A DNA stretch of 64,000 nt from Dehalococcoidia bacterium (GTDB lineage Bacteria > Chloroflexota > Dehalococcoidia > UBA2979), in NCBI GenBank assembly GCA_963667465.2, contig CAXXDN010000001.1, positions 864,001 to 928,000 of the forward strand, given 5' to 3'. Shown here in pieces: positions 1 to 64,000 of this stretch. How positions within the stretch are numbered: position 1 is the first letter of the stretch; each line of letters begins with the position of its first letter. The position numbers and the translations under genes are program-made. The notes below the pieces were generated by a model. It saw nothing but the letters and a program-made list of their open reading frames with translations. It did no database searches and was not told the origin of the DNA.

Positions 1-104
1 ACGCCCTCGGGCAGCCGCCTGGCGGCGAGCCGTTCGCCGGCCTCGTTCATGAGCTGGACATCGTGGTGGTCTTCGGACCAGTCGTCACCGACGTAGAGGG
101 TCAT
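1..104 (-). CDS. IS110-family transposase/recombinase, N-terminus only (runs off the window)
   Basis: Not in the ORF track. The reverse strand from ATG at 104 reads MTLYVGDDWSEDHHDVQLMNEAGERLAARRLPEG, matching the IS110 DEDD/RuvC-like N-terminal motif (GxDWxxxxHDV). AGGAAAG lies upstream as an RBS. Confidence 0.85.
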   Translation of the reverse strand, partial: MTLYVGDDWSEDHHDVQLMNEAGERLAARRLPEG

Positions 105-139
105 CGTGCCTCGCTTTCCTGCGCTTCGTGCTGCTGTTT

Positions 140-340
140 GCGACCTGCCGGGCTGGTCCTGCGACGGCCTAATGGACCAGTGCTCTCGGGCACGACACCC
201 CAGGAGTGCTGTGGACCACCCGGACGCACCAGCCGGGGCACGGTCTCTCCCTGGAGATCGCAGTGTCTCGGGGAGGGGCAGTGCTCACCGGCCGGCCGGT
301 CCAAGACCAGTCTCCCAGATCGCTCCAGGGTCCGGTCGAA
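140..340 (-). ncRNA. Putative IS110 bridge RNA (target-binding and donor-binding loops)
   Basis: Two internal-loop modules on the minus strand: CCCCTCCCC-[GAGACACTGCGATCTC]-CAGGGAGAG and GGGGTGTC-[GTGCCCGAGAGCAC]-TGGTCCATTAGG. CCATTAGG is the reverse complement of the element end CCTAATGG. Ends are approximate. Confidence 0.65.
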
Positions 341-376
341 CCCCATTAGGGGGGCGGAGGGAGAGGGGGGGGCGAG

Positions 377-1630
377 CTAGAGCGAGACGGGGAACTCCGT
401 CAGGCCCTCGCGAGGGGCGCCGACGAGGATCGCCATGTTGCCCGGCGGGTGCTCGTTCTCGTACATCAGCTGGTGGCTCTCACCGACCTCCTCGAAGGCG
501 AAGACGCGCGAGAGCGCGGGGTCGATGCGGCCCTGCACGACGTAGTCGTTGAACTCGGCGCACTCCTCGACGTTGGCGAAGTGCGATCCCTGGAAGCGCT
601 TCTGGCGCATCCACAGGTAGCGCAGGTCCACGTCCGCGTTGTAGCCGGAGGTGCCGGCGCAGATGACCACCATCCCGCCGTTGTCGACGAGGAAGATCGA
701 GGTCGGGATCGTCGCCTCGCCCGGGTGGTCGAAGACGATCGTCGGGTTACGCCGCTCGCCGAGGGCGTCCCAGAAGGCGCGCCCGAACTGGCGCGCTCCG
801 CCGGCCCACTCGCCGAACGCCGCGGCGTCGTCGATGTCCGGGAGGCGGCCCCAGTGGTCGAAGTCGCGGCGGTTGATCACGCCCTTCGCGCCCAGCTGGT
901 GGCAAAACTCGTACTTGGACTCGTCGGAGACGACGGCGATCGGGATGCCGCCGAACTCGCGCACGATCTGGATGGCCATGCAGCCGAGGCCGCCCGCGCC
1001 GCCCCAGACCAGCACCGGGTCGCCCTCGTTGACGACGTTGGGCGGCCAGCCGCGCAGCATCCGCCAGGCGGTCGCGCCGACGAGCATGTAGGCGGCGGCG
1101 GCCTCCCAGCTGAGGTGCGGCGGCTTGGGGTAGCACTGGTAGCGGTCGACGAGGCAGTACTGGGCGAAGGAGCCCCAGTTCTCCTCGTAGCCCCAGACCT
1201 TGTTGGTGTTCGACATCATCGGGTCGCGGCCGGCGGCGATGTCGGCGGCGTCCTCGTCCCACATCCCGCAGGAGAGCACGACCTCGTCACCGACCTTGAC
1301 GTTCGTGACCTCGTCGCCGACGGCCCAGACGATGCCCGAGGCATCGGAACCGCCGATGTGGAAGTCCTCCTCGGCGCCCTGGCGGCGGCGCGCGTCGATC
1401 ACGTTGACGGGGGTGCCGAGGGCGGCCCAGACGTTGTTGTAGTTGGTGCCCGCCGCCATCACGTAGACCAGCACCTGGCGCGGGCCCACCGCGGGCACGT
1501 CGATCTGCTCGATCGCGAAGGCGTCGCGCGGCTGGCCGAAGCGCGATTCGCGGATCAGGCTGGCGTGCATCTTTTGCGGGACTTCGCCGACGGGCGGCGC
1601 CTCGCCGACGTTCGTGATCTCGATCGCCAT
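377..1630 (-). CDS. ccrA: Crotonyl-CoA carboxylase/reductase
   Basis: Motifs [65 protein letters not shown]. Start set at MAIEIT, with AGGAG upstream. Confidence 0.9.
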
Positions 1631-1747
1631 CGTCCATGCTCCTGTTCGCGCCGTCACTGCGAGGTGTCGCGGTCCTCGCGGGCCGCGAGCCCGCGTATCC
1701 TACCGAGCAGCGCGGGTCACCGCGAGCGAACGGGGACGGAGCCGAAG

Positions 1748-2260
1748 CTGACCGATCAGACACAGCCACCAGCGGAGGGGTTCTCCGCAGCGCCCCCGCC
1801 GCGCATCCGGCCGCTGGCGATCGGCCTGCTGCTGCACGAGGACCGGCTACTCTTTGCCGAGGGCCATGACGCCGTGAAGGGCGAGACCTTCTATCGCGCC
1901 CTCGGCGGGGAGATCGAGTTCGGCGAGGCGGCCGCCGCCGCCGTCGTGCGCGAGTTCCGCGAGGAGCTGGGCCGCGCCGTCGAGGTCCGCGCGCCGCTTG
2001 GCGTGGTCGAGAACCGCTTCACCCTCCACGGCGAGCCCGGGCACGAAGTGATCTTCGAGTTCCTCATGGACTTCGCCCCGGGCGAGGCGCCCGGGGACTT
2101 CGCGCCGCTGACGGCCGACGAGGGCGGCTACCCCTTTACCGCGAGGTGGCTACCCCTCGCCGAGGTGCTGGCCGGCGCATGGCGTGTCTACCCGGAGGGC
2201 GTCCCGGAGCGCCTGGCGGGCTGGCTCAACGCAAGCTTCAGCGCGTCCCGGCCGCGCTGA
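1748..2260 (+). CDS. NUDIX hydrolase
   Basis: Nudix box GGEIEFGEAAAAAVVREFREELG. Start uncertain; the best candidate is CTG with GGAG upstream. Confidence 0.8.
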   Translation: MTDQTQPPAEGFSAAPPPRIRPLAIGLLLHEDRLLFAEGHDAVKGETFYRALGGEIEFGEAAAAAVVREFREELGRAVEVRAPLGVVENRFTLHGEPGHEVIFEFLMDFAPGEAPGDFAPLTADEGGYPFTARWLPLAEVLAGAWRVYPEGVPERLAGWLNASFSASRPR

Positions 2261-2272
2261 CCCTGGCCGCGC

Positions 2273-4645
2273 CTACTCGTCGAGGGCATGCACGGCGTCG
2301 GTGACGTGCGCCGCGAGCCGTCCGATCTCGTCATCGTCCTCGATGCGCCGTCCGTTGGCGCGGCGCACGTAGAAGGCGTCGACGATCTCGTGGCCGAGGG
2401 TGTTGACCTTCGCCATGTGGATGTCGAGCCCCACCTCGTGGAGCACGCTGGTGATCGCGTAGAGCAGTCCGAGGCGGTCGGCGGCGCGGATCTCGAGGAT
2501 CGAGTAGTCGGCCGAACCCGTGTTGTCGACGGTGACGCTGGTGGGGATCGGAGCGGGTGGCTCCCCGCGGTAGGCATCGCGGGTCTCGGCGAGGCGCTGC
2601 TCGATCGGGAATTCTCCGGCGAGTGCGCTCGGCACGGCCTCGATGATCCGCTCCCAGCGGCGTTCGTCGATCTCCCGTCCGCGCGCGTCGGCGAGGTGCA
2701 TCACGTCGACGGCGACGCCGTCGTTGCGCGTGAAGGCGGTGCCGCCGAGCACGTTCACGTTGTGCACCGTGAGCGTGCCGGAGACGGCCTGCAGGATGCC
2801 GGGCTGGTCCGCCGTGACGATCGTCAGCCGATCGATGGAGCCGATCCGGTCGTGGTGCAGCATCGGCGTGAGCGGGCCCCTCCTACCGGAGCGGCTCGAG
2901 TCCAGCACGCCCCCGGCGATCAGCTCGATGTGCCGGCCGATCGCGAGCGGCTCCATCGAGAGCAGGTAGTTGACCGGCAGCTGCTCGAGGTGCCGCTCCA
3001 CGGACTGCGGGGCGACCCAGCCGCTGAGCCCCTGGATCGCCGCGCGCCGCCGCCGCGCGACGGCGGTCCGCAGCGAGACGTCGGAGAGCGCCTCGCGCAC
3101 GCGCATGTAGAGCGAGCGCATCAACTGGGCCGTCCAGGCATTCCAGATGTCGGATCCGCAGCCCCTGGCGTCGGCGACCGAGACGAGATAGAGCAGGTTG
3201 AGCGTGCGCACGTCGCCGACCTGCTCGGCGACATCGCGGATCACGCGCTCGTCGGCGATGTCGCGCCGCGTCGCTACCATCGGCAGCAGCAGGTGGTGGC
3301 GCACGGTCGCCGCGAGGAGCCCGGCGGTCTCGTCGCCGAGGCCGGCGCGATCAGCGAAGCGCTCGGCGATCACCGCGCCGACCTCGCTGTGCGAGCCCTC
3401 GTGGCCCTTGCCGATGTCGTGCAGCAGCGCCGCGACCAGCAACTCGTCGCGGTCCTCGAGCTCGGCGACCGGCTCCGGAGCGCCGGACTCCTCGTCGCCC
3501 TCGGCGAGCCGAATGGCCTCGGTCACGGTGCGCCAGCTGTGCACGTCTACGGGGTGCACGTGGAAGGGCGCGACGTGCGGCTGGTTGCGCAGCACCTCCC
3601 ACTCCGGGAGCAGGCGCTCCAGCCACCCGCTGCGCGGCAGCGGATCGAGCGGTCCGCCCGGCCCCGCCCCGCGCAGCGCCGCGAGGAGCCGATCGAGATC
3701 GCCGCGGCCGTCTTCCGCAGGCGCGCCGTCCGGGCGCCTGCCGTCCTCGGCTGCCGCGCTCCGCCGGGGGAGCCAGCCGCTCCAGCGCCGGCCGCTGGAG
3801 GAGGCGGCGGCGGCGCGCAGCGCCGCGGCGGTCGCCGCGTCTACGGCTCGCACCGTCGCGCTGACGCGGCGGCTCCAGTCCGTGCGACCGACGCCGAGGC
3901 GCTCGCTCACCTCGTCGAGCAGGTCGCGGCGCAGCCGATCGTTGGCGCGGTCGTCGAGCGAGTGCAGCGCGTTGCGCGTCGCGAGCAGCACCTCGCGGGC
4001 GTCAGCGAGCTCCGGGGCGAGTTCGGGCGGGTCGCCGCCTTCGGCGATCGCCTCGGTGGCGGCGAGCCAGAGCGTGGTTTGCAGCGAGCGCAGTCCGCCG
4101 CGGCTGGTCTTGAGGTCCGGTTCCTGCAGCTGCCAGGGCTCGCGCGCCAGCGTCGCCTCGTATGCCGCAGCGAGTTCCGCTCGCATCCACCCGCGGCCAC
4201 CGCGCACGGTCTTGCGCCAGCGCCGGCGGAAGCGTTCGAACAGCGCCTCGTCGCCGGCGACCAGGCGGGCATCGAGGAGCGAGGTGAAGGTCTGCACGTT
4301 CTCGCGAGCCGCGGCCCCGACCTGGCGCAGGGTGCGCACGGAGTGGCCGACCTGCAGGCCGCTGTCCCACAGCGGGTAGAGCATGGCCTCGCTGACCCAG
4401 CGCTCCGGCTGGCGGTCGAACAGCAGCATCAGGTCGATATCGGAGTGCCGGCACTGCTCGCGGCGTCCGCTGCTCCCGACCGCGACGATGGCGATGCCCT
4501 CGGGAGGGAGGGCAGCGGCGAGGGCGCGCAGGCTCTCGTCGAGCGCGTCGCTCAGTTCGTGGCAGAGCGCGAGGCCGGCGCTGCCGGGGGGACGCGCAAA
4601 GGCGCGCCCGGCAACTGCCGAGCGCGCCTCCAGGAATGGCTGCAT
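2273..4645 (-). CDS. glnD: [Protein-PII] uridylyl/adenylyltransferase GlnD
   Basis: Nucleotidyltransferase motif AVGSSGRRE..HSDIDL, EPDLKTSRGGLR, HD motif LLHDIGKG, and two ACT domains (DQPGIL, DRLGLLY...DAFYV). Lies downstream of the PII gene. Confidence 0.9.
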   Translation of the reverse strand: MQPFLEARSAVAGRAFARPPGSAGLALCHELSDALDESLRALAAALPPEGIAIVAVGSSGRREQCRHSDIDLMLLFDRQPERWVSEAMLYPLWDSGLQVGHSVRTLRQVGAAARENVQTFTSLLDARLVAGDEALFERFRRRWRKTVRGGRGWMRAELAAAYEATLAREPWQLQEPDLKTSRGGLRSLQTTLWLAATEAIAEGGDPPELAPELADAREVLLATRNALHSLDDRANDRLRRDLLDEVSERLGVGRTDWSRRVSATVRAVDAATAAALRAAAASSSGRRWSGWLPRRSAAAEDGRRPDGAPAEDGRGDLDRLLAALRGAGPGGPLDPLPRSGWLERLLPEWEVLRNQPHVAPFHVHPVDVHSWRTVTEAIRLAEGDEESGAPEPVAELEDRDELLVAALLHDIGKGHEGSHSEVGAVIAERFADRAGLGDETAGLLAATVRHHLLLPMVATRRDIADERVIRDVAEQVGDVRTLNLLYLVSVADARGCGSDIWNAWTAQLMRSLYMRVREALSDVSLRTAVARRRRAAIQGLSGWVAPQSVERHLEQLPVNYLLSMEPLAIGRHIELIAGGVLDSSRSGRRGPLTPMLHHDRIGSIDRLTIVTADQPGILQAVSGTLTVHNVNVLGGTAFTRNDGVAVDVMHLADARGREIDERRWERIIEAVPSALAGEFPIEQRLAETRDAYRGEPPAPIPTSVTVDNTGSADYSILEIRAADRLGLLYAITSVLHEVGLDIHMAKVNTLGHEIVDAFYVRRANGRRIEDDDEIGRLAAHVTDAVHALDE

Positions 4646-4702
4646 GGCCGGAACCTGAACCATTCCGATGCGTCTCCCCGTTTGCGCGGGGGAGGTAGCT
4701 CC

Positions 4703-5047
<345 letters not shown>

Positions 5048-6301
5048 CTACTCCGTCAGCACGTAGCCCTGCTCTTCGTGCAGGGCTACATCGAGGCCAC
5101 GGCGCTCCTCGTCCTCGGAGACGCGCAGACCCATTGTCCGATCGATGATAACCGCGATCACGTACGTGACGACGAACGAGAACACGAGCGCAACGACGAT
5201 CGAGATCGCCTGCCGCAGCAGTTGCTCCACGTTGCCGAAGAACGCGCCGTCGGTGCCGCCGATCGCCGCCTCGGCGAAGAGGCCGAGCAGCAGCGCGCCG
5301 ACGATGCCGCCGACCATGTGGACGGCGACCACGTCGAGCGAGTCGTCGAAGCCGTAGCGGAACTTGATCTGCAGCGCGAGGAAGCAGATCAGACCCGCCG
5401 CCGCGCCGATGACCAGCGCCCAGAGCGGACTGACGAAGCCCGCCGCCGGGGTGATCGCGACCAGGCCGGCGACCGCGCCCGAGGCGAAGCCGAGCGTGGT
5501 CGGGCGGCCGTGCTTGAACTGCTCGGCCAGCGCCCAGGTGAGGGCGGCCACGCCCGCAGCGATCTGCGTCGTCAGGAAGGCGTTGCCGGCCGCGCCATCT
5601 GCGGCGAGGGCCGAGCCGGCGTTGAAGCCGAACCAGCCGAACCACAGCATCCCGGCGCCCAGCACCGTGAACGGCAGCGCGTGCGGCCGCATCACCTCAC
5701 GGCGCCAGCCGAGCCGCGGACCAAGCACCATCACCAGCGCCAGCGCCGCGACACCAGCGTTGATGTGCACCACCAGGCCGCCGGCGAAGTCGAGCGCCCC
5801 GATGCCGGGAATCTCCGTGCCCTCGCTGGAGCCGATGAAGCCGCCGCCCCAGACCCAGTGGGCCATGGGTGCGTAGACGATGATCGACCAGATCGCGATG
5901 AACACGACCCAGGAGCTGAACTTCATCCGCTCAGCGACCGCGCCCGAGATGAGCGCGGGGGTGATGATCGCGAACATGAGCTGGAACAGCAGGAACACCG
6001 AGTCCGGGATGTCGTCCCCGTCATCGAGGCCGATCTCCGTTCCGAAGCCCAACTCGCCGAGCGCGAAGAACTCCAGGTTTCCGATCAGTCCCAGACCGCC
6101 TACGTCCCCGCTGAATGCCAGCGAGTAACCGATCACGATCCAGGTGACCGTGACGACGCCCATGGCCACGTAATTCTTCATCAGCATCGCGAGGACGTTG
6201 CGTCCACGCACCATGCCTCCGTAGAAGAACGCGAGCCCGGGCGTCATGAACAACACGAGCGCGGTGCTCGTGAGCAGCCATGCTGTATGGCCAGTATCCA
6301 T
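5048..6301 (-). CDS. amtB: Ammonium transporter
   Basis: LFMTPGLAFFYGG, FQLMFAIITPALISGAVAER, DFAGGLVVH, WFGWFGFNAGS, DDSLDVVAVH. Start MDTGHT after AGGAGG. Confidence 0.95.
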   Translation of the reverse strand: MDTGHTAWLLTSTALVLFMTPGLAFFYGGMVRGRNVLAMLMKNYVAMGVVTVTWIVIGYSLAFSGDVGGLGLIGNLEFFALGELGFGTEIGLDDGDDIPDSVFLLFQLMFAIITPALISGAVAERMKFSSWVVFIAIWSIIVYAPMAHWVWGGGFIGSSEGTEIPGIGALDFAGGLVVHINAGVAALALVMVLGPRLGWRREVMRPHALPFTVLGAGMLWFGWFGFNAGSALAADGAAGNAFLTTQIAAGVAALTWALAEQFKHGRPTTLGFASGAVAGLVAITPAAGFVSPLWALVIGAAAGLICFLALQIKFRYGFDDSLDVVAVHMVGGIVGALLLGLFAEAAIGGTDGAFFGNVEQLLRQAISIVVALVFSFVVTYVIAVIIDRTMGLRVSEDEERRGLDVALHEEQGYVLTE

Positions 6302-6359
6302 ACGTCCGCCCCTCCTCTCACCGCCGCGGTGGCGGATGTGAGCAGGATGCGTCTCAGGT

Positions 6360-6419
6360 GTTTCGCTTGATTTACGCCTGTGTTTCGCCCGATTTACGCC
6401 TGTGTTTCGAATGCGTTGC
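6360..6419 (-). promoter_or_regulatory. Triple GlnR-box-like array upstream of amtB
   Basis: Minus strand GCAAC-n6-GAAAC-n6-GTAAA-n6-GAAAC-n6-GTAAA-n6-GAAAC, i.e. 22-bp direct repeats resembling the actinobacterial GTNAC-n6-GAAAC box. Confidence 0.7.
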
Positions 6420-6518
6420 GCGCGCGTGCCACGCGGACGCGCCGTGCGGGCAGCGCCCGCGCCCCCTACAATCGCGCCCAGCACCGCGCACGCCGCGGCC
6501 CCGGGCGGGAGAGCGACC

Positions 6519-7523
6519 ATCAGCGACGAAACGGCTGCCAGCGAGGCGACCGGCGCCACCGAGGCGCCGGAGACTCAGGCCGCCGCGCGCCCCTTCCTCA
6601 AGTGGGCCGGCGGCAAGACCCAGATCCTCGACGAACTCGTCGCGCGCGCTCCCGAGCGCATCGACACCTACTACGAGCCCTTCCTCGGCGGCGGCGCGCT
6701 CTTCTTCCGCCTCGCCGCGGACCCGGAGCGGCGGCCCCACCGCGCCGTGCTCAACGACCGCAACCACGAGCTGATCGCCGCCTTCCGCGCGGTTCGCGAC
6801 GACGCCGGAGCGCTGATCGAGCGGCTCGGCGAGCGGCAGCGCGCGTACCTCGATCTCGATGGCGAGGGGCGTGGTGACTATTACTACGCCGTGCGCCAGG
6901 AGTACCGCGAGATCGCCACGGACGGCGGCGCGAGTGACATCGAGGTCGCCTCGCGGCTGATCTTCCTCAACAAGACCTGCTTCAACGGCCTCTATCGCGT
7001 CAACCGGCGCGGCGAGTTCAACGTCCCGCACGGGCGCTACGTGCGCCCCCGCATCCTCGACGCCGCAGGCATCGAGGCCGCCTCGGCCGCGCTCGCTGTC
7101 GCCGATCTGCGCAACGTTGACTTCGAAGAGGCAAGTGAGGGTGCGGGGCAAGACGACTTCGTCTACTTCGACCCCCCATTCCAGCCGCTCTCGGAGACCG
7201 CGAGCTTCACCGCCTACACGGAGGATGGGTTCGGCCCGGTCGACCAATTGCGGCTCAAGTGGTGGGTCGACGAACTGAGTCGACGGGGTGTACCGGCACT
7301 CGTCTCGAACTCCGAGGACAAGTGGCTCCGAGGCGTATATGAGGGCGGTGGGTACGTAGTCGGTGAACTCGAAAAGATGGAATCCTACTGGCCAGACTTG
7401 GGACGCGCCGAGAAAGTCACCACGAACCGGCTAATCAACTCGCGCGGTGATCTCCGACAGGACTTCGTCGAACTCCTAATCTCGAATCATGCGCTGCTGT
7501 CGGCGAGCAAGAAAAAGAGCTGA
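6519..7523 (+). CDS. DNA adenine methyltransferase, Dam/D12 (alpha) class
   Basis: PFLKWAGGK, YYEPFLGGG, IFLNKTCFNGLYRVN, FVYFDPPF. Start uncertain (ATC at 6519 with GGGAG, or a GTG/ATG at 6402-6444). Confidence 0.9.
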   Translation: MSDETAASEATGATEAPETQAAARPFLKWAGGKTQILDELVARAPERIDTYYEPFLGGGALFFRLAADPERRPHRAVLNDRNHELIAAFRAVRDDAGALIERLGERQRAYLDLDGEGRGDYYYAVRQEYREIATDGGASDIEVASRLIFLNKTCFNGLYRVNRRGEFNVPHGRYVRPRILDAAGIEAASAALAVADLRNVDFEEASEGAGQDDFVYFDPPFQPLSETASFTAYTEDGFGPVDQLRLKWWVDELSRRGVPALVSNSEDKWLRGVYEGGGYVVGELEKMESYWPDLGRAEKVTTNRLINSRGDLRQDFVELLISNHALLSASKKKS

Positions 7524-7560
7524 AGCCACGTCTTGAAGTCGTCCAGCTCGAACGTCTTGG
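7487..7560 (-). pseudogene. C-terminal remnant of a second PD-(D/E)XK nuclease allele
   Basis: Reads KTFELDDFKTWLQLFFLLADSSA*, which aligns with the end of the 8646-9029 nuclease (KAVELEDLEMWLRLYFAL*). Confidence 0.6.
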
Positions 7561-7658
7561 TGTCGCAACCATAGTCTTCGTCGGGGCCTATCCGTACGTT
7601 AGACTCCGCGCGAGCCGCCTCGGAGCCTCGCGTTGGGAAACTGGTTCGGAGCTAACCC

Positions 7659-8521
7659 TTGCCCCGTTACAAGAAGCAGCGAGCTGCGCACGAGTTCTTC
7701 CTGGCGAAGCTAGAGGCCAACGAGGCGTTCACGGTCCAAGACCTAGTCGCTGCTACTGGCTGGGCCGACGGGAGCGTCAGTACTATCTGAGTAAGCAGTA
7801 CCACGAACTCATCGAACGCCGGCCGGGCCAGACGCTCCGCGTGAGACCGCGGTTCCGGCGGATCAGCTGGGAACGATTCCGCCGACTCTCAACTCAAAGG
7901 CGCCAGATCTTTCAGGAGTACCGCCGCCGGAGCTACGACGCAGTCGTCCAGTACGAGTTCTTGCTCCCGCTCACGCGGGAGGACCAGCTTCGAGAATCGC
8001 TCGACTCGCTGTTCTTCGTGGACGCGATTCGTCAGCGGCTCGATGAGATCGACATCGACGAGTTGACGAGCTGGGTCGGTCAGAAGCCGGAGGAGAGCGT
8101 GAGAGATTACCTCCAGAGGCTGACGGACTTGGTTGGAAGGACCTTCGGCGGCTACTCGGTAAGCCACGTCGATGGCCGATTTCGTGACGGAGACCTTCTC
8201 ACGCGCGAGGATGCTGCCCGGCTCGTCGCGGCGCGCGATGCCTACATTGTCGACGAGACGACTGCGAGCGTTCGGTTCATCGTACCCATTGCCTCGACCG
8301 AACAGCAGCACGAGGGCACATTCGCTGACTCTGGGGTCGATGTCCCGCACGTTGAGATGGTGGGGGGCGCAGCCGAGGAAGTAAGGCTGACTCGGCAACT
8401 CTTCTTCGGGCTCTTTGTGGAAGCGATAGTGTCATCAATCCAAGGTGAGGCGGAAATCTGGCTCATCGAGCGAGGGCCGCACGGGGAGAGACTGTTCGTA
8501 TGGGAGAGGCTTACTCCTTAG
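7659..8521 (+). pseudogene. Frameshifted hypothetical gene (possible N-terminal wHTH)
   Basis: TTG at 7659 (GGAG upstream) gives MPRYKKQRAAHEFF...ATGWADGSVST and stops at 7790. Adding one base near 7783 joins it to YLSKQYHELIE... and the 7841-8521 ORF. Less GC-rich than the flanking genes. Confidence 0.6.
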
Positions 8522-8567
8522 TCCAGCTCCTCCTCCCCGAAGGCCGCCTGGTGCAGCCACTACAACG

Positions 8568-8639
8568 CCCGCACGCCGCGCGATCGACGCGCGCGGCAAC
8601 GGCCGTGGCCCGATCGACGAGCTCGCGATCAGCTACTAG
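8568..8639 (+). pseudogene. Displaced 3' end of a Dam methyltransferase gene
   Basis: PARRAIDARGNGRGPIDELAISY* matches the Dam C-terminal motif; compare the current gene end TNRLINSRGDLRQDFVELLISN. Confidence 0.7.
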
Positions 8640-8645
8640 CCGCCG

Positions 8646-9029
8646 TCAAAGCGCGAAGTAGAGCCTGAGCCACATCTCCAGGTCTTCAAGTTCCACAGCC
8701 TTCCCGCTTGCGAGCAGGAATGACCGCATGTTTGTGGTGAACCCCGGTCCGGTGAAGCACACGATGCCCTCAATTGGCCACGCGCTGATGTCCTCGATCG
8801 TGGCAGGGATCTTCTCCTCGGCCGTGCCCCGTGTTCCCTGCCACTTGCACTCGATGCCGAGCGAGCGCCTCAGCTCAGGCTCGGTGAGTACTACGTCGAT
8901 GTGGCGCTCGGCGCCCCAGATCCGGCGTCCGACCTTCACCTGTCTCCTGGCTTGCAGGCCAAGCGCTCGGCCGATGGCTGCGACGGCGGCCTCGAGGCTC
9001 TTTCCGCTTCGAGCGTCGGGTACGGCCAT
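8646..9029 (-). CDS. Small PD-(D/E)XK nuclease, putative restriction endonuclease partner of the MTase
   Basis: SGKSLE, HIDVVL...IECKWQ...AEEKIP catalytic pattern. Convergent with the Dam-type gene. Confidence 0.75.
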   Translation of the reverse strand: MAVPDARSGKSLEAAVAAIGRALGLQARRQVKVGRRIWGAERHIDVVLTEPELRRSLGIECKWQGTRGTAEEKIPATIEDISAWPIEGIVCFTGPGFTTNMRSFLLASGKAVELEDLEMWLRLYFAL

Positions 9030-9249
9030 CGCTTCCCCCTCAGGCGTGCCGGATGCCGGTGTGCGCGGCGATCTCCGAGTCGAGCGTTGCGAGGTGCTCC
9101 GTCGTCAGCTCGTGGATGTCGGCGATGCCGACCGCGCGGACCCCTCCCGGTTGCGGGCGCATCGTAGCAATCGAGGACGTGAACGCGGCTCTCCTTACTC
9201 GCGCGGGGCGCTAGAATCGCCGTACTCCCCGCAGCTCCGAGGTGACCTC

Positions 9250-9774
9250 ATGGCGTGGTACGACCTGCTCGACTGCGAACTCGGGACGCTCTTCGTGGGC
9301 GGATCCGAGTCGGGCCTGCACCGCGTCAACTTCCTGCGCGGCGAGCGCGCGCTCGACGACGAGCTGCTGGCCCTCGAGGCCGAGACCGGCGAGGAGGCCG
9401 CGCGGGACGGCGAGGCGGCTCGTCCGGCCCTCGAGGCCCTCGCTGCCTACTTCGGCGGCCAGCCCGGCGCGTTCGACGACCCCGGCGCGCTGCCGCTCGC
9501 ACCGCACGGCACACCGTTCCAGCAGAGCGTCTGGGAGCAGCTGCGCGCCATCCCGGCAGGCGCCACGCGCTCCTACGGCGAGATCGCGGCTGCGGTTGGC
9601 AAGCCGGGCGCGGCGCGCGCCGTCGGAGGGGCCGTCGGCAGCAACCCGATCTCTTTGATCGTGCCCTGCCACCGCGTTGTCGCCTCGGACGGTTCGATCG
9701 GCGGCTTTGCCTCCGGGCTGGACCGCAAGCGCTGGCTCCTCGCGCACGAGGGCGTCGAGGGCTACGCCGCGTAG
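9250..9774 (+). CDS. ogt: Methylated-DNA--protein-cysteine S-methyltransferase
   Basis: GTPFQQSVW, SYGEIA, ARAVG, active site IVPCHRVV. ATG at 9250 after GAGGTG. Confidence 0.92.
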   Translation: MAWYDLLDCELGTLFVGGSESGLHRVNFLRGERALDDELLALEAETGEEAARDGEAARPALEALAAYFGGQPGAFDDPGALPLAPHGTPFQQSVWEQLRAIPAGATRSYGEIAAAVGKPGAARAVGGAVGSNPISLIVPCHRVVASDGSIGGFASGLDRKRWLLAHEGVEGYAA

Positions 9775-9807
9775 GCGCCCTCGCGGGCCGCGTCGGCGCG
9801 AGCCGCC

Positions 9808-10539
9808 TCACGCGATCCCGAGGTGCTCCAGGATCTCCGGTAGCTGCTCGATCTCGATGTCCGGGCGCACGTCGTGGGTCGGCACCAGCGGGTTCGTACG
9901 CTGGGCGGTGTGCAGCCCGGCGCGCTGCGCGCCGAAGATGTCGTCCCACGGCCGGTCTCCGACAAAGAGCGCCCTCGCTGGGTCGCGCATGCCGATTGCG
10001 GCGAGGGCGGCCTTGAAGACGCTCGGGTGCGGCTTCATGTAGTCCAGCTCGCAGGTGTAGAGCCGCGCGTCCAGCAGCCCGTCCAGCCCGTCGCGGCGCA
10101 GGAAGCGCTCGTGGAAGCGCCGCGGCCAGTGCGTGTTGGAGAGCATCGCCGTGCGCAGCCCGTGAGCGCGCAGCGTCTCCAGCGTCGGCGCGGCCTCGGT
10201 GTCGTGCTCGATGTGCGGCGTCCAGGCGTTCAAATACGCCTCGGCGGCGGCTTCGAGCGCTGAGGAGGGCGCGCTCGCGCCGAGCCGCCCGTGCGCCTCC
10301 ACGACGATGCCGGCGAGCGCGCCGGCGTGTGGGTGCGGATGCTCGGTGCGCTGCCAGAACTCGCTCTCGACCGTGCCCAGCAGCTGAGTGATCGTTTCCG
10401 CGTCCTGCTCGGCGTGCGGCGCGAGCACCTCGGCGGCGGGCCCCCACAGCGACTTCGTACTCACCGCGGTCGCCCACGTGGAGAGCGTGCCGCCCCAGTC
10501 GAAGATCACCGCCTCGATGCCGGCGTCGCGCAGGGTCAC
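9808..10539 (-). CDS. HAD-superfamily hydrolase
   Basis: Motif I IFDWGGTL, LSNT, KPHPSVF, FVGDRPWDDIFGA. GTG start after GAGGAG. Confidence 0.88.
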   Translation of the reverse strand: MTLRDAGIEAVIFDWGGTLSTWATAVSTKSLWGPAAEVLAPHAEQDAETITQLLGTVESEFWQRTEHPHPHAGALAGIVVEAHGRLGASAPSSALEAAAEAYLNAWTPHIEHDTEAAPTLETLRAHGLRTAMLSNTHWPRRFHERFLRRDGLDGLLDARLYTCELDYMKPHPSVFKAALAAIGMRDPARALFVGDRPWDDIFGAQRAGLHTAQRTNPLVPTHDVRPDIEIEQLPEILEHLGIA

Positions 10540-10704
10540 TCGTCGCTCCTCGTCGCTGTCGGGCGCCCGCGCAGCATCGCACTGCGCGCGCCGTCGCTGT
10601 ACCCGGGGCGCGGATCGCCGCGCGCCTGGGCCCCGGTATGGCGCGAAGCGGCCATCCGCTGGCGCTCGCCCCTCTCCCGCGAGCAGGGCCACGCTGCGGG
10701 CGGA

Positions 10705-11004
10705 TGACGGAGGCGCATTCCGGCGCGCCAGTCGTAGCGGAATCGGTCCTTGCGCCGGACGCACATCGGGCCTCCTCAGGAGGCCCGAATGGTTCTGTCT
10801 GCCCGGGATGCGCCGGGTTGGTCCCTGTGCCAGCTCTAGCCGGGGACGGGTACTGGGGCCGTCCCCGTGGTGTGGGACCTCCCGGCCTAGTGCGAAGCTG
10901 CTCTGCCCAAGGGTCTGCTCCTTACGGCTTACGCGCGCTCGGCGCTTCTGAGGAGAGTTCCGACCCAATCGGTCATCGGGTCTCCCTTCCTCGGTCCCGT
11001 CTCA
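10705..11004 (-). ncRNA. Candidate ~300-nt structured RNA of unknown class (contains a 15-codon ORF at 10929-10976)
   Basis: Sigma70-like promoter upstream and several long or nested stems (see findings). No family recognised. Ends approximate. Confidence 0.45.
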
Positions 11005-11010
11005 AGAGTC

Positions 11011-11039
11011 ATCATGCAACTCCGCGTCCCCCCTTGCAA
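11011..11039 (-). promoter_or_regulatory. Putative sigma70-type promoter
   Basis: TTGCAA-17nt-CATGAT on the minus strand. A 9-bp inverted repeat (TTGTGAATG...CATTCACAA, 11042-11065) lies just upstream. Confidence 0.5.
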
Positions 11040-11059
11040 CATTGTGAATGTGCGCGCAT

Positions 11060-12253
11060 TCACAAGGCTTCCGTGGGCCGGCGGAGGATGGAGCGCGTCT
11101 CGCGCAGCGCCTTGAGGACGTCGCGACGCTGCTGCACGAGCAGCACGGACGCGAGCACGAGATAGACGATCGCGATCACGATCCGCACCTCGGAGATCGG
11201 GATCACGAACTGGACCGCGAACAGGCCGATCAGCGCGCCCGCCTCCCAGCGGCTGAGGCTGAGACTGACGAGGATGGCGACGGCGAACAGCGACTGCGCA
11301 GCCGTGAGGAGGACTTCCTCGCTCTGGCGCCCGTCGAGCGGCAGCCCGCCCAGCGTGTCGCCCGAGATCGAGTACGCGACCGGCAGCCCGCCGAGCAGCA
11401 GCGTCCACTGGTTCACCTTCGAGGAAAGCAGCGCCGCCATGCCCATCACGGCGCGGCCCCGGAAGGCGAGGATGCCGGCCACCAGGAACTCGGGCGCCTC
11501 GGAGGCGAACGGTGCGAGCCACTGCACGAGCAGGAACTCGTCGATGCCGAGCTGCGTGCCGGTGTGGATCAGGCCCTCGGCGAAGGGCTCCGCCGCCGAG
11601 AGGATGACGGCCGCCGCGAAGACGAAGATGCAGGCGTTGAGCACGCGCCGCTGCCGTTTCGCGAGGTGGCCGATCCAGTACGCAGGGCCGACAAGATCGT
11701 GCTCCTCGCCCTCGTTGCGGGCGACTCCGTACACGTAGACGGCGAAGATCGCGAACATCACGACGGTGTCCACGAGGCTGATCGAGCCCTTGAAGGGCAG
11801 GATGAACGAGTAGAGCGTGGCCGCGCCGAGCGCGATCACGTCGAGGGAGTTCGCGGAGTTCAGCCGCAGTACCCGCCCTCGGGTGCGTAACCAGAAGATG
11901 AGGAACACCGCCGACCAGCCGACGCCAATCAGCAGCCGGTTCGCCCCGGTCATGTTCGCGACCGCAAAAGGCGCGAACTCGGGATCCTGACCCGCCTTCC
12001 AGGCGAAGGCGAGGTCGACGGCGTACTCGGGCAGCACGGCGATCAGGGCGATGAACGCGACGGCAAGGCCTTGCGAGATATCGACCTCGGCGGCCTCGGC
12101 GCCCCAGCTCAGGAGGAAGGCTGCGGCCACGATGCCGAGGCCGAACAGCAGCGTGTCGCTGACCGTGCCGAGGTGCGTGCCGCTGAGGCGCAGCGCGAGC
12201 GCTGGCAGACAGCACAGCGCCATGATGCCGATCAGCGTGACCGCGCTGCGCAT
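11060..12253 (-). CDS. Cation/Ca2+ antiporter (CaCA / Na_Ca_ex family)
   Basis: Polytopic membrane protein with two alpha repeats: AVLPEYAV...ANMTGAN and ASEAPEFL...SSKVNQ. Confidence 0.85.
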   Translation of the reverse strand: MRSAVTLIGIMALCCLPALALRLSGTHLGTVSDTLLFGLGIVAAAFLLSWGAEAAEVDISQGLAVAFIALIAVLPEYAVDLAFAWKAGQDPEFAPFAVANMTGANRLLIGVGWSAVFLIFWLRTRGRVLRLNSANSLDVIALGAATLYSFILPFKGSISLVDTVVMFAIFAVYVYGVARNEGEEHDLVGPAYWIGHLAKRQRRVLNACIFVFAAAVILSAAEPFAEGLIHTGTQLGIDEFLLVQWLAPFASEAPEFLVAGILAFRGRAVMGMAALLSSKVNQWTLLLGGLPVAYSISGDTLGGLPLDGRQSEEVLLTAAQSLFAVAILVSLSLSRWEAGALIGLFAVQFVIPISEVRIVIAIVYLVLASVLLVQQRRDVLKALRETRSILRRPTEAL

Positions 12254-12356
12254 GGCGCCTCCCGAGGAATCGAGCGTCTCCGGACGCAGCGTGCCGCCCG
12301 ATGGTAACGGGGCGTATCGTTACGGCGGACCGTGCGGAGCGCGAAGGGAGCCCGGG

Positions 12357-12857
12357 ATGCTGCGAAGAGGTGAGGCCGCGCCGGAGTTCACACTGCTCGA
12401 TCTGGACGGCGGCGAGTGGCGGCTTGCCGATCAGCCCGCCGATGTCCTGGTCCTCAGCTGGATCCGCGGCGAGTGGTGAGGCGTCTGCAATCGCTACCTG
12501 CAGGGTCTGCAGGGACGACTCGATGACTTCGCCGGGCAGGGCGCGCGCTGGGTGGTGATCGGCGACGATGCCCCGGAGCGCCTGGCCGAGCTGCCGGAGC
12601 GCCACGGCCTCGAGGGCGTCACCTTCCTCCACGACCCCGGCGGCGAGGTAGGTGCGCGCTACGGCGTGCTGCGTACGCCCGAGCCCGCGAGCGCGCACGG
12701 CGGCCACACGGAGCCGGCCGTGCTGGTGCTGCGCCCGGATCGCACGGTCGCCCAGGCCGCGTACGCGGTTAGCTCGATGGGTCGCATGCCAGTCGACGAC
12801 GCGCTGCGCGTCGCGCGTCGCATTCGCACGGAGGAGCGGGAGAGCGCGGCAGGCTAG
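12357..12857 (+). CDS. AhpC/TSA peroxiredoxin-like selenoprotein (UxxC)
   Basis: GEAAPEFTLLDLDG...WIRGEW-TGA(12477-12479)-GVC continues in frame into the 12552-12857 ORF (FLHDPGGEVGARYGV...PAVLVL). A downstream hairpin is present. Confidence 0.85.
12497..12513 (+). promoter_or_regulatory. Bacterial SECIS-like hairpin
   Basis: CCTGCAG-GGT-CTGCAGG: a 7-bp stem with a G-led loop, starting 17 nt after the in-frame TGA. Confidence 0.7.
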
Positions 12858-12866
12858 CCGCGCAGC
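12849..12866. repeat. 18-bp direct repeat, left copy (GCAGGCTAGCCGCGCAGC)
   Basis: Exact second copy at 14591-14608; the pair flanks the AlbA-ATPase gene. Confidence 0.9.
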
Positions 12867-12955
12867 AAGAGTCACGAAAGATGATTTGACAATGATCTCC
12901 CGCAAATCTCCGAAATCGTGTCTTTTGCGTACTAGTTTGTCTTATCATGTCGCAC

Positions 12956-14599
12956 ATGAATCGCAGTCTCCGGCTCAACGAGATCCCCAACGAACTCACA
13001 ACTGACGAGTTCTGGGGGTTGCTCGGCCGGGTTGAGCATGAGGCACTCGACTTCAAGCGCGGGGTCCCTGAGGACATTCTCGACACGATCCCGTGTATGG
13101 CGATGACCGACGGTGGTCTCATCGTCCACGGGGTCGACAAGGAACTCAATATCCTTGGTTGCCCGCTCTCGCAGAACACGTTTGACCGCATCACGCGCTT
13201 CGCTAATGAATGCAACGTCGTGGTCCGGATCCAGGCCATCCGGGTCGGCGCCTACGAGTTGACTGTGACAGAAGTCCCTGAAGTTCGCGGACGCATCGTG
13301 ACCTCACCGGAAGGGAGGCTCCTGAGGCGCGTTGGAGGCGACTGCCAACCTCTGCGTGGGGACATGCTCGCGCGGTTTGTCCGGGAACGTGAGGAGCGAT
13401 CCAGCGAGGAGGAGCCCGTTGCGTGTGGAGTGAGCGACTTCGACCTCTCGCGCGTGAATGAAGCGCTGTCCGCGAGCGGCAGGCCTGCTGTGTGGTGGGG
13501 CGGGATTCCGCGCGCACTCGCCGACTTGGGCGTTGCTCTCCCTGACGACGGACCTGCGGGGCCGAGTGTACTGAGAGCGGCCGTACCGCTGTTCGCCGTG
13601 GATCCCCGCAAATTCGTCCAAGGTGCGGTGGTGCAACTCGTGCGACGGGAAGGCGTGGGCCCGGGCCCGGGACCATCTGTCGATCGCCAGGAGTGCTCTG
13701 GTCCGCTGCTGGATGTCTTGGACTGCTGCCTGGGGTTCATTGGACGCCACACGAGGCAGTACGAGATTGTTACGGGTACGCGGCGCGAGGTGCTGCCCGA
13801 GTATCCGGACACGGTCATCCGCGAGGCAGTACTGAACGCGCTTGCGCACCGGGACTACGGGCTGCTGGGTGCGACAACGGACATCACGGTTTGGGACGAT
13901 CGCATAGAGGTCCACAGCCCGGGCCCTCTACCTGGCCACATCACCGTCGAGAACATGCGTGACGAGCACTACAGCCGCAACCGACGGCTGATGAGCGTCC
14001 TGAAGACGCTTGGCCTTGTCGAGGAGTATGGCGAGGGCGTGGATCGGATGTTCCGCGAAATGGAGGCGCGCCTCATGAGCCCGCCGGACATCCAGGCATC
14101 GTCCAGTTCCGTCACAGTGACCCTTCGGAACCGCTTTCTCGTCAGTGCGGCCGATCAAGCATGGATCGCGTTGCTTGCTGACTACCCGATGACGCCCGAT
14201 GAGCGGTTTGCGCTCGTGGAAGCCCGGAACAGTGGGTCGATCACCCGGCGACGGCTAAGAGAGCGGCTCCCGGAGGCCGACGCCGGGGAAGTGCTCGCTG
14301 GAGCGGTTGCAAAGGGACTGCTAGTGCGTACTGGACGGGGCGGCGGCACCCGCTATGTGTTGTCGGACGAGGTCGTGTTGCGCGCGGGCAGTGAAGGTAT
14401 GGAAGCGCAGCGCCGGCGTCGCCAGACTCTCCTCGACGAGATAGGTCGGCGCGGAAGCCTCTCAACTGCCGAGGGCGCAAGACTACTCGATGAAGACATG
14501 GCTTTCGTACGGCGGCTCCTGAGCGAGCTCGTCCGCGCTGGACTTGTGCGCGCCGAGGGCAATACAAGAGCGCGTCGCTATTACCCCTCTGCAGGCTAG
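12956..14599 (+). CDS. Schlafen/AlbA_2 domain + HATPase_c_4 (RecG-C-like) + wHTH protein
   Basis: EHEALDFK...MAMTDGGLIVHGVD; YPDTVIREAVLNALAHRDY...SPGPLP...RNRRLM...EEYGEGVDRM; two C-terminal wHTH-like segments. Less GC-rich than the neighbours. Confidence 0.85.
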   Translation: MNRSLRLNEIPNELTTDEFWGLLGRVEHEALDFKRGVPEDILDTIPCMAMTDGGLIVHGVDKELNILGCPLSQNTFDRITRFANECNVVVRIQAIRVGAYELTVTEVPEVRGRIVTSPEGRLLRRVGGDCQPLRGDMLARFVREREERSSEEEPVACGVSDFDLSRVNEALSASGRPAVWWGGIPRALADLGVALPDDGPAGPSVLRAAVPLFAVDPRKFVQGAVVQLVRREGVGPGPGPSVDRQECSGPLLDVLDCCLGFIGRHTRQYEIVTGTRREVLPEYPDTVIREAVLNALAHRDYGLLGATTDITVWDDRIEVHSPGPLPGHITVENMRDEHYSRNRRLMSVLKTLGLVEEYGEGVDRMFREMEARLMSPPDIQASSSSVTVTLRNRFLVSAADQAWIALLADYPMTPDERFALVEARNSGSITRRRLRERLPEADAGEVLAGAVAKGLLVRTGRGGGTRYVLSDEVVLRAGSEGMEAQRRRRQTLLDEIGRRGSLSTAEGARLLDEDMAFVRRLLSELVRAGLVRAEGNTRARRYYPSAG

Positions 14600-14608
14600 C
14601 CGCGCAGC
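14591..14608. repeat. 18-bp direct repeat, right copy
   Basis: Identical to 12849-12866. It contains the stop codons of both convergent genes (CTAG). Confidence 0.9.
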
Positions 14609-15702
14609 GGGGCCCGCTCGAGGGCGGCGCGAGCCTCGTCCATGAGGTCCGCGAGCACCTGCTGGACGCTGCGCTCCCGGGAGATCAGCCCCACGCCCTG
14701 ACCGGCGGCCACCGTCTGGAAGTCGCGGACCTCCCAGTCGTCGATCGCCTGCTGGATCTTCGCGACCAGCATCCCCTGCAGCGGCATCTTCAGCGGGTCC
14801 GGCGCACCCGGCGCGGACCAGGCCTCGGTCCATTTCGAGCGCAGCATCGAGGCGCGCTTGCCCGTCGAGGCGCGGCTCTGCACGGAGTCCTCGGTCTGCG
14901 CGGCGATCAGGCGCTCCTTGACGTGCGGCAGCACGTCGGACTCGTGCGTGCTCTGCCAGATCGTGCCGCACCAGACGCCCGCCGCGCCGAGCGCCAGCGC
15001 CGCCGCGATGTGCTCGCCGCTGGTCACGCCGCCGGCGGCGAGGATCGGCGTGTCGTACTCGCGCGCCATCCTCGTCACCGGCGGGACGAGCGAGAAGGTG
15101 CCGATGCGCCCGCTGTGGCCTCCGGAGTCGCCGCCCTGCGCGATCAGCAGGTCGACGCCCGCCTCCAGCTCGCGGCGCGCCTGGCGTGGCATGCCGATCA
15201 GCCCCCAGACCTTCGTCCCCACCTCGTGCCCGCGTTCGAGCACGACGGCGGGGCTGCCGAGGCCGGAGGCGAAGATCGGCACGCGCTCCTCGAAGATCAC
15301 GTCCAGCTGGCGGCGCACGCGTTGCAGCAGGTCCGCGCCGAGCACGGCCTTTGCCGGGCTCTTCGGGTCCGGGATCTCGTTGTTGCGCTGGAGGCGGTCC
15401 ACGAAGTCGCGATGCTCATCGGGGATCAGCGCCTCGAGGTCCTCGGGGTTGCCCTCCTCGAAGGAGGCGGGGAGCAGCGTGTCGATGCCGAAGGGGCGGT
15501 CGCCGACCTGGTCGCGGATCCAGCGGATCTGCTCGCGTGCGTCTTCTGGCTCGAGCGGGCTGATCCCGAGCACGCCGATCGCGCCGGCGTTGCTGGCGGC
15601 GGCGACGACCTCCTTCGTCAGCGCGAAGGCGACGATCGGGATCTCGCAGCCGTATTCCTCACAGAGCCGGGTGCGCAGCGGGTGGGCGGCGGGGTCCGCC
15701 AT
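14596..15702 (-). CDS. Nitronate monooxygenase / FabK-like flavoprotein
   Basis: IAQGGDSGGHSGRIGT, ILAAGGV, ALALGAAGVWCGT, AGQGVGLI. Confidence 0.85.
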   Translation of the reverse strand: MADPAAHPLRTRLCEEYGCEIPIVAFALTKEVVAAASNAGAIGVLGISPLEPEDAREQIRWIRDQVGDRPFGIDTLLPASFEEGNPEDLEALIPDEHRDFVDRLQRNNEIPDPKSPAKAVLGADLLQRVRRQLDVIFEERVPIFASGLGSPAVVLERGHEVGTKVWGLIGMPRQARRELEAGVDLLIAQGGDSGGHSGRIGTFSLVPPVTRMAREYDTPILAAGGVTSGEHIAAALALGAAGVWCGTIWQSTHESDVLPHVKERLIAAQTEDSVQSRASTGKRASMLRSKWTEAWSAPGAPDPLKMPLQGMLVAKIQQAIDDWEVRDFQTVAAGQGVGLISRERSVQQVLADLMDEARAALERAPLRG

Positions 15703-15724
15703 CGGGCCGGCTCCTCGGGGGCGG

Positions 15725-16501
15725 CTAGCGGCCGACCCAGTGCGGCGTGCGCTTCTCGGCGAAGGCGGTTGGGCCCTCCTTCGAGTCTTCCGAGCTGAAC
15801 ACCTTGTCGGAGATCCACTGGTAGAGCCGGAAGCTGTTGGCCAGGTCGGCCGTGGACCAGTGCTGGATCTGCGCCTTCGTCGCCGCGACGGAGAGCGGCG
15901 CGTTGCTGGCGATCAGCTGCGCCAGCTCGATCGCCCGAGGCAGCAACTCGTCCGGCTCCACCACCTCGGTGACGATGCCCCACTGCAGCGCCTGCTCCGG
16001 ATCCACCCGATCGGCGGTGAGCAGCAGCTGGCTGGCGCCGGAGAGGCCGATCAGGCGTGGCAGCAGGTGCAGCCCCGGGCCGGGGATGATCCCGCGCTTC
16101 GCCTCATAGAGTCCCACGTAGGCCTCGGTCGACATGATGCGGATGTCGCAGCCGAGCGCCGTCTCGAGGCCGCCGCCGACGGCGAGGCCGTTGATCGCGG
16201 CGATGAACGGCTTGGGGTTGGAGCCGTAGGGGTGCGGCATGATCTGGCCGTCGAAGGCCGTCCCGGCCGCACTCTCGCCTCCGGACACCCGCTCCGCCGC
16301 CTCCTTGAGGTCCATGCCCGCGCTGAAGGCGCGCCCCGCGCCTGTCACGATGCCGACGCGCATCTCGTTGTCGGCAGTGAAGTCGTTCAGCGCCTCGGCC
16401 TGCTCGGCGCGCAGGCTGCCGCCGAGGGCATTGAGCCGCTCCGGCCGGTTCATCGTGAATACCGCGTAGTGGTCGAACTTCTCGTACAGCAGGTCCGGCA
16501 T
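15725..16501 (-). CDS. Enoyl-CoA hydratase/isomerase
   Basis: MNRPERLNAL, AFSAGMDLKE, KPFIAAINGLAVGGGLE, YEAKRG, EGPTAFAEKR. Confidence 0.9.
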   Translation of the reverse strand: MPDLLYEKFDHYAVFTMNRPERLNALGGSLRAEQAEALNDFTADNEMRVGIVTGAGRAFSAGMDLKEAAERVSGGESAAGTAFDGQIMPHPYGSNPKPFIAAINGLAVGGGLETALGCDIRIMSTEAYVGLYEAKRGIIPGPGLHLLPRLIGLSGASQLLLTADRVDPEQALQWGIVTEVVEPDELLPRAIELAQLIASNAPLSVAATKAQIQHWSTADLANSFRLYQWISDKVFSSEDSKEGPTAFAEKRTPHWVGR

Positions 16502-16653
16502 CGCGCGCCCCCTTGCGCCGTCGTCGCGTTGCGGCGGGATTGTACCCGCTGCGGCGAGCGTTCGCGGGATCGCCGGCGCGCGCGCCTCGCGGCGGCGGGC
16601 TATCATCGGCGCGCGAGGCGCCCGACAGTACGCCGGGCAGTGCGGAGGAGCCG

Positions 16654-17490
16654 ATGGATCAGCTCGCGGGACGGGTTGCGGTGATCACCGGCGCGGGGCG
16701 CGGCGTCGGCCGCGCGCTGGCGCTCGAATGCGCGCGCGAGGGCATGCGCATCGCCGTCGCCGACCTCGACGGCGACCTCATCGAGCAGGTCGCCGGGGAG
16801 GCGCGGGCGCTGGGCGCCGAGGCGTTCGCGTTGGGCGTCGACGTCTCCGAGCGCGGTGAGGTGGAGGCGCTCGCCGAACGCACCTACGCCACGTATGGCG
16901 AGGCGAACCTGCTGCTGAACCACGCCGGCGTCTCCGTGCGCGGCCCCACCCTCGACGCCAGTGAGGTCGACTGGGAGTGGACGTTCGCGGTGAACCTGCG
17001 CGGGGTGCTGAACGGCATCCGCGCCTTTGTCCCGCGCATGCGCGGGCAGGACGGCCCCGCCCAGATCGTCAACACCGCCTCGCTGTCCGGGCTGGTGGCG
17101 CGGGCCAACGAGCACGGCGTCTACACGGCCTCGAAGCACGCGGTGGTCGGCATGACCAACGTGCTGCGTGACGAGCTGGAGCCCGAGGGCATCGGCGTCT
17201 CCTGCTGGTGCCCGGGCGGGATGGCGACGAACCAGACGAACTCCAACGAGTACCGCCCGGAGAAGTTCGGCGGCTTCTACGAGTTCGCCGCGCCCAGCCT
17301 GGGTAAGCTGCCCAACCCGATGCAGCCCGAGGACGTCGCCCCGCGCGTCCTCGCCGGAGCGCGCGAAAACCGGCGCTACATCATCACCCATCCGCACCGC
17401 AGCTCCGACGTCACGGACTACTACGACCGGATGTGGGCGGACTACGAGGCGGGCGCGCGCATCGCCGATGAGCTCGCGAACGCCGGATAG
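16654..17490 (+). CDS. Short-chain dehydrogenase/reductase
   Basis: TGAGRGVG, NHAGV, NTAS, YTASK. ATG after GGAGGAG. Confidence 0.9.
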   Translation: MDQLAGRVAVITGAGRGVGRALALECAREGMRIAVADLDGDLIEQVAGEARALGAEAFALGVDVSERGEVEALAERTYATYGEANLLLNHAGVSVRGPTLDASEVDWEWTFAVNLRGVLNGIRAFVPRMRGQDGPAQIVNTASLSGLVARANEHGVYTASKHAVVGMTNVLRDELEPEGIGVSCWCPGGMATNQTNSNEYRPEKFGGFYEFAAPSLGKLPNPMQPEDVAPRVLAGARENRRYIITHPHRSSDVTDYYDRMWADYEAGARIADELANAG

Positions 17491-17505
17491 CAGGGGACAC
17501 GTCCA

Positions 17506-17949
17506 GTGACGCTCACCCTCGAGGACCGCGAGGCGATCCGCGACCTGTTCGCGCGGCAGAACCTCGCCTACGACCGCCGCGAGGCGGAGCGCACGGCCGC
17601 GATGTTCACCGAGGACGGCGTGCTGGAGCTGATGGGAAGCGACCTCACCTTCCGTGGCCGCGACTCGATCCGAAACTACATGGAGCGGCTGCTGGAGGTG
17701 ACCGGCGACGACTACCGGCACTGGACGAACAGCCTCGCCATCGAGGCCGTCGAGGGCGCGCCGGACGAGGCGCGCGTCGAGTGCTATATCGCCGCCTTCG
17801 GTATGAACGACGGCACCCTGCGGCTGGCCGGACGCTACTTCGATCACCTCCGCAAGGTCGATGGTGAGTGGCTGTTCGCACACCGCCGCTACGAGCGCGA
17901 GTTCAACCTTGGCACGCACAGCGCCGCCTCCTCGAGGCTGCGCGAGTAA
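17506..17949 (+). CDS. SnoaL/NTF2-like protein
   Basis: DREAIRDLFAR...FTEDG...GRDSI...RHW...GRYFDHLRKVDGEWLFAHR. Confidence 0.85.
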   Translation: MTLTLEDREAIRDLFARQNLAYDRREAERTAAMFTEDGVLELMGSDLTFRGRDSIRNYMERLLEVTGDDYRHWTNSLAIEAVEGAPDEARVECYIAAFGMNDGTLRLAGRYFDHLRKVDGEWLFAHRRYEREFNLGTHSAASSRLRE

Positions 17950-18064
17950 CCCAACCGCGCGGGCCGATCACATCGGGTAGCTGCACGGCGGGGTCAGCGA
18001 GGTCGCGGCGCCGATGCTATGCTCCCGCCGTCTGGCACACGCTTTGCGCTGCGAAAGGAAACCA

Positions 18065-18910
18065 ATGGCCAACACCACAAACGTAGGAGATGTGAGCGTC
18101 GAATACCCGGCCGAGGGCGTCGGCATGGTGGTGATCAACAACCCGCCGATGAACATGTGGTACCTCGGTCTTGCCAAGAAGATGGCGGACGGCATGGACG
18201 AGGTGCGCGAGTCCGGCGCGAAGGTGCTGATCCTCGCCTCCGACACGCCCGGCTACTTCCTCGCCCACATGTCCCTGCAGGACAGCATTGACATCGCCGA
18301 GGGCCGCGATCCGACCGGCGACTTCGTGGGAATGGCCAAGTGCGGGGCCGAGCTGCGGCTTGGCCCGATGGTCTCGATCGCCGTCAACAACGGCCAGTGC
18401 TGGGGCGGTGGCTGCGAGCTCTTCTCGACCGCCAACCTGCGTGTCGCGGGCGAGTCCGCCACGTTCGGCCAGCCCGAGGTGATCATGGGCTCGATGGCTG
18501 CCGGCGCCGGCACCTCGCGCATTCCGCGCGTGATCGGCGAGGCGCGCGCGATGGAGCTGCTGCTCGATGGCCGCCCGATCACCGCGCGCAAGGCGCTGCA
18601 CTGGGGCTTCGTGAACCGCGTCTTCCCGGACGACAAGCTCCGCGAGGAGACGATCAAGTGGGCGGCGCTGATCGCGTCCCGCCCGGCGTACACGCTGCAG
18701 GCGATCAAGCGGTCGATCGGCAAGGGCCTCGACCTCGCCTCGCACAAGGAGGCGTTCGCCAACGAGTACCAGGTCAACCGGGACATGATCGAACCGCACG
18801 CGGACGAGAACATGGTCCTCCGCAAGGCGATCCAGGAGCGCTACAACGCTGGTGGCGACTCCTACGACGCCTGGCAGATCGAGCGCGAGGTCATCGACTG
18901 GGACGACTAG
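18065..18910 (+). CDS. Enoyl-CoA hydratase/isomerase family
   Basis: NNPPMN, GQCWGGGCEL, FGQPEV, ALHWGFVNRV. Confidence 0.85.
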   Translation: MANTTNVGDVSVEYPAEGVGMVVINNPPMNMWYLGLAKKMADGMDEVRESGAKVLILASDTPGYFLAHMSLQDSIDIAEGRDPTGDFVGMAKCGAELRLGPMVSIAVNNGQCWGGGCELFSTANLRVAGESATFGQPEVIMGSMAAGAGTSRIPRVIGEARAMELLLDGRPITARKALHWGFVNRVFPDDKLREETIKWAALIASRPAYTLQAIKRSIGKGLDLASHKEAFANEYQVNRDMIEPHADENMVLRKAIQERYNAGGDSYDAWQIEREVIDWDD

Positions 18911-19009
18911 CCTCGCCACAGGGCCGGCCCGCGAGCGGGCCCTGGCTACGTGCGTAGACGTTTGCGGCCCGCCATCACGGCGGGCCGCAACTGTGTTGGG
19001 AGCAGGCCG

Positions 19010-19660
19010 ATGACGCAGACCCGGATCACGATCGACAGCGCCGGCGTCAGCCTCGAGGGCGTCCTCGAGCTGCCCGATGGGGCGGACGCAGAATCGCCCT
19101 GCGCCGCAGTCGTCATCTGCCACCCGCACCCCCTCTACGGCGGGTCGATGGACAACAACGTGGTGGCGGCGGTCGCGGCCGGGCTGCGCCAGCACGGCAT
19201 CGGCGCGCTGATGTTCAACTTCCGCGGCGTCGGCGGCAGCGCCGGCGCGCCCGGCGACCGCGACGAGGCGCTCGTCGACGCGCGCGCCGTGCTCGCCTTC
19301 GCCGCGGACGTCGACGCGGTCGACGGGTCGCGGGTCGGCCTCGCCGGCTACTCGTTCGGCAGCGGGGTCGCGGCCGCGGCCGCCGCGTCCTCGATCCCCG
19401 CGCTCGCCCTGATCGCGCTGCCGATCTCGATGGCGGACGAGGGCCGGGCCGCCCTCGCTGCCTGCGCCAACCCGCTGCTGCTGCTCTCCGGCTCCGCCGA
19501 CAGCGGCAGCGGCGAGGACGGCCTGCGCGAGCTGGCGGAGAGCACGGGCGGCCCCGCGAGCGTCGAGATAGTCCCCGGCGCCGACCACTTCTGGTGGGGC
19601 CACGAGGCCGCCATCACCCGCATCGCGGGCGACTTCTTCGCGGACGCGCTCTCGGTCTAG
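19010..19660 (+). CDS. Alpha/beta-fold hydrolase
   Basis: CHPHPLYGGSMDN, FNFRGVG, GYSFG nucleophile motif, GADHFW. Confidence 0.88.
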   Translation: MTQTRITIDSAGVSLEGVLELPDGADAESPCAAVVICHPHPLYGGSMDNNVVAAVAAGLRQHGIGALMFNFRGVGGSAGAPGDRDEALVDARAVLAFAADVDAVDGSRVGLAGYSFGSGVAAAAAASSIPALALIALPISMADEGRAALAACANPLLLLSGSADSGSGEDGLRELAESTGGPASVEIVPGADHFWWGHEAAITRIAGDFFADALSV

Positions 19661-19715
19661 CGTCGCCGGAGGACCCTGATCCGCGTCGGCTCCCCAACGG
19701 CGGGCTGCGCCCGCT

Positions 19716-19920
19716 CCCCCTCCCCCCCGCCCTCTCCCGCCGGGAGAGCGGGGACCGGACCTGCCGCCGGTGGTTGGGTGCGCCCTCGAAACCTCCGGGG
19801 TGGGGCGTGGGGGCGAAGCCCCCACAGAAGGAGAATCCGGGGGCGGGTGGGAGGGCCAGAGCGGCGCGCAGCGCGTGCTCGTCCGGGATGGGGGTGTGGG
19901 GGGGCACAGCCGCCCCGCAA
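19716..19920. repeat. Cluster of REP-like palindromes between convergent genes
   Basis: CCCTCTCCCGCCGGGAGAGCGGG, GTGGGGGCGAAGCCCCCAC and GTGGGGGGGCACAGCCGCCCCGC hairpins. Confidence 0.55.
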
Positions 19921-19954
19921 GAGACGCGCGCCTGTCTTCCAGGCTCCGGTCCGG

Positions 19955-21391
19955 CTACGTGGTCGTCGCCTCCTCCGCGCGGCGGGCGATGGCGTGCGGG
20001 AGGCTGGAGAAGATGCTCCGGTGGATCGGCCACAGGGCGTACCAGTAGAGCAGCCCCAGCACGCCCGCCGGGTGGAAGTGCGCGTGCAGCACCACAGTCG
20101 AGCCGCCCTCGCGCGGCTCGACGGCCAGCTCGAGGACGGCCGAGCCCGGCAGCTTCATCTCCGCCACTAACGTCAGCCGCCTCCCCGGCTCCACCGCCTC
20201 GACGCGCCAGAAGTCGAGCGGGTCGCCCGCGCGCAACTCGCGAGGATGGCGACGCCCGCGGCGCATCCCCACCCCGCCCAACAGCCGGTCGAACAGGCCG
20301 CGCATCCGCCAGAGCGAGGTTGCGTAGTACCAGCCGCTGTCGCCGCCGATCGCGGCGATCTGCGCCCACGCCGCCTCGGGCGGCGCGCTGCTCTGCACCG
20401 TGTAGCGGACGGACTTCCCGTAGTAGGAGAAGTCGTGCCGCTCCTGGCGGAAGCGGAACGCGCCCTCCGTCCAGCGGATCGGCAGCGCCGCGTTCGTCTC
20501 TGCCTCGAGGGCGGCGCGTACCGCCTGCTCGTAGCTGCGCGGCTCGTGCGGGATCAGCTCGCGCAGCTCGTCCGGGCGCTCGGAAACGAGGTCGTGCTTC
20601 AGTCCGTCGATCAACGGCCGCGCCACGCTCGCCGGGACCGAGGTGACGAGGTCCAGCCACCACGAGGAGAGCCCGGGGCTGAGCACGGGCACGGGGATGA
20701 TCCGCAGCGCCTTCCCGATCACACCCGCGAACTGCAGCAGCAGCTCCTCGTAGGTCAGCGTCTCTGGCCCGACGGCGTCGAAGCTGCGCCCCGCCGTCTC
20801 CTCGTGCTCGGGGAGGCGTACGAGCACCTCGAGCAGGTCGTCGAGCGCGATCGGCTGGCTGCGGGAGCGCACCCAGCGAGGCGTGACCATGACCGGCAGG
20901 TGATAGACGAGGTCGCGGATCACCTCGAAGGCGGCGGAGCCCGGGCCGACCACGATGCCGGCTCGCAGCTCGGTGACGGGCACGGAGCCCGCGCGCAGGT
21001 ACTCGCCGGTCTCGCGGCGCGAGCGCAGGTGCGGCGAGGCCGCCTGCGGCGGCTGCAGCCCGCCGAGATAGATGATGCGGCGCACGCCCGCGCGTTCGGC
21101 CGTCATGCGGAAGCGGTCCGCCGCCTCGCGATCGCGATGGGCGAAGTCGCGCCCGGCCGCCATCGAGTGCACGAGGTAGTAGGCGATCTCGATGCCCTCG
21201 AGGACGCGCTCCAGCGAGACCAGGTCGAGCGCGTTCGCCTCGGCGATCTCGACGCCGTCCCAGCCGCGCGCCTCGAGCGCGGCGCGGCGTCGCGACGAGG
21301 CGCGCACGCGGTAGCCGCGCTCCACCAAGCGCGGCACCAGGTGGGTACCGATGTACCCGCTCGCGCCGAGGACGAGGACGGACGTGGTCAC
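19955..21391 (-). CDS. NAD(P)-binding atypical SDR with C-terminal DUF2867 (YbjT-like)
   Basis: GASGYIG, YYLVHSM, HLRSR, IGGDSGWY, GDPLDFWRVE, AEMKLPG, HPAGVLGLLYWY. Confidence 0.88.
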   Translation of the reverse strand: MTTSVLVLGASGYIGTHLVPRLVERGYRVRASSRRRAALEARGWDGVEIAEANALDLVSLERVLEGIEIAYYLVHSMAAGRDFAHRDREAADRFRMTAERAGVRRIIYLGGLQPPQAASPHLRSRRETGEYLRAGSVPVTELRAGIVVGPGSAAFEVIRDLVYHLPVMVTPRWVRSRSQPIALDDLLEVLVRLPEHEETAGRSFDAVGPETLTYEELLLQFAGVIGKALRIIPVPVLSPGLSSWWLDLVTSVPASVARPLIDGLKHDLVSERPDELRELIPHEPRSYEQAVRAALEAETNAALPIRWTEGAFRFRQERHDFSYYGKSVRYTVQSSAPPEAAWAQIAAIGGDSGWYYATSLWRMRGLFDRLLGGVGMRRGRRHPRELRAGDPLDFWRVEAVEPGRRLTLVAEMKLPGSAVLELAVEPREGGSTVVLHAHFHPAGVLGLLYWYALWPIHRSIFSSLPHAIARRAEEATTT

Positions 21392-21397
21392 GGCTGC

Positions 21398-22804
21398 CTA
21401 CGCTGCCCAGGCCGCCTCGTCGGCGCCGGGGAGCGGGGGCGGGCTGGTCCAGCGCGGCGGCGTCTCGGAGAGCACGCCCGCCGGGCGCACGTAGGCGAGG
21501 TCGCCCCAGTCGCTCGCCATCGGGGCGGTGAGGTCGCCGATGTCCTCGACGCCCGGGTCGCGCTCGGCGGGCTCGTCGACGCGGCCGAGGGCGTCGAACC
21601 AGCGGCCGGTCTGCGCGAGCGAGACGCGGATCTCGTAGCTGCCGCCCTCGCGCGCGCGGCGCGTCAGCGCCGTCATCACGGCCGCCGCTGCGAGGTAGCC
21701 GACCGAGTGGTCGAGCGCCTGCGCCGGCAACGGGCGCACCTCCTCGCCGGCGCGCAGGCCGCCCTCCAGCGCGATCCCGGAGGCCGTCTGCACGAGGCTG
21801 TCGTAGCCGCGGCGGTGCGACCAGGGACCGGCCTCGGACCAGGCCGAGAGCGAGAGGTAGACGATGCCCGGCCGCTGCTCGCGGATCGCCTCGAAGCCGT
21901 ACCCGCGCCCGGCGAGCGTGCCCGGGCGGTAGCCCTGCACGACGACGCCGGCCCCGGCGGCGAGCTCGCGCAGCCGCTGCTGGCCTGCCTCCTCGCGCAG
22001 GTCGAGGAAGGCGAAGCGCTTGCCGAAGCTCGTGTCGGCGGCGAGCCGCCGCGAGAGTGGCAGGTGCTCCGCGCCGACGCGCAGCACCTCCGCGCCGTAG
22101 GAGGCGAGCGTGCGCCCGCAGAGCGGCCCCGCGATGACGCGTGTCAGGTCCAGTACGCGCACGCCGCTGAGCGGCAGCTCGTCTCCGGAAGCGGGCGCCT
22201 CCGGCAGCGGCTCGGGCGGCGAGCCGTCGTCGTGGCGCACGATCGTGAGCAGCGGGAGTGTCGCCAGCGCCTGGCCCTGCGGGTGCGCGTGCCACTCGTC
22301 GCGGCTGCGCAGCATGAAGGCGCAGGAGCGCGCCGCGATCACCGTCTCCTCGAGGTCGAAGGCGTTCCACTGCGCGCAGGCGCGCGCGATGTCGTCGCGG
22401 TCCTCCTCGGCGCCCAGCACCTCCAGCGTGCGCGCCCGGAAGTGCGGGAAGTTGCAGTGGAGGTGGATGTAGCGGCCGTCGGCGGTGGGGTAGTAGCCGG
22501 AGACGTCGTGCCACTGCTCGCCGACCGGTCTGCCGCCGGCGCGCAGCAGCCGCTCGCTGCGGTAGGTGACAGAGGCGTGGCGCGCGTCGATCTCCGCCTG
22601 CTGCCAGCGTCCCGTGCGCTCGCGCCACACCCGTGCCGCCGCCAGCGCCGCTGCGCCGACCGTCGCCGTAGCCGCCGTGTCGACGCCAAAGTGCGAGGCG
22701 TACATCGGCTGCTCGTTGTAGATGCGGATGTGCTCGAGGTCGCCCGGGTCGCCGCCGAGGGCGTCCCAGACTCCCGCCACTGCCTCGCTGCGCGATGTGA
22801 CCAC
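21398..22804 (-). CDS. Family III CoA transferase (CaiB/BaiF)
   Basis: PLSGVRVLDLTRVIAGP, GKR...LDL, QGYRPG, RRGYDSLVQ, QALDH. Start approximate. Confidence 0.85.
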   Translation of the reverse strand: MVTSRSEAVAGVWDALGGDPGDLEHIRIYNEQPMYASHFGVDTAATATVGAAALAAARVWRERTGRWQQAEIDARHASVTYRSERLLRAGGRPVGEQWHDVSGYYPTADGRYIHLHCNFPHFRARTLEVLGAEEDRDDIARACAQWNAFDLEETVIAARSCAFMLRSRDEWHAHPQGQALATLPLLTIVRHDDGSPPEPLPEAPASGDELPLSGVRVLDLTRVIAGPLCGRTLASYGAEVLRVGAEHLPLSRRLAADTSFGKRFAFLDLREEAGQQRLRELAAGAGVVVQGYRPGTLAGRGYGFEAIREQRPGIVYLSLSAWSEAGPWSHRRGYDSLVQTASGIALEGGLRAGEEVRPLPAQALDHSVGYLAAAAVMTALTRRAREGGSYEIRVSLAQTGRWFDALGRVDEPAERDPGVEDIGDLTAPMASDWGDLAYVRPAGVLSETPPRWTSPPPLPGADEAAWAA

Positions 22805-22838
22805 GATCTGCCGCCCCTCTTCGTGCCTGCCGAAGAGG

Positions 22839-24326
22839 CTACCCGCCGTCCTTGCCATCCGGCCAGCGGAGCACCGGTCGCCGGGCGGCCGTCGCCTCGT
22901 CGAGGCGGCCGAGGGGGGCGGTCCACGGTGCGCCGTGCAGCGTCTCGGGATCCTCGGCGGACTCCCCGGCGATCGCGATCAGCGCCTCGGCGAGCGCCTC
23001 GATTGCTTCGGGCGGCTCGGTCTCGGTCGGCTCGAGCATCAGCGCCTCTTCGACGATCAGCGGGAAGTAGACCGTCGGCGGGTGGAAGCCGTGGTCGATC
23101 AGCCGCTTGGCGATGTCGTAGGTGCGCACGCCGTACTCGCGGCGCTGGCGCGTGCCGGAGAACACCACCTCGTGCAGCACGGGGCGGTCGTAGGGCAGGT
23201 CGTAATGGCCGTGCATCAGCACGCGCAGATAGTTGGCGTTGAGCACGGCCTGTCCGGAGACGGCGCGCAGGCCCGCGAGGCCGAGCGCACGCATGTAGGC
23301 GTAGGCGCGGATCAGCACGCCGATGTTGCCGTGGAACTGCTGGAGCCGGCCGATGCTGCGCTCCGGCGCCGTGAGGCGCACGAGGCCCGCCGCGTCCTCC
23401 TCGAGCACGGGCGTCGGCAGGTACGGGGCCAGTTCCTCGCTGCAGCAGACGGGCCCGGCACCGGGTCCGCCGCCGCCGTGCGGGGTGCTGAAGCTCTTGT
23501 GCAGGTTGAGGTGGACGACATCGAAGCCGAGGTCGCCGTAGCGCACACGGCCCATGATCGCGTTGAGGTTGGCGCCGTCGCCGTAGAGGTAGGCGCCGGC
23601 CTCGTGGATCAGGTCCGCCACCTCCTCGATGCCGTTCTCCCAGAGGCCGAGCGTGTTCGGGACGGTGACCATCATTGCGGCGACAGTCTCGTCCAGCTCG
23701 CGCTCGATGGTGGCGCGGTCCAGCGAGCCGTCGGGGCCGGTCGGAATCTGCGTGACCGTGAAGCCTGCCATCGCCGCCGTCGCCGGGTTCGTCCCGTGCG
23801 CCGAGTCCGGCACGAGGATGCGGCGTCGGGTTTCCAGCTCGCCGCGGTCCTCGAGGGCGCGCGTGATCATCAGCACGCCCGCAAGTTCGCCGTGCGCGCC
23901 GGCGGCCGGGGCGAGGCTGACCGCGGGCAGGCCCGTGATCTCGGCGAGGCCGCGGCGCAGCTCCAGCAAGGTGCGCAGCGTGCCCTGCGCGTCCTCCTCG
24001 GCGGCCTGCGGATGCGCGGTCGCGAAGCCGGGCAGCGAGGCCACGAGATCGTCGACCTTCGGGTTGTATTTCATCGTGCAGGACCCCAGCGGGTAGGTGC
24101 CGGAGTCGATTCCGTAGTTCAGCGCGGAAAGCGCCGTGTAGTAGCGCACGAGGCCACCCTGGCTCAGCTCCGGCAGCCGCACCGCGTCGCGCAGCAGGTG
24201 CGCGTCCGGCAGCGGCGTCTGCTCCCCGTCCCACGAGGGCACGTCGACGGCGCGGCGGCCGGCCGTGCTGCGGTCGAAGCTCAGCTGCGCGCCGAAGTCC
24301 TCGCTGCGGGGCCGGTGCGCACTCAT
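22839..24326 (-). CDS. gcvPB: Glycine dehydrogenase subunit 2
   Basis: YPLGSCTMKYNPK, PDSAHGTNPA, DGANLNA, HLNLHKSFSTPHGGGGPG, EPTETE. Confidence 0.95.
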   Translation of the reverse strand: MSAHRPRSEDFGAQLSFDRSTAGRRAVDVPSWDGEQTPLPDAHLLRDAVRLPELSQGGLVRYYTALSALNYGIDSGTYPLGSCTMKYNPKVDDLVASLPGFATAHPQAAEEDAQGTLRTLLELRRGLAEITGLPAVSLAPAAGAHGELAGVLMITRALEDRGELETRRRILVPDSAHGTNPATAAMAGFTVTQIPTGPDGSLDRATIERELDETVAAMMVTVPNTLGLWENGIEEVADLIHEAGAYLYGDGANLNAIMGRVRYGDLGFDVVHLNLHKSFSTPHGGGGPGAGPVCCSEELAPYLPTPVLEEDAAGLVRLTAPERSIGRLQQFHGNIGVLIRAYAYMRALGLAGLRAVSGQAVLNANYLRVLMHGHYDLPYDRPVLHEVVFSGTRQRREYGVRTYDIAKRLIDHGFHPPTVYFPLIVEEALMLEPTETEPPEAIEALAEALIAIAGESAEDPETLHGAPWTAPLGRLDEATAARRPVLRWPDGKDGG

Positions 24327-25690
24327 GCCGCGCCTCCGATCTCCGTGAGCGCCGCGATGAGCGCAGCGACGTGCGCGTCCGGCGTCGCCTCGGTGACGGC
24401 GAAGAGCAGCGCGTCGCGCGCCTCCGGCTCCGGGCGGTCGGAGACATCGAGGCCGGCGGTGACGCCGCGCTCGGCAAGTGCGGCGGCGAGCGTCGCGGCG
24501 GGGACGGAGCCGCGCACGAGGAACTCCTGGAACCATGGCCCGCGTTCGGGTACCGCGAAGCCGGGCAGCGCGGCGACGCGCGCGGCGGCCGCGTGGGCGC
24601 GCTGATAGCAGAGCTCCGCGGCCTCGCGCAGGCCGCGCGGGCCGAGCGCCTGCACCGTGACGGTGAAGGCGAGCGCGATCAGCGCCTGCGCCGTCGAGAC
24701 GTTCGAGGTGGCGCGCTCGCGGCGGATGAACTGCTCGCGCGCTTGCAGTGTCAGCACGTAGCCGGTGCGCGGCTCGCCGCCGTCCGGCGGGGCCTCCAGC
24801 TCCTTCGTGCGGCCGACGATACGGCCGGGCATCTGCCGCAGGTACTGCTGCCGCGCCGCGAAGAGCCCGACCGACGGTCCGCCGTACGCCGGCGCACCCG
24901 CGAGGTCGCGCCCCTCGCCCGTCACGATGTCGGCGCCCGCGTCGCCGGGGGAGCGCAGCAGCCCGAGCGCGAACGGGTCGGCGACCGTCACGAACAGCGC
25001 GCCGGCCGCGTGCGCCGCCTCGGCGAGCGGCTCGAGGTCCACGATCGTGCCAAGGAAGTCCGGCTGCTGTGCGACCAGGCAGGCGTGCTCCTCGGTCGCC
25101 TCGTCACCCGAGGTCACGAGGTCGACACGGATGCCCGCGCCACGGGCGTAGGTGCGGACCACGTCGGCAGTGCCGGGGTGGATCGGTTCGAGCAGCGCGA
25201 CGGCGCCGCGGCGTGTCGCGCGCGCGGCCAGCAGGCAGGCCTCGGCGGTGGCGCTCGCCACGTCGTAGAGGCCGGTGTTGGAGACGTCCATGCCGGTCAG
25301 CTCGCAGACGACGGATTGGTACTCGAAGGCGGTCTGCAGCGTGCCCTGGCTGATCTCCGGCTGGTACGGCGTGTAGGCCGTGACGAACTCCGAGCGCGAG
25401 GTCAGGTGGGCGGCGATCGAGGGGATCGAGCGCCGGTACGCGCCCGCCCCGAGGAAGTTCGGCCGCCCCGGGTCGGCGTTCGCGGCTGCTCGTTCCTCGA
25501 GCAGCGCGATCAGCTCCGGCTCCGTCAGCTGGGCGGGGAGGTCAATCGAGGGGTCGCGGTACGCGGCGGGGAGGTCGGCGAAGAGCGCGTCGAGATCCTC
25601 GACGCCGACGCGTTCGAGCATCCGCGCGCGATCGGCTGCGGTGGCCGGAATGTACGGATGGGGCGACCCCGCGAACGACGAGGACGCCAA
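24323..25690 (-). CDS. gcvPA: Glycine dehydrogenase subunit 1
   Basis: FLGAGAY, TAYTPYQPEISQG, MPGRIVG, REQFIRRERATSN. Confidence 0.95.
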   Translation of the reverse strand: MASSSFAGSPHPYIPATAADRARMLERVGVEDLDALFADLPAAYRDPSIDLPAQLTEPELIALLEERAAANADPGRPNFLGAGAYRRSIPSIAAHLTSRSEFVTAYTPYQPEISQGTLQTAFEYQSVVCELTGMDVSNTGLYDVASATAEACLLAARATRRGAVALLEPIHPGTADVVRTYARGAGIRVDLVTSGDEATEEHACLVAQQPDFLGTIVDLEPLAEAAHAAGALFVTVADPFALGLLRSPGDAGADIVTGEGRDLAGAPAYGGPSVGLFAARQQYLRQMPGRIVGRTKELEAPPDGGEPRTGYVLTLQAREQFIRRERATSNVSTAQALIALAFTVTVQALGPRGLREAAELCYQRAHAAAARVAALPGFAVPERGPWFQEFLVRGSVPAATLAAALAERGVTAGLDVSDRPEPEARDALLFAVTEATPDAHVAALIAALTEIGGAA

Positions 25691-25692
25691 CG

Positions 25693-26088
25693 TCAGCTCG
25701 CCGGAAGCTGCGCGCCGTAGGCGTCAGCGTCGAGGAGGTCGTCGAGTTCGGATTCGTCCGAGATGCGCACGCGGATCAACCAGCCCTCGTCGTAGGGCGA
25801 GTCGTTGACCAGCTCGGGCTGCTCTTCGAGCTCCCCGTTGGCGGCGAGCACCTCGCCACTGATCGGGGCGTAGAGGTCGGAGACGGTCTTCACGGACTCG
25901 ATCTCGCCGAAGCGCTCACCCGCGCTGATCTCGTCGCCCTCGGCGGGGAGATCGAGGTAGACGACGTCGCCGAGCTGGTCCTGGGCAAAGTCCGTGATGC
26001 CGATCACGGCCTCGTCGGGGCTGTCCTCGTTGCGGCGCAGCCACTCGTGGTCGCTGGTGTAGCGCAGGTCGTCGGGAATCGTCGTCAT
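25693..26088 (-). CDS. gcvH: Glycine cleavage H protein
   Basis: HEW, GITDFAQDQLGD, lipoyl site ESVK, NDSPYDEGW. Confidence 0.95.
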   Translation of the reverse strand: MTTIPDDLRYTSDHEWLRRNEDSPDEAVIGITDFAQDQLGDVVYLDLPAEGDEISAGERFGEIESVKTVSDLYAPISGEVLAANGELEEQPELVNDSPYDEGWLIRVRISDESELDDLLDADAYGAQLPAS

Positions 26089-27203
26089 GACTGCCTCGGC
26101 TTCCGGTAGAACGGACGGCGCACGACCTCGACGGGGAGCGCTCGGCCGCGGACGTCGACGGTGAGGTTGACACCGGGACTCGCAAGCTGGGCGGGAAGGT
26201 AGGCCATGCCGATGCCGATCCGCAAGCTGGGGCTAAAGGCGCCGCTCGTGAGCCTCGCGACGGCCTCCCCGCCGTCCGCCGCGTGCACCGCGTAGCCCGA
26301 GCGCAGCACCCCGCGCTCCTGCGCCACGACGTGCGCGAGCCGCCGCGTGCGCGGCTCCGCCTTCAGCGCGGCGAGGGCCTCGCGGCCGGTGAACGGCGCC
26401 TCGTCGTCGAGGCTCACTGCGAAGCCGAGGCCCGACTCGAAGGGGTGCGTGGTCTCGTCGATGTCGTTGCCGTGCAGCGGCAGCGCCGCCTCGAGGCGCA
26501 GCGTGTCGCGCGCGCCGAGTCCGGCGGGCGTCGCACCGCCCCCGGTGAGGGCGTCCCAGAGGTCAGCCGCCCGGTCGGCGCCGACGATGCACTCGCCGCC
26601 GTCCTCGCCGGTGTAGCCGGTGCGGGCGACGAGCACCGGCGTTCCGTTCCAGTCGAGCTCCGCGCAGTCGCGCGGTTCGAGGGCAGCGAAGCCCTTGCCG
26701 AGGACACTGCTCAGCAGGGTGACCGCGGCCGGGCCCTGCACGGCGAGCATCACGGTCTCGGGTGTGACCTCGGAGGCGGCGTCGCCGGCGACGGCCTGCA
26801 CGCGCTCGAAGTCCTTGTCGGCGTTGGCGGCGTTGTGGATGACCAGCCAGCGATCTCCGGGCAGGTGGTAGATGAAGACGTCGTCCTCGATGCCCCCGGC
26901 CGCGTTGCAGTAGAGCGAGTAGTGCGCCTTGCCCACGGGCAGCGTCGTCACGTCGAAGGTGGTTACCGAGCGCAGCAGCGAGGCGGCCTGCGGCCCCTCC
27001 ACCCAGGCGCGCGCGAGGTGCGAGACGTCGAAGACGCCGACGCGCTCGCGGACGGCCTCGTGCTCTCCGACGATGCCGCCGTACTGGAGCGGCAGCTCCC
27101 ACCCGGCAAAGGGTGCGAAGCGCGCGCCGAGCGCCTCATGCCGCTCGCGCAATACGAGCTCCGTGAGCCCGCTCCCGCCTCCGGATCCACCCGCTTCCGC
27201 CAT
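26085..27203 (-). CDS. gcvT: Aminomethyltransferase (glycine cleavage T protein)
   Basis: FAGWELP, FDVSH, AVQGP, RTGYTGEDG, GLGARDTLRLEA, PFY. Confidence 0.95.
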   Translation of the reverse strand: MAEAGGSGGGSGLTELVLRERHEALGARFAPFAGWELPLQYGGIVGEHEAVRERVGVFDVSHLARAWVEGPQAASLLRSVTTFDVTTLPVGKAHYSLYCNAAGGIEDDVFIYHLPGDRWLVIHNAANADKDFERVQAVAGDAASEVTPETVMLAVQGPAAVTLLSSVLGKGFAALEPRDCAELDWNGTPVLVARTGYTGEDGGECIVGADRAADLWDALTGGGATPAGLGARDTLRLEAALPLHGNDIDETTHPFESGLGFAVSLDDEAPFTGREALAALKAEPRTRRLAHVVAQERGVLRSGYAVHAADGGEAVARLTSGAFSPSLRIGIGMAYLPAQLASPGVNLTVDVRGRALPVEVVRRPFYRKPRQS

Positions 27204-27335
27204 ACATCGAATGTATAGCCGCACCGCGTAGCGGGCTACCACGGATTCGATACTTTTTTCCATCGCGCAGTGTGTGAATCGCCGGGGTAGCGGGCGGCGC
27301 TGCGGCGGCCGGCTCGGCGGCGGCGAGGCGGCGTG

Positions 27336-28643
27336 CTAGATGTAGCGGAGCTCCTTCGCGGCGGCGGTCAGCTTGTCGCGGAAGCGGGGGTGGGCGAGGC
27401 CGATGATCGCCTTCGCGCGCTCACGCGTGGTCTTGCCCTTGAGTTGCGCCAGCCCGTACTCCGAAGCCAGCCAGTGCACCTCGTTGCGTGGCGTCGTGAC
27501 CGCTGCACCGGGCGTGAGCGTCGGGACGATGCGCGAGACCTCCCCGCCCTTCGCCGTCGAGTAGAACGCGATGATCGACTTGCCCCCGGGCGCGTCGAAC
27601 GCGCCGCGAGCGTAGTCGTGCTGACCGCCCGTCCCGCTGAACTGCAGCGCCCCCATCGACTCCGAGCAGCACTGGCCCGTGAGGTCCACCTCGATCGTGG
27701 AGTTGACGGAGATCATGTTGTCGTTGCGCGCGATGTTCGGCGGGAAGTTGGTATAGGAGACGGGATGCGCCTCGATGCCCGGGTTGTCGTCGAGGAACTC
27801 GTACATGCGCCGCGAGCCTGCGGCGAAGGCGTACAGCGCCTTGCCGGGATGGAACGTCTTCTGCGATCCGTCCGCGACGCCGCTCTCGATCAGGTCCACC
27901 ATCGCGTCGACGAACATCTCCGTGTGGATGCCGAGGTTGCGATGCCCGTGCAGCGCCCGGGCGAGGGCGTTCGGCACCCCGCCGATGCCGAGCTGGATGG
28001 TTGCGCCGTTCGGCGTCATCTCGGCAATCAGCTGGCCGATCGCCTCGTCCTCGGGCCGTTCGGGGACCGGGGGCAACTCGGGGAGCGCCGCGTCGTGCTC
28101 GACGATCGCGTCGACCTCGGAGACGTGCACCCACGAGTCGCCGTGGACGCGCGGCATCTGCTCGTTGACCTCGGCGAGCACGATGTCGGCTGCCTCGATC
28201 GCGGCCTTGTTGGTGTCCACGTTCGTGCCGAGGCTCATGTAGCCGTGCCGGTCCACGCGGGAGACACAGATCATGGCGACGCCGATCTCCATGAACTCCG
28301 TGAACAGCCGCGGGATCTGATGGAAGTAGTTCGGGTTGAAGTGCGCGGCGCCGGACGCCACGAGGTCGCGATCGTAGCCGTTGACGAACAGCGATTCCCA
28401 GCTGATGACGTCGCTCACATCGGACGCGAGGATCGACTCGGACGCCGCCCGCATCGGTAGCAGGCTGGACATTCGCAGGCTCGAGAGTCCGCCCGCGCGC
28501 GCCCGATCCGCCACCGCGCGTACGAGGGCGGGCGGCTCTCCGGCCGCGCTGCCCTTGACGACCAGGCTCCCGTCGGGGATGAGTGCGACGGCTTCGGCAG
28601 GCGTGCGCAGCTTGTCGCGGTACAGCTCGATTGGGTTCGCCAC
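27336..28643 (-). CDS. Acetyl-CoA hydrolase/transferase (4-hydroxybutyrate CoA-transferase-like)
   Basis: EVNEQMPR, GATIQLGIGGVP, HTEM, SGTGGQHDY, GGKSII, SEYG...IAHP-like end. Confidence 0.9.
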   Translation of the reverse strand: MANPIELYRDKLRTPAEAVALIPDGSLVVKGSAAGEPPALVRAVADRARAGGLSSLRMSSLLPMRAASESILASDVSDVISWESLFVNGYDRDLVASGAAHFNPNYFHQIPRLFTEFMEIGVAMICVSRVDRHGYMSLGTNVDTNKAAIEAADIVLAEVNEQMPRVHGDSWVHVSEVDAIVEHDAALPELPPVPERPEDEAIGQLIAEMTPNGATIQLGIGGVPNALARALHGHRNLGIHTEMFVDAMVDLIESGVADGSQKTFHPGKALYAFAAGSRRMYEFLDDNPGIEAHPVSYTNFPPNIARNDNMISVNSTIEVDLTGQCCSESMGALQFSGTGGQHDYARGAFDAPGGKSIIAFYSTAKGGEVSRIVPTLTPGAAVTTPRNEVHWLASEYGLAQLKGKTTRERAKAIIGLAHPRFRDKLTAAAKELRYI

Positions 28644-28730
28644 CGTCGTACCTTCCCCCGGCGCCACTGCTGCGGCGCCCGACGGAGGCAATAGTAGCAG
28701 CGCCGCGCCGAGGGCCGGGATCGAGCGCCC

Positions 28731-29624
28731 TCAGGCAGCGTGGATGTCGTCGAGGTAGCGGGCGGCGAATGCGGCGATCAGCTCGGCGGCCTCGCCGGGG
28801 CGCGCGGACACGCCGACCCGCCCGTGCTGCACACCGATCTTCGAGGCCTCGAGGAGCGCGCGCGCGCACGCCTCCTCCTCGCCCCGCGCGATGTTCGGCA
28901 TGCCGCCGAGGCCGAAGGTCAGCTCGGCCGGGTCGCGACCGGCTTCCTCTGCGGCGCGGCGCACGGCGGCGGAGTCCTCCTGGTAGGTCGGCAGGCGGTA
29001 GATGCCGGCGAACCAGCCGTCGGCCATGCGCCCGGCGCGGCGGAACGATGCCTCGCTCCCGCCGCCCAGCCAGACCGGGATCGGAGTGGGCGGCGCGGGC
29101 CGCGAGATCCAGCCGTCGACCTCGTAGAACTCACCGTGGTAGTCCACCGGCTCACCGCTCCACAGGGCGCGCATCAGCGTGATCTGCTCCTCGATCCGCC
29201 GGCCGCGGCGCGGCCAGGGCGCGGACAGCACCTCGAACTCCTCGCGTGCCCAGCCGACACCGGCGGCGAGGTAGACGCGGCCGGGCCCGGCGAGCTGGGC
29301 GAGCGAGGCGAGGATCTTGGCGTGAAGCACCGGGTGCCGCATCGGCAGCACCAGCACCGCCGTGCCGAGGCGGATGCGCGAGGTCACGGAGGCGGCGAAG
29401 GCGAGCAGCGTGAGCGGCTCGAGCAGTGTGCGGTCCGGCCGGTAGCGGGCGGGCAGCCCGCCGGGCCGGTCCGGGTGCGTCGAGACGTGCTCCCGGGGCA
29501 TCACCACGTGGTCGGCCACGGAGAGGGCGTCGTACCCGCCCTCCTCCGCGGCCTGTGCGACCTCGATGACGTGCTCGCGCTGCGCGTGCCCGCCGAGCTG
29601 CGGCAGTCCGAGCGCGACCTCCAC
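28731..29624 (-). CDS. LLM-class, probably F420-dependent, oxidoreductase
   Basis: ADHVVMP, EPLTLLAFAASVTSRIRLGTAVLVLPMRHP, GVGWAREEF, IPVWLGG. Confidence 0.85.
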   Translation of the reverse strand: MEVALGLPQLGGHAQREHVIEVAQAAEEGGYDALSVADHVVMPREHVSTHPDRPGGLPARYRPDRTLLEPLTLLAFAASVTSRIRLGTAVLVLPMRHPVLHAKILASLAQLAGPGRVYLAAGVGWAREEFEVLSAPWPRRGRRIEEQITLMRALWSGEPVDYHGEFYEVDGWISRPAPPTPIPVWLGGGSEASFRRAGRMADGWFAGIYRLPTYQEDSAAVRRAAEEAGRDPAELTFGLGGMPNIARGEEEACARALLEASKIGVQHGRVGVSARPGEAAELIAAFAARYLDDIHAA

Positions 29625-29670
29625 GACTGCGGCCTATGCGGCCCGCGTGCGCCTGCGCCGGAGGCCGCTG

Positions 29671-30978
29671 CTACCTGACGCCCACCTCGTCCTTGATGAA
29701 GGCGGCGTCCGGGAGGTCCGGCTCCGGCTGGTAGAGGATCTCCTTCGCGTAGTCAGGGGTCGGCTTCTCCGCGTTGTACGGCTCGGTCTCCGGGTCGACG
29801 CCCGGCTCCGGCAGCACGACGGGGCCGCGCTCGCGCGACGGCAGCGAAACCAGGGCGTGACCCCACGAGGCGCGCCACTTCTGGCTGTCGTAGACCATCA
29901 CGATCTTGGCGAGGTTCTCGTCGCCGCGCTGGAACTTCTCGGTGACCTCGCCGTGGATCCAGCAGACATCGCCGTAGGCGACCGGGCGCCGGCCCAGCAT
30001 CGAGAGCTCGCGCAGGAAGGCGTCGTCGCCCATCCAGTTGGTGACCATCGTGGTGCCGTAGCCGCTGCGCGGCTGGAGCACGTCGAACATGTCCGGGAAG
30101 CCGGCGAAGCGCGCGAACTGCTGGTCGTAGTGGGTGCGCTCCGGCACGTCCGGCGTCTGCGTGTCCGGGTCCGGCACGTTGGCGCCGGGGTGGCGCTTGA
30201 AGTAGTTGTACATGTTGGTGTTGGACATCATGAACGGCGCGCCGGTACCCATGTAGTACGAGATGATCTCGCGACCCACGTAGGGCATCGTGATGTAGGG
30301 GCCGACCTTGTCGCCGACCTCGACGTCCTCGTAGTAGCGCGGCTCGGCGCCGCGCACCTCGATCTTGTCGTAGGCCTCCCAGAGGTCTTGCAGCTCCTCA
30401 TCGGTGTAGACGTGGCGGCGCCAGTCGCGGTGCGGGCTGGCGGTGTCGCGGCGGCCGCGTGCGGCGTCGCGCTCCCAGCGCTTCACGAGGCCCCAGTTGT
30501 TGGCGATCATCGTGCCGTCGTCCTCGTCCACCCAGGCGTGGCGGCGGACGACGTCCAGCATGCGGCCCGCGAAGCGGCTGGGCGCGAGGTAGTGGTCCCA
30601 CATGCAGCTCTTCATCTGGATGCGCAGGCCGAGGGTGACCGGCTTGTAGAACGTCCAGAACAGCGAGGCGTGCGTGGCGTGCACGCCGGGGAAGCCCCCG
30701 CCCCCCTGCCCGGCGCGACGGCCGAACGAGTCGAGGAACAGCGGGTGTGCGACCAGGCCGCCCCAGCGGGTGTTCGCGGCGTACTCCTCGTCCTGGAAGA
30801 GCGGGTTGGCATTGCCGATGCCGAGCGCGTAGTGCTCGAAGGCGTCGCGGGTGCAGTCGCGCCACCAGGGCACATCGGGTCGCCAGGAGGCGAAGCGCCT
30901 GGAGATGCGCTCCATCTCCTCGTCGGTGATCTTGCCCCAGGTGCTGGGTCGTTCTCGGCGCTCAGTCGTCACGGACAT
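29671..30978 (-). CDS. Tandem MaoC/hotdog-fold (R)-enoyl-CoA hydratase-like protein
   Basis: N-domain HYALGIGNANPLFQDEEYA..TRWGGLVAHP; C-domain YYEDVEVGD...HYD...TNWMGDDAFL...YGD. ATG after AAGGAG. Confidence 0.8.
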   Translation of the reverse strand: MSVTTERRERPSTWGKITDEEMERISRRFASWRPDVPWWRDCTRDAFEHYALGIGNANPLFQDEEYAANTRWGGLVAHPLFLDSFGRRAGQGGGGFPGVHATHASLFWTFYKPVTLGLRIQMKSCMWDHYLAPSRFAGRMLDVVRRHAWVDEDDGTMIANNWGLVKRWERDAARGRRDTASPHRDWRRHVYTDEELQDLWEAYDKIEVRGAEPRYYEDVEVGDKVGPYITMPYVGREIISYYMGTGAPFMMSNTNMYNYFKRHPGANVPDPDTQTPDVPERTHYDQQFARFAGFPDMFDVLQPRSGYGTTMVTNWMGDDAFLRELSMLGRRPVAYGDVCWIHGEVTEKFQRGDENLAKIVMVYDSQKWRASWGHALVSLPSRERGPVVLPEPGVDPETEPYNAEKPTPDYAKEILYQPEPDLPDAAFIKDEVGVR

Positions 30979-31068
30979 GCTCCTTCGTCGCTCGTCGGCA
31001 TACCGGCGTACCGGCAGCGCCACTATAATGCCGTTCACGGAAACGCGGGGCGCGTGCGAGGGACAGGC

Positions 31069-31185
31069 ATGGCGAACCAGACCGGCAAACGCTACTACTG
31101 CGAGCGCTGCGGCTCCGAGTTCATCGTCACCACCGGCGGCAGCGGCGAAATGACCTGCTGCGACCAGCCCGTCACGAGGCGCTAA
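31069..31185 (+). CDS. Desulforedoxin-like miniprotein 1 (38 aa)
   Basis: MANQTGKRYYCERCGSEFIVTTGGSGEMTCCDQPVTRR: CxxC-x15-CC mononuclear iron motif. TATAAT at 31024-31029. Confidence 0.8.
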   Translation: MANQTGKRYYCERCGSEFIVTTGGSGEMTCCDQPVTRR

Positions 31186-31188
31186 CCC

Positions 31189-31332
31189 GTGGTCAACGAT
31201 CTGGGACACCGCTACCGCTGCGAGGAGTGCGGCACCGTGGTGCTCTGCATCCGCCGCGGCGAGGGCGAGATCCACTGCTGCGCCAGACAGATGCTGCTGC
31301 TCGCCCCGCGCGAGTTGCCCTCGGCCGACTAG
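31189..31332 (+). CDS. Desulforedoxin-like miniprotein 2 (47 aa; absent from the ORF track)
   Basis: MVNDLGHRYRCEECGTVVLCIRRGEGEIHCCARQMLLLAPRELPSAD: same CxxC-x15-CC spacing; starts 3 nt after miniprotein 1. Confidence 0.8.
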   Translation: MVNDLGHRYRCEECGTVVLCIRRGEGEIHCCARQMLLLAPRELPSAD

Positions 31333-31346
31333 CTCGACTGGACGCG

Positions 31347-31811
31347 ATGCGCACGCTCGACATCTTCTTCGACGTCGACTACACGATTCTCGGCCTCGAC
31401 GGTTCACTGCGCCCGTGGACGCGCGAGGTGTTCGAGCGACTGCGGGCGGACGGGCACCGCGTGCATGTCTGGTCGGGCGCCGGCGACCGCTCGGCGGTGA
31501 TCCGGGAGCACGGGCTGGAGCACCTGGTGGAGGCCTGCTACCACAAGCCGCTCGCCGACCACGAGGCGGCGCTCGAGGTGCTCGGCGTCCCGCTCACTCC
31601 GGACTTCGTCGTCGACGACTCGCCGGAGATCCCGGCGGTCTTCGGCGGTGCGCTGGTGGCGGCCTACACGGCGGGCACGCCGAGCGACTTCTTCCCGCGC
31701 GACCGCGATGAGGAGCTGCTGCGCGCCTGCGAGGCGGCGCGCGAGTTCGCCACCACCGGCGCCTCGGCGGACCCTCGCTACTGCGCGAAGGGCAGCCGCG
31801 TCCGGCTCTAG
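31347..31811 (+). CDS. Small capless HAD-family protein
   Basis: FFDVDYT, VWSG, K, FVVDD motifs. Confidence 0.75.
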   Translation: MRTLDIFFDVDYTILGLDGSLRPWTREVFERLRADGHRVHVWSGAGDRSAVIREHGLEHLVEACYHKPLADHEAALEVLGVPLTPDFVVDDSPEIPAVFGGALVAAYTAGTPSDFFPRDRDEELLRACEAAREFATTGASADPRYCAKGSRVRL

Positions 31812-31915
31812 CGTGGGACGCCGCGGCGGCAATGGGGTCGGCGCCGCCCCGATGCCGCGCCCAAGGTGGTACAACAGGCACCGGGCGCGCGGACCGCGAG
31901 CGCGAGGGGGCGAGC

Positions 31916-33286
31916 ATGGCGGACAACGGGACGAGTGGAGACAGTGCCGGAGTTGGTACGGATAGTGGAGCGGCGCCCGGACTGCTGAGCGGCCTGCAGG
32001 TGCTCGACTTCAGCCAGTTCGCGTTCGGGCCGGTGGCCACGCGGCTGCTGGCCGACCTCGGGGCCGACGTGATCAAGGTCGAGCCGCTCGAGGGCGACTT
32101 CTCACGGCTGACGGCGGAGCCGTTCGTCGACAGCATCACCTTCATCTGCACCAACCTGAACAAGCGCAGCTTCTCCGTGAATCTCAAGGACGAGCGCGGT
32201 CTCGACGCTGTGAAGCGGCTTTGCGAGCGCGCTGACGTGCTGGTCGAGAACTTCCGGCCGGGCACCATGGACCGCATGGGCCTCGGCTACGAGGAGCTCT
32301 CGAAGATCAACCCGGGGCTGGTCTACGGCTCGTTCTCGATGTTCGGCGAGAGCGGCCCGCTCTCGCACCGCCGTGGCGGCGACATGTGGGCACAGGCCTT
32401 CGCCGGCTTCGTGACGAGCCAGACGGACCCCGAAGGCGATCAGTCGCCGTGGGTGAATGGACATAACGTCATCGACTACGGCGGCGGCGCCATCAATGCC
32501 TACTCGCTGATGGCCGCGCTCTGGCATCGCGAGCGCACCCGCAACGGCCAGAAGGTGACGAACAACCTCGTGAACACCGCCGTGCTGATGCAGTGGCCGG
32601 CGATCGCCCACTACCTCTCCGAGGGCATCGAGTTCCGCAAGGAGGGCCGTGGCGGGGTGCGCTCGCGCTTCCCCTACGCCGCCTACCCGGCGAGCGACGG
32701 CTACGTGCTGACGATCTTCGGGCAGGACGACACGGAGTGGCGCATCGTCTGCGAGATCCTCGAGATCGAGCACGTGCTGGACGACCCCCGCTACGACACG
32801 GTCGAGAAGCGCAACGCCGCGCGCCTCGAGCTCTACCCGGTGCTCGACGAGGCGTTCTCGAAGCGCACCCGCGTGGAGTGGCAGGAAGCGTTCCGCGCGC
32901 GCCAGCTGCGCTGCGACCCCTGCCTGAACTACGAGGAGTTCACGACGCACGGCCAGTTCATCGAGAACTCGATGGCGGTCACCGTGGACGACCCGCGTGA
33001 CGGCGAGCTGGTGATGCCCGCCAGCCCCGTGCGCTTCAGCAACTTCCCGCCGCCGCAGACGGCCAACCACTCGCCGATCCTCGGCGAGCACACGGAGCAG
33101 GTGCTCGCCGAACTGGGCTACGGCGACGACGAGATCGAGACGCTGTCCGAGGAGGGCGCCGTCGGCGTGCCGCTGCCGGACATGTTCACGGCGCAGCGGC
33201 AGCTGGTCGGCAAGGACGCACGCCAGCGCGGCGTCTTCAAGAGCACCAAGCTGGAGCGCGAGCAGCAGCAGGAGGCCTCCTCCTGA
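31916..33286 (+). CDS. Family III CoA transferase
   Basis: LSGLQVLDFS, LADLGADVIKVEP, NKRS, ENFRPG, catalytic-position Asp in VIDYGGG, PILGEHT. Confidence 0.9.
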   Translation: MADNGTSGDSAGVGTDSGAAPGLLSGLQVLDFSQFAFGPVATRLLADLGADVIKVEPLEGDFSRLTAEPFVDSITFICTNLNKRSFSVNLKDERGLDAVKRLCERADVLVENFRPGTMDRMGLGYEELSKINPGLVYGSFSMFGESGPLSHRRGGDMWAQAFAGFVTSQTDPEGDQSPWVNGHNVIDYGGGAINAYSLMAALWHRERTRNGQKVTNNLVNTAVLMQWPAIAHYLSEGIEFRKEGRGGVRSRFPYAAYPASDGYVLTIFGQDDTEWRIVCEILEIEHVLDDPRYDTVEKRNAARLELYPVLDEAFSKRTRVEWQEAFRARQLRCDPCLNYEEFTTHGQFIENSMAVTVDDPRDGELVMPASPVRFSNFPPPQTANHSPILGEHTEQVLAELGYGDDEIETLSEEGAVGVPLPDMFTAQRQLVGKDARQRGVFKSTKLEREQQQEASS

Positions 33287-34524
33287 CCACCGCGGACGGC
33301 GAGGGCGCGCCCGCAGGGGGCCTGCTGGAAGGCGTCACGGTCGTCGAGTACGGCCGCCTCTTCGCCGCGCCCTACACCGGCAAGCTGCTCGCCGACCTCG
33401 GCGCCGAGGTGATCAAGGTCGAGCACCCCGAGGGCGACCCGGCGCGGGCGGTCCCGCCCTACGCGGGCGACATCGAGGACCGCGAGCGCAGCCTCGCCTT
33501 CATGCACTTCAACACCAACAAGCTCGGCGTCAGCCTCGACATCGAGTCGGAGCAGGGCCGCGCGCTGCTGTTCGAGCTGCTCGCCGACGCGGACGTCTTC
33601 CTCGAAGACCTCTCGCCCGCCGATGCGGAGCGGCTGGGGCTGGACTACCCGAGCCTCGAGGATCGCTTCCCGCAGCTGATCGTCGCCGCGATCACGCCCT
33701 TCGGCTCGACCGGGCCGCAGCGCGACTACCGCGCCGAGGACCTCAACCTCTACATGTACGGCGGCGATGGCTTCACCAACCCCGGCGCCCTCGCCTACGA
33801 CACGCACCCCGACCGCGAGCCGGTGAAGCTGCCCTACGCGGCGGGCGAGGCGATCTCCGGCACCAGCGCCGCGCTCGCGATTGCGGCGGCGCTGTTCGTG
33901 CAGCCGCTGGCCGGCGGACAGTTCATCGACCTCTCGAGGCAGGAGGCGCACGTCTCGGTGATGCACCGCTTCCAGATGCGCAGCTACCTGACGGGCGGGA
34001 TCTACGAGACGCGGCCGACGAACAAGCACGCCTACGGCGACTGCGTGCCCTGCAAGGACGGCTACATCGTTGTCTACGCTGCGCAGAACCACCACTGGAA
34101 GATGCTCGTCGAGCTGATGGGCGAGCCGGAGTGGGCGCTCGACCCGGAGTTCGAGACGCAGGCCGGGCGCGCCGCCCGCGGCGACGAGATCCAGCGCGGC
34201 ATGGAGGAGTGGGCGAAGGACATCCCCGGCGAGGAGATCTACCGCGCCGCCCAGCGCCTCGGCGCGCCGATCGGACGCTTCCTCAACCTCGATGACGTCT
34301 CGACCTCGGAGCACGAGCGGGCGCGCGGCTTCTTCGTTGACGGCTACCACCCGATTGCCGGGGAGGCGGAGTATCCGCTGCAGCTCTTCCGCGCGACCGA
34401 GGATTCGCCGCAGTTCCGCCGCGCCGCCCCGCTGCTCGGCGAGCACAACCGCGAGGTGATCTGCGGGCGGCTCGGCCGCACGGCGCGCCAGCTGGACGTG
34501 CTGCGGCAGTCCGGCGTGGTGTAG
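33283..34524 (+). CDS. Family III CoA transferase, probably a non-catalytic (BbsE-like) subunit
   Basis: LLEGVTVVEYG...LADLGAEVIKVEHP, NTNK, APLLGEHN. The catalytic position reads AGEAISG. Start inferred at a CTG overlapping the upstream stop. Confidence 0.82.
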   Translation: MTTADGEGAPAGGLLEGVTVVEYGRLFAAPYTGKLLADLGAEVIKVEHPEGDPARAVPPYAGDIEDRERSLAFMHFNTNKLGVSLDIESEQGRALLFELLADADVFLEDLSPADAERLGLDYPSLEDRFPQLIVAAITPFGSTGPQRDYRAEDLNLYMYGGDGFTNPGALAYDTHPDREPVKLPYAAGEAISGTSAALAIAAALFVQPLAGGQFIDLSRQEAHVSVMHRFQMRSYLTGGIYETRPTNKHAYGDCVPCKDGYIVVYAAQNHHWKMLVELMGEPEWALDPEFETQAGRAARGDEIQRGMEEWAKDIPGEEIYRAAQRLGAPIGRFLNLDDVSTSEHERARGFFVDGYHPIAGEAEYPLQLFRATEDSPQFRRAAPLLGEHNREVICGRLGRTARQLDVLRQSGVV

Positions 34525-34549
34525 CGGTGCGAGGGAGCAGGGTGCGGCG

Positions 34550-35809
34550 ATGACGAACGACAGCCTCCCGCGGCGACCCCTCGAGGGCGTGCGCATCGTC
34601 GATTTCACGCATGTGCTGGTCGGCGGCTACTGCTCGCTGATGTGGTCCTCGCTGGGCGCGGAGTGCATCAAGATCGAGAGCAGCGCGCGACGTGACCCGG
34701 TGCGCACGCGCTCCGGCCGAAGCGCCGCGCAGGATCGCACGCAGGGGCAGATGTCCGTGCGCCGCGCGCGCGGCGGCCTCGACGAGTTCGGGCTCAACAA
34801 GCGCAGCGTCACGCTGAACCTCACGGAGCCGCGGGCCATCGAGCTTGCGAAGCGCCTCGTCGCCGTAAGCGACATGGTCGGCGAGAACTTCCGGCCGGGC
34901 GTGCTCGAGCGCAGGGGCCTCGGCTGGGAGGTGCTGAGCGAGGTCAACCCCGGGCTGGTCTACATCTCGATGTCCGCGGGCGGCGGCTACGGGCCGGACC
35001 GTGAGGACGCCGGGTACGCCTCGGTCTTCGCGGCGATGAGCGGCTTCAGCTCGATGTGGGGCTATGAGGACGGCCCGCCCGTGCTGTTCCGCCTGCCCTC
35101 CGACATGTGCGCCGGCGCGATGGGCGCCTTCGTCTCGATTGCGGCGCTGGTGCGCGCGAAGCGCACGGGCCGAGGGCAGCACATCGACCTCGCGAACCGC
35201 GAGACGCTCGCCTCCTACCTCGGCGACGCCTTCCTCGACTACTCCTACAACGGCCGCGTGCCGGCGCGGCGCGGCAACCGCCATCCGGCGTGGGCTCCGC
35301 ACGGCGTCTACCCGAGCGCGGGCGAGCACGAGGGCGGGCGCTGGATCACGATCGCCGTCACCTCGGACGAGGAGTGGCGCGCGCTGGCCCGCGCGATGGG
35401 CGACCCGGCGTGGGCGAGCGATCCGCGCTACGAGAGCGCCGCGGGCCGCCTCGCGGACCAGGACGCGCTGGACCGGCGGATCGGCGAGTGGACGGCGGAC
35501 CAGGACTGCTTCGAGTTGATGGAGCGCCTCCAGGCGGTCGGCGTGGCGGCCACGCCGGTCGGCTACCCGGAGGATGTGGCGTCCAGCCCGCAGCTCGAGG
35601 CGCGCGGCGCCTGGCGCGAGGTGGAACTACCGCAGGACGGCGGCACGACGCGCTGGTTCTCGCCCCCGTGGCGCTTCTCCAGGACGCCGACGGACATCCT
35701 TGAGCCGGCCCCGGAGATGGGCGAGGCGAACCACTACGTGTTCTGCGAGCTGCTCGGCATGGACGAGGACGAGGTGGAGCAGCTCAGCGCCGAGGGCGTA
35801 ATCGCGTAA
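34550..35809 (+). CDS. Family III CoA transferase (BbsF-like)
   Basis: PLEGVRIVDFT, NKRSVTLNL, ENFRPG, PSDMCAG, GNRHP..APHGVY. Confidence 0.9.
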   Translation: MTNDSLPRRPLEGVRIVDFTHVLVGGYCSLMWSSLGAECIKIESSARRDPVRTRSGRSAAQDRTQGQMSVRRARGGLDEFGLNKRSVTLNLTEPRAIELAKRLVAVSDMVGENFRPGVLERRGLGWEVLSEVNPGLVYISMSAGGGYGPDREDAGYASVFAAMSGFSSMWGYEDGPPVLFRLPSDMCAGAMGAFVSIAALVRAKRTGRGQHIDLANRETLASYLGDAFLDYSYNGRVPARRGNRHPAWAPHGVYPSAGEHEGGRWITIAVTSDEEWRALARAMGDPAWASDPRYESAAGRLADQDALDRRIGEWTADQDCFELMERLQAVGVAATPVGYPEDVASSPQLEARGAWREVELPQDGGTTRWFSPPWRFSRTPTDILEPAPEMGEANHYVFCELLGMDEDEVEQLSAEGVIA

Positions 35810-35963
35810 CGCCGCCTCGAAGGCCCCGCTGGGCGCCCTGCGGGATGCGGGAATCGCGCATAGTTGCTACCTTTGACGATGCAGGGCGGGGTTCGCGTGC
35901 AGGCTTGTGACGCCCACCCCACGCCTTCCCGCAACGTCGTGCCCGGACAAGGGAAACGAAACG

Positions 35964-37133
35964 ATGACGACGACCGCGAGTGAGCCGACGGCGAGCGACC
36001 CCACCACTAACGGTGCGGCCTCGAACGGGGCGCAGGCCGAGGGGCCGTTCGATGAGCTGATGAGCTTCGCGCAGGAGCGAGGCTACAAGCTCGACTGGCT
36101 GCGCAAGGCCGAGATCTGGGGCTCCGGCGAGGAGTCCGACCTCAGCCGAGGCGGCCTGCTGCTGCAGGATCTCGCGGGCAGCGATCCCGCCGAGGTGCCC
36201 GACAAGAGCGACAACCTGACCGGCCGCCCTCGTGGCACGCAGCCTCGCAAGGTCGCGCCGCGCGTCGGCAACTACCGCGTCCGCACGAAGGCGGACATCT
36301 GGCTGCGCAACGCCGCCGAGCTCTACGAGGAGGCTGTGCAGCGCCAGTGGTCCTCGGCGACCGACATCCCCTGGCACACCCTCACCGAGCTGCCCGACGA
36401 CATCGAGGCCGCCGAGTGCAAGCTGGCGACGTTCCTGACGGAGATCGAGTTCGTCGCCGGCGACGTGCCCGGCCGCTGGATCTCCGAGATCACGCCCGAG
36501 TATTTCGAGCCGCGCATGTTCCTGATCTCGCAGGTCGTGGACGAGGCGCGCCACCTCGATGTCTTCCGCAAGCGCGCCCTCGCCAACGGCGGCGGGCTGC
36601 TGGAGCGCAACCCGCGCGCCGGCAGCGATGTCTTCGCCGGCACCATCGACAGCGCCCGCGACTTCACGGAGATGTCGGCCAAGCTGCACATCTCCGGCGA
36701 GGGCTCCGTGCTGACGATCTTCCGCATGGGCGAGCGCATGGCCTACAACGACGCCGAGAAGATGATCTATCGCCTCGCCGCCTCCGATGAGGCGCGGCAC
36801 GTCGCCTTCGGCGTGATGCATCTGCAGTACCTCGGCCAGGCGATGCCGGAGCGGCGCGAGGAGATCCACTCCTATCTGGACGAGGCGGAGCGGGGGCTGA
36901 TCGCCGGGACGAACCAGAACCCGGCCGCGAACGCGAACCCCTCGAACGCCGCGCTTTCCGTTCTGCTCGGCGGCGGCAAGGACAAGATCGAAGAGGGCCA
37001 GCAGCTCGCGCTCGCGATGCGGCAGCGCCAGGTCAAGGAGTACGTCCAGCGCGTGACCGTCGCCGGCTTCGGCGAGCGTTTCGAAGAAGGCCGGGCCGCG
37101 GGCGAGTTGCTCCGCGCCTACGCCAATGCCTAG
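35964..37133 (+). CDS. Ferritin-like di-iron protein, putative catalytic subunit
   Basis: Complete E...ExxH...E...ExxH ligand set: TEIEF, DEARH, SGEGS, DEARH, with about 30 residues between each E and its ExxH. Confidence 0.85.
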   Translation: MTTTASEPTASDPTTNGAASNGAQAEGPFDELMSFAQERGYKLDWLRKAEIWGSGEESDLSRGGLLLQDLAGSDPAEVPDKSDNLTGRPRGTQPRKVAPRVGNYRVRTKADIWLRNAAELYEEAVQRQWSSATDIPWHTLTELPDDIEAAECKLATFLTEIEFVAGDVPGRWISEITPEYFEPRMFLISQVVDEARHLDVFRKRALANGGGLLERNPRAGSDVFAGTIDSARDFTEMSAKLHISGEGSVLTIFRMGERMAYNDAEKMIYRLAASDEARHVAFGVMHLQYLGQAMPERREEIHSYLDEAERGLIAGTNQNPAANANPSNAALSVLLGGGKDKIEEGQQLALAMRQRQVKEYVQRVTVAGFGERFEEGRAAGELLRAYANA

Positions 37134-37148
37134 GCGCCAGCGGTACGC

Positions 37149-38297
37149 ATGACGACACAATCACGCCAGGACGAGGCGCCGAGCCACGACGAGGCGCCGC
37201 AGCAGAGCGGGCCAGACCTCAGTTCGCCGCTCGCGGCCTCCTACTACACCGACTTCAGCTGGATGAAGCGCTCCCGCCAGTGGGGCACCCGCGCTCCGCG
37301 CGGCCCCGGCGGCGTGACGCTCGATGGCATCAACATCGGCGTCTACGGGGATCTCCCGGACAACTGGGATGAGCCCTCGAGGATGCCGCGCGGCGCCTAC
37401 CCGGTGTCCGGCGCGGTACCGCTGGGCCCGGCCTTCATCAGCCAGAAGTCGCGCCAGTGGGCCGATCACGCCCCCCACCTCTATGAGGAGTCGATCTCGC
37501 GCCGCTGGTCCACGGCTACGGACGTGCCGTGGGAGACCGCCCGCGATCTCCCGCACGACGTCGAGCTGGCAATGTGCCAGGTCGCGACCGAGCTGAGCCA
37601 CATCGGCTCGATCGAGGCGGAGGTCGTGTCCTCGTGGCTGGAGCTGCTCAGCTACGGCTTCCACGAGGTGAAGCTCTGCCTCTCCCGGCAGGTCTTCGAG
37701 TCCGCCCGCCAGTTCGAGGGCTGGCGCAAGCGCGCCCTGCTCAACGTCGACCAGCTCGGCCTCGAGAGCCCCGGCTGGGCGAACCGCATGCTGCTCGAGA
37801 GCCGAGTCGGCTGGACGGAGACCTGCCTGGCGCTGCACGTGCTGCGCGGCAGCTATCTACTGACGCTGCTCCGCTACCTCGCGGCCTACGGGCCCAGCGA
37901 GGCGGATCGCGCGCTGGCCGGCGGGATGGTGGCGGACAAGGCGCGGCACCTCGCCTACGGCATGGAGCACTCGCGCTACGCGCTCGGCAGCGAGCCGGAC
38001 TTCCGGGACTCCTGGAACCGCGCGCTGGTCGGGGCCGAGGCGGCCGTCAACCGCGACGAGGACGACCACGTGCTGCAGGAGGCGCTCGCGATCGTCTTCG
38101 GCGGCGGCGTGCGGAACATGGACCAGGGCATGCAGCTCGTGCGCCGGATGCGGCGCGACTGGACCCGCGCCTACCTCGCGCGCATGAACTGGATCGGCCT
38201 CGACCGCGATCCGTGGCTCACCCCGAGGATGCGCGAGAACTTCGAGGAGCCGGGCACGAACGGTACGGCGGACGCAGCCGGCGAGGCGGCGGGCTAG
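37149..38297 (+). CDS. Ferritin-like paralogue with degenerate metal site, putative structural subunit
   Basis: Shares LYEE...WS.ATD.PW and RKRAL with the upstream gene, but the ligand motifs read IGS, ESARQ, RGS and DKARH. Confidence 0.8.
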   Translation: MTTQSRQDEAPSHDEAPQQSGPDLSSPLAASYYTDFSWMKRSRQWGTRAPRGPGGVTLDGINIGVYGDLPDNWDEPSRMPRGAYPVSGAVPLGPAFISQKSRQWADHAPHLYEESISRRWSTATDVPWETARDLPHDVELAMCQVATELSHIGSIEAEVVSSWLELLSYGFHEVKLCLSRQVFESARQFEGWRKRALLNVDQLGLESPGWANRMLLESRVGWTETCLALHVLRGSYLLTLLRYLAAYGPSEADRALAGGMVADKARHLAYGMEHSRYALGSEPDFRDSWNRALVGAEAAVNRDEDDHVLQEALAIVFGGGVRNMDQGMQLVRRMRRDWTRAYLARMNWIGLDRDPWLTPRMRENFEEPGTNGTADAAGEAAG

Positions 38298-38298
38298 C

Positions 38299-38595
38299 GT
38301 GCCGATCCACGTCTACGAGTGCGATGCCTGCGCGTGCCGCTTCGAGGCGCTCGTGCGTGGCGACCGCGAGCCCTCGGGCTGCACCGAGTGCGGCTCGCCA
38401 CAGATCGAGCGGATGATCTCGCCGTTCGCGATCACGCGCCGCGAGGTCGACCAGATTCGCGACCTCGACCCCAAGTACAAGCAGATCGTCGACGACCTGA
38501 TCGCGTCGACGCCGGACGCGGAGCCGATGCGGCACCTCGAGCGACTGACCTCGTTCGACGAGGCCGATGATCCCGGCGAACCGATCGAGTTCTAG
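38299..38595 (+). CDS. FmdB-family zinc-ribbon protein
   Basis: MPIHVYECDACACRFE...CTECGS..IERMISPF. Confidence 0.82.
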   Translation: MPIHVYECDACACRFEALVRGDREPSGCTECGSPQIERMISPFAITRREVDQIRDLDPKYKQIVDDLIASTPDAEPMRHLERLTSFDEADDPGEPIEF

Positions 38596-38623
38596 ACGGC
38601 AACGGAATGGCAGGAGTGGCGTA

Positions 38624-39049
38624 GTGACAGTGTTGACCTTTCCCTCCGTGGAGTGGCTGCAAGCGCTTGCGGACCTGGCGAACGAAGACGAGGACTTCCA
38701 GAAGATCGGCCGCCTCGACGCGGTCGTCGGCCTGCGTATCGGCGCTGCGAGTTACCGGCTCACCTTCGAGGTGCTGACCTGCACCGACGTGCGCGAGGCG
38801 GACGACGAGGAGCTGGGCGAGGCCGACTTCGTGATCAACATGCCGGCGGGGATGTGGCAGGAGATGATCGACGACATCCGCGCGAACGGGCGGGCGACGG
38901 GCGATCACACGCTCAACTCGCTGGACCTGAGCATGGATGACCCGATCCACAGCAACGAGCAGGGCGACGGCTACCGGGCGGACAAGTTCTTCCGCTACAA
39001 CCCCAGCCTGCAGCGCTTCTTCGACAACGTCGCCCGCCTCGACGCCTGA
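38624..39049 (+). CDS. SCP2 (sterol-carrier)-like hypothetical protein
   Basis: FPSVEWLQALADLANED...ADFVI....WQEMI pattern of SCP2-fold proteins. GTG after AGGAG. Confidence 0.6.
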   Translation: MTVLTFPSVEWLQALADLANEDEDFQKIGRLDAVVGLRIGAASYRLTFEVLTCTDVREADDEELGEADFVINMPAGMWQEMIDDIRANGRATGDHTLNSLDLSMDDPIHSNEQGDGYRADKFFRYNPSLQRFFDNVARLDA

Positions 39050-39114
39050 CGGCGGCGGCAACGCACAAACGCGAGCAACACGAAGGTCCGACGCAGGAGA
39101 GGCGAGAGCAGCGC

Positions 39115-40293
39115 ATGGCGAAGATCGTCGAGGTGACGCCGTTCAAGGTGGGCCTGGAAGTCGAGAACATCACGGGCCGCGAGCGCCCTCGCCGCGGTGG
39201 CATGGTGATCGTGCGGATCCGCACTGACGACGGCATGGAGGGCTTCGGCGAGGGTAGCCTCCCGCACAAGGCGCGCGCGGTCGCCGGCGCAGTCGAGGAC
39301 TTCGCGGAGTACCTCGTCGGGCAGGACGACAGCCTGATCGAGCGCCACTGGCAGGTGCTCTACCGCAACGTCTTCCAGCGCGGCGGCGTGATCATGATGA
39401 CCGCCCAGAGCGCCATCGATCAGGCGTTGTGGGATATTGCAGGCAAGCGCTTCGGCGTGCCGATCTGGCAACTCATGGGCGGCGCGGTGCGCGATCGCAT
39501 CCTGCTCTACACCCACCCCGGAGGCTGGGACCGCGACCTGGTCGTCCAGCACTCGCTGGAGCGTGTCGAGGAGGGCTACCGCGCCCTCAAGCTGACGATC
39601 GCCCCGTCTCCGGAGCCGATCCGCGACACGCCACTGGTGGAGGCCAGCTACGAGCTGGTCGCCGCTGTCCGTGAGGCAGTCGGCCCCGACGTCAAGCTGA
39701 TGCTGGACTGCCACGGGAAGCTCTCGCCGACCGTCGCGATCGAGCTCGGGCACGCGCTCGAGCCGCTGGACCTGCTCTTCCTCGAGGAGCCGGTGCCGCC
39801 GCGCAACGTCGAGGCGATGCTGCTGGTCCGGAATGCGGTCACGGTCCCTCTCGCAACCGGTGAGCGGATGTACAACCGCTGGGACTTCCGCACGACGATC
39901 GAGTCGCAGGCCGTCGCCGTGCTGCAGCCGGATCTCGGCCACGCGGGCGGCATCTCCGAGACGCGCCGCATCGCGGCAGCGGCGGAGACCTACTTCATGG
40001 GCATCGCCCCGCACAACCCTCGAGGGCCGGGGGTGACGCTGGCGAGCCTGCAGATCGGGGCCTGCACGCCCAACTTCATCATCCAGGAGTCGGCGATCCC
40101 CCGCGGCGGGAGCAGTGAACTCTGGGACGCAATGCTCGTCGAGCCACTGTCGGTCAGCGACGGCTACGTCGACCTGCCGCGCGCGCCCGGCCTCGGCATC
40201 ACGTTCGACGAGGCGCTGCTCGACCGCTTCCCCTACACGGGCGCCGACACGGCTCACCCGACCGTTGCCGACGGGGGAGTTGGCGACTGGTAA
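39115..40293 (+). CDS. Mandelate racemase/galactonate dehydratase-like enolase (copy 1)
   Basis: SAIDQALWDIAGK, metal ligands D(CHG), EEP and GER, QPD, APHN, IQE. Confidence 0.9.
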   Translation: MAKIVEVTPFKVGLEVENITGRERPRRGGMVIVRIRTDDGMEGFGEGSLPHKARAVAGAVEDFAEYLVGQDDSLIERHWQVLYRNVFQRGGVIMMTAQSAIDQALWDIAGKRFGVPIWQLMGGAVRDRILLYTHPGGWDRDLVVQHSLERVEEGYRALKLTIAPSPEPIRDTPLVEASYELVAAVREAVGPDVKLMLDCHGKLSPTVAIELGHALEPLDLLFLEEPVPPRNVEAMLLVRNAVTVPLATGERMYNRWDFRTTIESQAVAVLQPDLGHAGGISETRRIAAAAETYFMGIAPHNPRGPGVTLASLQIGACTPNFIIQESAIPRGGSSELWDAMLVEPLSVSDGYVDLPRAPGLGITFDEALLDRFPYTGADTAHPTVADGGVGDW

Positions 40294-40377
40294 GCGCTGC
40301 CTCCTCGGTGGCTACGCGGCGCCCGCCAGGCTCTTCGGGCCTGCACGCCCCTCCCCGTCGTTCCGCACGCCCCTCCC

Positions 40378-40402
40378 GTCATTCTGGCGAAAGCCGAAAT
40401 CC
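40378..40402. repeat. Degenerate REP-like palindrome
   Basis: GTCATTCTGGCGAAAGCCGAAATCC resembles GTCATTCC-GCGAAAGC-GGAATCC-type REPs. It is preceded by a short duplication (GCACGCCCCTCCC twice). Confidence 0.45.
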
Positions 40403-40590
40403 CGGTACGCCAGCCCACTGCGCGGCGACCAATCGTGGTTGCAGGCTAGCGTCCTCGGGAGCGGATCCCGGCTGCCTTACCCTCGCGCTCAAGACAGGCC
40501 GATGCGCCGCCAGCGCGGGTTTGACTGTGCCGCAAGCCGCGCGTATCAACAGGTCTGATCAGCAATCAGCTTGCGAATCAAGGAGGAGCG

Positions 40591-41769
40591 ATGTCGCGCA
40601 TCGTCGAAGTGCGTCCGTTCATGGTCAACTTCCAACAGGGCACCGGCGGGGATCAGGCCCGCTACGGGGGCCGCGGCAACATGATGATCGTGCGGATCCG
40701 CACGGACGACGGCCTCGAGGGCTTCGGTGAGGGCACCCTCCCGCACAAGACGCGGGCGGTCGCCGGTGCTGTCGAGGACTTCGCGGAGTACCTCGTCGGC
40801 CAGGACGACAGCCTGATCGAGCGTCACTGGCAAGTGCTCTACCGCAACAGCTTCCAGCGCGGCGGCGTGGTCCTGATGACCGCGCAGAGCGCGATCGACC
40901 AGGCGCTGTGGGACATCGCCGGGAAGCGCTTCGGCGTGCCGGTCTGGCAGCTCATGGGCGGCGCCGTCCGCGACCGCATCCTGCTCTACACCCATCCCGG
41001 CGGCAACAGCCGCGATGAGATCGTCGATCGCACCCTTCAGCGCATCGAGGAGGGCTACCGCGCCTTCAAGACCGGGATTCCCGGCACGGCTGAGTGGATC
41101 AGCGACCGCAAGAAGGTGCAAGAGACGTACGAGAACATCGCCGCCGTGCGCGACGCCGTCGGCGACGACATGAAGGTCATGGTCGACGCGCACGGCAAGC
41201 AGTCGCCGACCGTGGCGATCGAGATCGCCAACGCCCTCGAGCCGCTGGACCTGCTGTTCTTCGAGGAGCCGGTGCCGCCGCGCAACGTCGACGCGATGCT
41301 GCTGGTCTCGGCGGCTACGAACGTGCCGCTGGCCACGGGCGAGCGGATGTACAACCGCTGGGACTTCCGCACGACGATCGAGTCGCAGGCCGTCTCGGTG
41401 CTGCAGCCGGACCTCGGCCACGCGGGGGGCATCTCCGAGACGCGCCGCATCGCGGCGGCGGCGGAGACCTACTTCATGGGCATCGCGCCGCACAACCCTC
41501 GAGGGCCGGGCGTGACGCTGGCGAGCCTGCACATCGCGGCCTGCACGCCCAACTTCATCATCCAGGAGAGCTCGATCCCGATCGGCGGCGACGAGCTCTG
41601 GGACGAGATGCTGGTGGAGCCGCTCGTCGTGAAGGATGGCTACGTCGACCTGCCGCAGGCGCCGGGCATCGGCATCACGTTCGACGAGTCGATCGCGGAG
41701 CGCTATCCGTTCCAGGGCCGCGATACGGGTCACCCGGTGCTCGCCGACGGCAGCGTCGGCGACTGGTAG
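40591..41769 (+). CDS. Mandelate racemase/galactonate dehydratase-like enolase (copy 2)
   Basis: Same motifs and same length (392 aa) as copy 1, with long identical blocks. Confidence 0.9.
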   Translation: MSRIVEVRPFMVNFQQGTGGDQARYGGRGNMMIVRIRTDDGLEGFGEGTLPHKTRAVAGAVEDFAEYLVGQDDSLIERHWQVLYRNSFQRGGVVLMTAQSAIDQALWDIAGKRFGVPVWQLMGGAVRDRILLYTHPGGNSRDEIVDRTLQRIEEGYRAFKTGIPGTAEWISDRKKVQETYENIAAVRDAVGDDMKVMVDAHGKQSPTVAIEIANALEPLDLLFFEEPVPPRNVDAMLLVSAATNVPLATGERMYNRWDFRTTIESQAVSVLQPDLGHAGGISETRRIAAAAETYFMGIAPHNPRGPGVTLASLHIAACTPNFIIQESSIPIGGDELWDEMLVEPLVVKDGYVDLPQAPGIGITFDESIAERYPFQGRDTGHPVLADGSVGDW

Positions 41770-41779
41770 GAGGCACGAG

Positions 41780-42511
41780 ATGCTTGGTCCCGACGCGAGC
41801 GTGATGATCTTCGGCGCGCACGCCGCCGACTACTGCTTCCGTGCCGGCGGCACGGCGATCCGTTACCTCCAGGCCGGCGCGCGCGTGAAGGTGGTGAGCG
41901 CCACCTTCGGCGAGCGCGGCGAATCCGCCCCGCGCTGGAAGGAGCCCGGCGCGACCGTCGAGTCCGTGAAGGCGATCCGGCGCTCCGAGGCCGAGGCGGC
42001 CGCGCGGACGCTCGGCGTGGAGATCGAGTTCCTCGACCTGGACGACAACCCGCTCGTGATCGACCAGGAGCGCATGCAGCTCTACATCGACCAGCTCCGC
42101 GACTACAAGCCGGACATCATCCTCACGCACTGGACCTACGAGCCGACGAACCGCGATCACCAGACGGTCGCGGAGACCGTGATCCGCGCGACCGGGCTGG
42201 CCCGAACCCAGGCAACGATGGCCGGTGAGTCGCTGCCGAGGGCGAAGATCTTCCACTTCGAGCCGGACATCCTCAGCCAGCCGATCCTCAGCTACGTGCC
42301 GGACACCTACATCGACATCGGCCCGGTGGTGGAGCAAAAGTTCGAGGCGCTGCGCTGCTTCGCGGTGTCGCAGCCGGGGCTGCTCGACCGCTGGCCGCCG
42401 CACACCGAGGCGCGCGGGGTCGAGGCCTCCGGCATCGGCGGGCTGGCAGGCTGCACGCACGCCGAGTCGTTCCGGCGCTTCCAGCCGTACGCGGGCGACT
42501 ACTTCGTCTGA
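41780..42511 (+). CDS. PIG-L family protein, GalB (4-oxalomesaconate hydratase)-like
   Basis: GAHAADYCFRAGG, FGERGES, ILTH...NRDH; resembles the GalB pattern SAHSADFVWRAGG. Confidence 0.75.
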   Translation: MLGPDASVMIFGAHAADYCFRAGGTAIRYLQAGARVKVVSATFGERGESAPRWKEPGATVESVKAIRRSEAEAAARTLGVEIEFLDLDDNPLVIDQERMQLYIDQLRDYKPDIILTHWTYEPTNRDHQTVAETVIRATGLARTQATMAGESLPRAKIFHFEPDILSQPILSYVPDTYIDIGPVVEQKFEALRCFAVSQPGLLDRWPPHTEARGVEASGIGGLAGCTHAESFRRFQPYAGDYFV

Positions 42512-42542
42512 GCGCGGCTGCCGCGGCTAGCGTCGGCGGGCG

Positions 42543-43604
42543 CTACGCGAGAGCCTCGAGGCGCAGCTCGTACCAGCCGTCCCAGGCCGCGCCGGGCTCC
42601 AGCACGATCAGGCCCGGGTCCGGGACGCCCCCGGTCATCAGGTTGAAGGCGTTCGGCATGCAGGTGTGCGGCTCGAACGAGACGACCGGCGCGTCGGGCG
42701 GCGTGTAGAAGACGATCGCGCTCAGCCCCTCGCTGGCGTCGAGCGTGGCCTGAAGGCCGTTCGTGCGGTCGGTCAGGCGGCCGCGCATTCCACTCGCCGC
42801 GCCTCCCGATTCGCCACGGAGTATGAACTTGTGGTTGCGGGCCGGGCCCGCCGCCGTGTTCGCGTTCGGCGTGAGCGCCGAGAGCGGCAGCGCGCGGCGC
42901 GGCCATTCGGCCGCCGCCACCGGCGAGACCACGGCCGGAGGCGTCGAGGTGCTCTCCCAGCGCTCCGTCGCTGCGAGGGCGACCGCGCAGTCCTCGGCGC
43001 TCCCGGCGGGACCGAGGGGTGTAGGGAAGTAGGGGTGAAAGCCGAGGCCGAACGGCATCGGCTCGTCCGAGGCGTTCTCGATGCGCACCTCGATGCGCAG
43101 CCGTCCGTCGCGCAGCACGACGCGCAGCTCGCAGCCGAAGGCCCATGGCCAGGCGCTGGCGGGGATGCCGTCCTCGAGACTCGCGAGGCGCGTGGTGACC
43201 CAGGCGCCGTCCTCGGAGTCCGCGCCGGAGTCGATGACGCGCCAGGCGCGCCAGCGCACGGCGCCGTGCATCGCGTTGCCTGCCTGCGGGTCCGCCGGCA
43301 GCTCGATGCGGCGACCGCGGAACTCGAAGGCGTCGCCGCTGACCCGGCCGGGGTAGGGGAAGAGCATCCCGGCGCCCCAGCGCGTCGGCAGCCGGCTGAG
43401 CGTCTCGAGGGTCGGCGGGCCCGCGATCACCTCGACCAGGTCGCCCTCCGGGTCGCCTGCGGGGCGCGTGGCGAAGCGCGTCACGTTGCTGCCGCGCGAG
43501 GGCACGACGTGCGCGATCGAGCCCGTCGCGGGCTCGTGCAAGCGGACGACCACGTGGTCCTCGATGGTGACGGTGTCGACGGAGGGGGCGGCGGGGGTGG
43601 GCAT
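42543..43604 (-). CDS. Aldose 1-epimerase family
   Basis: LFPYPGRV, NAMHG, MPFGLGFHPYF, FEPHTCMPNAFN. Confidence 0.85.
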   Translation of the reverse strand: MPTPAAPSVDTVTIEDHVVVRLHEPATGSIAHVVPSRGSNVTRFATRPAGDPEGDLVEVIAGPPTLETLSRLPTRWGAGMLFPYPGRVSGDAFEFRGRRIELPADPQAGNAMHGAVRWRAWRVIDSGADSEDGAWVTTRLASLEDGIPASAWPWAFGCELRVVLRDGRLRIEVRIENASDEPMPFGLGFHPYFPTPLGPAGSAEDCAVALAATERWESTSTPPAVVSPVAAAEWPRRALPLSALTPNANTAAGPARNHKFILRGESGGAASGMRGRLTDRTNGLQATLDASEGLSAIVFYTPPDAPVVSFEPHTCMPNAFNLMTGGVPDPGLIVLEPGAAWDGWYELRLEALA

Positions 43605-43622
43605 GCCGGTCGGTGGGTGCGG

Positions 43623-44468
43623 CTACGCGGTCTCGGTGCGCCAGCTGTGCTGCGGGCGGTAGCCGAGCATGCGCTTCGCTTTCGCGCAGCTGATCGGGCC
43701 CTCGGTACCCGTGAGGCCCGCGCAGGCGGCCTCGCTGCCGGGGAAGCGGCGTGGGAAGGCGGTGGCGAGCGGCTCGCGGCTCATCGCGTCGTCGGCGGTG
43801 ATGAAGAAGCGGTCGTGCTCGATCGCTGTGTCCTCGAGGGCGGCCCGCACCGCGCGCGCGAAGTCACGAGCGTCGACGTAGGCGAGGATGCCCCCGCCGT
43901 TCTCGAGCATCCTCGGCACGCGCTCGGCGTAGTCCTCGGGGCCGACGACGCTGGTCGGCCGCAGCACGATGCTGCGGATGCCGGTGCGGCGCGTCGCGGC
44001 CTCGAGGATCTCCTCGCCGAGCCACTTGGAGAGGCCGTAGGCGTCCTGCGGGCGCAGCGGGTGCTCCTCGTCCATCGGCATGTAGTCGGGGACCATGTCG
44101 CGGAAGCGGAAGGCGAAGCCGAGCGCGGAGCCGCTGCTGCTATAGATCACCTTCCGCGCGTCCTGGCGAATCGCCGCCTCGACGACGTTGAAGGTGCTCG
44201 TCATGTTGTTGGCGAAGACGTCCTCCGGCTCGCGCCCGATTGGCGAAGGGATCGCCGCGAGGTGCACGATCGCCTCGGCGCCCTCGGCCACCCGTGCGAC
44301 CGCCTCGACGTCGGTCAGGTCGGCCTGCTCGTAGCGCACACCCGGGCGGACGGCGTCCGGGGGCGGCGAGTCCTCCAGGCCGGCGACGATGACCTCGTGG
44401 TCGTCGCGCAGCTCCTCGACGACCCAGCGTCCGAGGCGACCGCTGCCGCCGGTGATGAGCAGTCTCAC
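43623..44468 (-). CDS. NAD-dependent epimerase/dehydratase (extended SDR)
   Basis: TGGSGRLG, VHLAA, YGLSK. Confidence 0.88.
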   Translation of the reverse strand: MRLLITGGSGRLGRWVVEELRDDHEVIVAGLEDSPPPDAVRPGVRYEQADLTDVEAVARVAEGAEAIVHLAAIPSPIGREPEDVFANNMTSTFNVVEAAIRQDARKVIYSSSGSALGFAFRFRDMVPDYMPMDEEHPLRPQDAYGLSKWLGEEILEAATRRTGIRSIVLRPTSVVGPEDYAERVPRMLENGGGILAYVDARDFARAVRAALEDTAIEHDRFFITADDAMSREPLATAFPRRFPGSEAACAGLTGTEGPISCAKAKRMLGYRPQHSWRTETA

Positions 44469-44475
44469 CGTGCGC

Positions 44476-45498
44476 TCATCGATCGAAGTGGAAGCAGATC
44501 TTGCCGCTCGCGGCGTCGTCCGCGAGCTGGAAGCCGCGCGCGCCTTCCTCGATGCTCAGGTCCTCGCTGACGATCGCGTCGAGGTCGATCTGCTTGCGGC
44601 GGACGAAGTCGCAGAGGGTGTCCCACTGGCTCATCGGGTAGATGGTGGAGCCGAAGACGGTGATCTCCCAACGCGTGATCTCGTTGAGCGAGGTCTGGAA
44701 GGTCGGGTTGCCCAGCCCGACCAGCGCCGCCGTACCCAGCGGCCGCACGATGCTGCTGATCGCCTCGTGCGCGGGTGTCGCCCCCGAGGTCTCGACGAGC
44801 TTGTCCGCGCCGTCCGGCCAGTGCGCCTTCACGGCTGCGCCGATCTCGCCGGCCGTCGGGTCGAGCGTGGCGGCCGCGCCGAGGTCCGAGGCGAGACTGC
44901 GGCGGCTCTCGACGGGGTCGATGCCGATCACCTCGGCGCCCATCGCGATCGCGAACTGCGTGGCCAGCAGGCCGACCGGGCCGAGGCCGGAGACGGCGAT
45001 GCGGTCGAGGCCACCCGCTCCGAGCCGCACGAGCGGCGCGAAGGCGGTGCCGCCCTGGCAGGCGAGGATGCTGCCCGCGCGGTAGCTGACATCGTCCGGC
45101 AGCCGCATGGTTGCGCTCGCATCGGCGGTCATCAGCTCGGCGTCGGAGCCGCCCGCGCCGAAGCCGTAGCCCGGCCGGATGATGGCGCAGACGTGGTTGT
45201 TGCCGGTGATGCAGTAGCGGCAGGTCCCGCAAGTGCGGCGGAAGTAGACGACAGCCCGGTCGCCGACCGACCAGCCCTCGACGCCGTCGCCGACGGCGGC
45301 GACGACCCCACAGCCCTCGTGGCCGGGGGTGACCGCGTTGTCGATGAACGCGGGGCGGGGGTTGCGGTAGATGTGCAGGTCGCTGCCGCAGATCGCCGAG
45401 GCCTGCATCGCGATCAGCAGCTCGCCTGGCCCCGGCTCCGGATCCGGCTTGTCGACGACCTCGATTGCTCGTTCCCCGACGATGCTCAATGCGCGCAC
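44476..45498 (-). CDS. Zn-dependent alcohol/polyol dehydrogenase (MDR)
   Basis: ICGSDLH, GHE, CGTCRYC...C, GLGPVG. Confidence 0.9.
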   Translation of the reverse strand: MRALSIVGERAIEVVDKPDPEPGPGELLIAMQASAICGSDLHIYRNPRPAFIDNAVTPGHEGCGVVAAVGDGVEGWSVGDRAVVYFRRTCGTCRYCITGNNHVCAIIRPGYGFGAGGSDAELMTADASATMRLPDDVSYRAGSILACQGGTAFAPLVRLGAGGLDRIAVSGLGPVGLLATQFAIAMGAEVIGIDPVESRRSLASDLGAAATLDPTAGEIGAAVKAHWPDGADKLVETSGATPAHEAISSIVRPLGTAALVGLGNPTFQTSLNEITRWEITVFGSTIYPMSQWDTLCDFVRRKQIDLDAIVSEDLSIEEGARGFQLADDAASGKICFHFDR

Positions 45499-45556
45499 GG
45501 CGGCTCCTTCCCGGGCTCGGTGTGCTGGTGTGGTTGCGCGCGTCCCGCGCGCGGGG

Positions 45557-46510
45557 TCAACCGGCGCGGATGCGCGGGTCGATGACGAGGTAGGAGAGGT
45601 CGATCAGGATGTTCATCACGATGAACGAGACGCCGTAGAGGAAGACCAGGCTCTGGATCAGCGGCCAGTCGCTCGACTGTACGGCGACGATCAGCGAGAG
45701 GCCGATGCCCGGCACCGAGAAGGCCTGCTCGACGGCGACGGCGCCGCCCATCAGCCCGCCGAGTGCGAGCCCGGAGATGGTCACGACCGGGATGACGGAG
45801 TTGCGGATGACGTGACCCATCAGCACCCGCTGCTCGGTCAGCCCCTTCGCGCGCGCGGTGCGCACGAACTCGCTGGAGAGCACGTCGAGCGCGGAGGAGC
45901 GCATCACGCGTGCGAACACCGCCCCGAGGTTGACACCCATGACGAGCGCAGGGCCGATCGTCATCTGGAAGTTGGACCACGGGTCTGTCCAGAGGTGCGT
46001 GTAGATGAGCGGTGGCCGCCATGCGAACCAGATCACCGCGATGATGATGACCAGCAGCCCCATCAGGAAGGCCGGCATGGCGAGCAGCAGCACGGCGAAG
46101 AACCTCGAGATGTAGTCACCCACCGAGTTCTGTCTGACCGCGCCGTAGATCCCTAATGGGACGCCCATGAGCCAGCCCGTGGCGATCGCCATGAGGCCGA
46201 TCTGGAAGCTGACCGGGCCGCGGTGGCGGACGATCTCGATCACGGGCGTGCTGGCAACGAAGGAGGTGCCGAGGTCTCCGCGCGCCAGACCGCCTACCCA
46301 GGTGAGGTACTGAATGTGCAGGGGGCGGTCGATGCCGAGGATCTCACGCAGCCGTTGGCGTTGATCCTCGGTGAAGACGGATCCGCCCTGGTCGTCCTCG
46401 ATCTCGGTGGGGTCGCCGGGGATGATCCGGATCGACGCGAAAATAATGAGCGAGATCCCGATCAGGGTCGGGATCCCGAGCAGCAGCCTGCGGGCGACGT
46501 ATTTCCACAT
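45557..46510 (-). CDS. ABC transporter permease (DppB/OppB type)
   Basis: PGDP, GDLGTS, EFVRTARAKGL, HVIRNS, EQAFSVPGIG. Confidence 0.92.
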   Translation of the reverse strand: MWKYVARRLLLGIPTLIGISLIIFASIRIIPGDPTEIEDDQGGSVFTEDQRQRLREILGIDRPLHIQYLTWVGGLARGDLGTSFVASTPVIEIVRHRGPVSFQIGLMAIATGWLMGVPLGIYGAVRQNSVGDYISRFFAVLLLAMPAFLMGLLVIIIAVIWFAWRPPLIYTHLWTDPWSNFQMTIGPALVMGVNLGAVFARVMRSSALDVLSSEFVRTARAKGLTEQRVLMGHVIRNSVIPVVTISGLALGGLMGGAVAVEQAFSVPGIGLSLIVAVQSSDWPLIQSLVFLYGVSFIVMNILIDLSYLVIDPRIRAG

Positions 46511-46563
46511 CGTTACCCCGCAGGCTGCTGTCGGTTCTCAGCTCTCCTGATTTTGGCTGAAGA

Positions 46564-48429
46564 CTACTTGTCCAGCCAGAAGAGGTCCCAGGTGCCTTCC
46601 TCGGTGAACCCGCGGACTTCCTCCATGTGACCCATCAGCTCGTTCGCGGCCATCGCGTTGTGCTTCGTGAAGGCCACGACGTAGAACGGCGGGTTCTCGT
46701 CGAGAATGTTGAACGCGTTGTTGTACATCTCGATCTTCGCGTCGGTGTCCTGCTCCTCGTCGATGGCGTCGATGAGGCCGTCCATCTCCGGGTTGTTGTA
46801 GTTCCCGAAGTTGCGGAAGCCGCCGCTGCGGATCGCGTCCTTCCAGGCGGTGACGAACTCGCTGATCACCGGTGCGCGGAAGTGCACGGTGAGCACCATG
46901 TCGAAGCCCTCGGGGCCGCCGTTGTTGAGCTCGTCGGTGCGGCCGGAGCCAGCCCGCGGGTCAACGGTGACATCGATGTTGAGCTTCTTCTTGAGCTCGG
47001 CCTGCATCGCCGGAGCGAGAATCTCCGAGTGCGCCTGGTTGGTGTTGGTGACGAGCAGACCGCCGTTGAAGCCGTCCGGGAAGCCGGCGGCCGCCAGCAG
47101 CTGTTTGGCCTCGGTGATCGCCTCGTCGTCCTCGCCGCGGTAGCCCTTGATGGCCTGCAACTGGTCGAACGGCGTCGCCGAGTACGTCGAGTCGGAGACC
47201 CAGCGCGAGCCGGCGAGGCTCATCGACTCGGAGTAGACCTCGATCAGGCCCGGGCGGTTCGGCGCGAGGAAGATCGCGCGCCGCACGCGCTCGTCGTTGT
47301 ACGGGGGCTTGTCGTTGTTCAGGAAGAACGTCAGCGAGGCGCCCGTGCCGTCGTGCTGGAAGACCCCGGCCTTGTCCGAGAAGGACTCGCGGTCCGTGTA
47401 GAAGTCCTTCGGCACGATGTTGGCGTAGTGCGCCTGACCGCCGAGGATGAAGTTCGCACGGTCCGCCCACTGCGTGGTGTGCAGCATGGTGAGCTCGTCG
47501 ATGTACGGCAGATCAGGGTTCCAGTAGTTCGGGTTGGCCGAGAAGCGGGTCAGCTCCTCGGTCCGGTGCTCCTCGAAGATGAAGGGGCCGGTACCGGGCG
47601 CCGGCGTGGCGGCCATGTCGACCGGGTTCACCTTGATGTGCTGCTCCGAGTAGACACCCACCTGCGGCGCCGAAAGCATCTGCAGGAAGTACCCGCGCGG
47701 CGACTTCATGCCAACGCGCACGGTCGACTCGTCCGCGGCGAGCGCGCTGCCCACGTAGTTGAACCCGCCGGCGTATCTGCTCGGGAAGCCCTCCTCGACC
47801 GAGGTGAACTCGCCGAGCGCCATGTGGCGGCGGATGGACATCGCCACGTCCTCGGACGTCATTGGCGTGCCGTCGTGGAACTGGACACCGTCGCGGATGG
47901 TGAAGCTGTAGAGCAGGCCGTCCGGAGAGCTCTCCCACGTGGTGGCGAGTGCCGGGATGACCGACTTGAGGCCGTCCAGCGGGTTGAGACGCGTCACGGT
48001 GTCGTAGGACTGCGACATGATGCCGCGGTGCCCCCCGTGGAACAGGTCGAAGTTCGGCAGGCGCGCCCAGAACGAGGTGACTACCGAGCCACCACGCTTC
48101 GGCTCGCCCGGCGCTGCCAGCATGCCGGCGTCCGGCTCCGGCGGCGGGGTCGGCGCCTCGGTCGGCGCAGGGGTGATCCGCGTCGGAGCGCCCCTCGGAG
48201 TGCCGGTCGGCGTCGCCTCGGCCGGGGCCGCCGTCGCGGCCGTGGTCGGCGCTGCGGTCGGCGCCGCGGTCGGGGCGGCCGTCGCGGCCGGCGCCTCGTC
48301 GTCGTCGTCACCGCAGCCGATCAGCGCGGCGGCCGCGAGGCCTGCGCCTCCGAGGAGGCCTCCTCGCAGCACGTTGCGGCGGCTGACCGAGGTCGTCCAC
48401 CAGCGGCCGTTCTTGTGCTCTTCGCTCAT
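46564..48429 (-). CDS. ABC solute-binding protein family 5, Tat-exported lipoprotein
   Basis: SRRNVL twin-arginine signal, LIGC lipobox, Ala/Pro/Thr linker, IRDGVQFHDG, GTGPF, VRRAI. Confidence 0.92.
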   Translation of the reverse strand: MSEEHKNGRWWTTSVSRRNVLRGGLLGGAGLAAAALIGCGDDDDEAPAATAAPTAAPTAAPTTAATAAPAEATPTGTPRGAPTRITPAPTEAPTPPPEPDAGMLAAPGEPKRGGSVVTSFWARLPNFDLFHGGHRGIMSQSYDTVTRLNPLDGLKSVIPALATTWESSPDGLLYSFTIRDGVQFHDGTPMTSEDVAMSIRRHMALGEFTSVEEGFPSRYAGGFNYVGSALAADESTVRVGMKSPRGYFLQMLSAPQVGVYSEQHIKVNPVDMAATPAPGTGPFIFEEHRTEELTRFSANPNYWNPDLPYIDELTMLHTTQWADRANFILGGQAHYANIVPKDFYTDRESFSDKAGVFQHDGTGASLTFFLNNDKPPYNDERVRRAIFLAPNRPGLIEVYSESMSLAGSRWVSDSTYSATPFDQLQAIKGYRGEDDEAITEAKQLLAAAGFPDGFNGGLLVTNTNQAHSEILAPAMQAELKKKLNIDVTVDPRAGSGRTDELNNGGPEGFDMVLTVHFRAPVISEFVTAWKDAIRSGGFRNFGNYNNPEMDGLIDAIDEEQDTDAKIEMYNNAFNILDENPPFYVVAFTKHNAMAANELMGHMEEVRGFTEEGTWDLFWLDK

Positions 48430-48547
48430 CTGCTCCCCCTCCCGTGTGGCTGTGCCACTACGGCTATTACCCGGATCCGGGCTTCGTCTTCTACTGTACG
48501 TTTCCCGTAGGGCAGCAGATTACCTGCGCCAGCCGGTAACCGTCTAC

Positions 48548-48620
48548 CCTCCGTGGCCTCCGTGGCCTCCGTGGCCTCCGTGGCCTCCGTGGCCTCCGTG
48601 GCCTCCGTGCGCCTCCGTGC
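48548..48620. repeat. Intergenic 9-bp tandem repeat (CCTCCGTGG)x6 plus two variant units
   Basis: Read directly from the sequence. Confidence 0.92.
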
Positions 48621-48658
48621 GCCGCCGGGGGCGTCCGCCGGACCCGCGCAAAACGTCC

Positions 48659-49855
48659 TCAGGCCGTGATCTCCATGCGCTCCTCGACCCGCGACTCGTC
48701 GATGGCCATGCCGACGCCGGGCGTGTCCGGGACCAGCAGTTGGCCGTTCTCGCGGCGGACCGGGTCGGCGAGGAAGAACTCGTGGATCTGGTTCCACTTG
48801 ATCAGATCCTCGGCCAGCGGGCAGACGTTCGGCGGTTGCGAGGCCTGCAACTGGATGTTCGCCGAGACGGAGTGCCCGTGCGGGATCACGGGGATGTCGG
48901 CGACCGAGGCGAGCGTGCAGATCTTCTCCAGCTCGGAGAGGCCGCCGGCCCAGTAGGTGTCCGGCTGCAGCACGTCGCACGCCTCCGCATCGATCAGCAA
49001 CTGGATGCCCCAGCGCGTGTACTCGTGCTCGCCGGTCGAGATCGGCACGGGCGAGTTGCGGCGGATCCTGGCGTGGCTGGCGATGCGGTCCGGCAGCACG
49101 GGCTCCTCGATCCAGCGCGGCCGGTACTGCTCGAGGCGCTTCGCCATCGCGATCGTGTAGTCCGGGTTCCAGCTCATCCAGGCGTCGAGCATGATCTCGG
49201 TGTCGTCACCGGCGGCCTCGCGGATCGTGCGCACCAGCAACTCGTTTTGCTCCATGCCCCAGCGCCCGTCGGCGGGGCCGCGCTTGAAGAACCACTTCTG
49301 CGCCGTGTAGCCCGCTTCCGCGAACTCGCGCGCGCGCTTCGCCACCAGGTCCGGCTCGACCGAGAAGCCGAGGGTGCTCGCGTAGGCGGGGATGGAGTCG
49401 CGCGTGGGGCCGCCCATCAGCCGGTAGGCGGGCTGACCGAGCGCGCTGCCCTTGAGGTCCCAGAGGGCGCAGTCGATGGCGCTGATCGCCATCATCGTGT
49501 TGCCCTTGCGGCCGTGCACGGCGCTGCGGTGCATCAGGTCCCAGATGCGCTGCGTGGCCAGCGGATCCTCGTCGCGCAGCAGCCCGCCGAAGGTCTGGAG
49601 GATCGACTGCGCCATGCCGCTGCCGATCGGGCCGGCGCGTCCGACCGCGCCATCGTCGGCCTCGATCTCGAGGAACGTGCTCTCGATCAGGTACTGGCCC
49701 TCGGCCGTGCGGGGCAGCACGCGCGGACCGCCCTGGCGGTATGGCTCGTAGATGTCGGTGGGGCGGACGAGGCGGTCTTCCCAGAACTCGCCGGGGTGCT
49801 CCATGGCGCCGGTCAACTGGAAGGCGCGGACGTCGACGATCTTCGAGGGCGTCAA
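48659..49855 (-). CDS. Mandelate racemase-subgroup acid-sugar dehydratase (rhamnonate dehydratase-like)
   Basis: AISAIDCALWDLKG, AQKWF, MLDAWM, WIEEP, GEHEYT, IPHG. TTG start overlaps the upstream stop. Confidence 0.88.
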   Translation of the reverse strand: MTPSKIVDVRAFQLTGAMEHPGEFWEDRLVRPTDIYEPYRQGGPRVLPRTAEGQYLIESTFLEIEADDGAVGRAGPIGSGMAQSILQTFGGLLRDEDPLATQRIWDLMHRSAVHGRKGNTMMAISAIDCALWDLKGSALGQPAYRLMGGPTRDSIPAYASTLGFSVEPDLVAKRAREFAEAGYTAQKWFFKRGPADGRWGMEQNELLVRTIREAAGDDTEIMLDAWMSWNPDYTIAMAKRLEQYRPRWIEEPVLPDRIASHARIRRNSPVPISTGEHEYTRWGIQLLIDAEACDVLQPDTYWAGGLSELEKICTLASVADIPVIPHGHSVSANIQLQASQPPNVCPLAEDLIKWNQIHEFFLADPVRRENGQLLVPDTPGVGMAIDESRVEERMEITA

Positions 49856-51099
49856 ACGCAAACCTCTTCCGCGAGCTGGATGGTGGCGGCGGGGAAGACG
49901 GCGACGCTCGCGGAGTCGCCGTGCTTGTCGCGCAGCCAGCGCTCGACGTCGCCCCACTCGTGCAGCAGCACGATGCGCTCGCGCGCGCCGGGCGGCAGTC
50001 CGTTGCGGTGCAGGCCGGGCATGAAGTAGACGAGGTCTGGCTCGCCCTCGAAGCCGCGCCCGCCGCCTCCGCCGTAGAACGCCATGCCGCGCCCGTAGAG
50101 CGAGTGGAAGCCCGCGCCCTCGACTGTGGAGCCGGCGAGGATGATCGTCCCGCCGGGGCGCACGATCGGCTCGGCGGCGGTCAGGATCGGGTGGAAGCCC
50201 CGGCCGGTTTGCTGGTACTCGGCGTCCTTCGGGTAGGACGAGAGCACGCACACGTCGACGCCCGCCGGGAGCTGCGTCGCGTAGGTGCGGCGCGCGAGCT
50301 CGACGCCCGCGCGGTGCGCTTCGACGAGGTCGCCGACGACGAGCGCGGCGATCCCGCGCTGGATGTTGGGGATCACGTTGACGATGCAGTCGACGCCCGC
50401 CAGCCGCGCGGCCTCCTCGGCGTCGAGGCGCGACTCGCTGGCGGTCTGCACCAGCCCGGTCGTCGGACCCTCCGGGCCGTGCCAGGCGGCTGCCGTGTCG
50501 ATGTGCGCGACGCCCGGCAGGACCAGCTTGGCGCCGCCGGAGAAGCCGGTCTTGTTGTGCGGCACGATGCTGCCGATGAGGATCCGCACCTCGGCAGCCA
50601 TGAACTCGCTGTTGAGGCTGATCGGCGTCCCCCGGCTGGTCTCGCCGACGAAGTCGCAGTTGGCCCACGAGAAGTGCGAGCGCAGCTCGTAGTTGCTCGC
50701 GATCTCCTCGCCGACCTTGAGCACGAAGTCCTCACGCGTCATCTGGCGGTGATTGGCGACGCCCGCGAGGATCAGGATCGAGTTTGCTTCGATACCCGCT
50801 TCGAGCAGCTCCTCGATGACGCGCGGCGCCAGGCGCGAGGCGGGTGTGGGCCGGGTGAGGTCGTCGACGACGATGCAGGCGCTGCGCTTGCCGCGCGCCA
50901 GCTCGCGGATCGGGGCGCTGCCGATCGGGTTGTCGAAGGCGGCTGCGATGCCGTTCTCGCCGATGTCGTCGCCGCCGGCGGGCTCGTGCACGTTCACGTC
51001 CCAGCCGCTGGGGAAGGTCAGTTCGAAGTCACTGTCGCCGTAGAAGGAGCCCCAGCGGATTAGCGCGGTGTTGGCGTCCGCGGGCGCGGAGGTCGTCAC
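49852..51099 (-). CDS. LarA-family (nickel-pincer) racemase/epimerase
   Basis: DDLTRPTP, GVANHR, VPHNKTGFSGGAKLVLPGVA, AAWH. Confidence 0.85.
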   Translation of the reverse strand: MTTSAPADANTALIRWGSFYGDSDFELTFPSGWDVNVHEPAGGDDIGENGIAAAFDNPIGSAPIRELARGKRSACIVVDDLTRPTPASRLAPRVIEELLEAGIEANSILILAGVANHRQMTREDFVLKVGEEIASNYELRSHFSWANCDFVGETSRGTPISLNSEFMAAEVRILIGSIVPHNKTGFSGGAKLVLPGVAHIDTAAAWHGPEGPTTGLVQTASESRLDAEEAARLAGVDCIVNVIPNIQRGIAALVVGDLVEAHRAGVELARRTYATQLPAGVDVCVLSSYPKDAEYQQTGRGFHPILTAAEPIVRPGGTIILAGSTVEGAGFHSLYGRGMAFYGGGGGRGFEGEPDLVYFMPGLHRNGLPPGARERIVLLHEWGDVERWLRDKHGDSASVAVFPAATIQLAEEVCV

Positions 51100-52013
51100 T
51101 ACTGGTTCTCCTCCCGGCGCTCGGCGGCGCGTGGGTCTGCGTAGTCGCGAATCGCGTCGCCGAGGAGGTTCATCGAGAGGACCGTGACGACGATCGCCAG
51201 GCCGGGGAAGAAGAACATCCACCACAGCGGCCGGAAGACGTGCGAGGTCTCCGCGCCGAGCATGTTGCCCCAGGTCGGTGTCGGCGGGCGCACGCCCACG
51301 CCGAGGTAGGAGAGCGCGGCCTCGGCGAAGACGGCGAAGCCAAGGTTGATGCTGAAGATCACGAGGAAGAGGCTCAGCGTCTGCGGCGCGACGTGCCGCA
51401 CGGCGACGCGCAGCGGTGTGCTGCCGATGACGCGCGCCGCCTCGACGTACGGTTCCTCCTTGATCGAGAGCACGCGCGAGCGCACGACGCGGGCGGAGTC
51501 GGGAACCCTCGTTACCGCGATGGCGATGATGATGCTGTCCAGGCCCTTGCCGATCGCGACGCCGAGCAGCAGCGCGAGGATCAGCGCGGGAAGCGCGAGC
51601 AGCACCTCGAGGATGCGCTGGCTGATCAGGTCGAAGCGGCCGCCGGCGTAGGCGCTGATGATGCCGATCGTGAAGCCGAAGCCGTCGCCGATCGCCACCG
51701 CGATGAACGCGATGACCAGCGTGGAGCGCGCGCCGTAGATCACGCGCGAGAAGACATCGCGGCCGATCCGGTCCGTGCCGAACCAGTGATCGCCGGACGG
51801 AGCGGCCTTCAGCGCCGAGAAGTCGGCCTCGAACGGGTCGCTGGGAACGTAGAGGGGTGCAAGGGCTGCGGCGGCGATGATGACGACCAGTACGCAGAGC
51901 GCGCCCGCGCCGAGGGGATAGTGCACGAAGAACTTCGCCACGCTCGCGAAGATGCCGTGCTTCTGTTCGGGCGGCACCTCTCCGAGGAGTCGCTCTGCGC
52001 TCGCGTCCGCCAT
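51099..52013 (-). CDS. ABC transporter permease (DppC/OppC type)
   Basis: HWFGTDRIGRDVFSR, YVEAAR, EAALSYLGVG..PP.PTWG, NLLGDAIRD. Confidence 0.92.
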   Translation of the reverse strand: MADASAERLLGEVPPEQKHGIFASVAKFFVHYPLGAGALCVLVVIIAAAALAPLYVPSDPFEADFSALKAAPSGDHWFGTDRIGRDVFSRVIYGARSTLVIAFIAVAIGDGFGFTIGIISAYAGGRFDLISQRILEVLLALPALILALLLGVAIGKGLDSIIIAIAVTRVPDSARVVRSRVLSIKEEPYVEAARVIGSTPLRVAVRHVAPQTLSLFLVIFSINLGFAVFAEAALSYLGVGVRPPTPTWGNMLGAETSHVFRPLWWMFFFPGLAIVVTVLSMNLLGDAIRDYADPRAAERREENQ

Positions 52014-52112
52014 ACAGGTTCCTCGCCTGGCTCGCTGCCGATCAGCGCCGGGAGTGTATCAACCTCCGCGCCAACGTGCGCTCTGATGCGTGTGAGGGCC
52101 CGAGGGCGAGAC

Positions 52113-53060
52113 TCACTCCTCGCCGCGCAGCGCCCGGCTCACGTTCTGCGCCGTCACCAGCGAGACGCGCCGGTTCGACTCCTCCGTGATGCCCGCGATG
52201 TGCGGGGTCAGCAGCAGGTTCGGGGCGCCCTCGAAGCGCGCGCCGCCCACCGCGTCCAGCGGCTCGTCCGCGAAGACGTCGAGCGCCGCGCCGCCGAGGC
52301 GTCCCGCGCGCAACGCGGCGACGAGCGCCTCCTCGTCGACGATCCCGCCGCGCGAGGTGTTGATCAGCAGGGCGTGCGGCGGCAGCAGCGCCAGCGCCTC
52401 CGCGTCGAGCAGCCCGCGCGTCGAGTCCGTCAGCGGGACATGGATGCTCACTGCGTCGCTCGACCGCAGCAGGTCGGGCAGCGCCTCGAAGCGCTCGGCC
52501 TGCTCCCAGACGGCGTCGTGAGGCTCGAGGTACGGGTCATGGGCGGCGGTGCTCATGCCGAGGGCGCTCGCGCGCTCGGCGACGGTCCGCGCGACGGAGC
52601 CGAGGCCGATCAGGCCGAGCCGCGATCCCGCCAGCTCGCGGCCGCCGAGCTCCTGCCGCGGCCACTCGCCGGCCGCCACGCGCGCCGTCGCGCCGTAGAC
52701 GGGCCGCCACAGCTGCAGCATCGTCGCCAGCGTGTACTCGGCGACGGAGACCGCATTCGCTCCCGTGGCGGGGAAGACGGCGATGCCGCGCTCCGCGCAG
52801 GCGTCCAGGTCGATGTTGTCGAGGCCCACGCCGAGCCGCCCGACAACCTCGAGGGCGGTTGCGGCTTCCAGCAACTCGCGATCGACCTGCGTAACGTTGC
52901 GCACGATCAGCGCGCGCACGGCGGTGACGGCGGTCAGCAGATCGCCGCGCGCCCGGGCGAGTCCGGGCTCGTAGCGCACGGCGAAGTCGCCGCGCAGCGC
53001 CTCGACGGCTTCCTCGTCGATGAACTCGCTGATTAGGATGTCACTGGCGGCGGCGCACAC
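52113..53060 (-). CDS. D-isomer 2-hydroxyacid dehydrogenase, resembling (S)-sulfolactate dehydrogenase SlcC
   Basis: DILISEFIDEEAV, LIVRN.TQVD, GRLGVGLDNID, PATGANAVSVAEY, GEWPRQ, TPHIAGITEESN.RVS. Start approximate. Confidence 0.8.
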   Translation of the reverse strand: MCAAASDILISEFIDEEAVEALRGDFAVRYEPGLARARGDLLTAVTAVRALIVRNVTQVDRELLEAATALEVVGRLGVGLDNIDLDACAERGIAVFPATGANAVSVAEYTLATMLQLWRPVYGATARVAAGEWPRQELGGRELAGSRLGLIGLGSVARTVAERASALGMSTAAHDPYLEPHDAVWEQAERFEALPDLLRSSDAVSIHVPLTDSTRGLLDAEALALLPPHALLINTSRGGIVDEEALVAALRAGRLGGAALDVFADEPLDAVGGARFEGAPNLLLTPHIAGITEESNRRVSLVTAQNVSRALRGEE

Positions 53061-53147
53061 GGCGTGGGGTATCCCTTCGCATCGGATGTTGCCGGGGTGC
53101 AGCCTAGCGCACCGTCCGGACATGGTCGCCGCCTGGAGGTTGAGACG

Positions 53148-54335
53148 TTGACGAAGCTGCCCGCATCCACGCTGACGCACCTGGAATGCTCGATCTGCGG
53201 CGCGCGCCACGAGTGCGACGAGTTGCAGACGATCTGCCGCGAGTGCGGGCGCGCACTGTTCGCACGCTACGACCTGGACGCCGCGAAGCAAACGCTGACG
53301 CGCGAGGGGCTCGGCGGGCGCGAGGCCTCGATGTGGCGCTACGCCGAGGTGATGCCGGCGAGCGACCTCGCCGGCTCGGTCTCCCTCGGCGAGGGCATGA
53401 CGCCGTTGCTGGAGGCGCCGCGCCTTGGAGCGGACCTCGGTTGCGGCGACCTGCTGGTGAAGGACGAGGGCGGCAACCCGACCGGCTCGTTCAAGGCGCG
53501 CGGCATCGCTGCCGCGATGGCGATGGCGAAGCGCCTCGGCGTCACGGACGTCGGGATGCCGACCGCCGGCAACGCGGGCTCCGCTGCCGCCGCCTACTGC
53601 GCGCACAGCGGCATCACCGCCCACGTCGCGATGCCGGCCGACACCCCGGCGGCGATCATCCAGGAGGTGCTCAACCTCGGCGCCGACCTCCAACTGATCG
53701 ACGGGTTGATCAACGACGCCGGCCGGCTCATCGCCGAGGGCTGCCGCGAGCACGGCTGGTTCGAGATGTCCACACTCAAGGAGCCGTACCGTGTCGAGGG
53801 CAAGAAGACGATGGGCTACGAGCTGTGGGAGCAGCTCGACGGCGAGCTGCCGGACGTCGTGCTCTACCCGACCGGCGGGGGCACCGGGCTGATCGGGATG
53901 TGGAAGGCGTTCGCCGAACTCGAGGCGATGGGGCTGATCGGCAGCGAGCGGCCGCGCATGTACGTGATCCAGTCCGACGGCTGTGCGCCGATCGTACGGG
54001 CCTGGAGCGAGGGCGCCGAGCGCGCCGAGCCGTGGCAGGACGCGGCGACGGTCGCGCCCGGCATCCGCGTGCCCGCCCCCTTCGCCGACGACCTGATCCT
54101 GCAAACCCTGCGCGAGAGCGGCGGCACGGCGGTCGCGGTCCCCGACGAGGCGATCGTGCCGGCGATGCGGCGCTTCGGCCGCCTCGAGGGCATCGACGCC
54201 TGCCCCGAGGGCGCGTCCACGCTGCTCGGGCTCGAGCTGCTGCTGGCCGCTGGCTCGGTCCAGCCCGGCGAGCGGATCGTGCTGTTCAACACGGGTACGG
54301 GTCTCAAGCACCCGGAACTGCGTCCGGAGGTCTGA
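53148..54335 (+). CDS. thrC: Threonine synthase-like PLP enzyme
   Basis: N-terminal CxxC..CxxC, SLGEGMTPL, NPTGSFKARG, EGKKTMGYE, YPTGGG, NTGTGLK. Confidence 0.8.
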   Translation: MTKLPASTLTHLECSICGARHECDELQTICRECGRALFARYDLDAAKQTLTREGLGGREASMWRYAEVMPASDLAGSVSLGEGMTPLLEAPRLGADLGCGDLLVKDEGGNPTGSFKARGIAAAMAMAKRLGVTDVGMPTAGNAGSAAAAYCAHSGITAHVAMPADTPAAIIQEVLNLGADLQLIDGLINDAGRLIAEGCREHGWFEMSTLKEPYRVEGKKTMGYELWEQLDGELPDVVLYPTGGGTGLIGMWKAFAELEAMGLIGSERPRMYVIQSDGCAPIVRAWSEGAERAEPWQDAATVAPGIRVPAPFADDLILQTLRESGGTAVAVPDEAIVPAMRRFGRLEGIDACPEGASTLLGLELLLAAGSVQPGERIVLFNTGTGLKHPELRPEV

Positions 54336-55294
54336 TGCGTTACTTCATTACCGGCGGCACCGGCTTCATCGGCGCTTACCTGGTGCGCGACCTGCTGCGG
54401 GCCGGGCACCAGGTCACGATCTTCGAGCTGGTCCCGCAACCCGGGTTCCTCGAGGAGATCGTCGGCGATGCCGGCGAGGCGAGCATCGTGCGCGGCGACG
54501 TGACGGACCTGCCCGCGCTGCTGCACGCGATGAAGGACGCGGGCGCCGAGCGCGTGGTGCACCTCGCCTCGCTGCTCACCGACTCAAGCGAGGAGAACCC
54601 GCTGCGCGCCGTGCGCATCAACCTCGAGGGCACGCTCCACGCCTTCGAAGCCGCGCTCGCCGTGGGAGCGCAGAAGGTGGTGTGGGCCTCTTCGATCGCC
54701 GCGTTCGGGCGCGGCCCGGACGCGCCGGGCGGCACGGTGCGTAACGACGACTACCACGCGCCAGTCAACCTCTACGGGGCGAGCAAGGCCTTCCTCGAGC
54801 GCTGCACGGCGACCTACCGCCGCGATCGAGGGCTGGACGTGGTGGGGCTGCGCTTCACGATCGTCTACGGCTACGGCAAGTCCTTCACCGTCCAGCGCGG
54901 TAGCGCCGTCACGCACCTGCACGAACTGATCGACAAGCCGGCGCTCGACCAGCCCGGGCTCGTCACCAACGCCGACGATGTGCAGGACTTCTCCTACGTC
55001 GAGGATTGCGCGCGCGCGATCGTGCTCGCCGCCGATGCGCCCAACACGCCTTCGCTCGCGCTCACGGTGACGGGCGACGACGTGCGCGTCGGCGATGTGG
55101 CGGACGTGGTGCGGGAGCTGCTGCCGGACGCCCGGATCGAGGTGCGCAGCGACGCGCCGCCGCGCATCCGCGCCGGCTACGACCGCGAGGGCACGGAGCG
55201 CGAGATCGGCTTCCGTCCCGCCTGGACGCTGCGCGAGGGCCTCGCGAGCACGATCGGCAAGCTGCGCGCAAGCCACGGCCTGCCGCCGATCTAG
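54335..55294 (+). CDS. NAD-dependent epimerase/dehydratase
   Basis: TGGTGFIG, VHLAS, YGASK, DFSYVED. Translationally coupled to the upstream gene (TGATG). Confidence 0.88.
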   Translation: MRYFITGGTGFIGAYLVRDLLRAGHQVTIFELVPQPGFLEEIVGDAGEASIVRGDVTDLPALLHAMKDAGAERVVHLASLLTDSSEENPLRAVRINLEGTLHAFEAALAVGAQKVVWASSIAAFGRGPDAPGGTVRNDDYHAPVNLYGASKAFLERCTATYRRDRGLDVVGLRFTIVYGYGKSFTVQRGSAVTHLHELIDKPALDQPGLVTNADDVQDFSYVEDCARAIVLAADAPNTPSLALTVTGDDVRVGDVADVVRELLPDARIEVRSDAPPRIRAGYDREGTEREIGFRPAWTLREGLASTIGKLRASHGLPPI

Positions 55295-55309
55295 CTCCTC
55301 GGGGCGGCG

Positions 55310-56497
55310 CTACCCCGGTTCGCTGCCGAAGATCACGCTGCTGACCGGCTGCACCATCGGCCCCGAGGTCACCATCGAGACCTCGACGCCGGGGACCTGG
55401 CGCGTGGAGTGGCCGCGGAGCTGGCGGACGGCCTCGATGTTCAGCTCCAGGCCGTGCATGTAGCACTCGGCGAGGTTGCCGCCGCTGGTGTTGAGCGGGA
55501 GCTGCCCGCCCGGGGCGGAGAAGTTCTCCAGCGTGAAGAACTCGTTCACCTCGTCCGGCTGGCAGAAGCCGTGCTCGACGATGCTGACCATCACGCAGCC
55601 GGTGAAGTTCTCGTAGCTCTGCAACACGTCGACGTCCTCGGGGCCGACGCCGGCCTGCGCGTAGAGGTGCGGGGCGAGGGTCTTGAAGTTCGCCGTCGCG
55701 TAGTCGGGCGCGTTGTGCCAGCTGGCGGCCTGGCGGTGCCCGGAGCCCTGTGCGGCGCCGAGGATGTAGGCGGGCTTCTGCCGCAGGTCGCGGGCCCGCT
55801 CGGCGGGCACGAGGATCATCGCGGCGGCGCCGTCGTTCTCCTGGCAGCAGTCGAAGAGGTGGAACGGCTCGACGATCCAGCGCGAGGCGTCGTAGGCCGC
55901 CTCGTCCAGCGGCCGTCCGTTCATTACCGCGCGCGGGTTGTGCTGTGCGTGCTGGTAGCTGGCGAGGGAGACGGCGCGCAGCGCCTCCTGCCGCACGCCG
56001 TGCTCGTGCATGAAGCGCCGCACGCGCATCGCGTACTGCTGTGCGGGCGAGAGCACGCCGTAGGGCTGTGCGTAGCCGAGCGGCCCCTCCGCGCGGGGGC
56101 CGCCTCGAGCCTGGCCGAAGCGCCCGAACTGGCCCTGTGCGAGCGAGCGGTAGACGACCACGGCGTCGGCAAAGCCGGCGGCGATTGCGGCCGCGCCGTT
56201 GGCGACCGCGCCCGATCCGCCGCCGCCGCCGCCGCCCCAGACGAGGTTGCTGAGCCGGTGCTCGGGCAGCCCCAGCGCGGTGGCGATGCGGTCCGGCGTG
56301 CTGCGCTCGGTGGCGTAGGAGGCGAAGCCGTCGATCTCGGAGACCTCGATGCCGGCGTCCGCGGCGGCGCCGATGATCGCCTCGAGGCACATCTTGAACT
56401 CGGAGTCCTCGGCCTGGCTCTGCTTGTAGTACGTGGTTTCGGCGACGCCTGCGACGGCGACCTTGCCGCGAATCGAGCGCTCGTTGTGTGCGGCCAT
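55310..56497 (-). CDS. Thiolase-fold lipid-transfer/Ltp2-type protein (probable retro-aldolase)
   Basis: DCCQENDGAAA, YENFT, NTSGGNLAECYMHG, EAVRQLRG. A Gly run replaces the thiolase catalytic Cys region. Confidence 0.82.
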   Translation of the reverse strand: MAAHNERSIRGKVAVAGVAETTYYKQSQAEDSEFKMCLEAIIGAAADAGIEVSEIDGFASYATERSTPDRIATALGLPEHRLSNLVWGGGGGGGSGAVANGAAAIAAGFADAVVVYRSLAQGQFGRFGQARGGPRAEGPLGYAQPYGVLSPAQQYAMRVRRFMHEHGVRQEALRAVSLASYQHAQHNPRAVMNGRPLDEAAYDASRWIVEPFHLFDCCQENDGAAAMILVPAERARDLRQKPAYILGAAQGSGHRQAASWHNAPDYATANFKTLAPHLYAQAGVGPEDVDVLQSYENFTGCVMVSIVEHGFCQPDEVNEFFTLENFSAPGGQLPLNTSGGNLAECYMHGLELNIEAVRQLRGHSTRQVPGVEVSMVTSGPMVQPVSSVIFGSEPG

Positions 56498-56625
56498 GGC
56501 CGGGCTCCGTTCATGCTTCCCGCGGCGGATGCGCGTATGTATAGCACGCGGTCGCGCTCGGCAGCCGCGCGCCACCGGGCGGGATATGCTACGTAGTGCC
56601 GGACGGACGGGAGGCGCTGACGAAG

Positions 56626-57126
56626 ATGAGCGAAGAACCGGAGACGCTGGTCACCGACGAGATGATCGCGGCCAGGGGCGTGTGGGGCGGCGAAACGACC
56701 TCGCACCCCGTGACCGAGTCCGACATCCGCAAGTGGGCGATCGCGACCTACTGGCCGGACAAGCCACCTCCCGTCTACTGGGACGAGGAGTACGCGCGCG
56801 GCACGAAGTGGGGCGGGATCATCGCGCCTCGCGACTTCAACCCCTTTGCCTGGCCTGTCGACCGGCCACCCGGCCCCCCTTCGGCGGGTGCGCGGCCGGG
56901 GCAGACGCCGCAGAAGGGCGAGAACGTCCTCAACGGCGGGCAGGCGGATACCTGGTTCGCGCCGATCCGGCCGGGAGACGTGATGACCTCGCGCACCCGG
57001 CTCGCTCGCTGGGAGGAGCGCACGGGCCGCCTCGGCCTCACGCTCTTCACGTACACCGAGATCGAGTGGCACAACCAGGACGGCGAGCTGGTGCGGCGAC
57101 GCATCTCGACCGGCATCCGCTACTAG
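56626..57126 (+). CDS. MaoC/FAS1-like dehydratase subunit
   Basis: IRKWAIA, YWDEEYA..TKWGGIIAP, LNGG, PIRPGD. Confidence 0.82.
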   Translation: MSEEPETLVTDEMIAARGVWGGETTSHPVTESDIRKWAIATYWPDKPPPVYWDEEYARGTKWGGIIAPRDFNPFAWPVDRPPGPPSAGARPGQTPQKGENVLNGGQADTWFAPIRPGDVMTSRTRLARWEERTGRLGLTLFTYTEIEWHNQDGELVRRRISTGIRY

Positions 57127-57149
57127 CCGAGGACCGGAGGAACCAAACC

Positions 57150-57584
57150 GTGGCCAACAACGTCTACTACGAAGACGTCGAGATCGGACAGGAAATCCCT
57201 GCCTTCGAGCGCAAGACGGACTTCATGAACTGGAACCGCTACGCGGCCGTGAACGACGAATTCGTCTTCGTCCACATGGACGACGACGTCGGCAAGGCCG
57301 CCGGGCAGGGCGCAGCCTTCGGGATGGGCAACCTGCGTTGGGCCTACGTGATCAACGCGCTCCAGGACTGGGCCGGCGACGAGGCGGACATCCGCGAACT
57401 GTCGATGCAGTTCCGCGCGATCAACCACAAGCACGACGTGCTGACGACGCGCTGCGTAGTGAGCGAGAAGACGGTCGAGGCCGGCGAGCACCTCGTCAGC
57501 TTCGACATCAACGTGATCAACCAGGAAGGCGCGGCGACCGCGCCGGGTACGGCCGTCGTCGTGCTCCCCTCGCGCGAGGGGTAG
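57150..57584 (+). CDS. MaoC-family dehydratase, catalytic subunit
   Basis: YYEDVEIGQ, YAAVNDEFVFVHMD (D-x4/5-H motif). GTG after GGAGG. Confidence 0.85.
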   Translation: MANNVYYEDVEIGQEIPAFERKTDFMNWNRYAAVNDEFVFVHMDDDVGKAAGQGAAFGMGNLRWAYVINALQDWAGDEADIRELSMQFRAINHKHDVLTTRCVVSEKTVEAGEHLVSFDINVINQEGAATAPGTAVVVLPSREG

Positions 57585-57675
57585 ACGCGGTCAGGCTCGT
57601 TACGCTCGACGCCGCCGCCCTTAGCAGGCGGGGCGCCTCGCCTGCGTGGACGGCGAGCCTGGGGGGTGGCCGGGC

Positions 57676-58866
57676 GTGAGCCTTATCGGAGGGGGCGCGG
57701 CCTACCGCGACGGGCAGGGACGAACGCGCTGCCGGCGCTGCGACAAAATCGTCTACGCGGGCGAAGAGGAAGCGCAGGCTGCGGCCGACGCCGCCCGCGC
57801 GGAGCGCGTCCTGCTGCGCCCCTACCGCGAGCCCGCCTGCGGCTACTGGCACCTCACCTCGCGGGCCGAACTGCCGCTGCAAGCCCGGCAGGAGGAGCGT
57901 GCCCGGGAGCGCGAGAAGGCCGGGCAGGGCCGCCGCTACCAGCCGATCCTCGTTGCGTTGGTCGTCGTGTTCGTCGTTGCCGCCGCAGTCGCGGCGTTCC
58001 TGCTCGACCGTCTGGGCGGCGCTGAGCCGGATCCCACGCCGACGGTCGCCGCCACTCCGGTAGCAGCGACAACCGTAGCCACCGCGACCGCTCCGCCCAC
58101 GCCCACGGCCACCGCCGACCCGGCGCGCACAGCGACCGCGACCCCGTCGCCCGCGGCCACTCCGCCACCAACGCCCGTCCCGACACCTGAGCCGATCGTC
58201 GTATGGACCATCGGCAACACGGGCGGCAGCGGCGTGGCGCTGCGCGACGACTGTGACGACGAGGCCCGCTACTCCGCGCGCGGCGAGGGCTGGGCCGACG
58301 CCACGCGGGTCGAGCTGATCGAGGAAGGCGAGGGCCGCTGCGAGGGCTGGCTCAACGTCCAGGCCGCAGACGAGGTCTCGTGGGTGCGGCGGGCGTACTT
58401 GCTCCGTCGTGTCCTGTCATCGACGTGGACCGTCGGCAACACAGGGGGCTTGGGGGTGACGCGGCGCGGCGACTGCCTCGACTCAGCCCGCAGCTCCGCG
58501 CCCGGCGAGGGCTGGGCCGAAGACACGGAGGTGCGCCTGCTCGAGGTCGGCGAGGCGCGCTGTGTGGGCTGGCTGCGCGTCGAGTCCGGGGGCGTCGAGT
58601 CATGGGTGCGCGAGCGCTACCTGACCGAGGTCGTCGACCTGACCCTCGTGGAGGGCTGGACCGTCGGCAACACCGGCGGCGGCGGCGTGGCGCTGCGCAA
58701 CGACTGCCTGGACACCGCCCGCGTCGGGCAAGGCGTCAACTGGCCGGACGCGACGAGCGTCGAACTGATCGAGGTCGGCGAGGATCGCTGCGCGGGCTGG
58801 CTGCTGGTGGAGTCCGAGGGCGTCGAGTCGTGGGTGCGGGAGCGGTTCCTGATCGCAGAGGAGTAG
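57676..58866 (+). CDS. Membrane protein: N-terminal Zn finger, TM helix, Pro/Thr linker, three SH3-like repeats
   Basis: CRRCDK...CGYWHLTS; hydrophobic ILVALVVVFVVAAAVAAFLL; three repeats of WT(I/V)GNTGGxGVxxRxDC...W...RCxGWLxV...SWVRxx(Y/F)L. Confidence 0.75.
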   Translation: MSLIGGGAAYRDGQGRTRCRRCDKIVYAGEEEAQAAADAARAERVLLRPYREPACGYWHLTSRAELPLQARQEERAREREKAGQGRRYQPILVALVVVFVVAAAVAAFLLDRLGGAEPDPTPTVAATPVAATTVATATAPPTPTATADPARTATATPSPAATPPPTPVPTPEPIVVWTIGNTGGSGVALRDDCDDEARYSARGEGWADATRVELIEEGEGRCEGWLNVQAADEVSWVRRAYLLRRVLSSTWTVGNTGGLGVTRRGDCLDSARSSAPGEGWAEDTEVRLLEVGEARCVGWLRVESGGVESWVRERYLTEVVDLTLVEGWTVGNTGGGGVALRNDCLDTARVGQGVNWPDATSVELIEVGEDRCAGWLLVESEGVESWVRERFLIAEE

Positions 58867-58884
58867 TAACGGCGGGCTGCGGAG

Positions 58885-60609
58885 CTAGTCCGCGGGGGCC
58901 GGGCTCCGGTCGATGGCGGGCAGTTCCTCGATCGGGATCTCCTCGATGTCGTCGAGGGCCGCCTCGATCGGGTCGCCGTCGCCCTGGCTGGTCCCGTGGG
59001 CGTCGAGGCCGAAGGCCTCGCTGTAGCGGTAGTAGAGCTCCAGCGAGTCGCCGTACTTGCGGTGTCCGGCGGTGTGCTTGGCGCAGGCGAGCAGCAGGCG
59101 GTCGCGGTCCGGCGAACTCGTGCGCGCGTAGTCCTCGAGGAAGCAGAAGCCGAGTTCCTGGTTGTGCGGGTCGTTGCCGTGCTTCGCCGCGCTCATCGCC
59201 AGCGAGGCGAGCAGCGGGGCGCGCTCGTAGCCGCCGTCGAGGTAGGCCTGCACCCAGCTGGCGGCCTCGTCCGGCGCCAGCCGGTCCGTGGCGGTCTCCA
59301 GCTCGCGGAGAACCTGGTTGCGGGAGAGCCGGTCAGAGCCGGCGGGGGCGCGCAGCAGCGGCCGGCCGTTGCCCGGCGTGTTGCGCAGCTTCATCGCGGC
59401 CTGGTTGACGAAGGAGCCGGCGACGTAGAGCAGCTTGGTGCGGTGGCGGTGCATGAAGCGCCCGTAGAACCAGGCGAGCGTGTTCGTGTACTCGTAGCAG
59501 TGCTGCGGCATCCCGAAGTTCTCGGGCTCGCCGGCCTCGAGGACGACCTGCGCGGCCGCGATCTGGATCGTGTCCAGGATCTTCTTCGGCGAGCGGCCGG
59601 ACTGGAGCAGGCCGGTGATCATGTGGATGTAGGCGGGGTCCGGTTCGCGCAAGATCGCGTGCTTCAGCCCCTCGCGCTCGGCGATCGAGAGGTCGCCTTC
59701 CTGCGCGAACAGCTCAGCGTCGCGCGTGGACTGAGGGGTGGCGGCCAGCGTCGAGATCGGCGGGTCGTCGTCCAACTCCGTCATCAGCACGCGGCAGGCC
59801 ATCTCGTAGTTCGCGTAGTAGTGCGGCCCGACGGCGAGGTCGGGCGCACCCGCGTAGATGATCGGGTCCGCGTGGTCCCAGCCGACGGCGTCGGCGAGCT
59901 CGACCGTGGCGCGGGCGCGGAAGGATTTGTGGCCCGTCGTGTAGCTGGTCACGTAGAGCATGCGGTCCTGGATGTCGATCAGGCCGGCGAACACCATCTG
60001 GCCGGCAACGCGTTCGCGGTTCCCTGGGTTGCGCAGCATCCCCTTGAGCAGGCTGAAGGCCGGCCCGGCCTGGTTGCGCATGACCAGCGTCAGCCACTCG
60101 TTAAGCTGCTCGTCGAGGGTGCCGATCTCCTCGGGGTGCTCCAGCGCGGGCACGTCCAGGTTGTAGATCTCGGGGGCCGGCGGGACGGGGTAGCGGACCG
60201 GGTCGTAGCGGCTGCGGCCGTAGTGCCCGGGCGCCTTGCCGAGCAGCTGGTTCCAGGCATCGAGGCCGGTCGGCACGTACCACATCGTCTGCGCGAGCGG
60301 CAGGAAACGGTGCTGTTTCGACAGCACGTCCGGCATGCGCATCGCGAGGCGGCCGCTGAGCAGGCAGTGGTCGTTGTTGACGAAGCGCACGAAACCGTCG
60401 TCGAGGCGCTGGTGGAACGGCGCCTGCGTGTACGGCCCGTGGATGCGCACCGTCTCCAGCAGCAGCTCTTCCAGCGGCCGGCCGGCGCGGATCAGGTCGT
60501 AGAGGACGTCGGACGCCGCCTCCTGGTCGCGGGCAATCATGCCCTCCTCGAGGGCGGCATACATCGCCACGGTCCGGGCGTCCGGCCGATCGTAGGAGTC
60601 GGTCGTCAT
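58885..60609 (-). CDS. Hypothetical all-alpha protein with four internal repeats
   Basis: Long ORF with coding-like composition, ATG after GGGAG. Function not recognised. Confidence 0.75.
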   Translation of the reverse strand: MTTDSYDRPDARTVAMYAALEEGMIARDQEAASDVLYDLIRAGRPLEELLLETVRIHGPYTQAPFHQRLDDGFVRFVNNDHCLLSGRLAMRMPDVLSKQHRFLPLAQTMWYVPTGLDAWNQLLGKAPGHYGRSRYDPVRYPVPPAPEIYNLDVPALEHPEEIGTLDEQLNEWLTLVMRNQAGPAFSLLKGMLRNPGNRERVAGQMVFAGLIDIQDRMLYVTSYTTGHKSFRARATVELADAVGWDHADPIIYAGAPDLAVGPHYYANYEMACRVLMTELDDDPPISTLAATPQSTRDAELFAQEGDLSIAEREGLKHAILREPDPAYIHMITGLLQSGRSPKKILDTIQIAAAQVVLEAGEPENFGMPQHCYEYTNTLAWFYGRFMHRHRTKLLYVAGSFVNQAAMKLRNTPGNGRPLLRAPAGSDRLSRNQVLRELETATDRLAPDEAASWVQAYLDGGYERAPLLASLAMSAAKHGNDPHNQELGFCFLEDYARTSSPDRDRLLLACAKHTAGHRKYGDSLELYYRYSEAFGLDAHGTSQGDGDPIEAALDDIEEIPIEELPAIDRSPAPAD

Positions 60610-60684
60610 GCACAGCTCCCTGGCGCGGAGTATACCCGCCTGTCGCGACTCCGGCGCTACCACGGCGGGACCGGGAGGAGGCGC

Positions 60685-61119
60685 CTACTGGTGCTGCAGC
60701 GCCTCCGGCTCGGCAACCGCGAAGCAGGCGGCCCCCTCGACGCCCGCGCGCAGCCCAACGGGAAGGGCATCCGAGGCGGCGCCGAACTGCTCGGCGGCAG
60801 CGTCCAGCGCGTCGACAATCTCGAAGACGTTCACCGTCGCGTTGGCGTCGAGCGCCTCGACCTGCGCCTTGAGGTCGGCGAGCGTCGACATGCTCGCCCC
60901 GTGGTAGCCGACCAGCTCCTCGGGCGGCTCGATCCCCTGTGCTTCCTCGAGGAACTGGTCGAGCTGGGAGGAGGCCTCGCGCCAGCTGTTGCCGTCGGCG
61001 AACGGCTCGTACTCCGCCGCGCTGTCACCGCACCACTCCTCGTACTCCTCGACGTTGAGCGAGCCGCCGCATGCGGCGGCGAGGGTCACGAGGAGCAGCA
61101 GTGGTGCGAAGCGGAGCAT
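60685..61119 (-). CDS. Hypothetical lipoprotein
   Basis: MLRFAPLLLLVTLAAAC lipobox followed by an acidic helical domain. Confidence 0.75.
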   Translation of the reverse strand: MLRFAPLLLLVTLAAACGGSLNVEEYEEWCGDSAAEYEPFADGNSWREASSQLDQFLEEAQGIEPPEELVGYHGASMSTLADLKAQVEALDANATVNVFEIVDALDAAAEQFGAASDALPVGLRAGVEGAACFAVAEPEALQHQ

Positions 61120-61219
61120 GCGCCAGCCTTCCCTGCGCCGCTGAGTCTGCCATCGCCACTCACGCAGGGGAAGCAGCACGCCCGGGTAGTTCTGCTGGCG
61201 AGCACTCGAGGGCGCGCGC

Positions 61220-62176
61220 TCACGGTTGGCGGGCCTCGGTGGTCGCGGCGTCGCAGCGATGGCCGGTGATGCGCTCGGCGAGATCGGGGAAGGCGGGGTC
61301 GATTTCGTAGCGGTAGTCGTCCCAGTAGCCGTCGCGGTCCGGGTCGAAGCGGCGCGGCGGCGTGGCGCTCGCGAGGGCGAGCTCCTTCATGTGCCGCTCG
61401 ATCTCAGCCCGCCGCGCGGCGGCTTCGTGCGGCGGGACGGGCGGCAGCACCTCAAGGCTCAGCGACTGCCCGAAGCGCAGGGTGGCGCTGAACGGGTGCT
61501 CCCACACGCGGTGGCCTCCCGTGACCACGATCGGCAGCAGCGGGCGGCCGAGGCGGCGCGCGAGGTGGAAGGCCCCCGGCTGAAACGCGAGCTCGATGCC
61601 GAGGATCGAGCCCTGGGGGAAAAGGAGCAGGCTGTCGCCGGCCTCGATCGCCGCGAGGGCGTCGCGCTGGAGCGTGCGGGCGCTCGCGATGGGGCGCTCG
61701 GGGCGGATCAGCAGGTGGCGCCCGCGCACGAGCAAGTCACCGAGGAGCGGGAAGGTGGCGAGCTCGTCGCGCGCGACGGCAGTGAGCGAGAGCGGGAGCC
61801 GGAGCAGTGCGAGCCCGTCGGCGAAGCCCTCGTGCAGCGAGGCGACGACGTAGCGCTCGTCCGGGTCGATGTGTTCGAGACCGCTGATGGCGATGCGCAG
61901 GCCGATCAGGCGGGCGGCGAGCCGCGCCGACCAGCGCTCGGCGGCCCGGTAGACCGCCTGCTCCGGCAGCAGCGCGGCGAGCCACAGGGCGAGCCTCGCC
62001 GGGCCGAGGAGCACGAGGGCGGCCACCCACGCGCGGAGCCACTCGCGGGTGGACCCGACAGCGAGGTAGCCGCCGAGCAGGGTGCGTGGCGCCTCTGCGG
62101 TTGCGCCCGCGGGAGGGTTCGCGCGATCAAGCCCCATCGGCGCCGGCGGTAGCGCCCTGGCCCGCGAGAGCGTCAC
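61220..62176 (-). CDS. Lysophospholipid acyltransferase (PlsC-like)
   Basis: HxxxxD motif SLHEGFAD, FPQGS, GAFHLA...LPI. Start uncertain. Confidence 0.8.
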   Translation of the reverse strand: MTLSRARALPPAPMGLDRANPPAGATAEAPRTLLGGYLAVGSTREWLRAWVAALVLLGPARLALWLAALLPEQAVYRAAERWSARLAARLIGLRIAISGLEHIDPDERYVVASLHEGFADGLALLRLPLSLTAVARDELATFPLLGDLLVRGRHLLIRPERPIASARTLQRDALAAIEAGDSLLLFPQGSILGIELAFQPGAFHLARRLGRPLLPIVVTGGHRVWEHPFSATLRFGQSLSLEVLPPVPPHEAAARRAEIERHMKELALASATPPRRFDPDRDGYWDDYRYEIDPAFPDLAERITGHRCDAATTEARQP

Positions 62177-62465
62177 GCAGCTCGGCCTCGTCGGGGACGA
62201 CGCCCTGGGTGGTGATTTTGCCGTTGATCGTGACGACGGGCGGGTGCCAGCCGCCGCGGCGCAGGGCGTCGAAGAGGTGGTTGAACCAGGGCTTGATACG
62301 CACCTCGACGCCGGGGAGGCCGGCGGCCACGCGCTGGACGAGGCGGACGGTGAGGTCGCACTCCTCGCAGATGGCGTGCGGTACCGTGAAGAAGAGTTGG
62401 CGGCCGGTCATCGGATAGACGGTGACCACCGTCGTCGTTGCCGCGTCGTTCGCTGTCCCGGTCAT
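62127..62465 (-). CDS. Thioredoxin/glutaredoxin-like protein (CEEC)
   Basis: CxxC, then HPPVVTING cis-Pro motif and GVVPD. Confidence 0.75.
   Translation of the reverse strand: MTGTANDAATTTVVTVYPMTGRQLFFTVPHAICEECDLTVRLVQRVAAGLPGVEVRIKPWFNHLFDALRRGGWHPPVVTINGKITTQGVVPDEAELRDALAGQGATAGADGA
62358..62434. repeat. 77-bp direct repeat, copy 1
   Basis: Matches 63108-63184 with two synonymous mismatches; offset exactly 750 bp. Confidence 0.92.
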
Positions 62466-62573
62466 GCCATTGAGGGTACGCGAGCGGGGCGCGCATGGCG
62501 CGCCGTGGGTACGATTGCGGTGGAGCGGGCAGTATGCGGCCCTCGGCGCGGCGGCGGACTGGGATGGTGACGG

Positions 62574-63281
62574 ATGGACTGGACGGACTTGGTTGAGAAG
62601 CTGGGCGACCGGTCACGCGCAGTACCGGCGAGCGAGTTCAGCGCCGACGACCCGGGCGCGAGCGACTGCGGTGTCTACACCTGGTGGGCGGACGAGACCG
62701 CTCAGCGAGTGATCGAGCGCGCGCTTGGCGCGGATGCCAGCTCGGTGATCTGCGTGGGCAAGGCGGGAGGTGGCACGTCGAGCCAGACGCTCGCGACCCG
62801 GATCGTCGGCAAGCATCTCAAGTCCAGGGCCAACATTGGGTCGTCGACGCTGCGGAAGAGCTTGACCGCGATCCTCATGAAGGACAAGGCGTTCGCCGCC
62901 GAGCATACGAGCTCCGACGCGGTCGCCCGGAGCCCCATCCTGTCTGACTGGATGCGGGAGCACCTCAAGGTCGCGATCGCCCCGGTCGATCGCCCGGAAC
63001 AGGTCAAGCACGCCGAAGAGGCGGCGCTCAAGTACTGCGATCCGCCGTTGAACTTGCTAGGAGTGACCAGGACGCCTGCCCGTGCCCAGCTCAGAACGTT
63101 GCGGAAGGCACTCCTCGCAGATGGCGTGCGGGACCGTGAAGAAGAGTTGGCGGCCGGTCATCGGGTAGACGGTGACCACCGTCGCGGTCGCAGCGGCTGC
63201 GGATGCGTCGGTCATGGATCGAGCGTACCGCAGGCCGCGGCTGCCGCGCAGTCGCGATTCCATGTAGAACGGGGCGCGTGA
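62574..63281 (+). CDS. GIY-YIG family nuclease
   Basis: GVYTWW...ICVGKAG, LATRI..KH, SSTLRKSL, E..AL...PPLNL. The tail after ~63108 is read-through of antisense repeat sequence. Confidence 0.75.
   Translation: MDWTDLVEKLGDRSRAVPASEFSADDPGASDCGVYTWWADETAQRVIERALGADASSVICVGKAGGGTSSQTLATRIVGKHLKSRANIGSSTLRKSLTAILMKDKAFAAEHTSSDAVARSPILSDWMREHLKVAIAPVDRPEQVKHAEEAALKYCDPPLNLLGVTRTPARAQLRTLRKALLADGVRDREEELAAGHRVDGDHRRGRSGCGCVGHGSSVPQAAAAAQSRFHVERGA
63057..63215 (-). pseudogene. Truncated 5' part of a thioredoxin-like gene (contains repeat copy 2, 63108-63184)
   Basis: MTDASAAAATATVVTVYPMTGRQLFFTVPHAICEEC, then unrelated sequence and a stop. Confidence 0.8.
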
Positions 63282-63356
63282 AGCAAGCCGCGAACTGCGG
63301 GACCGCGAGGTGCTACTCGCGAACCACCGCTGCGTCGCGCCTTCCGGGAGGCCTGT

Positions 63357-64000
63357 GTGAGCGGCGAGGCCAGGCGCTACACCAGATCGGCGGAGCTGAC
63401 AGAGCGCGCCGCCCGCCTGATCTCGGGCGGAACCAGCCGCGCCGGCGCGCGCGCGCCGGCGGCGGAAGGCGGGTGGGAGCACTCCCTCTTCGCCGCGAGC
63501 GGCAGCGGGGCGCGCCTGACCGACGTCGACGGCAACGAGGTGATCGACTTCAACAACCACTCGACCGCCCTCGTCCACGGACACGCGCACCCGCGCATCG
63601 TCGAGGCGATCACGAAGCAGGCGGCGCGCGGTACGGGCTCGAACTTCTCCAACGAGCACGAGCAGCGCCTGGCCGAGCTGATCTGCGATCGCGTGGCGGC
63701 GTTCGACCGCATCCGCTTCTGCGTGACCGGCACCGAGGCGGTGCTGATGGCCGTGCGCGCCGCGCGCGCACTCACCGGCCGCGTGAAGATCGCGAAGTTC
63801 GAGGGCGCCTACCATGGCCGTTCCGACTTCGTCGATATCTCGGTTGAGCCGGGTCCCGAGGACTGGGGGGAAGGCGACCCCAGCCCCGTCGCCCAGATCG
63901 GCACGTCGCGCAGCGTGACCGATGCGGTGGTCGTGCTTCCCTACAACGAGACGGAGCGCGCACGCGCGATCCTCGAGCGCCACGCCGGTGAGCTTGCCTG
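63357..64000 (+). CDS. Class III aminotransferase (glutamate-1-semialdehyde aminomutase-like), partial
   Basis: Not in the ORF track because it has no stop in the window. GSGARLTDVDGNEVIDF, HGHAHP, RFCVTGTEAVLMAVRAAR, KFEGAYHG. Confidence 0.88.
   Translation, partial: MSGEARRYTRSAELTERAARLISGGTSRAGARAPAAEGGWEHSLFAASGSGARLTDVDGNEVIDFNNHSTALVHGHAHPRIVEAITKQAARGTGSNFSNEHEQRLAELICDRVAAFDRIRFCVTGTEAVLMAVRAARALTGRVKIAKFEGAYHGRSDFVDISVEPGPEDWGEGDPSPVAQIGTSRSVTDAVVVLPYNETERARAILERHAGELA

What the first reader, a model, noticed from the sequence alone, without database searches (positions are those of the whole stretch)
105..376. IS110 leader with legible bridge-RNA guides that predict both donor and target
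Seen: on the transposase strand the leader has two loops, each with guide-like segments either side of a small hairpin. Loop 2 ends in CCATTAGG, the exact reverse complement of the element's own end CCTAATGG (plus strand 168-175 versus 343-350), and starts with GGGGTGTC. Loop 1 has CCCCTCCCC and CAGGGAGAG. The flank outside the element is a C-rich tract ending ...CCGCCCCC-CT. Established: IS110 recombinases such as IS621 use a bispecific bridge RNA with target and donor loops around a 2-nt core. Inference: donor = GGGGTGT-CT-AATGG and target = C-rich-CT-CTCCC. The left target guide matches the flank only imperfectly.
Basis: partly seen in the sequence, partly recalled or inferred. Interest (0 to 1): 0.7.

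Follow-up and report, generated by a model that had tools for sequence, protein, structure and literature searches.

The report
IS110 insertion sequence with bridge RNA
The stretch is the leader of an ordinary but very clearly readable IS110-type jumping gene, and it encodes a guide ("bridge") RNA whose loops spell out both the element's own ends and the repeat sequence it inserts into.

Summary
Confirmed. Window 105-349 (minus strand) is the 245-nt left end of a 1,492-bp IS110-group element that runs off the window's left edge. The genome holds 10 full copies. The recombinase has both IS110 Pfam domains and passes NCBIfam "IS110 family RNA-guided transposase". The leader has the IS621-type layout: a 5' hairpin, then a target loop (CCCCUCC-C / GGGAGAG), then a donor loop (GGGGUGUC / CCAUUAG). 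In 37 distinct homologous leaders the stems covary: 15 pairs show double changes against 8.8 in shuffles (0/500). The target-loop guides covary with the flanks: left 116/168 and right 109/120 matches against 61.8 and 53.0 when permuted (0/10,000). Three insertions have orthologous empty sites in a same-genus genome, each with a single CT. The target is a REP-like hairpin repeat, with 42 free sites in the genome. Not shown: the RNA itself, a circle junction, or activity. The fold energy alone is not significant. Verdict: a new, well-resolved member of a known kind; low to moderate interest.

The parts
1..349 (-). The part of the IS110-group element that lies in the window. The whole element is G000:C1:862858-864349, 1,492 bp counting a CT at each junction. 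The right end lies outside the window.
   Evidence: boundaries from 10 full copies and their flanks; three orthologous empty sites.
1..104 (-). First 34 codons of the 407-aa recombinase (ATG at 104..102).
   Evidence: PF01548 at 6.9e-38, PF02371 at 7.1e-11, NF033542 at 185.8 bits against a cut-off of 140.
105..349 (-). Left non-coding end (245 nt), which encodes the proposed bridge RNA. The true RNA 5' and 3' ends are unknown.
343..349 (-). Left element end: core CT plus right-donor AATGG (CTAATGG). It pairs with the right donor guide.
350..356 (-). Left target half-site of this copy (CGCCCCC), outside the element.
   Evidence: 5/7 Watson-Crick plus 1 wobble to the left target guide.
305..337 (-). 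5' stem-loop preceding the target loop.
   Evidence: helix 1: 96.2% of cells paired.
281..302 (-). 5' strand of the outer stem of the target-binding loop.
   Evidence: helix 4: 14 pairs, 5 with double changes, 98.3% paired.
270..278 (-). Left target guide: CCCCUCC, then C pairing the first core base, then an unpaired C.
254..269 (-). Inner hairpin of the target-binding loop (GAGA...UCUC).
   Evidence: helix 5: 3 of 4 pairs with double changes, 99.3% paired.
245..251 (-). Right target guide GGGAGAG. It pairs the top strand CT+CTCCC.
243..244 (-). AC next to the right target guide. It is complementary to the donor's GT before the core (handshake position).
   Evidence: AC with GT in 52, AU with GT in 8, AU with AT in 1 of 61 combinations.
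222..241 (-). 3' strand of the outer stem of the target-binding loop.
   Evidence: helix 4.
194..204 (-). Left donor guide: GGGGUGU plus C pairing the first core base. Identity with the right end extends to 11 nt (CCUGGGGUGUC).
   Evidence: D19.
180..193 (-). Inner hairpin of the donor-binding loop (GUGC...GCAC). It is invariant in all 37 leaders.
   Evidence: helix 9.
169..175 (-). Right donor guide CCAUUAG. It pairs the top strand CT+AATGG.
168..168 (-). G after the right donor guide. It is complementary to the last base of the left target (handshake position).
   Evidence: G with C in 58, G with T in 2, C with G in 3 of 63 combinations.
213..221 (-). 5' strand of the outer stem of the donor-binding loop.
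   Evidence: helices 6-7: 88-95% paired, 4 of 6 pairs with double changes.
150..159 (-). 3' strand of the outer stem of the donor-binding loop.
   Evidence: helices 6-7.

Best explanation
This is the left end of an intact IS110-group insertion sequence whose leader encodes a bridge RNA of the IS621 type.

Proposed mechanism:
- The element excises as a circle. The right end ...GGGGTGT and the left end AATGG... then meet across one CT.
- A -35 box in the right end (TTGACG) then lies 18 nt before the junction hexamer TCT|AAT and drives transcription of the leader.
- The RNA folds into a 5' hairpin, a target loop and a donor loop.
- In the donor loop, GGGGUGUC pairs the bottom strand of the right end plus the first core base. 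CCAUUAG pairs the top strand CT+AATGG.
- In the target loop, CCCCUCC-C pairs the bottom strand of CCCCNCC plus the first core base. GGGAGAG pairs the top strand CT+CTCCC.
- The DEDD/Ser recombinase exchanges strands at CT. The element lands in the 5' arm of a REP-like hairpin repeat, with a CT at each junction.

Shown here: the complementarities, the stem covariation, the guide-flank covariation, the exact boundaries, the empty sites, the copy number and the protein family.

Inferred from IS621 (passages of PMC11208160 and PMC11208158): transcription, RNA-protein binding, the circle, the promoter and the chemistry.
For: - **Right end and flank.** They are exactly as predicted from the leader.
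- **Copies.** There are 10 full copies at 99.46-100% identity plus one 739-nt piece at a contig end. All 10 are flanked ...CC-CT-[IS]-CT-..., with CTCCC on the right in 9 of 10.
- **Empty sites.** A same-genus genome has orthologous empty sites for 3 of the 4 copies tested (the window copy, and copies 3, 7 and 8). Each carries a single CT.
- **Protein.** PF01548 and PF02371. NF033542 'IS110 family RNA-guided transposase' at 185.8 bits against a cut-off of 140. A profile of 15 homologues hits the IS621 transposase (2e-11) and the ISCro4 transposase (6.3e-12). D8, E60, D100, D103 and S317 are invariant.
- **Architecture.** The left end is 245 nt and the right end is 23 nt after the stop. No terminal inverted repeat was found.
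- **Stems in 37 distinct leaders.** 97.6% of cells are paired, against 25-42% when the partner is slid. 15 pairs show double changes against 8.8 +/- 1.6 in shuffles (0/500).
- **Guides against flanks, 24 target-loop classes.** The left side matches 116/168 against a permuted mean of 61.8 (maximum 84). The right side matches 109/120 against 53.0 (maximum 84). Both give 0/10,000. The result holds for the 15 classes with distinct right guides: 66/75 against 30.1 and 69/105 against 33.6.
- **Donor loop against ends.** The 8-nt left guide is perfect in 10 of 13 distinct combinations and the 7-nt right guide in 11 of 13. The G-to-A variant in the guide goes with an A in the right end in 3 combinations and fails in 1.
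- **Handshake positions** behave as in IS621.
- **Free targets.** The genome has 42 sites CCCCNCC-CT-CTCCC against 1.4 expected from base composition.
- **Promoter.** TTGACN lies 17-19 nt before the junction hexamer in 28 of 30 distinct right-end tails. This includes tails where it sits well downstream of the stop codon. No sigma-70-like site lies inside the integrated element.
Against: - No RNA, circle junction or activity was observed.
- Single-sequence folding is not better than shuffles (z = -0.51; 56 of 200 shuffles fold as well).
- The unconstrained minimum-energy fold closes the loops, partly because the target is palindromic.
- No Rfam family matched. I do not know whether Rfam holds a bridge-RNA model.
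- The left target guide is imperfect. Its U at position 5 faces a G in 40 of 42 free sites and in 5 of 10 occupied sites. The window copy matches only 5/7 plus a wobble.
- The second core base is unpaired in both left guides: CG in 37/37 donor guides; CT 23, CA 9, CC 5 in target guides. IS621 is reported to pair both.
- Some classes fit poorly. L044/L045 match the left side 3/9. L079 matches 6/9 and 5/9. One copy here and loci L001 and L002 have AACCC instead of CTCCC on the right.
- The junction hexamer TCTAAT has C at the normally conserved second position.
- The structure tested was derived from the same alignment.
Confidence: 0.93

Rival explanations
1. The leader is only a structured 5' UTR or a set of protein-binding sub-terminal repeats. 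The recombinase protein recognises the ends and target by itself, and the guide-like matches are repeats of the ends.
For: The donor-loop segments are simply a direct and an inverted repeat of the element's ends. They hardly vary among homologues, so they offer little covariation. Fold energy is not significant. No RNA was seen.
Against: Repeats of the element's own ends cannot explain why loop 1 tracks the flanking host DNA across 24 classes (0/10,000). Examples are CACGAAG with CT-TCGTG, GTTGTAG with CT-ACAAC and GGCCTAG with CT-AGGCC. The stems around the variable segments also keep pairing through double changes.
Confidence: 0.03
2. The complementarities arise by chance in a G+C-rich leader.
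For: C-rich and G-rich runs are common in a genome of 71% G+C. The left target guide and its sites are low in complexity.
Against: The A/T-containing 8-mer is 3 against 0.13 expected. There is an 11-nt exact repeat of the right end. A prediction made before the right end was seen came true. The permutation tests gave 0/10,000.
Confidence: 0.01
3. It is an IS1111-group (seekRNA-like) element, with the guide RNA in the right end.
For: It has the same protein family and the same general logic.
Against: The right end has only 23 nt after the stop codon, while the left end has 245 nt and carries both loops. No long sub-terminal inverted repeats were found.
Confidence: 0.01

Closest known systems
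IS621 of Escherichia coli and its bridge RNA (Durrant et al. 2024, PMC11208160; Hiraizumi et al. 2024, PMC11208158; passages read)
   Same: - DEDD RuvC-like domain plus a Tnp domain with serine.
- RNA encoded in a long left end.
- Target loop first, donor loop second.
[quoted passage not shown]
- CT core.
- REP-type targets.
- Handshake positions next to the right guides.
- A -35 box in the right end facing the junction.
   Different: - The proteins are too far apart for a single-sequence search (0 hits). A profile gives 2e-11.
- 407 aa here against a 328-residue chain in the solved structure.
- The right target guide is 7 nt here. The paper describes a four-base guide for wild-type IS621.
- Both left guides pair only the first core base here.
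- The donor and target sequences are different.
- The host is G+C-rich. The closest loci are titled Dehalococcoidia MAGs.
ISCro4 transposase (PDB 9t56)
   Same: It is the best profile match among solved structures (6.3e-12), covering both domains.
   Different: The similarity is distant. I read nothing about its RNA or its target.
ISPpu9 / ISPpu10 of Pseudomonas putida (PMC12288879 and bioRxiv 10.64898/2026.03.19.712850; search listing and abstract starts only)
   Same: IS110-family elements present in several copies and inserted into repeated intergenic (REP) sequences.
   Different: Different host and different sequences. I did not test whether a hairpin-shape requirement applies here. I only see that the insertion point lies in the 5' arm of the repeat's hairpin.
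IS1111 group (for example ISPa11, IS4321/IS5075; named in passages of PMC11208160)
   Same: Same recombinase family and RNA-guided logic.
   Different: In those elements the RNA is in a long right end and the sub-terminal inverted repeats are long. Here the right end is 23 nt.

Membership tests
IS110 family (recombinase) | [quoted passage not shown] | tested here: met
   6.9e-38, residues 5-161. D8, E60, D100 and D103 are invariant in 15 homologues and lie in the blocks aligned to the ISCro4 transposase (alignment shown); IS621 was also hit.
IS110 family (recombinase) | C-terminal Tnp domain (PF02371) with a conserved serine | tested here: met
   7.1e-11, residues 273-356. S317-G318 are invariant and align to the ...SG motif of ISCro4. 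That this serine is the nucleophile is inferred from IS621 S241.
IS110 family (recombinase) | Passes NCBIfam NF033542 'IS110 family RNA-guided transposase' | tested here: met
   185.8 bits against a cut-off of 140.
IS110 family (element) | No terminal inverted repeats, and scarless insertion around a short core with no longer duplication | tested here: met
   no inverted pair joins the two ends; three empty sites carry one CT, and the occupied sites carry a CT at each junction and nothing else.
IS110 group (as opposed to IS1111 group) | Long left end carrying the RNA, and a short right end | tested here: met
   245 nt against 23 nt.
Bridge RNA | Two internal loops, each split by a hairpin and closed by conserved stems | tested here: met
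   nine helices, 97.6% of cells paired, 15 pairs with double changes (0/500 shuffles reach this). The structure was derived from the same alignment.
Bridge RNA | Loop 1 guides match the left (bottom strand) and right (top strand) halves of the target, core included | tested here: met
   The second core base is not paired by the left guide in 14 of 37 leaders, this one included.
Bridge RNA | Loop 2 guides match the right end and the left end of the element | tested here: met
   8/8 and 7/7 in this element. The second core base is never paired by the left donor guide.
Bridge RNA | Handshake bases complementary to the non-cognate DNA and not to the cognate DNA | tested here: met
   read against the passages. 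One base is met in the donor loop and two in the target loop.
Bridge RNA | Transcribed from a promoter rebuilt at the circle junction | tested here: inconclusive
   the -35 box is conserved in 28/30 right-end tails at the right distance. The junction hexamer has C at its second position. No transcript data exist.
Bridge RNA | The RNA exists, binds the recombinase and directs recombination | not testable with these tools
   Only assembled contigs of public runs were on hand.
IS110 family (element) | Circular double-stranded or single-stranded intermediate | not testable with these tools
   No raw reads were available. Contigs cannot show rare junctions.

The most novel reading that the evidence does not exclude
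In this lineage both left guides read only the first core base. This element's left target guide also carries a U that mismatches the dominant allele of its REP-like target: G in 40 of 42 free sites. Occupied sites are enriched for the rare alleles, 5 non-G of 10 against 2 of 42 (Fisher p = 0.0017). With the same strict pattern on both sides it is 3 of 8 against 2 of 42 (p = 0.024). The mismatch could throttle transposition or steer it to minor repeat alleles. The CT-AACCC sites (one here, and loci L001 and L002) would then be donor-like 'half-match' insertions of the kind reported for IS621 (abstract of bioRxiv 10.64898/2026.08.31.748434).
Probability: 0.2. Interest if true: 0.45.

Novelty: new member of a known kind. 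Interest (0 to 1): 0.3.

Why it matters
It adds no new principle. Bridge RNAs of IS110 elements have been known since 2024, and NCBI's own family model already names this protein an RNA-guided transposase.

Its value is as a clean natural example:
- All four guides, the core and the handshake bases are legible.
- The boundaries are fixed to the base by three orthologous empty sites.
- The close relatives keep one donor loop while carrying 25 different target loops. That makes a natural series of retargeted bridge RNAs from G+C-rich, uncultured bacteria.
- It shows that the ends and target of such an element can be predicted from the leader alone.

Tried and rejected
- **Rfam**. Four weak hits, all far under their gathering scores, to unrelated eukaryotic or plasmid RNAs. 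Rejected.
- **Single-sequence folding**. The minimum-energy fold pairs the guides with each other and the energy is not significant. I used guide-constrained and alignment-based folding instead.
- **RNAalifold without constraints**. It pairs the left element end with the right donor guide. That is the guide-donor complementarity seen within one strand, so I did not take it as RNA structure.
- **PDB search with the single protein**. No hit. A profile was needed.
- **Public runs**.
  - Only Logan contigs were available.
  - They show IS-internal contigs at about 6-8 times the depth of the flank, with contig breaks at the element ends.
  - No contig joins the right end to the left end, and none spans an empty site at this locus.
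  - The one metatranscriptome laid (X19) has no contig on the leader.
  - None of this counts for or against expression or circles.
  - Runs labelled sponge metagenome hold the element.
- **Empty site for the window copy itself**. The intergenic region next to the dehydrogenase gene carries different repeats in 9 same-genus genomes, so no clean empty site was found. Three other copies gave empty sites.
- **Orthologue of the odd CT-AACCC copy**. Its right flank is another mobile element (DUF772 plus DDE_Tnp_1 transposase). It has one copy here and 5 in genome G009, so no empty site could be defined.
- **Extended pairing beyond the handshake base** (inverted pair I16). It reaches 78% over 18 nt with this copy's flank only. 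I judged it G+C-rich coincidence.
- **Papers.** Supplements are closed. The bridge-RNA tables of Durrant et al. may already list this element or close relatives, and I could not check. A search for IS110 + sponge + Chloroflexi found one unrelated paper.

Full report
**Where it is.** The window is G000:C1:864001-928000. Window 1-349, read on the minus strand, is the left part of a mobile element that continues beyond the window's left edge. The ATG is at 104..102 and the open frame leaves the window. In the genome the frame is 407 aa. The leader is 245 nt, and only 23 nt follow the stop codon. The element is 1,492 bp counting a CT at each junction (C1:862858-864349).

**The observation.**
- CCCCTCCCC at 278..270.
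- CAGGGAGAG at 253..245.
- GGGGTGTC at 201..194.
- CCATTAGG at 175..168, the reverse complement of the element end plus one flank base (350..343).

CCTAATGG occurs 3 times in the window against 0.13 expected. The third occurrence is in unrelated sequence. The 11-mer CCTGGGGTGTC in the leader is an exact direct repeat of the right end.

**The prediction.** On the transposase strand the adjacent DNA reads ...CCTGGGGTGTCT then CTCCCCTCG.

**Copies and boundaries.** BLAST of the element against the genome gives 10 full copies (99.46-100% identical) and one 739-nt piece at the end of contig 2.
- All 10 full copies are flanked ...CC-CT-[element]-CT-....
- The right flank is CTCCC in 9 copies and AACCC in 1.
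- For three copies, a same-genus genome (G001) has the orthologous site empty...CCCCTCACCCCC(G/T/A)CC-CT-CTCCCCC..., with one CT.
- So insertion is exact, the core is CT, and nothing else is duplicated.
- The window copy's own locus has different repeats in relatives, so it gave no empty site.

**The target.** The target is a REP-like hairpin repeat with consensus CCCCTCACCCCCGCC-CT-CTCCCGCGAGGGGAGAGGGGGCCGGA. The insertion point lies in the 5' arm of its stem. The genome has 42 free sites CCCCNCC-CT-CTCCC against 1.4 expected from base composition. It has about 150 hairpin cores of the repeat.

**The protein.**
- Pfam finds DEDD_Tnp_IS110 (6.9e-38) and Transposase_20 (7.1e-11).
- NCBIfam NF033542 'IS110 family RNA-guided transposase' scores 185.8 bits against a cut-off of 140.
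- The single sequence finds no solved structure.
- A profile of 15 homologues finds the ISCro4 (6.3e-12) and IS621 (2e-11) transposases.
- D8, E60, D100, D103 and S317 are invariant and lie in the blocks aligned to the ISCro4 transposase. By position they correspond to the catalytic residues named for IS621.

**Homologues.** A scan of one genome per species found 243 related stretches, of which 80 were kept. They share 67-92% protein identity. Most are titled Dehalococcoidia MAGs, and some Actinomycetota.
- Three loci lack a left end in the fetched stretch and were dropped (L003, L009, L066).
- In two loci (L024, L059) no right end was found, so they were dropped for the right flank only.
- The rest collapse to 36 distinct leaders. 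With the window's, 37 were aligned.

**Structure.** With the four guide segments and the left element end held unpaired, the alignment folds into four parts:
- a 5' hairpin;
- a long stem closing loop 1, with an inner hairpin;
- a stem closing loop 2, with an inner hairpin;
- a long-range closing helix.

Counted on the alignment, 97.6% of 1,515 cells pair, against 25-42% with the partner slid. Fifteen of 41 pairs show double changes against 8.8 +/- 1.6 in shuffles (0/500). The inner hairpin of loop 1 changes AU to CG or GC in 11 sequences and stays paired. The inner hairpin of loop 2 is invariant. Two caveats apply. The structure came from the same alignment. The single-sequence energy is not significant (z = -0.51).

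**Guides.** Durrant et al. (passages) state two rules. [quoted passage not shown] The 3' side pairs the top strand over 4-7 nt, core included. The table shows how this element fits.

| Guide | RNA | DNA | Match |
|---|---|---|---|
| Left donor guide | GGGGUGUC | right end GGGGTGT plus C | equal |
| Right donor guide | CCAUUAG | CT+AATGG | complementary |
| Right target guide | GGGAGAG | CT+CTCCC | complementary |
| Left target guide | CCCCUCC-C | CCCCNCC plus C | equal except N |

**Covariation of guides with flanks.** Among the relatives loop 2 hardly changes, but loop 1 comes in 25 versions, and the flanks follow them. Examples are CACGAAG beside CT-TCGTG, GTTGTAG beside CT-ACAAC, ACGTAG beside CT-ACGT, GGCCTAG beside CT-AGGCC, and CAACAAC-CT beside CAACAAC-CT. 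I took the first complete site of each of 24 classes.

| Test | Observed | Permuted mean | Permuted maximum | Permutations reaching observed |
|---|---|---|---|---|
| Left guides, 24 classes | 116/168 | 61.8 | 84 | 0/10,000 |
| Right guides, 24 classes | 109/120 | 53.0 | 84 | 0/10,000 |
| Right guides, 15 classes with distinct right guides | 66/75 | 30.1 | 56 | 0/10,000 |
| Left guides, same 15 classes | 69/105 | 33.6 | 55 | 0/10,000 |

U opposite a top-strand C (a G-U wobble with the bottom strand) is common in the left guides.

**Donor loop against ends.** The 8-nt left donor guide is perfect in 10 of 13 distinct combinations and the 7-nt right donor guide in 11 of 13. A GGGAUGUC variant goes with right ends GGGATGTCT or GGGATATCT in 3 combinations. 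One locus (L080) breaks the rule.

**Handshake bases.** Hiraizumi et al. (passages) describe bases next to the right guides that pair the other DNA after strand exchange.
- Here AC follows the right target guide and is complementary to the donor's GT: AC/GT in 52, AU/GT in 8 and AU/AT in 1 of 61 combinations.
- G follows the right donor guide and is complementary to the last target base: G/C in 58, G/T in 2 and C/G in 3 of 63 combinations.
- The three C/G cases are compensatory.

**Promoter.** The right end holds TTGACG 18 nt before TCT, which with the left end's AAT would make a -10-like hexamer across the junction. TTGACN at 17-19 nt is kept in 28 of 30 distinct right-end tails. This includes tails where it lies well after the stop codon, so coding does not explain it. 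No sigma-70-like site lies inside the integrated element. Durrant et al. report such a junction promoter for IS621 (passages). The hexamer's second base is C, so this step stays an inference.

**What does not fit.**
- The left target guide's fifth base, U, faces G in 40 of 42 free sites.
- The window copy's left half-site is CGCCCCC.
- Both left guides leave the second core base unpaired.
- L044/L045 and L079 fit their left flanks poorly.
- One copy here and loci L001 and L002 have CT-AACCC on the right. The copy here abuts another transposon.
- Occupied sites are richer in non-G alleles than free sites: 5/10 against 2/42, p = 0.0017. With the strict pattern it is 3/8 against 2/42, p = 0.024.

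**Not shown.** No RNA, circle or activity was observed. The public runs were available only as contigs. No Rfam family matched.

**Verdict.** This is an IS110-group element with an IS621-type bridge RNA, and a new member of a known kind. Interest is low to moderate.

Noticed in passing
window 351-376; G000:C1:862540-862857; genome-wide: A REP-like hairpin repeat family, CCCCTCACCCCCGCCCTCTCCCGCGAGGGGAGAGGGGGCCGGA. The genome has about 150 hairpin cores and 124 GGGRGCCGGA tails. Several copies sit in tandem just right of this element. A variant reads ...CACCCTAACCCTCTCCC... (9 copies).
   Followed up: partly
G000:C2:1583212-1584702 and its right flank to about 1585750: One IS110 copy has CT-AACCC instead of CT-CTCCC on its right. 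It abuts a gene for a DUF772 + DDE_Tnp_1 transposase. That flank is single-copy here but has 5 copies in same-genus genome G009. Related ends (...GGAGACCTTTGCG...) lie right of IS110 copies in L014, L020 and L024.
   Followed up: partly
L001:2224-2250, L002:2224-2250, L003:2221-2247: In two other genomes the right flank is also CT-AACCC although the right target guide reads CTCTCCC. The two mismatched bases equal the first two bases of the element's own left end after the core.
   Followed up: no
G000:C1:4027-7802 and G000:C2:1900775-1904564: The end of contig 2 matches the start region of contig 1 in reverse orientation (3,790 bp, 99.6%). The match includes the partial eleventh IS copy. This is either an assembly overlap at a repeat or a recent duplication.
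   Followed up: partly
L003:1-1000 and L009:1-1000: Two homologous elements have leaders truncated upstream of the donor loop and replaced by unrelated sequence. They are probably decayed or rearranged copies.
   Followed up: no
window 377-1657 (-) and 2273-4663 (-): Neighbouring genes. One is a 426-aa zinc-type dehydrogenase (ADH_N + ADH_zinc_N) whose stop codon lies 27 nt from the element. The other is a 796-aa GlnD-like uridylyltransferase with HD and ACT domains.
   Followed up: partly
L081:258-1751 in runs X1, X3, X5: Contigs of public runs break at the element's ends. IS-internal contigs have about 6-8 times the depth of the flank, in line with a multi-copy element. Runs labelled sponge metagenome hold it.
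   Followed up: partly

Follow-up and report, generated by a model that had tools for sequence, protein, structure and literature searches.

Multi-subunit ferritin-fold oxygenases include the soluble di-iron monooxygenases (MmoX/Y, phenol hydroxylase; PF02332), which also have small accessory subunits, and phenylacetyl-CoA epoxidase, which is composed of PaaABCDE and combines a catalytic ferritin-fold subunit, PaaA, with a paralogue that has no metal site, PaaC (PF05138). R2lox carries a Tyr-Val cross-link, according to the available part of PMC9314684, and VlmB, from azoxy biosynthesis (PDB 6d9f, 8wvr), is described in the available part of PMC11705231 as a partner of VlmO in natural-product gene clusters, where the two process hydrazine intermediates. 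The 64-kb stretch of DNA analysed here (the window) encodes two ferritin-like proteins, FerA and FerB, which the first-pass annotation had assigned to a single wider system with CoA-transferases, desulforedoxin-like miniproteins, an SCP2-like protein and a double-hotdog hydratase. Comparison of gene neighbourhoods revealed a smaller unit, in which a four-gene cassette, FerA-FerB-FmdB-P3 (35964-39049 of the window), travels together.

27336-28691, minus strand: family-I CoA-transferase/hydrolase (Pfam domains AcetylCoA_hydro/AcetylCoA_hyd_C)
28731-29624, minus strand: LLM gene (Bac_luciferase)
29671-30993, minus strand: double-hotdog (MaoC-like) hydratase, 440 aa (MaoC/FAS1_DH and a weak HadB-like match)
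31072-31185, plus strand: Dx1, desulforedoxin-like miniprotein, 37 aa (PF06397, CxxC-15-CC)
31189-31332, plus strand: Dx2, desulforedoxin-like miniprotein, 47 aa (PF06397, CxxC-15-CC)
31344-31811, plus strand: small HAD-like gene (weak HAD matches, DVDYT motif)
31832/31913-33286, plus strand: CoA-transferase III gene 1 (CoA_transf_3, PF02515, E 2.6e-97)
33409-34524, plus strand: CoA-transferase III gene 2 (CoA_transf_3, PF02515, E 3.6e-71)
34550-35809, plus strand: CoA-transferase III gene 3 (CoA_transf_3, PF02515, E 3.5e-94)
35964-37133, plus strand: FerA, putative R2lox-like dimetal-carboxylate subunit, 389 aa (profile homology, ligands)
37149-38297, plus strand: FerB, ligand-less FerA paralogue (29% identity to FerA)
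38299-38595, plus strand: FmdB-type Cys4 zinc-ribbon protein (PF09723, TIGR02605)
38621-39049, plus strand: P3, small protein with a predicted SCP2 fold, 142 aa (structural model of a homologue)
35891..52434, no strand: presence/absence block, 16.5 kb (collinearity with the congeners G012 and G014)

Every listed gene was confirmed as a real ORF at its place, with a third-position GC of 0.85-0.96 per gene against 0.70 overall. Most of the gene identities proposed on first pass held up: the two desulforedoxin-like miniproteins match Desulfoferrod_N (PF06397) with 32.9 and 28.8 bits (cut-off 23), the three family-III CoA-transferases match CoA_transf_3, the FmdB protein exceeds the cut-offs of both PF09723 (38.0 bits, cut-off 34.4) and TIGR02605 (37.2 bits, cut-off 31.3), and the hotdog hydratase, LLM and family-I CoA-transferase genes all lie divergently on the minus strand. 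In the double-hotdog protein the MaoC/FAS1_DH hotdog covers aa 44-128 and the second, weak HadB-like match aa 286-331. The small HAD gene is real, although its matches are weak (Cof-type HAD, E 0.0013; Hydrolase_3, E 0.061); a DVDYT motif is visible. The co-oriented run is present but does not end at 39049, as it goes on via two enolase-superfamily genes and PIG-L to 42511. The reported lack of a reductase, ferredoxin or coupling protein was reproduced, with no ferredoxin, Rieske protein, FNR-type reductase or MmoB-type protein among the 52 window ORFs (21 + 31) scanned against Pfam.

The longest ORF for FerA (35907-37133, 408 aa) starts at GTG 35907; ATG 35964, giving 389 aa, is the likely start and is preferred because it has a GGGAAAC-type ribosome-binding site upstream and agrees with 389-aa homologues. 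Numbered along the 408-aa ORF, the ligands E181, E213, H216, E265, E295 and H298 are invariant in 71/71 orthologues. In the PDB, the FerA family profile best matches a VlmB homologue (6d9f, E 2e-10) across profile positions 163-299, which span both ExxH helices, followed by R2lox 4hr0 and relatives at about 2e-6, and alignment of the family with 14 bona fide R2lox proteins using hhalign gave a probability of 95.5% (E 1.6e-8, 181 columns). Kinship with PaaA was rejected (hhalign 0.8%, E 0.071). R2lox and VlmB, not PaaA/C or the soluble di-iron monooxygenases, are its nearest kin. The pair had no Pfam match at E<=0.01 and scored 27.8 bits with the NCBIfam R2lox model against a cut-off of 194, which agrees with its predicted position outside characterised families. 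Judged by profile homology, FerA is only distantly related to R2lox and VlmB and falls into no curated family.

FerB starts 15 bp past the FerA stop and shares 29% identity with FerA across 327 aa (E 4e-45); the pairing of one intact with one degenerate site is borne out, with ligands complete in FerA and lost in FerB. At the FerA ligand places FerB has G, S/Q, G and K/H, and in 59 FerB orthologues all four carboxylate ligand positions are replaced (by A/G; by A/S/N/G/C and one D; by G and small residues; and by K/R and hydrophobic residues). FerB is probably the structural subunit. In a tree with R2lox as outgroup, reciprocal monophyly separates FerA (support 0.95) from FerB (0.97), and within each of them the gammaproteobacterial sequences form one clade. 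The FmdB protein keeps a C-terminal tail, LDPKY..(M)VD...(A/S)(D/E)P, and has invariant C8, C11 and C28, the fourth Cys being present but shifted in 4/29 sequences. Its profile found zinc fingers as its only PDB matches, all weak (E at least 0.012), and no rubredoxin, which suggests a resemblance to zinc fingers and not to rubredoxins. The P3 ORF, which could begin at 38567, has no Pfam match above cut-off among 39 family members and no significant sequence match to SCP2; its best PDB profile match is the T. thermophilus SCP2 protein 2cx7 (E 0.09). A 57% identical homologue, P0301, has an ESM Atlas model (pTM 0.77) whose structural neighbour, at TM 0.75/0.79, is a cluster with PF02036 in 89% of its proteins. 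This model supports an SCP2 fold for P3, as the first-pass annotation had proposed.

From 543 confirmed relatives in species-representative genomes, 80 loci were kept, which by their record titles comprise 50 Dehalococcoidia/Chloroflexota/SAR202 and 30 Gammaproteobacteria-type loci. Unbiased clustering of their 1343 ORFs found FerA/B in 75 loci, P3 in 48, FmdB in 36 and CoA-transferase III in 23, with every remaining cluster in 13 loci or fewer. Among the 57 loci whose downstream flank measures 4.5 kb or more, FerB is present in 53, P3 in 53 (one or two copies each) and FmdB in 47, and all three occur together in 47. The four genes are co-inherited across two phyla. The cassette occurs in many marine bacteria. 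Coupling is not absolute, because FerA stands alone in 4/57 loci and in one relative is on a separate contig from the remaining cassette genes. No conserved electron donor was found near the cassette in the 80 loci. The family is present in 17/41 relatives and 8/18 congeners, and a single genome (G030) gives as many as 7 matches.

The first-pass model is that the CoA-transferases activate an acid, FerA/FerB oxygenates or desaturates the acyl-CoA, the Dx miniproteins carry electrons, the SCP2 protein binds the thioester and the hotdog enzyme acts next. The genes are indeed contiguous and co-oriented in their own genome and in all 8 cassette-bearing congeners, and SCP2 proteins are known to bind acyl-CoA. 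The wide co-occurrence expected of the components applies to FerA, FerB, FmdB and P3, but of the 75 loci outside the genus, 0 have the Dx miniproteins, the HAD-like gene or the double-hotdog hydratase beside the cassette, and 6 have the LLM gene there. Moreover, the cassette-less congeners G012 and G014 keep LLM-hotdog-Dx1-Dx2-HAD and the three CoA-transferase III genes at 85-97% amino-acid identity (92-93% for the CoA-transferases); for the block of miniprotein, HAD-like and hydratase genes, identity exceeds 90%. In these two genomes synonymous codon changes still outnumber non-synonymous ones in the Dx genes, which remain under purifying selection; across same-genus comparisons the excess is seen in 5/7 for Dx1 and 7/7 for Dx2. 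The left block is thus independent of the cassette, which argues against a single wider system, and the Dx miniproteins are real genes outside the cassette. The HAD-like gene is not part of it either: its family occurs in 65/201 genomes of the class, and none of 11 loci of this family has a Dx-like gene next to it. The double-hotdog hydratase is to be counted with the CoA-transferase block; there are seven paralogues in the genome, 4 of which lie no more than 6 kb from CoA-transferase III genes. Collinearity of G012 and G014 with the window extends to either side of a gap, in which they lack 35891..52465 and about 36027..52434, respectively; in G014, 40 codons from the start of the FerA ORF survive (92.5% identity). 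The missing block holds the cassette, three enolase-superfamily genes, PIG-L, an aldose 1-epimerase, an NAD-epimerase, a Zn-ADH and an ABC transporter. Within the genus, gain or loss of the cassette goes together with that of this sugar-acid/ABC-transporter block, whereas the CoA-transferase/hydratase block, one of several in the genome, only adjoins it.

The own genome carries 113 CoA-transferase III genes in 2.97 Mb, and such neighbours are therefore expected by chance; one lies within +-10 kb of the cassette in 19/75 loci outside the genus, against a chance expectation of 0.39 in the own genome. However, same-strand CoA-transferase III genes within 900 bp occur in 16/96 loci, against about 3% expected (estimated from the own genome's 113 genes). 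The same genus accounts for 8 of the 16, which come from four lineages: the own genus; sister genera (L014/L054, L016, L037, L042, L052); L024; and L058. This suits the thioester idea better than pure chance, and FerA may have a thioester substrate because the adjacency recurs in four lineages. In 11/30 gammaproteobacterial loci, from genomes with just 21-56 such genes, a CoA-transferase lies 1.4-5.3 kb downstream of the cassette, but these loci are a single clade, not independent cases. With just 25-43% identity to those of the window, the flanking CoA-transferases of other lineages are different paralogues. The CoA link of the cassette is weak, and the three CoA-transferase III genes count as its neighbours, not as parts of it. 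With FerA also unrelated to PaaA at profile level, we consider the first-pass model as a whole unlikely.

The SCP2-fold partner of a di-metal hydroxylase-like protein also recalls di-iron Coq7, to which partners such as Coq9 or UbiJ, an SCP2 protein, present lipids. By this analogy the cassette could encode a hydroxylase that modifies lipids or quinones in biosynthesis or housekeeping, and not a catabolic enzyme, and a Pfam SCP2 gene does abut 1/17 bona fide R2lox loci (L134). Such a role sits poorly with the patchy distribution among congeners and relatives, the congeners that lack the block and retain a FerA remnant, and the several copies in some genomes. Like the flanking genes elsewhere, namely transporters, acyl-CoA dehydrogenases, an epoxide hydrolase and thiolases, these points fit an accessory role better, and a housekeeping hydroxylase is unlikely, somewhat more so than the acyl-CoA model. 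Rubrerythrins offer another analogy, on which a separate Cys4 metal protein would supply a four-helix dimetal protein with electrons; a conserved Cys4 partner accompanies FerA, and two more FeS4-type miniproteins lie nearby in the own genus, so that peroxide or oxygen detoxification or metal handling could be envisaged. Yet the FerA profile matched R2lox, VlmB and phenol hydroxylase in the PDB and neither rubrerythrin nor ferritin, FmdB looks like a zinc ribbon, the conserved SCP2-fold partner would have no place, and it is substrate-oxidising enzymes that typically have a ligand-less paralogue as a subunit. A rubrerythrin-like function is accordingly the least credible reading, and very improbable.

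We favour, with some confidence, the four-gene cassette and not the 9.4-kb run as the functional unit, with FerA as an R2lox/VlmB-like oxidase, FerB as its structural subunit and an SCP2-fold substrate carrier. FerA belongs to the R2lox/VlmB branch of the ferritin fold and has a complete site for two metals (di-iron or Mn/Fe). Its most likely role is to activate O2 for a two-electron oxidation of a bound organic substrate, in a hydroxylation, desaturation or similar reaction. The ancient paralogue FerB, devoid of carboxylate ligands, most likely pairs with FerA structurally, as PaaC does with PaaA. P3 would probably hold or deliver a hydrophobic substrate, probably a hydrophobic acid, and the FmdB Cys4 protein could either have a docking or structural role or relay electrons through a single metal. 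The role of the cassette is probably accessory and catabolic, because it is patchy within the genus and present in several copies in some relatives. Since R2lox has no established function, according to the available part of PMC9314684, the statement that FerA works like R2lox says little on its chemistry.

Among the known systems, the soluble di-iron monooxygenases share the multi-subunit organization, but the FerA profile reaches phenol hydroxylase in the PDB at just E 0.2, with no Pfam match, and the surroundings of the cassette in the 80 loci contain no reductase, Rieske ferredoxin or MmoB-type effector. The catalytic subunit with a metal-free paralogue is common to PaaA/PaaC, which has no detectable family relationship with FerA; PF05138 had 0 matches in the own genome and in 5 cassette-bearing gammaproteobacterial genomes, and the window has no PaaB, PaaD or PaaE equivalents. 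VlmB is the best PDB match, yet a ligand-less paralogue, SCP2 protein and zinc ribbon are not described for it in the available part of PMC11705231, and no vlm-type partners occur in the 64-kb window. R2lox belongs to the same ferritin-fold branch, with the same E / ExxH / E / ExxH ligand set, a similar second motif (DEARHVAFG against DESRHLAYG) and, conserved in FerA as V183 (71/71), the cross-link Val, and FerA likely also has a hydrophobic ligand. The cross-link Tyr, however, is an invariant Leu260 in FerA, which has an N-terminal extension of about 70 residues. Whereas R2lox genes stand alone in the 17 loci examined, except at L134 with its SCP2 neighbour, FerA typically has a ligand-less paralogue at its side, along with FmdB and SCP2-fold genes.

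The window has a G+C content of 70%, and coding frames were therefore picked by third-position GC. The gene run listed in the first-pass annotation was correctly observed, and each gene could be located:

27336–28691, minus strand: acetyl-CoA hydrolase/transferase family gene
28731–29624, minus strand: luciferase-like oxidoreductase (LLM)
29671–30993, minus strand: MaoC-type hotdog protein of 440 aa with a weak second hotdog match
Plus strand: Dx1 and Dx2, desulforedoxin-like miniproteins (37 and 47 codons) scoring above the cut-off of the Pfam desulforedoxin-domain model
Plus strand: HAD-like gene of 155 codons with weak HAD matches
Plus strand: three family-III CoA-transferase genes
Plus strand: FerA and FerB, paralogues with no Pfam match
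38299–38595, plus strand: FmdB-type zinc-ribbon protein (FmdB)
38621–39049, plus strand: P3, 142 aa, no Pfam match
Plus strand, downstream of P3 and ending at 42511: two enolase-superfamily dehydratase-like genes and a PIG-L gene

FerA, FerB, FmdB and P3 (35964–39049) are referred to here as the cassette, and the LLM, hotdog, Dx, HAD-like and CoA-transferase genes as the left block. The reported absence of a ferredoxin, a reductase and an MmoB-type protein holds for the 52 window ORFs scanned. Between 29000 and 43000 there are no promoter-like sites and one terminator-like site (3.1 expected); no Rfam families were found in the window, and upstream of FerA lies only a 12-nt palindrome. The window also holds a GlnD–PII–ammonium transporter set at its left end (2273–6559), a glycine-cleavage set (P subunits 1 and 2, H and T; 22839–27263) just left of the CoA block, and three well-supported ORFs of 406, 592 and 164 aa (57646–61179; GC3 0.89–0.95) with no Pfam match at E≤1e-5.

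The first-pass annotation had joined the CoA-transferases, FerA/FerB, the Dx miniproteins, an SCP2-like protein and the hotdog hydratase into one acyl-CoA oxygenase system. Neighbourhoods of ±10 kb were analyzed for the best 80 relatives by score, which are not a random sample and include related genomes that are not independent; by record title, 50 are Dehalococcoidia/Chloroflexota/SAR202 and 30 are Gammaproteobacteria-type. A tblastn search with the window's 16 proteins supported co-occurrence for FerA, FerB, FmdB and P3, but not for the Dx, HAD-like and hotdog genes. Among the 57 loci that extend 4.5 kb or more past FerA on its downstream side, FerB was found in 53, P3 in 53 and FmdB in 47, with all three in 47 and FerA alone in 4; P3 is often present as two paralogous copies per locus. 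Outside the genus (75 loci), the same search returned Dx, HAD-like and hotdog genes at none, LLM at 6, enolase at 4 and CoA-transferase III at 19. Since tblastn is insensitive for queries of 37–47 aa, a motif scan (CxxC-13..17-CC) of the 80 loci was added, which gave no credible Dx match outside the genus; true matches were confined to same-genus loci, and the remaining ones fell in the FmdB gene or in frames rich in Arg/Pro. When 1343 ORFs were clustered without bias, FerA/B appeared in 75 loci, P3 in 48, FmdB in 36 and CoA-transferase III in 23, with every other cluster in 13 or fewer. All these minor clusters are lineage-specific (transporters, acyl-CoA dehydrogenases, 2-oxoacid:ferredoxin oxidoreductase, epoxide hydrolase, thiolase and others), and none represents a reductase or ferredoxin common to the 80 loci. 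The four-gene cassette is thus the best-supported unit, and no paper on it was found in open-access literature text.

Some loci have distinctive neighbours or arrangements. The epoxide-hydrolase cluster comprises 5 loci; the cassette of L068, L085 and related SAR202-type loci is directly preceded by genes for an epoxide hydrolase (EHN plus abhydrolase) and an MFS transporter, and three genes for acyl-CoA dehydrogenases and one for a 2-oxoacid:ferredoxin oxidoreductase lie close by. A lone FerA, or FerA on one contig and FerB–FmdB–P3 on another, occurs at L017/L018 (genome G024), L015 (G022), L041, L050, L053 and L094; either the cassette is split there or the FerA is a spare catalytic subunit.

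Comparison within the genus separates the cassette from the left block. FerA is present in 8 of 18 congeners and the orthologous hotdog gene in 10 of 18, the hotdog gene occurring without FerA in G012 and G014. Both of these genomes retain LLM–hotdog–Dx1–Dx2–HAD and the three CoA-transferase genes at 85–97% amino-acid identity, and both lack a 16.5-kb block (window about 35.9–52.4 kb; 35891–52434) that is present in 8 congeners, with both sides collinear with the window (L112 and L113). The block contains the cassette, three enolase-superfamily genes, PIG-L, aldose 1-epimerase, NAD-epimerase, Zn-ADH and an ABC transporter; beside the cassette and the transporter, its gene content is of sugar-acid type. 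In G014, 40 codons from the start of the FerA ORF are left (92.5% identity), and this remnant points to deletion in that genome. The block boundaries in G012 and G014 differ by ~30–135 bp, so the two losses may be separate deletions. Synonymous to non-synonymous codon changes in the cassette-less genomes are 6:2 and 3:1 for Dx1 and 7:3 and 8:4 for Dx2. Of 201 genomes of the class, 65 contain a member of the HAD-like family, and no Dx-like gene lies within 1.5 kb of a HAD-like gene at any of 11 loci, L140 having one low-complexity motif match. With none of the 75 loci outside the genus carrying Dx, HAD-like or hotdog genes, and with G012 and G014 keeping the left block without the cassette, the assignment of these genes to the oxygenase system was not upheld.

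The CoA-transferase link fared differently on two measures. The window's own genome carries 113 CoA-transferase III genes (118 Pfam matches) in 2.97 Mb, and a random cassette-sized span has one within ±2, 5 and 10 kb with a probability of 0.19, 0.28 and 0.39, respectively. Because of this background, the crude count outside the genus (19/75 loci; 13/41 with full flanks) is not above chance, and a crude enrichment was rejected. Same-strand CoA-transferase genes within 900 bp of the cassette do exceed the estimated chance level of ~3%, as they occur at 16 of 96 loci, 8 of them from the same genus; in other genera they lie downstream at L014/L054, L016, L037, L042 and L052 and upstream at L024 and L058. 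A CoA-transferase gene also lies a few kb downstream in 11 of 30 gammaproteobacterial loci, all from one clade and in genomes with 21–56 copies. We regard a thioester substrate as possible, if improbable. In the genome, 4 of the 7 hotdog paralogues have CoA-transferase genes within 6 kb, which makes the left block one module among several of its kind. The arrangement of a hotdog gene and then at least two CoA-transferase genes recurs, twice with an identical 1438-bp offset (C1:63619 and C2:1502998). The genome also holds 39 LLM-like and 7 double-hotdog genes.

RNA libraries gave short matches in this region. X1, a library labelled sponge metagenome, yielded contigs of 253–463 nt with ~92–96% identity to window positions 27000–44000, including two on FerA (35988–36324 and 36800–37075) and others on an enolase gene, the CoA-transferases and the Dx/HAD region. 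These contigs are from a close relative and may reflect DNA carry-over; they neither prove transcription nor can they demonstrate an operon. From X7 came a single piece of 46 nt.

FerA and FerB share 29% identity (E 4e-45). The six FerA ligands, E181, E213, H216, E265, E295 and H298 (408-aa ORF), are invariant in 71/71 orthologues from the 80 loci and line up with the R2lox motifs E, ExxH, E and ExxH in the hhalign alignment. In 59 FerB orthologues, the carboxylate positions are occupied by A/G, by A/S/N/G/C (one D), by G or another small residue, and by K/R or a hydrophobic residue. With the caveat that each sequence was classed as FerA or FerB according to which member of the window's pair gave its best BLAST match, a tree with 14 bona fide R2lox proteins as outgroup resolved the 71 FerA and 59 FerB proteins into two separate clades (support 0.95 and 0.97), with the gammaproteobacterial sequences forming a single clade within each. 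By this topology, the duplication is old and the two genes have a common history. The family comprises at least 1976 proteins in a 5.8-billion set, named only 'hypothetical' or 'ferritin-like domain-containing'; it also counts 682 clusters at 50% identity and, in species-representative genomes, 543 confirmed relatives. The metagenomic cluster representative P0133, in which a FerA-like part (61% identical) is fused to an FrhB/FdhB F420-type domain, was considered as a Rosetta-stone fusion and rejected; tblastn with this domain gave no match in the own genome or at any of the fetched loci, and the fusion may be an assembly chimera.

The SCP2-like assignment of P3 failed at the level of profiles but gained support from structure prediction. 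None of 39 P3 members reaches the SCP2 cut-off (PF02036; best E 0.17, one member), the best PDB profile match is Thermus SCP2 at E 0.09, and an hhalign comparison with two single Pfam-positive SCP2 proteins was discarded at 0.1% probability. P0301, a homologue 57% identical to P3, has an ESM Atlas model (pTM 0.77) that superimposes (TM 0.75/0.79 over 129 residues) on a cluster whose members carry PF02036 in 89% of cases, and the automatic name of its feature-based neighbours is 'putative SCP2 domain-containing protein'. P3 is thus predicted to adopt the alpha/beta SCP2 fold, by way of this homologue and not of the window protein itself. FmdB exceeds the cut-offs of the CxxC...CxxC models TIGR02605 (37.2 vs 31.3 bits) and PF09723 (38.0 vs 34.4); its four cysteines are conserved in 29 sequences, as is the tail LDPKYDRMVD...ADP, and its profile is zinc-finger-like, not rubredoxin-like. 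Dx1 and Dx2 both carry CxxC-15-CC and score 32.9 and 28.8 bits against PF06397 (cut-off 23), and 22.1 and 24.4 against TIGR00319, below its cut-off of 36.05. Among bona fide R2lox loci, 1 of 17 has an abutting Pfam SCP2 gene (81/114 flanking ORFs scanned); this is L134 from Chloroflexota, where R2lox (1504–2412) directly follows SCP2 (1113–1502). In three other genomes (L117–L119), a DCC1-like thiol-disulfide oxidoreductase gene adjoins R2lox.

A mechanism is proposed where FerA would most likely activate O2 at a di-iron or Mn/Fe site, as its homology and ligand set suggest, FerB would serve as its structural twin, and P3 could handle a hydrophobic substrate. The patchy distribution of the cassette and its multiple copies (seven matches in G030 and five in G025) suggest an accessory, probably catabolic role. 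More speculatively, and with considerable doubt, the cassette could represent an undescribed four-component oxygenase class (a catalytic R2-like protein, a dead twin, one or two SCP2-fold carriers and a Cys4 partner) in SAR202-type Dehalococcoidia and marine Gammaproteobacteria, often in several copies, which would have as its targets carboxylic acids, hydrophobic or alicyclic, from recalcitrant dissolved organic matter and would receive electrons from general donors via the Cys4 protein, without a dedicated reductase. Its hosts are marine heterotrophs of high abundance, including genomes with a SAR202 label. As a defined four-gene unit, the cassette is directly expressible and testable and may reveal the role of this branch of the ferritin superfamily; setting it apart from the numerous modules of CoA-transferases and hydratases that these genomes contain also avoids a false pathway assignment in annotation.

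Comparison with known systems places FerA closest to R2lox and VlmB. Pfam gave nothing for FerA or FerB at E≤0.01 and only chance-level matches at E≤10. A 59-sequence family profile matched the VlmB homologue 6d9f (E 2e-10), then R2lox entries (~2e-6) and then phenol hydroxylase (E 0.2), while PaaA, BoxB, MmoX and AurF entries are absent from the 23 PDB sequences matched at E≤10; FerB has no PDB match at E≤1. The AurF N-oxygenase model (PF11583) scores 10.6 bits (cut-off 29.6), and only the distant 658-aa relative P0260 passes it, at 31.6 bits. With phenylacetyl-CoA epoxidases of the PaaABCDE type, FerA/FerB shares the combination of a catalytic subunit and a ligand-less paralogue, a likeness of design only: PF05138 (PaaA/PaaC) does not match the pair at E≤10 and is found neither in the own genome nor in any of 5 cassette-bearing gammaproteobacterial genomes, and hhalign of the FerA profile against 11 PaaA-type proteins gave 0.8% (E 0.071). 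Soluble di-iron monooxygenases, whose Pfam model (PF02332) matches neither FerA nor FerB, employ an FAD/2Fe-2S reductase and an MmoB-type effector, whereas neither occurs in the 52 window ORFs or in clusters common to the 80 loci.

R2lox proteins hold a fatty-acid ligand in a hydrophobic channel and use a Mn/Fe cofactor. Against 14 proteins from Chloroflexota genomes that pass the NCBIfam R2lox cut-off, the FerA profile reached 95.5% in hhalign (E 1.6e-8, 181 columns) and FerB 12% (E 0.0024), whereas the NCBIfam model itself (NF006200) gives FerA 27.8 bits against a cut-off of 194 and FerB no match. The available text of PMC9314684 describes a Tyr–Val ether cross-link beside the metal site of R2lox, and a function that is still not known after more than a decade of structural studies. 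The cross-link valine (V77) faces V183 of FerA, a Val in 71/71, whereas the tyrosine (Y167), which is invariant in R2lox, faces L260, a Leu in 71/71, and FerA thus does not carry the cross-link pair. Because of the Pfam, NCBIfam, PDB-profile, hhalign and cross-link-residue results, FerA is a remote relative of R2lox and VlmB that belongs to neither family, and the earlier expectation that the pair would fall outside characterised families was borne out. FerA and its relatives form a sister family of R2lox whose constant companions are a dead twin, carriers of the SCP2 fold and a Cys4 protein.
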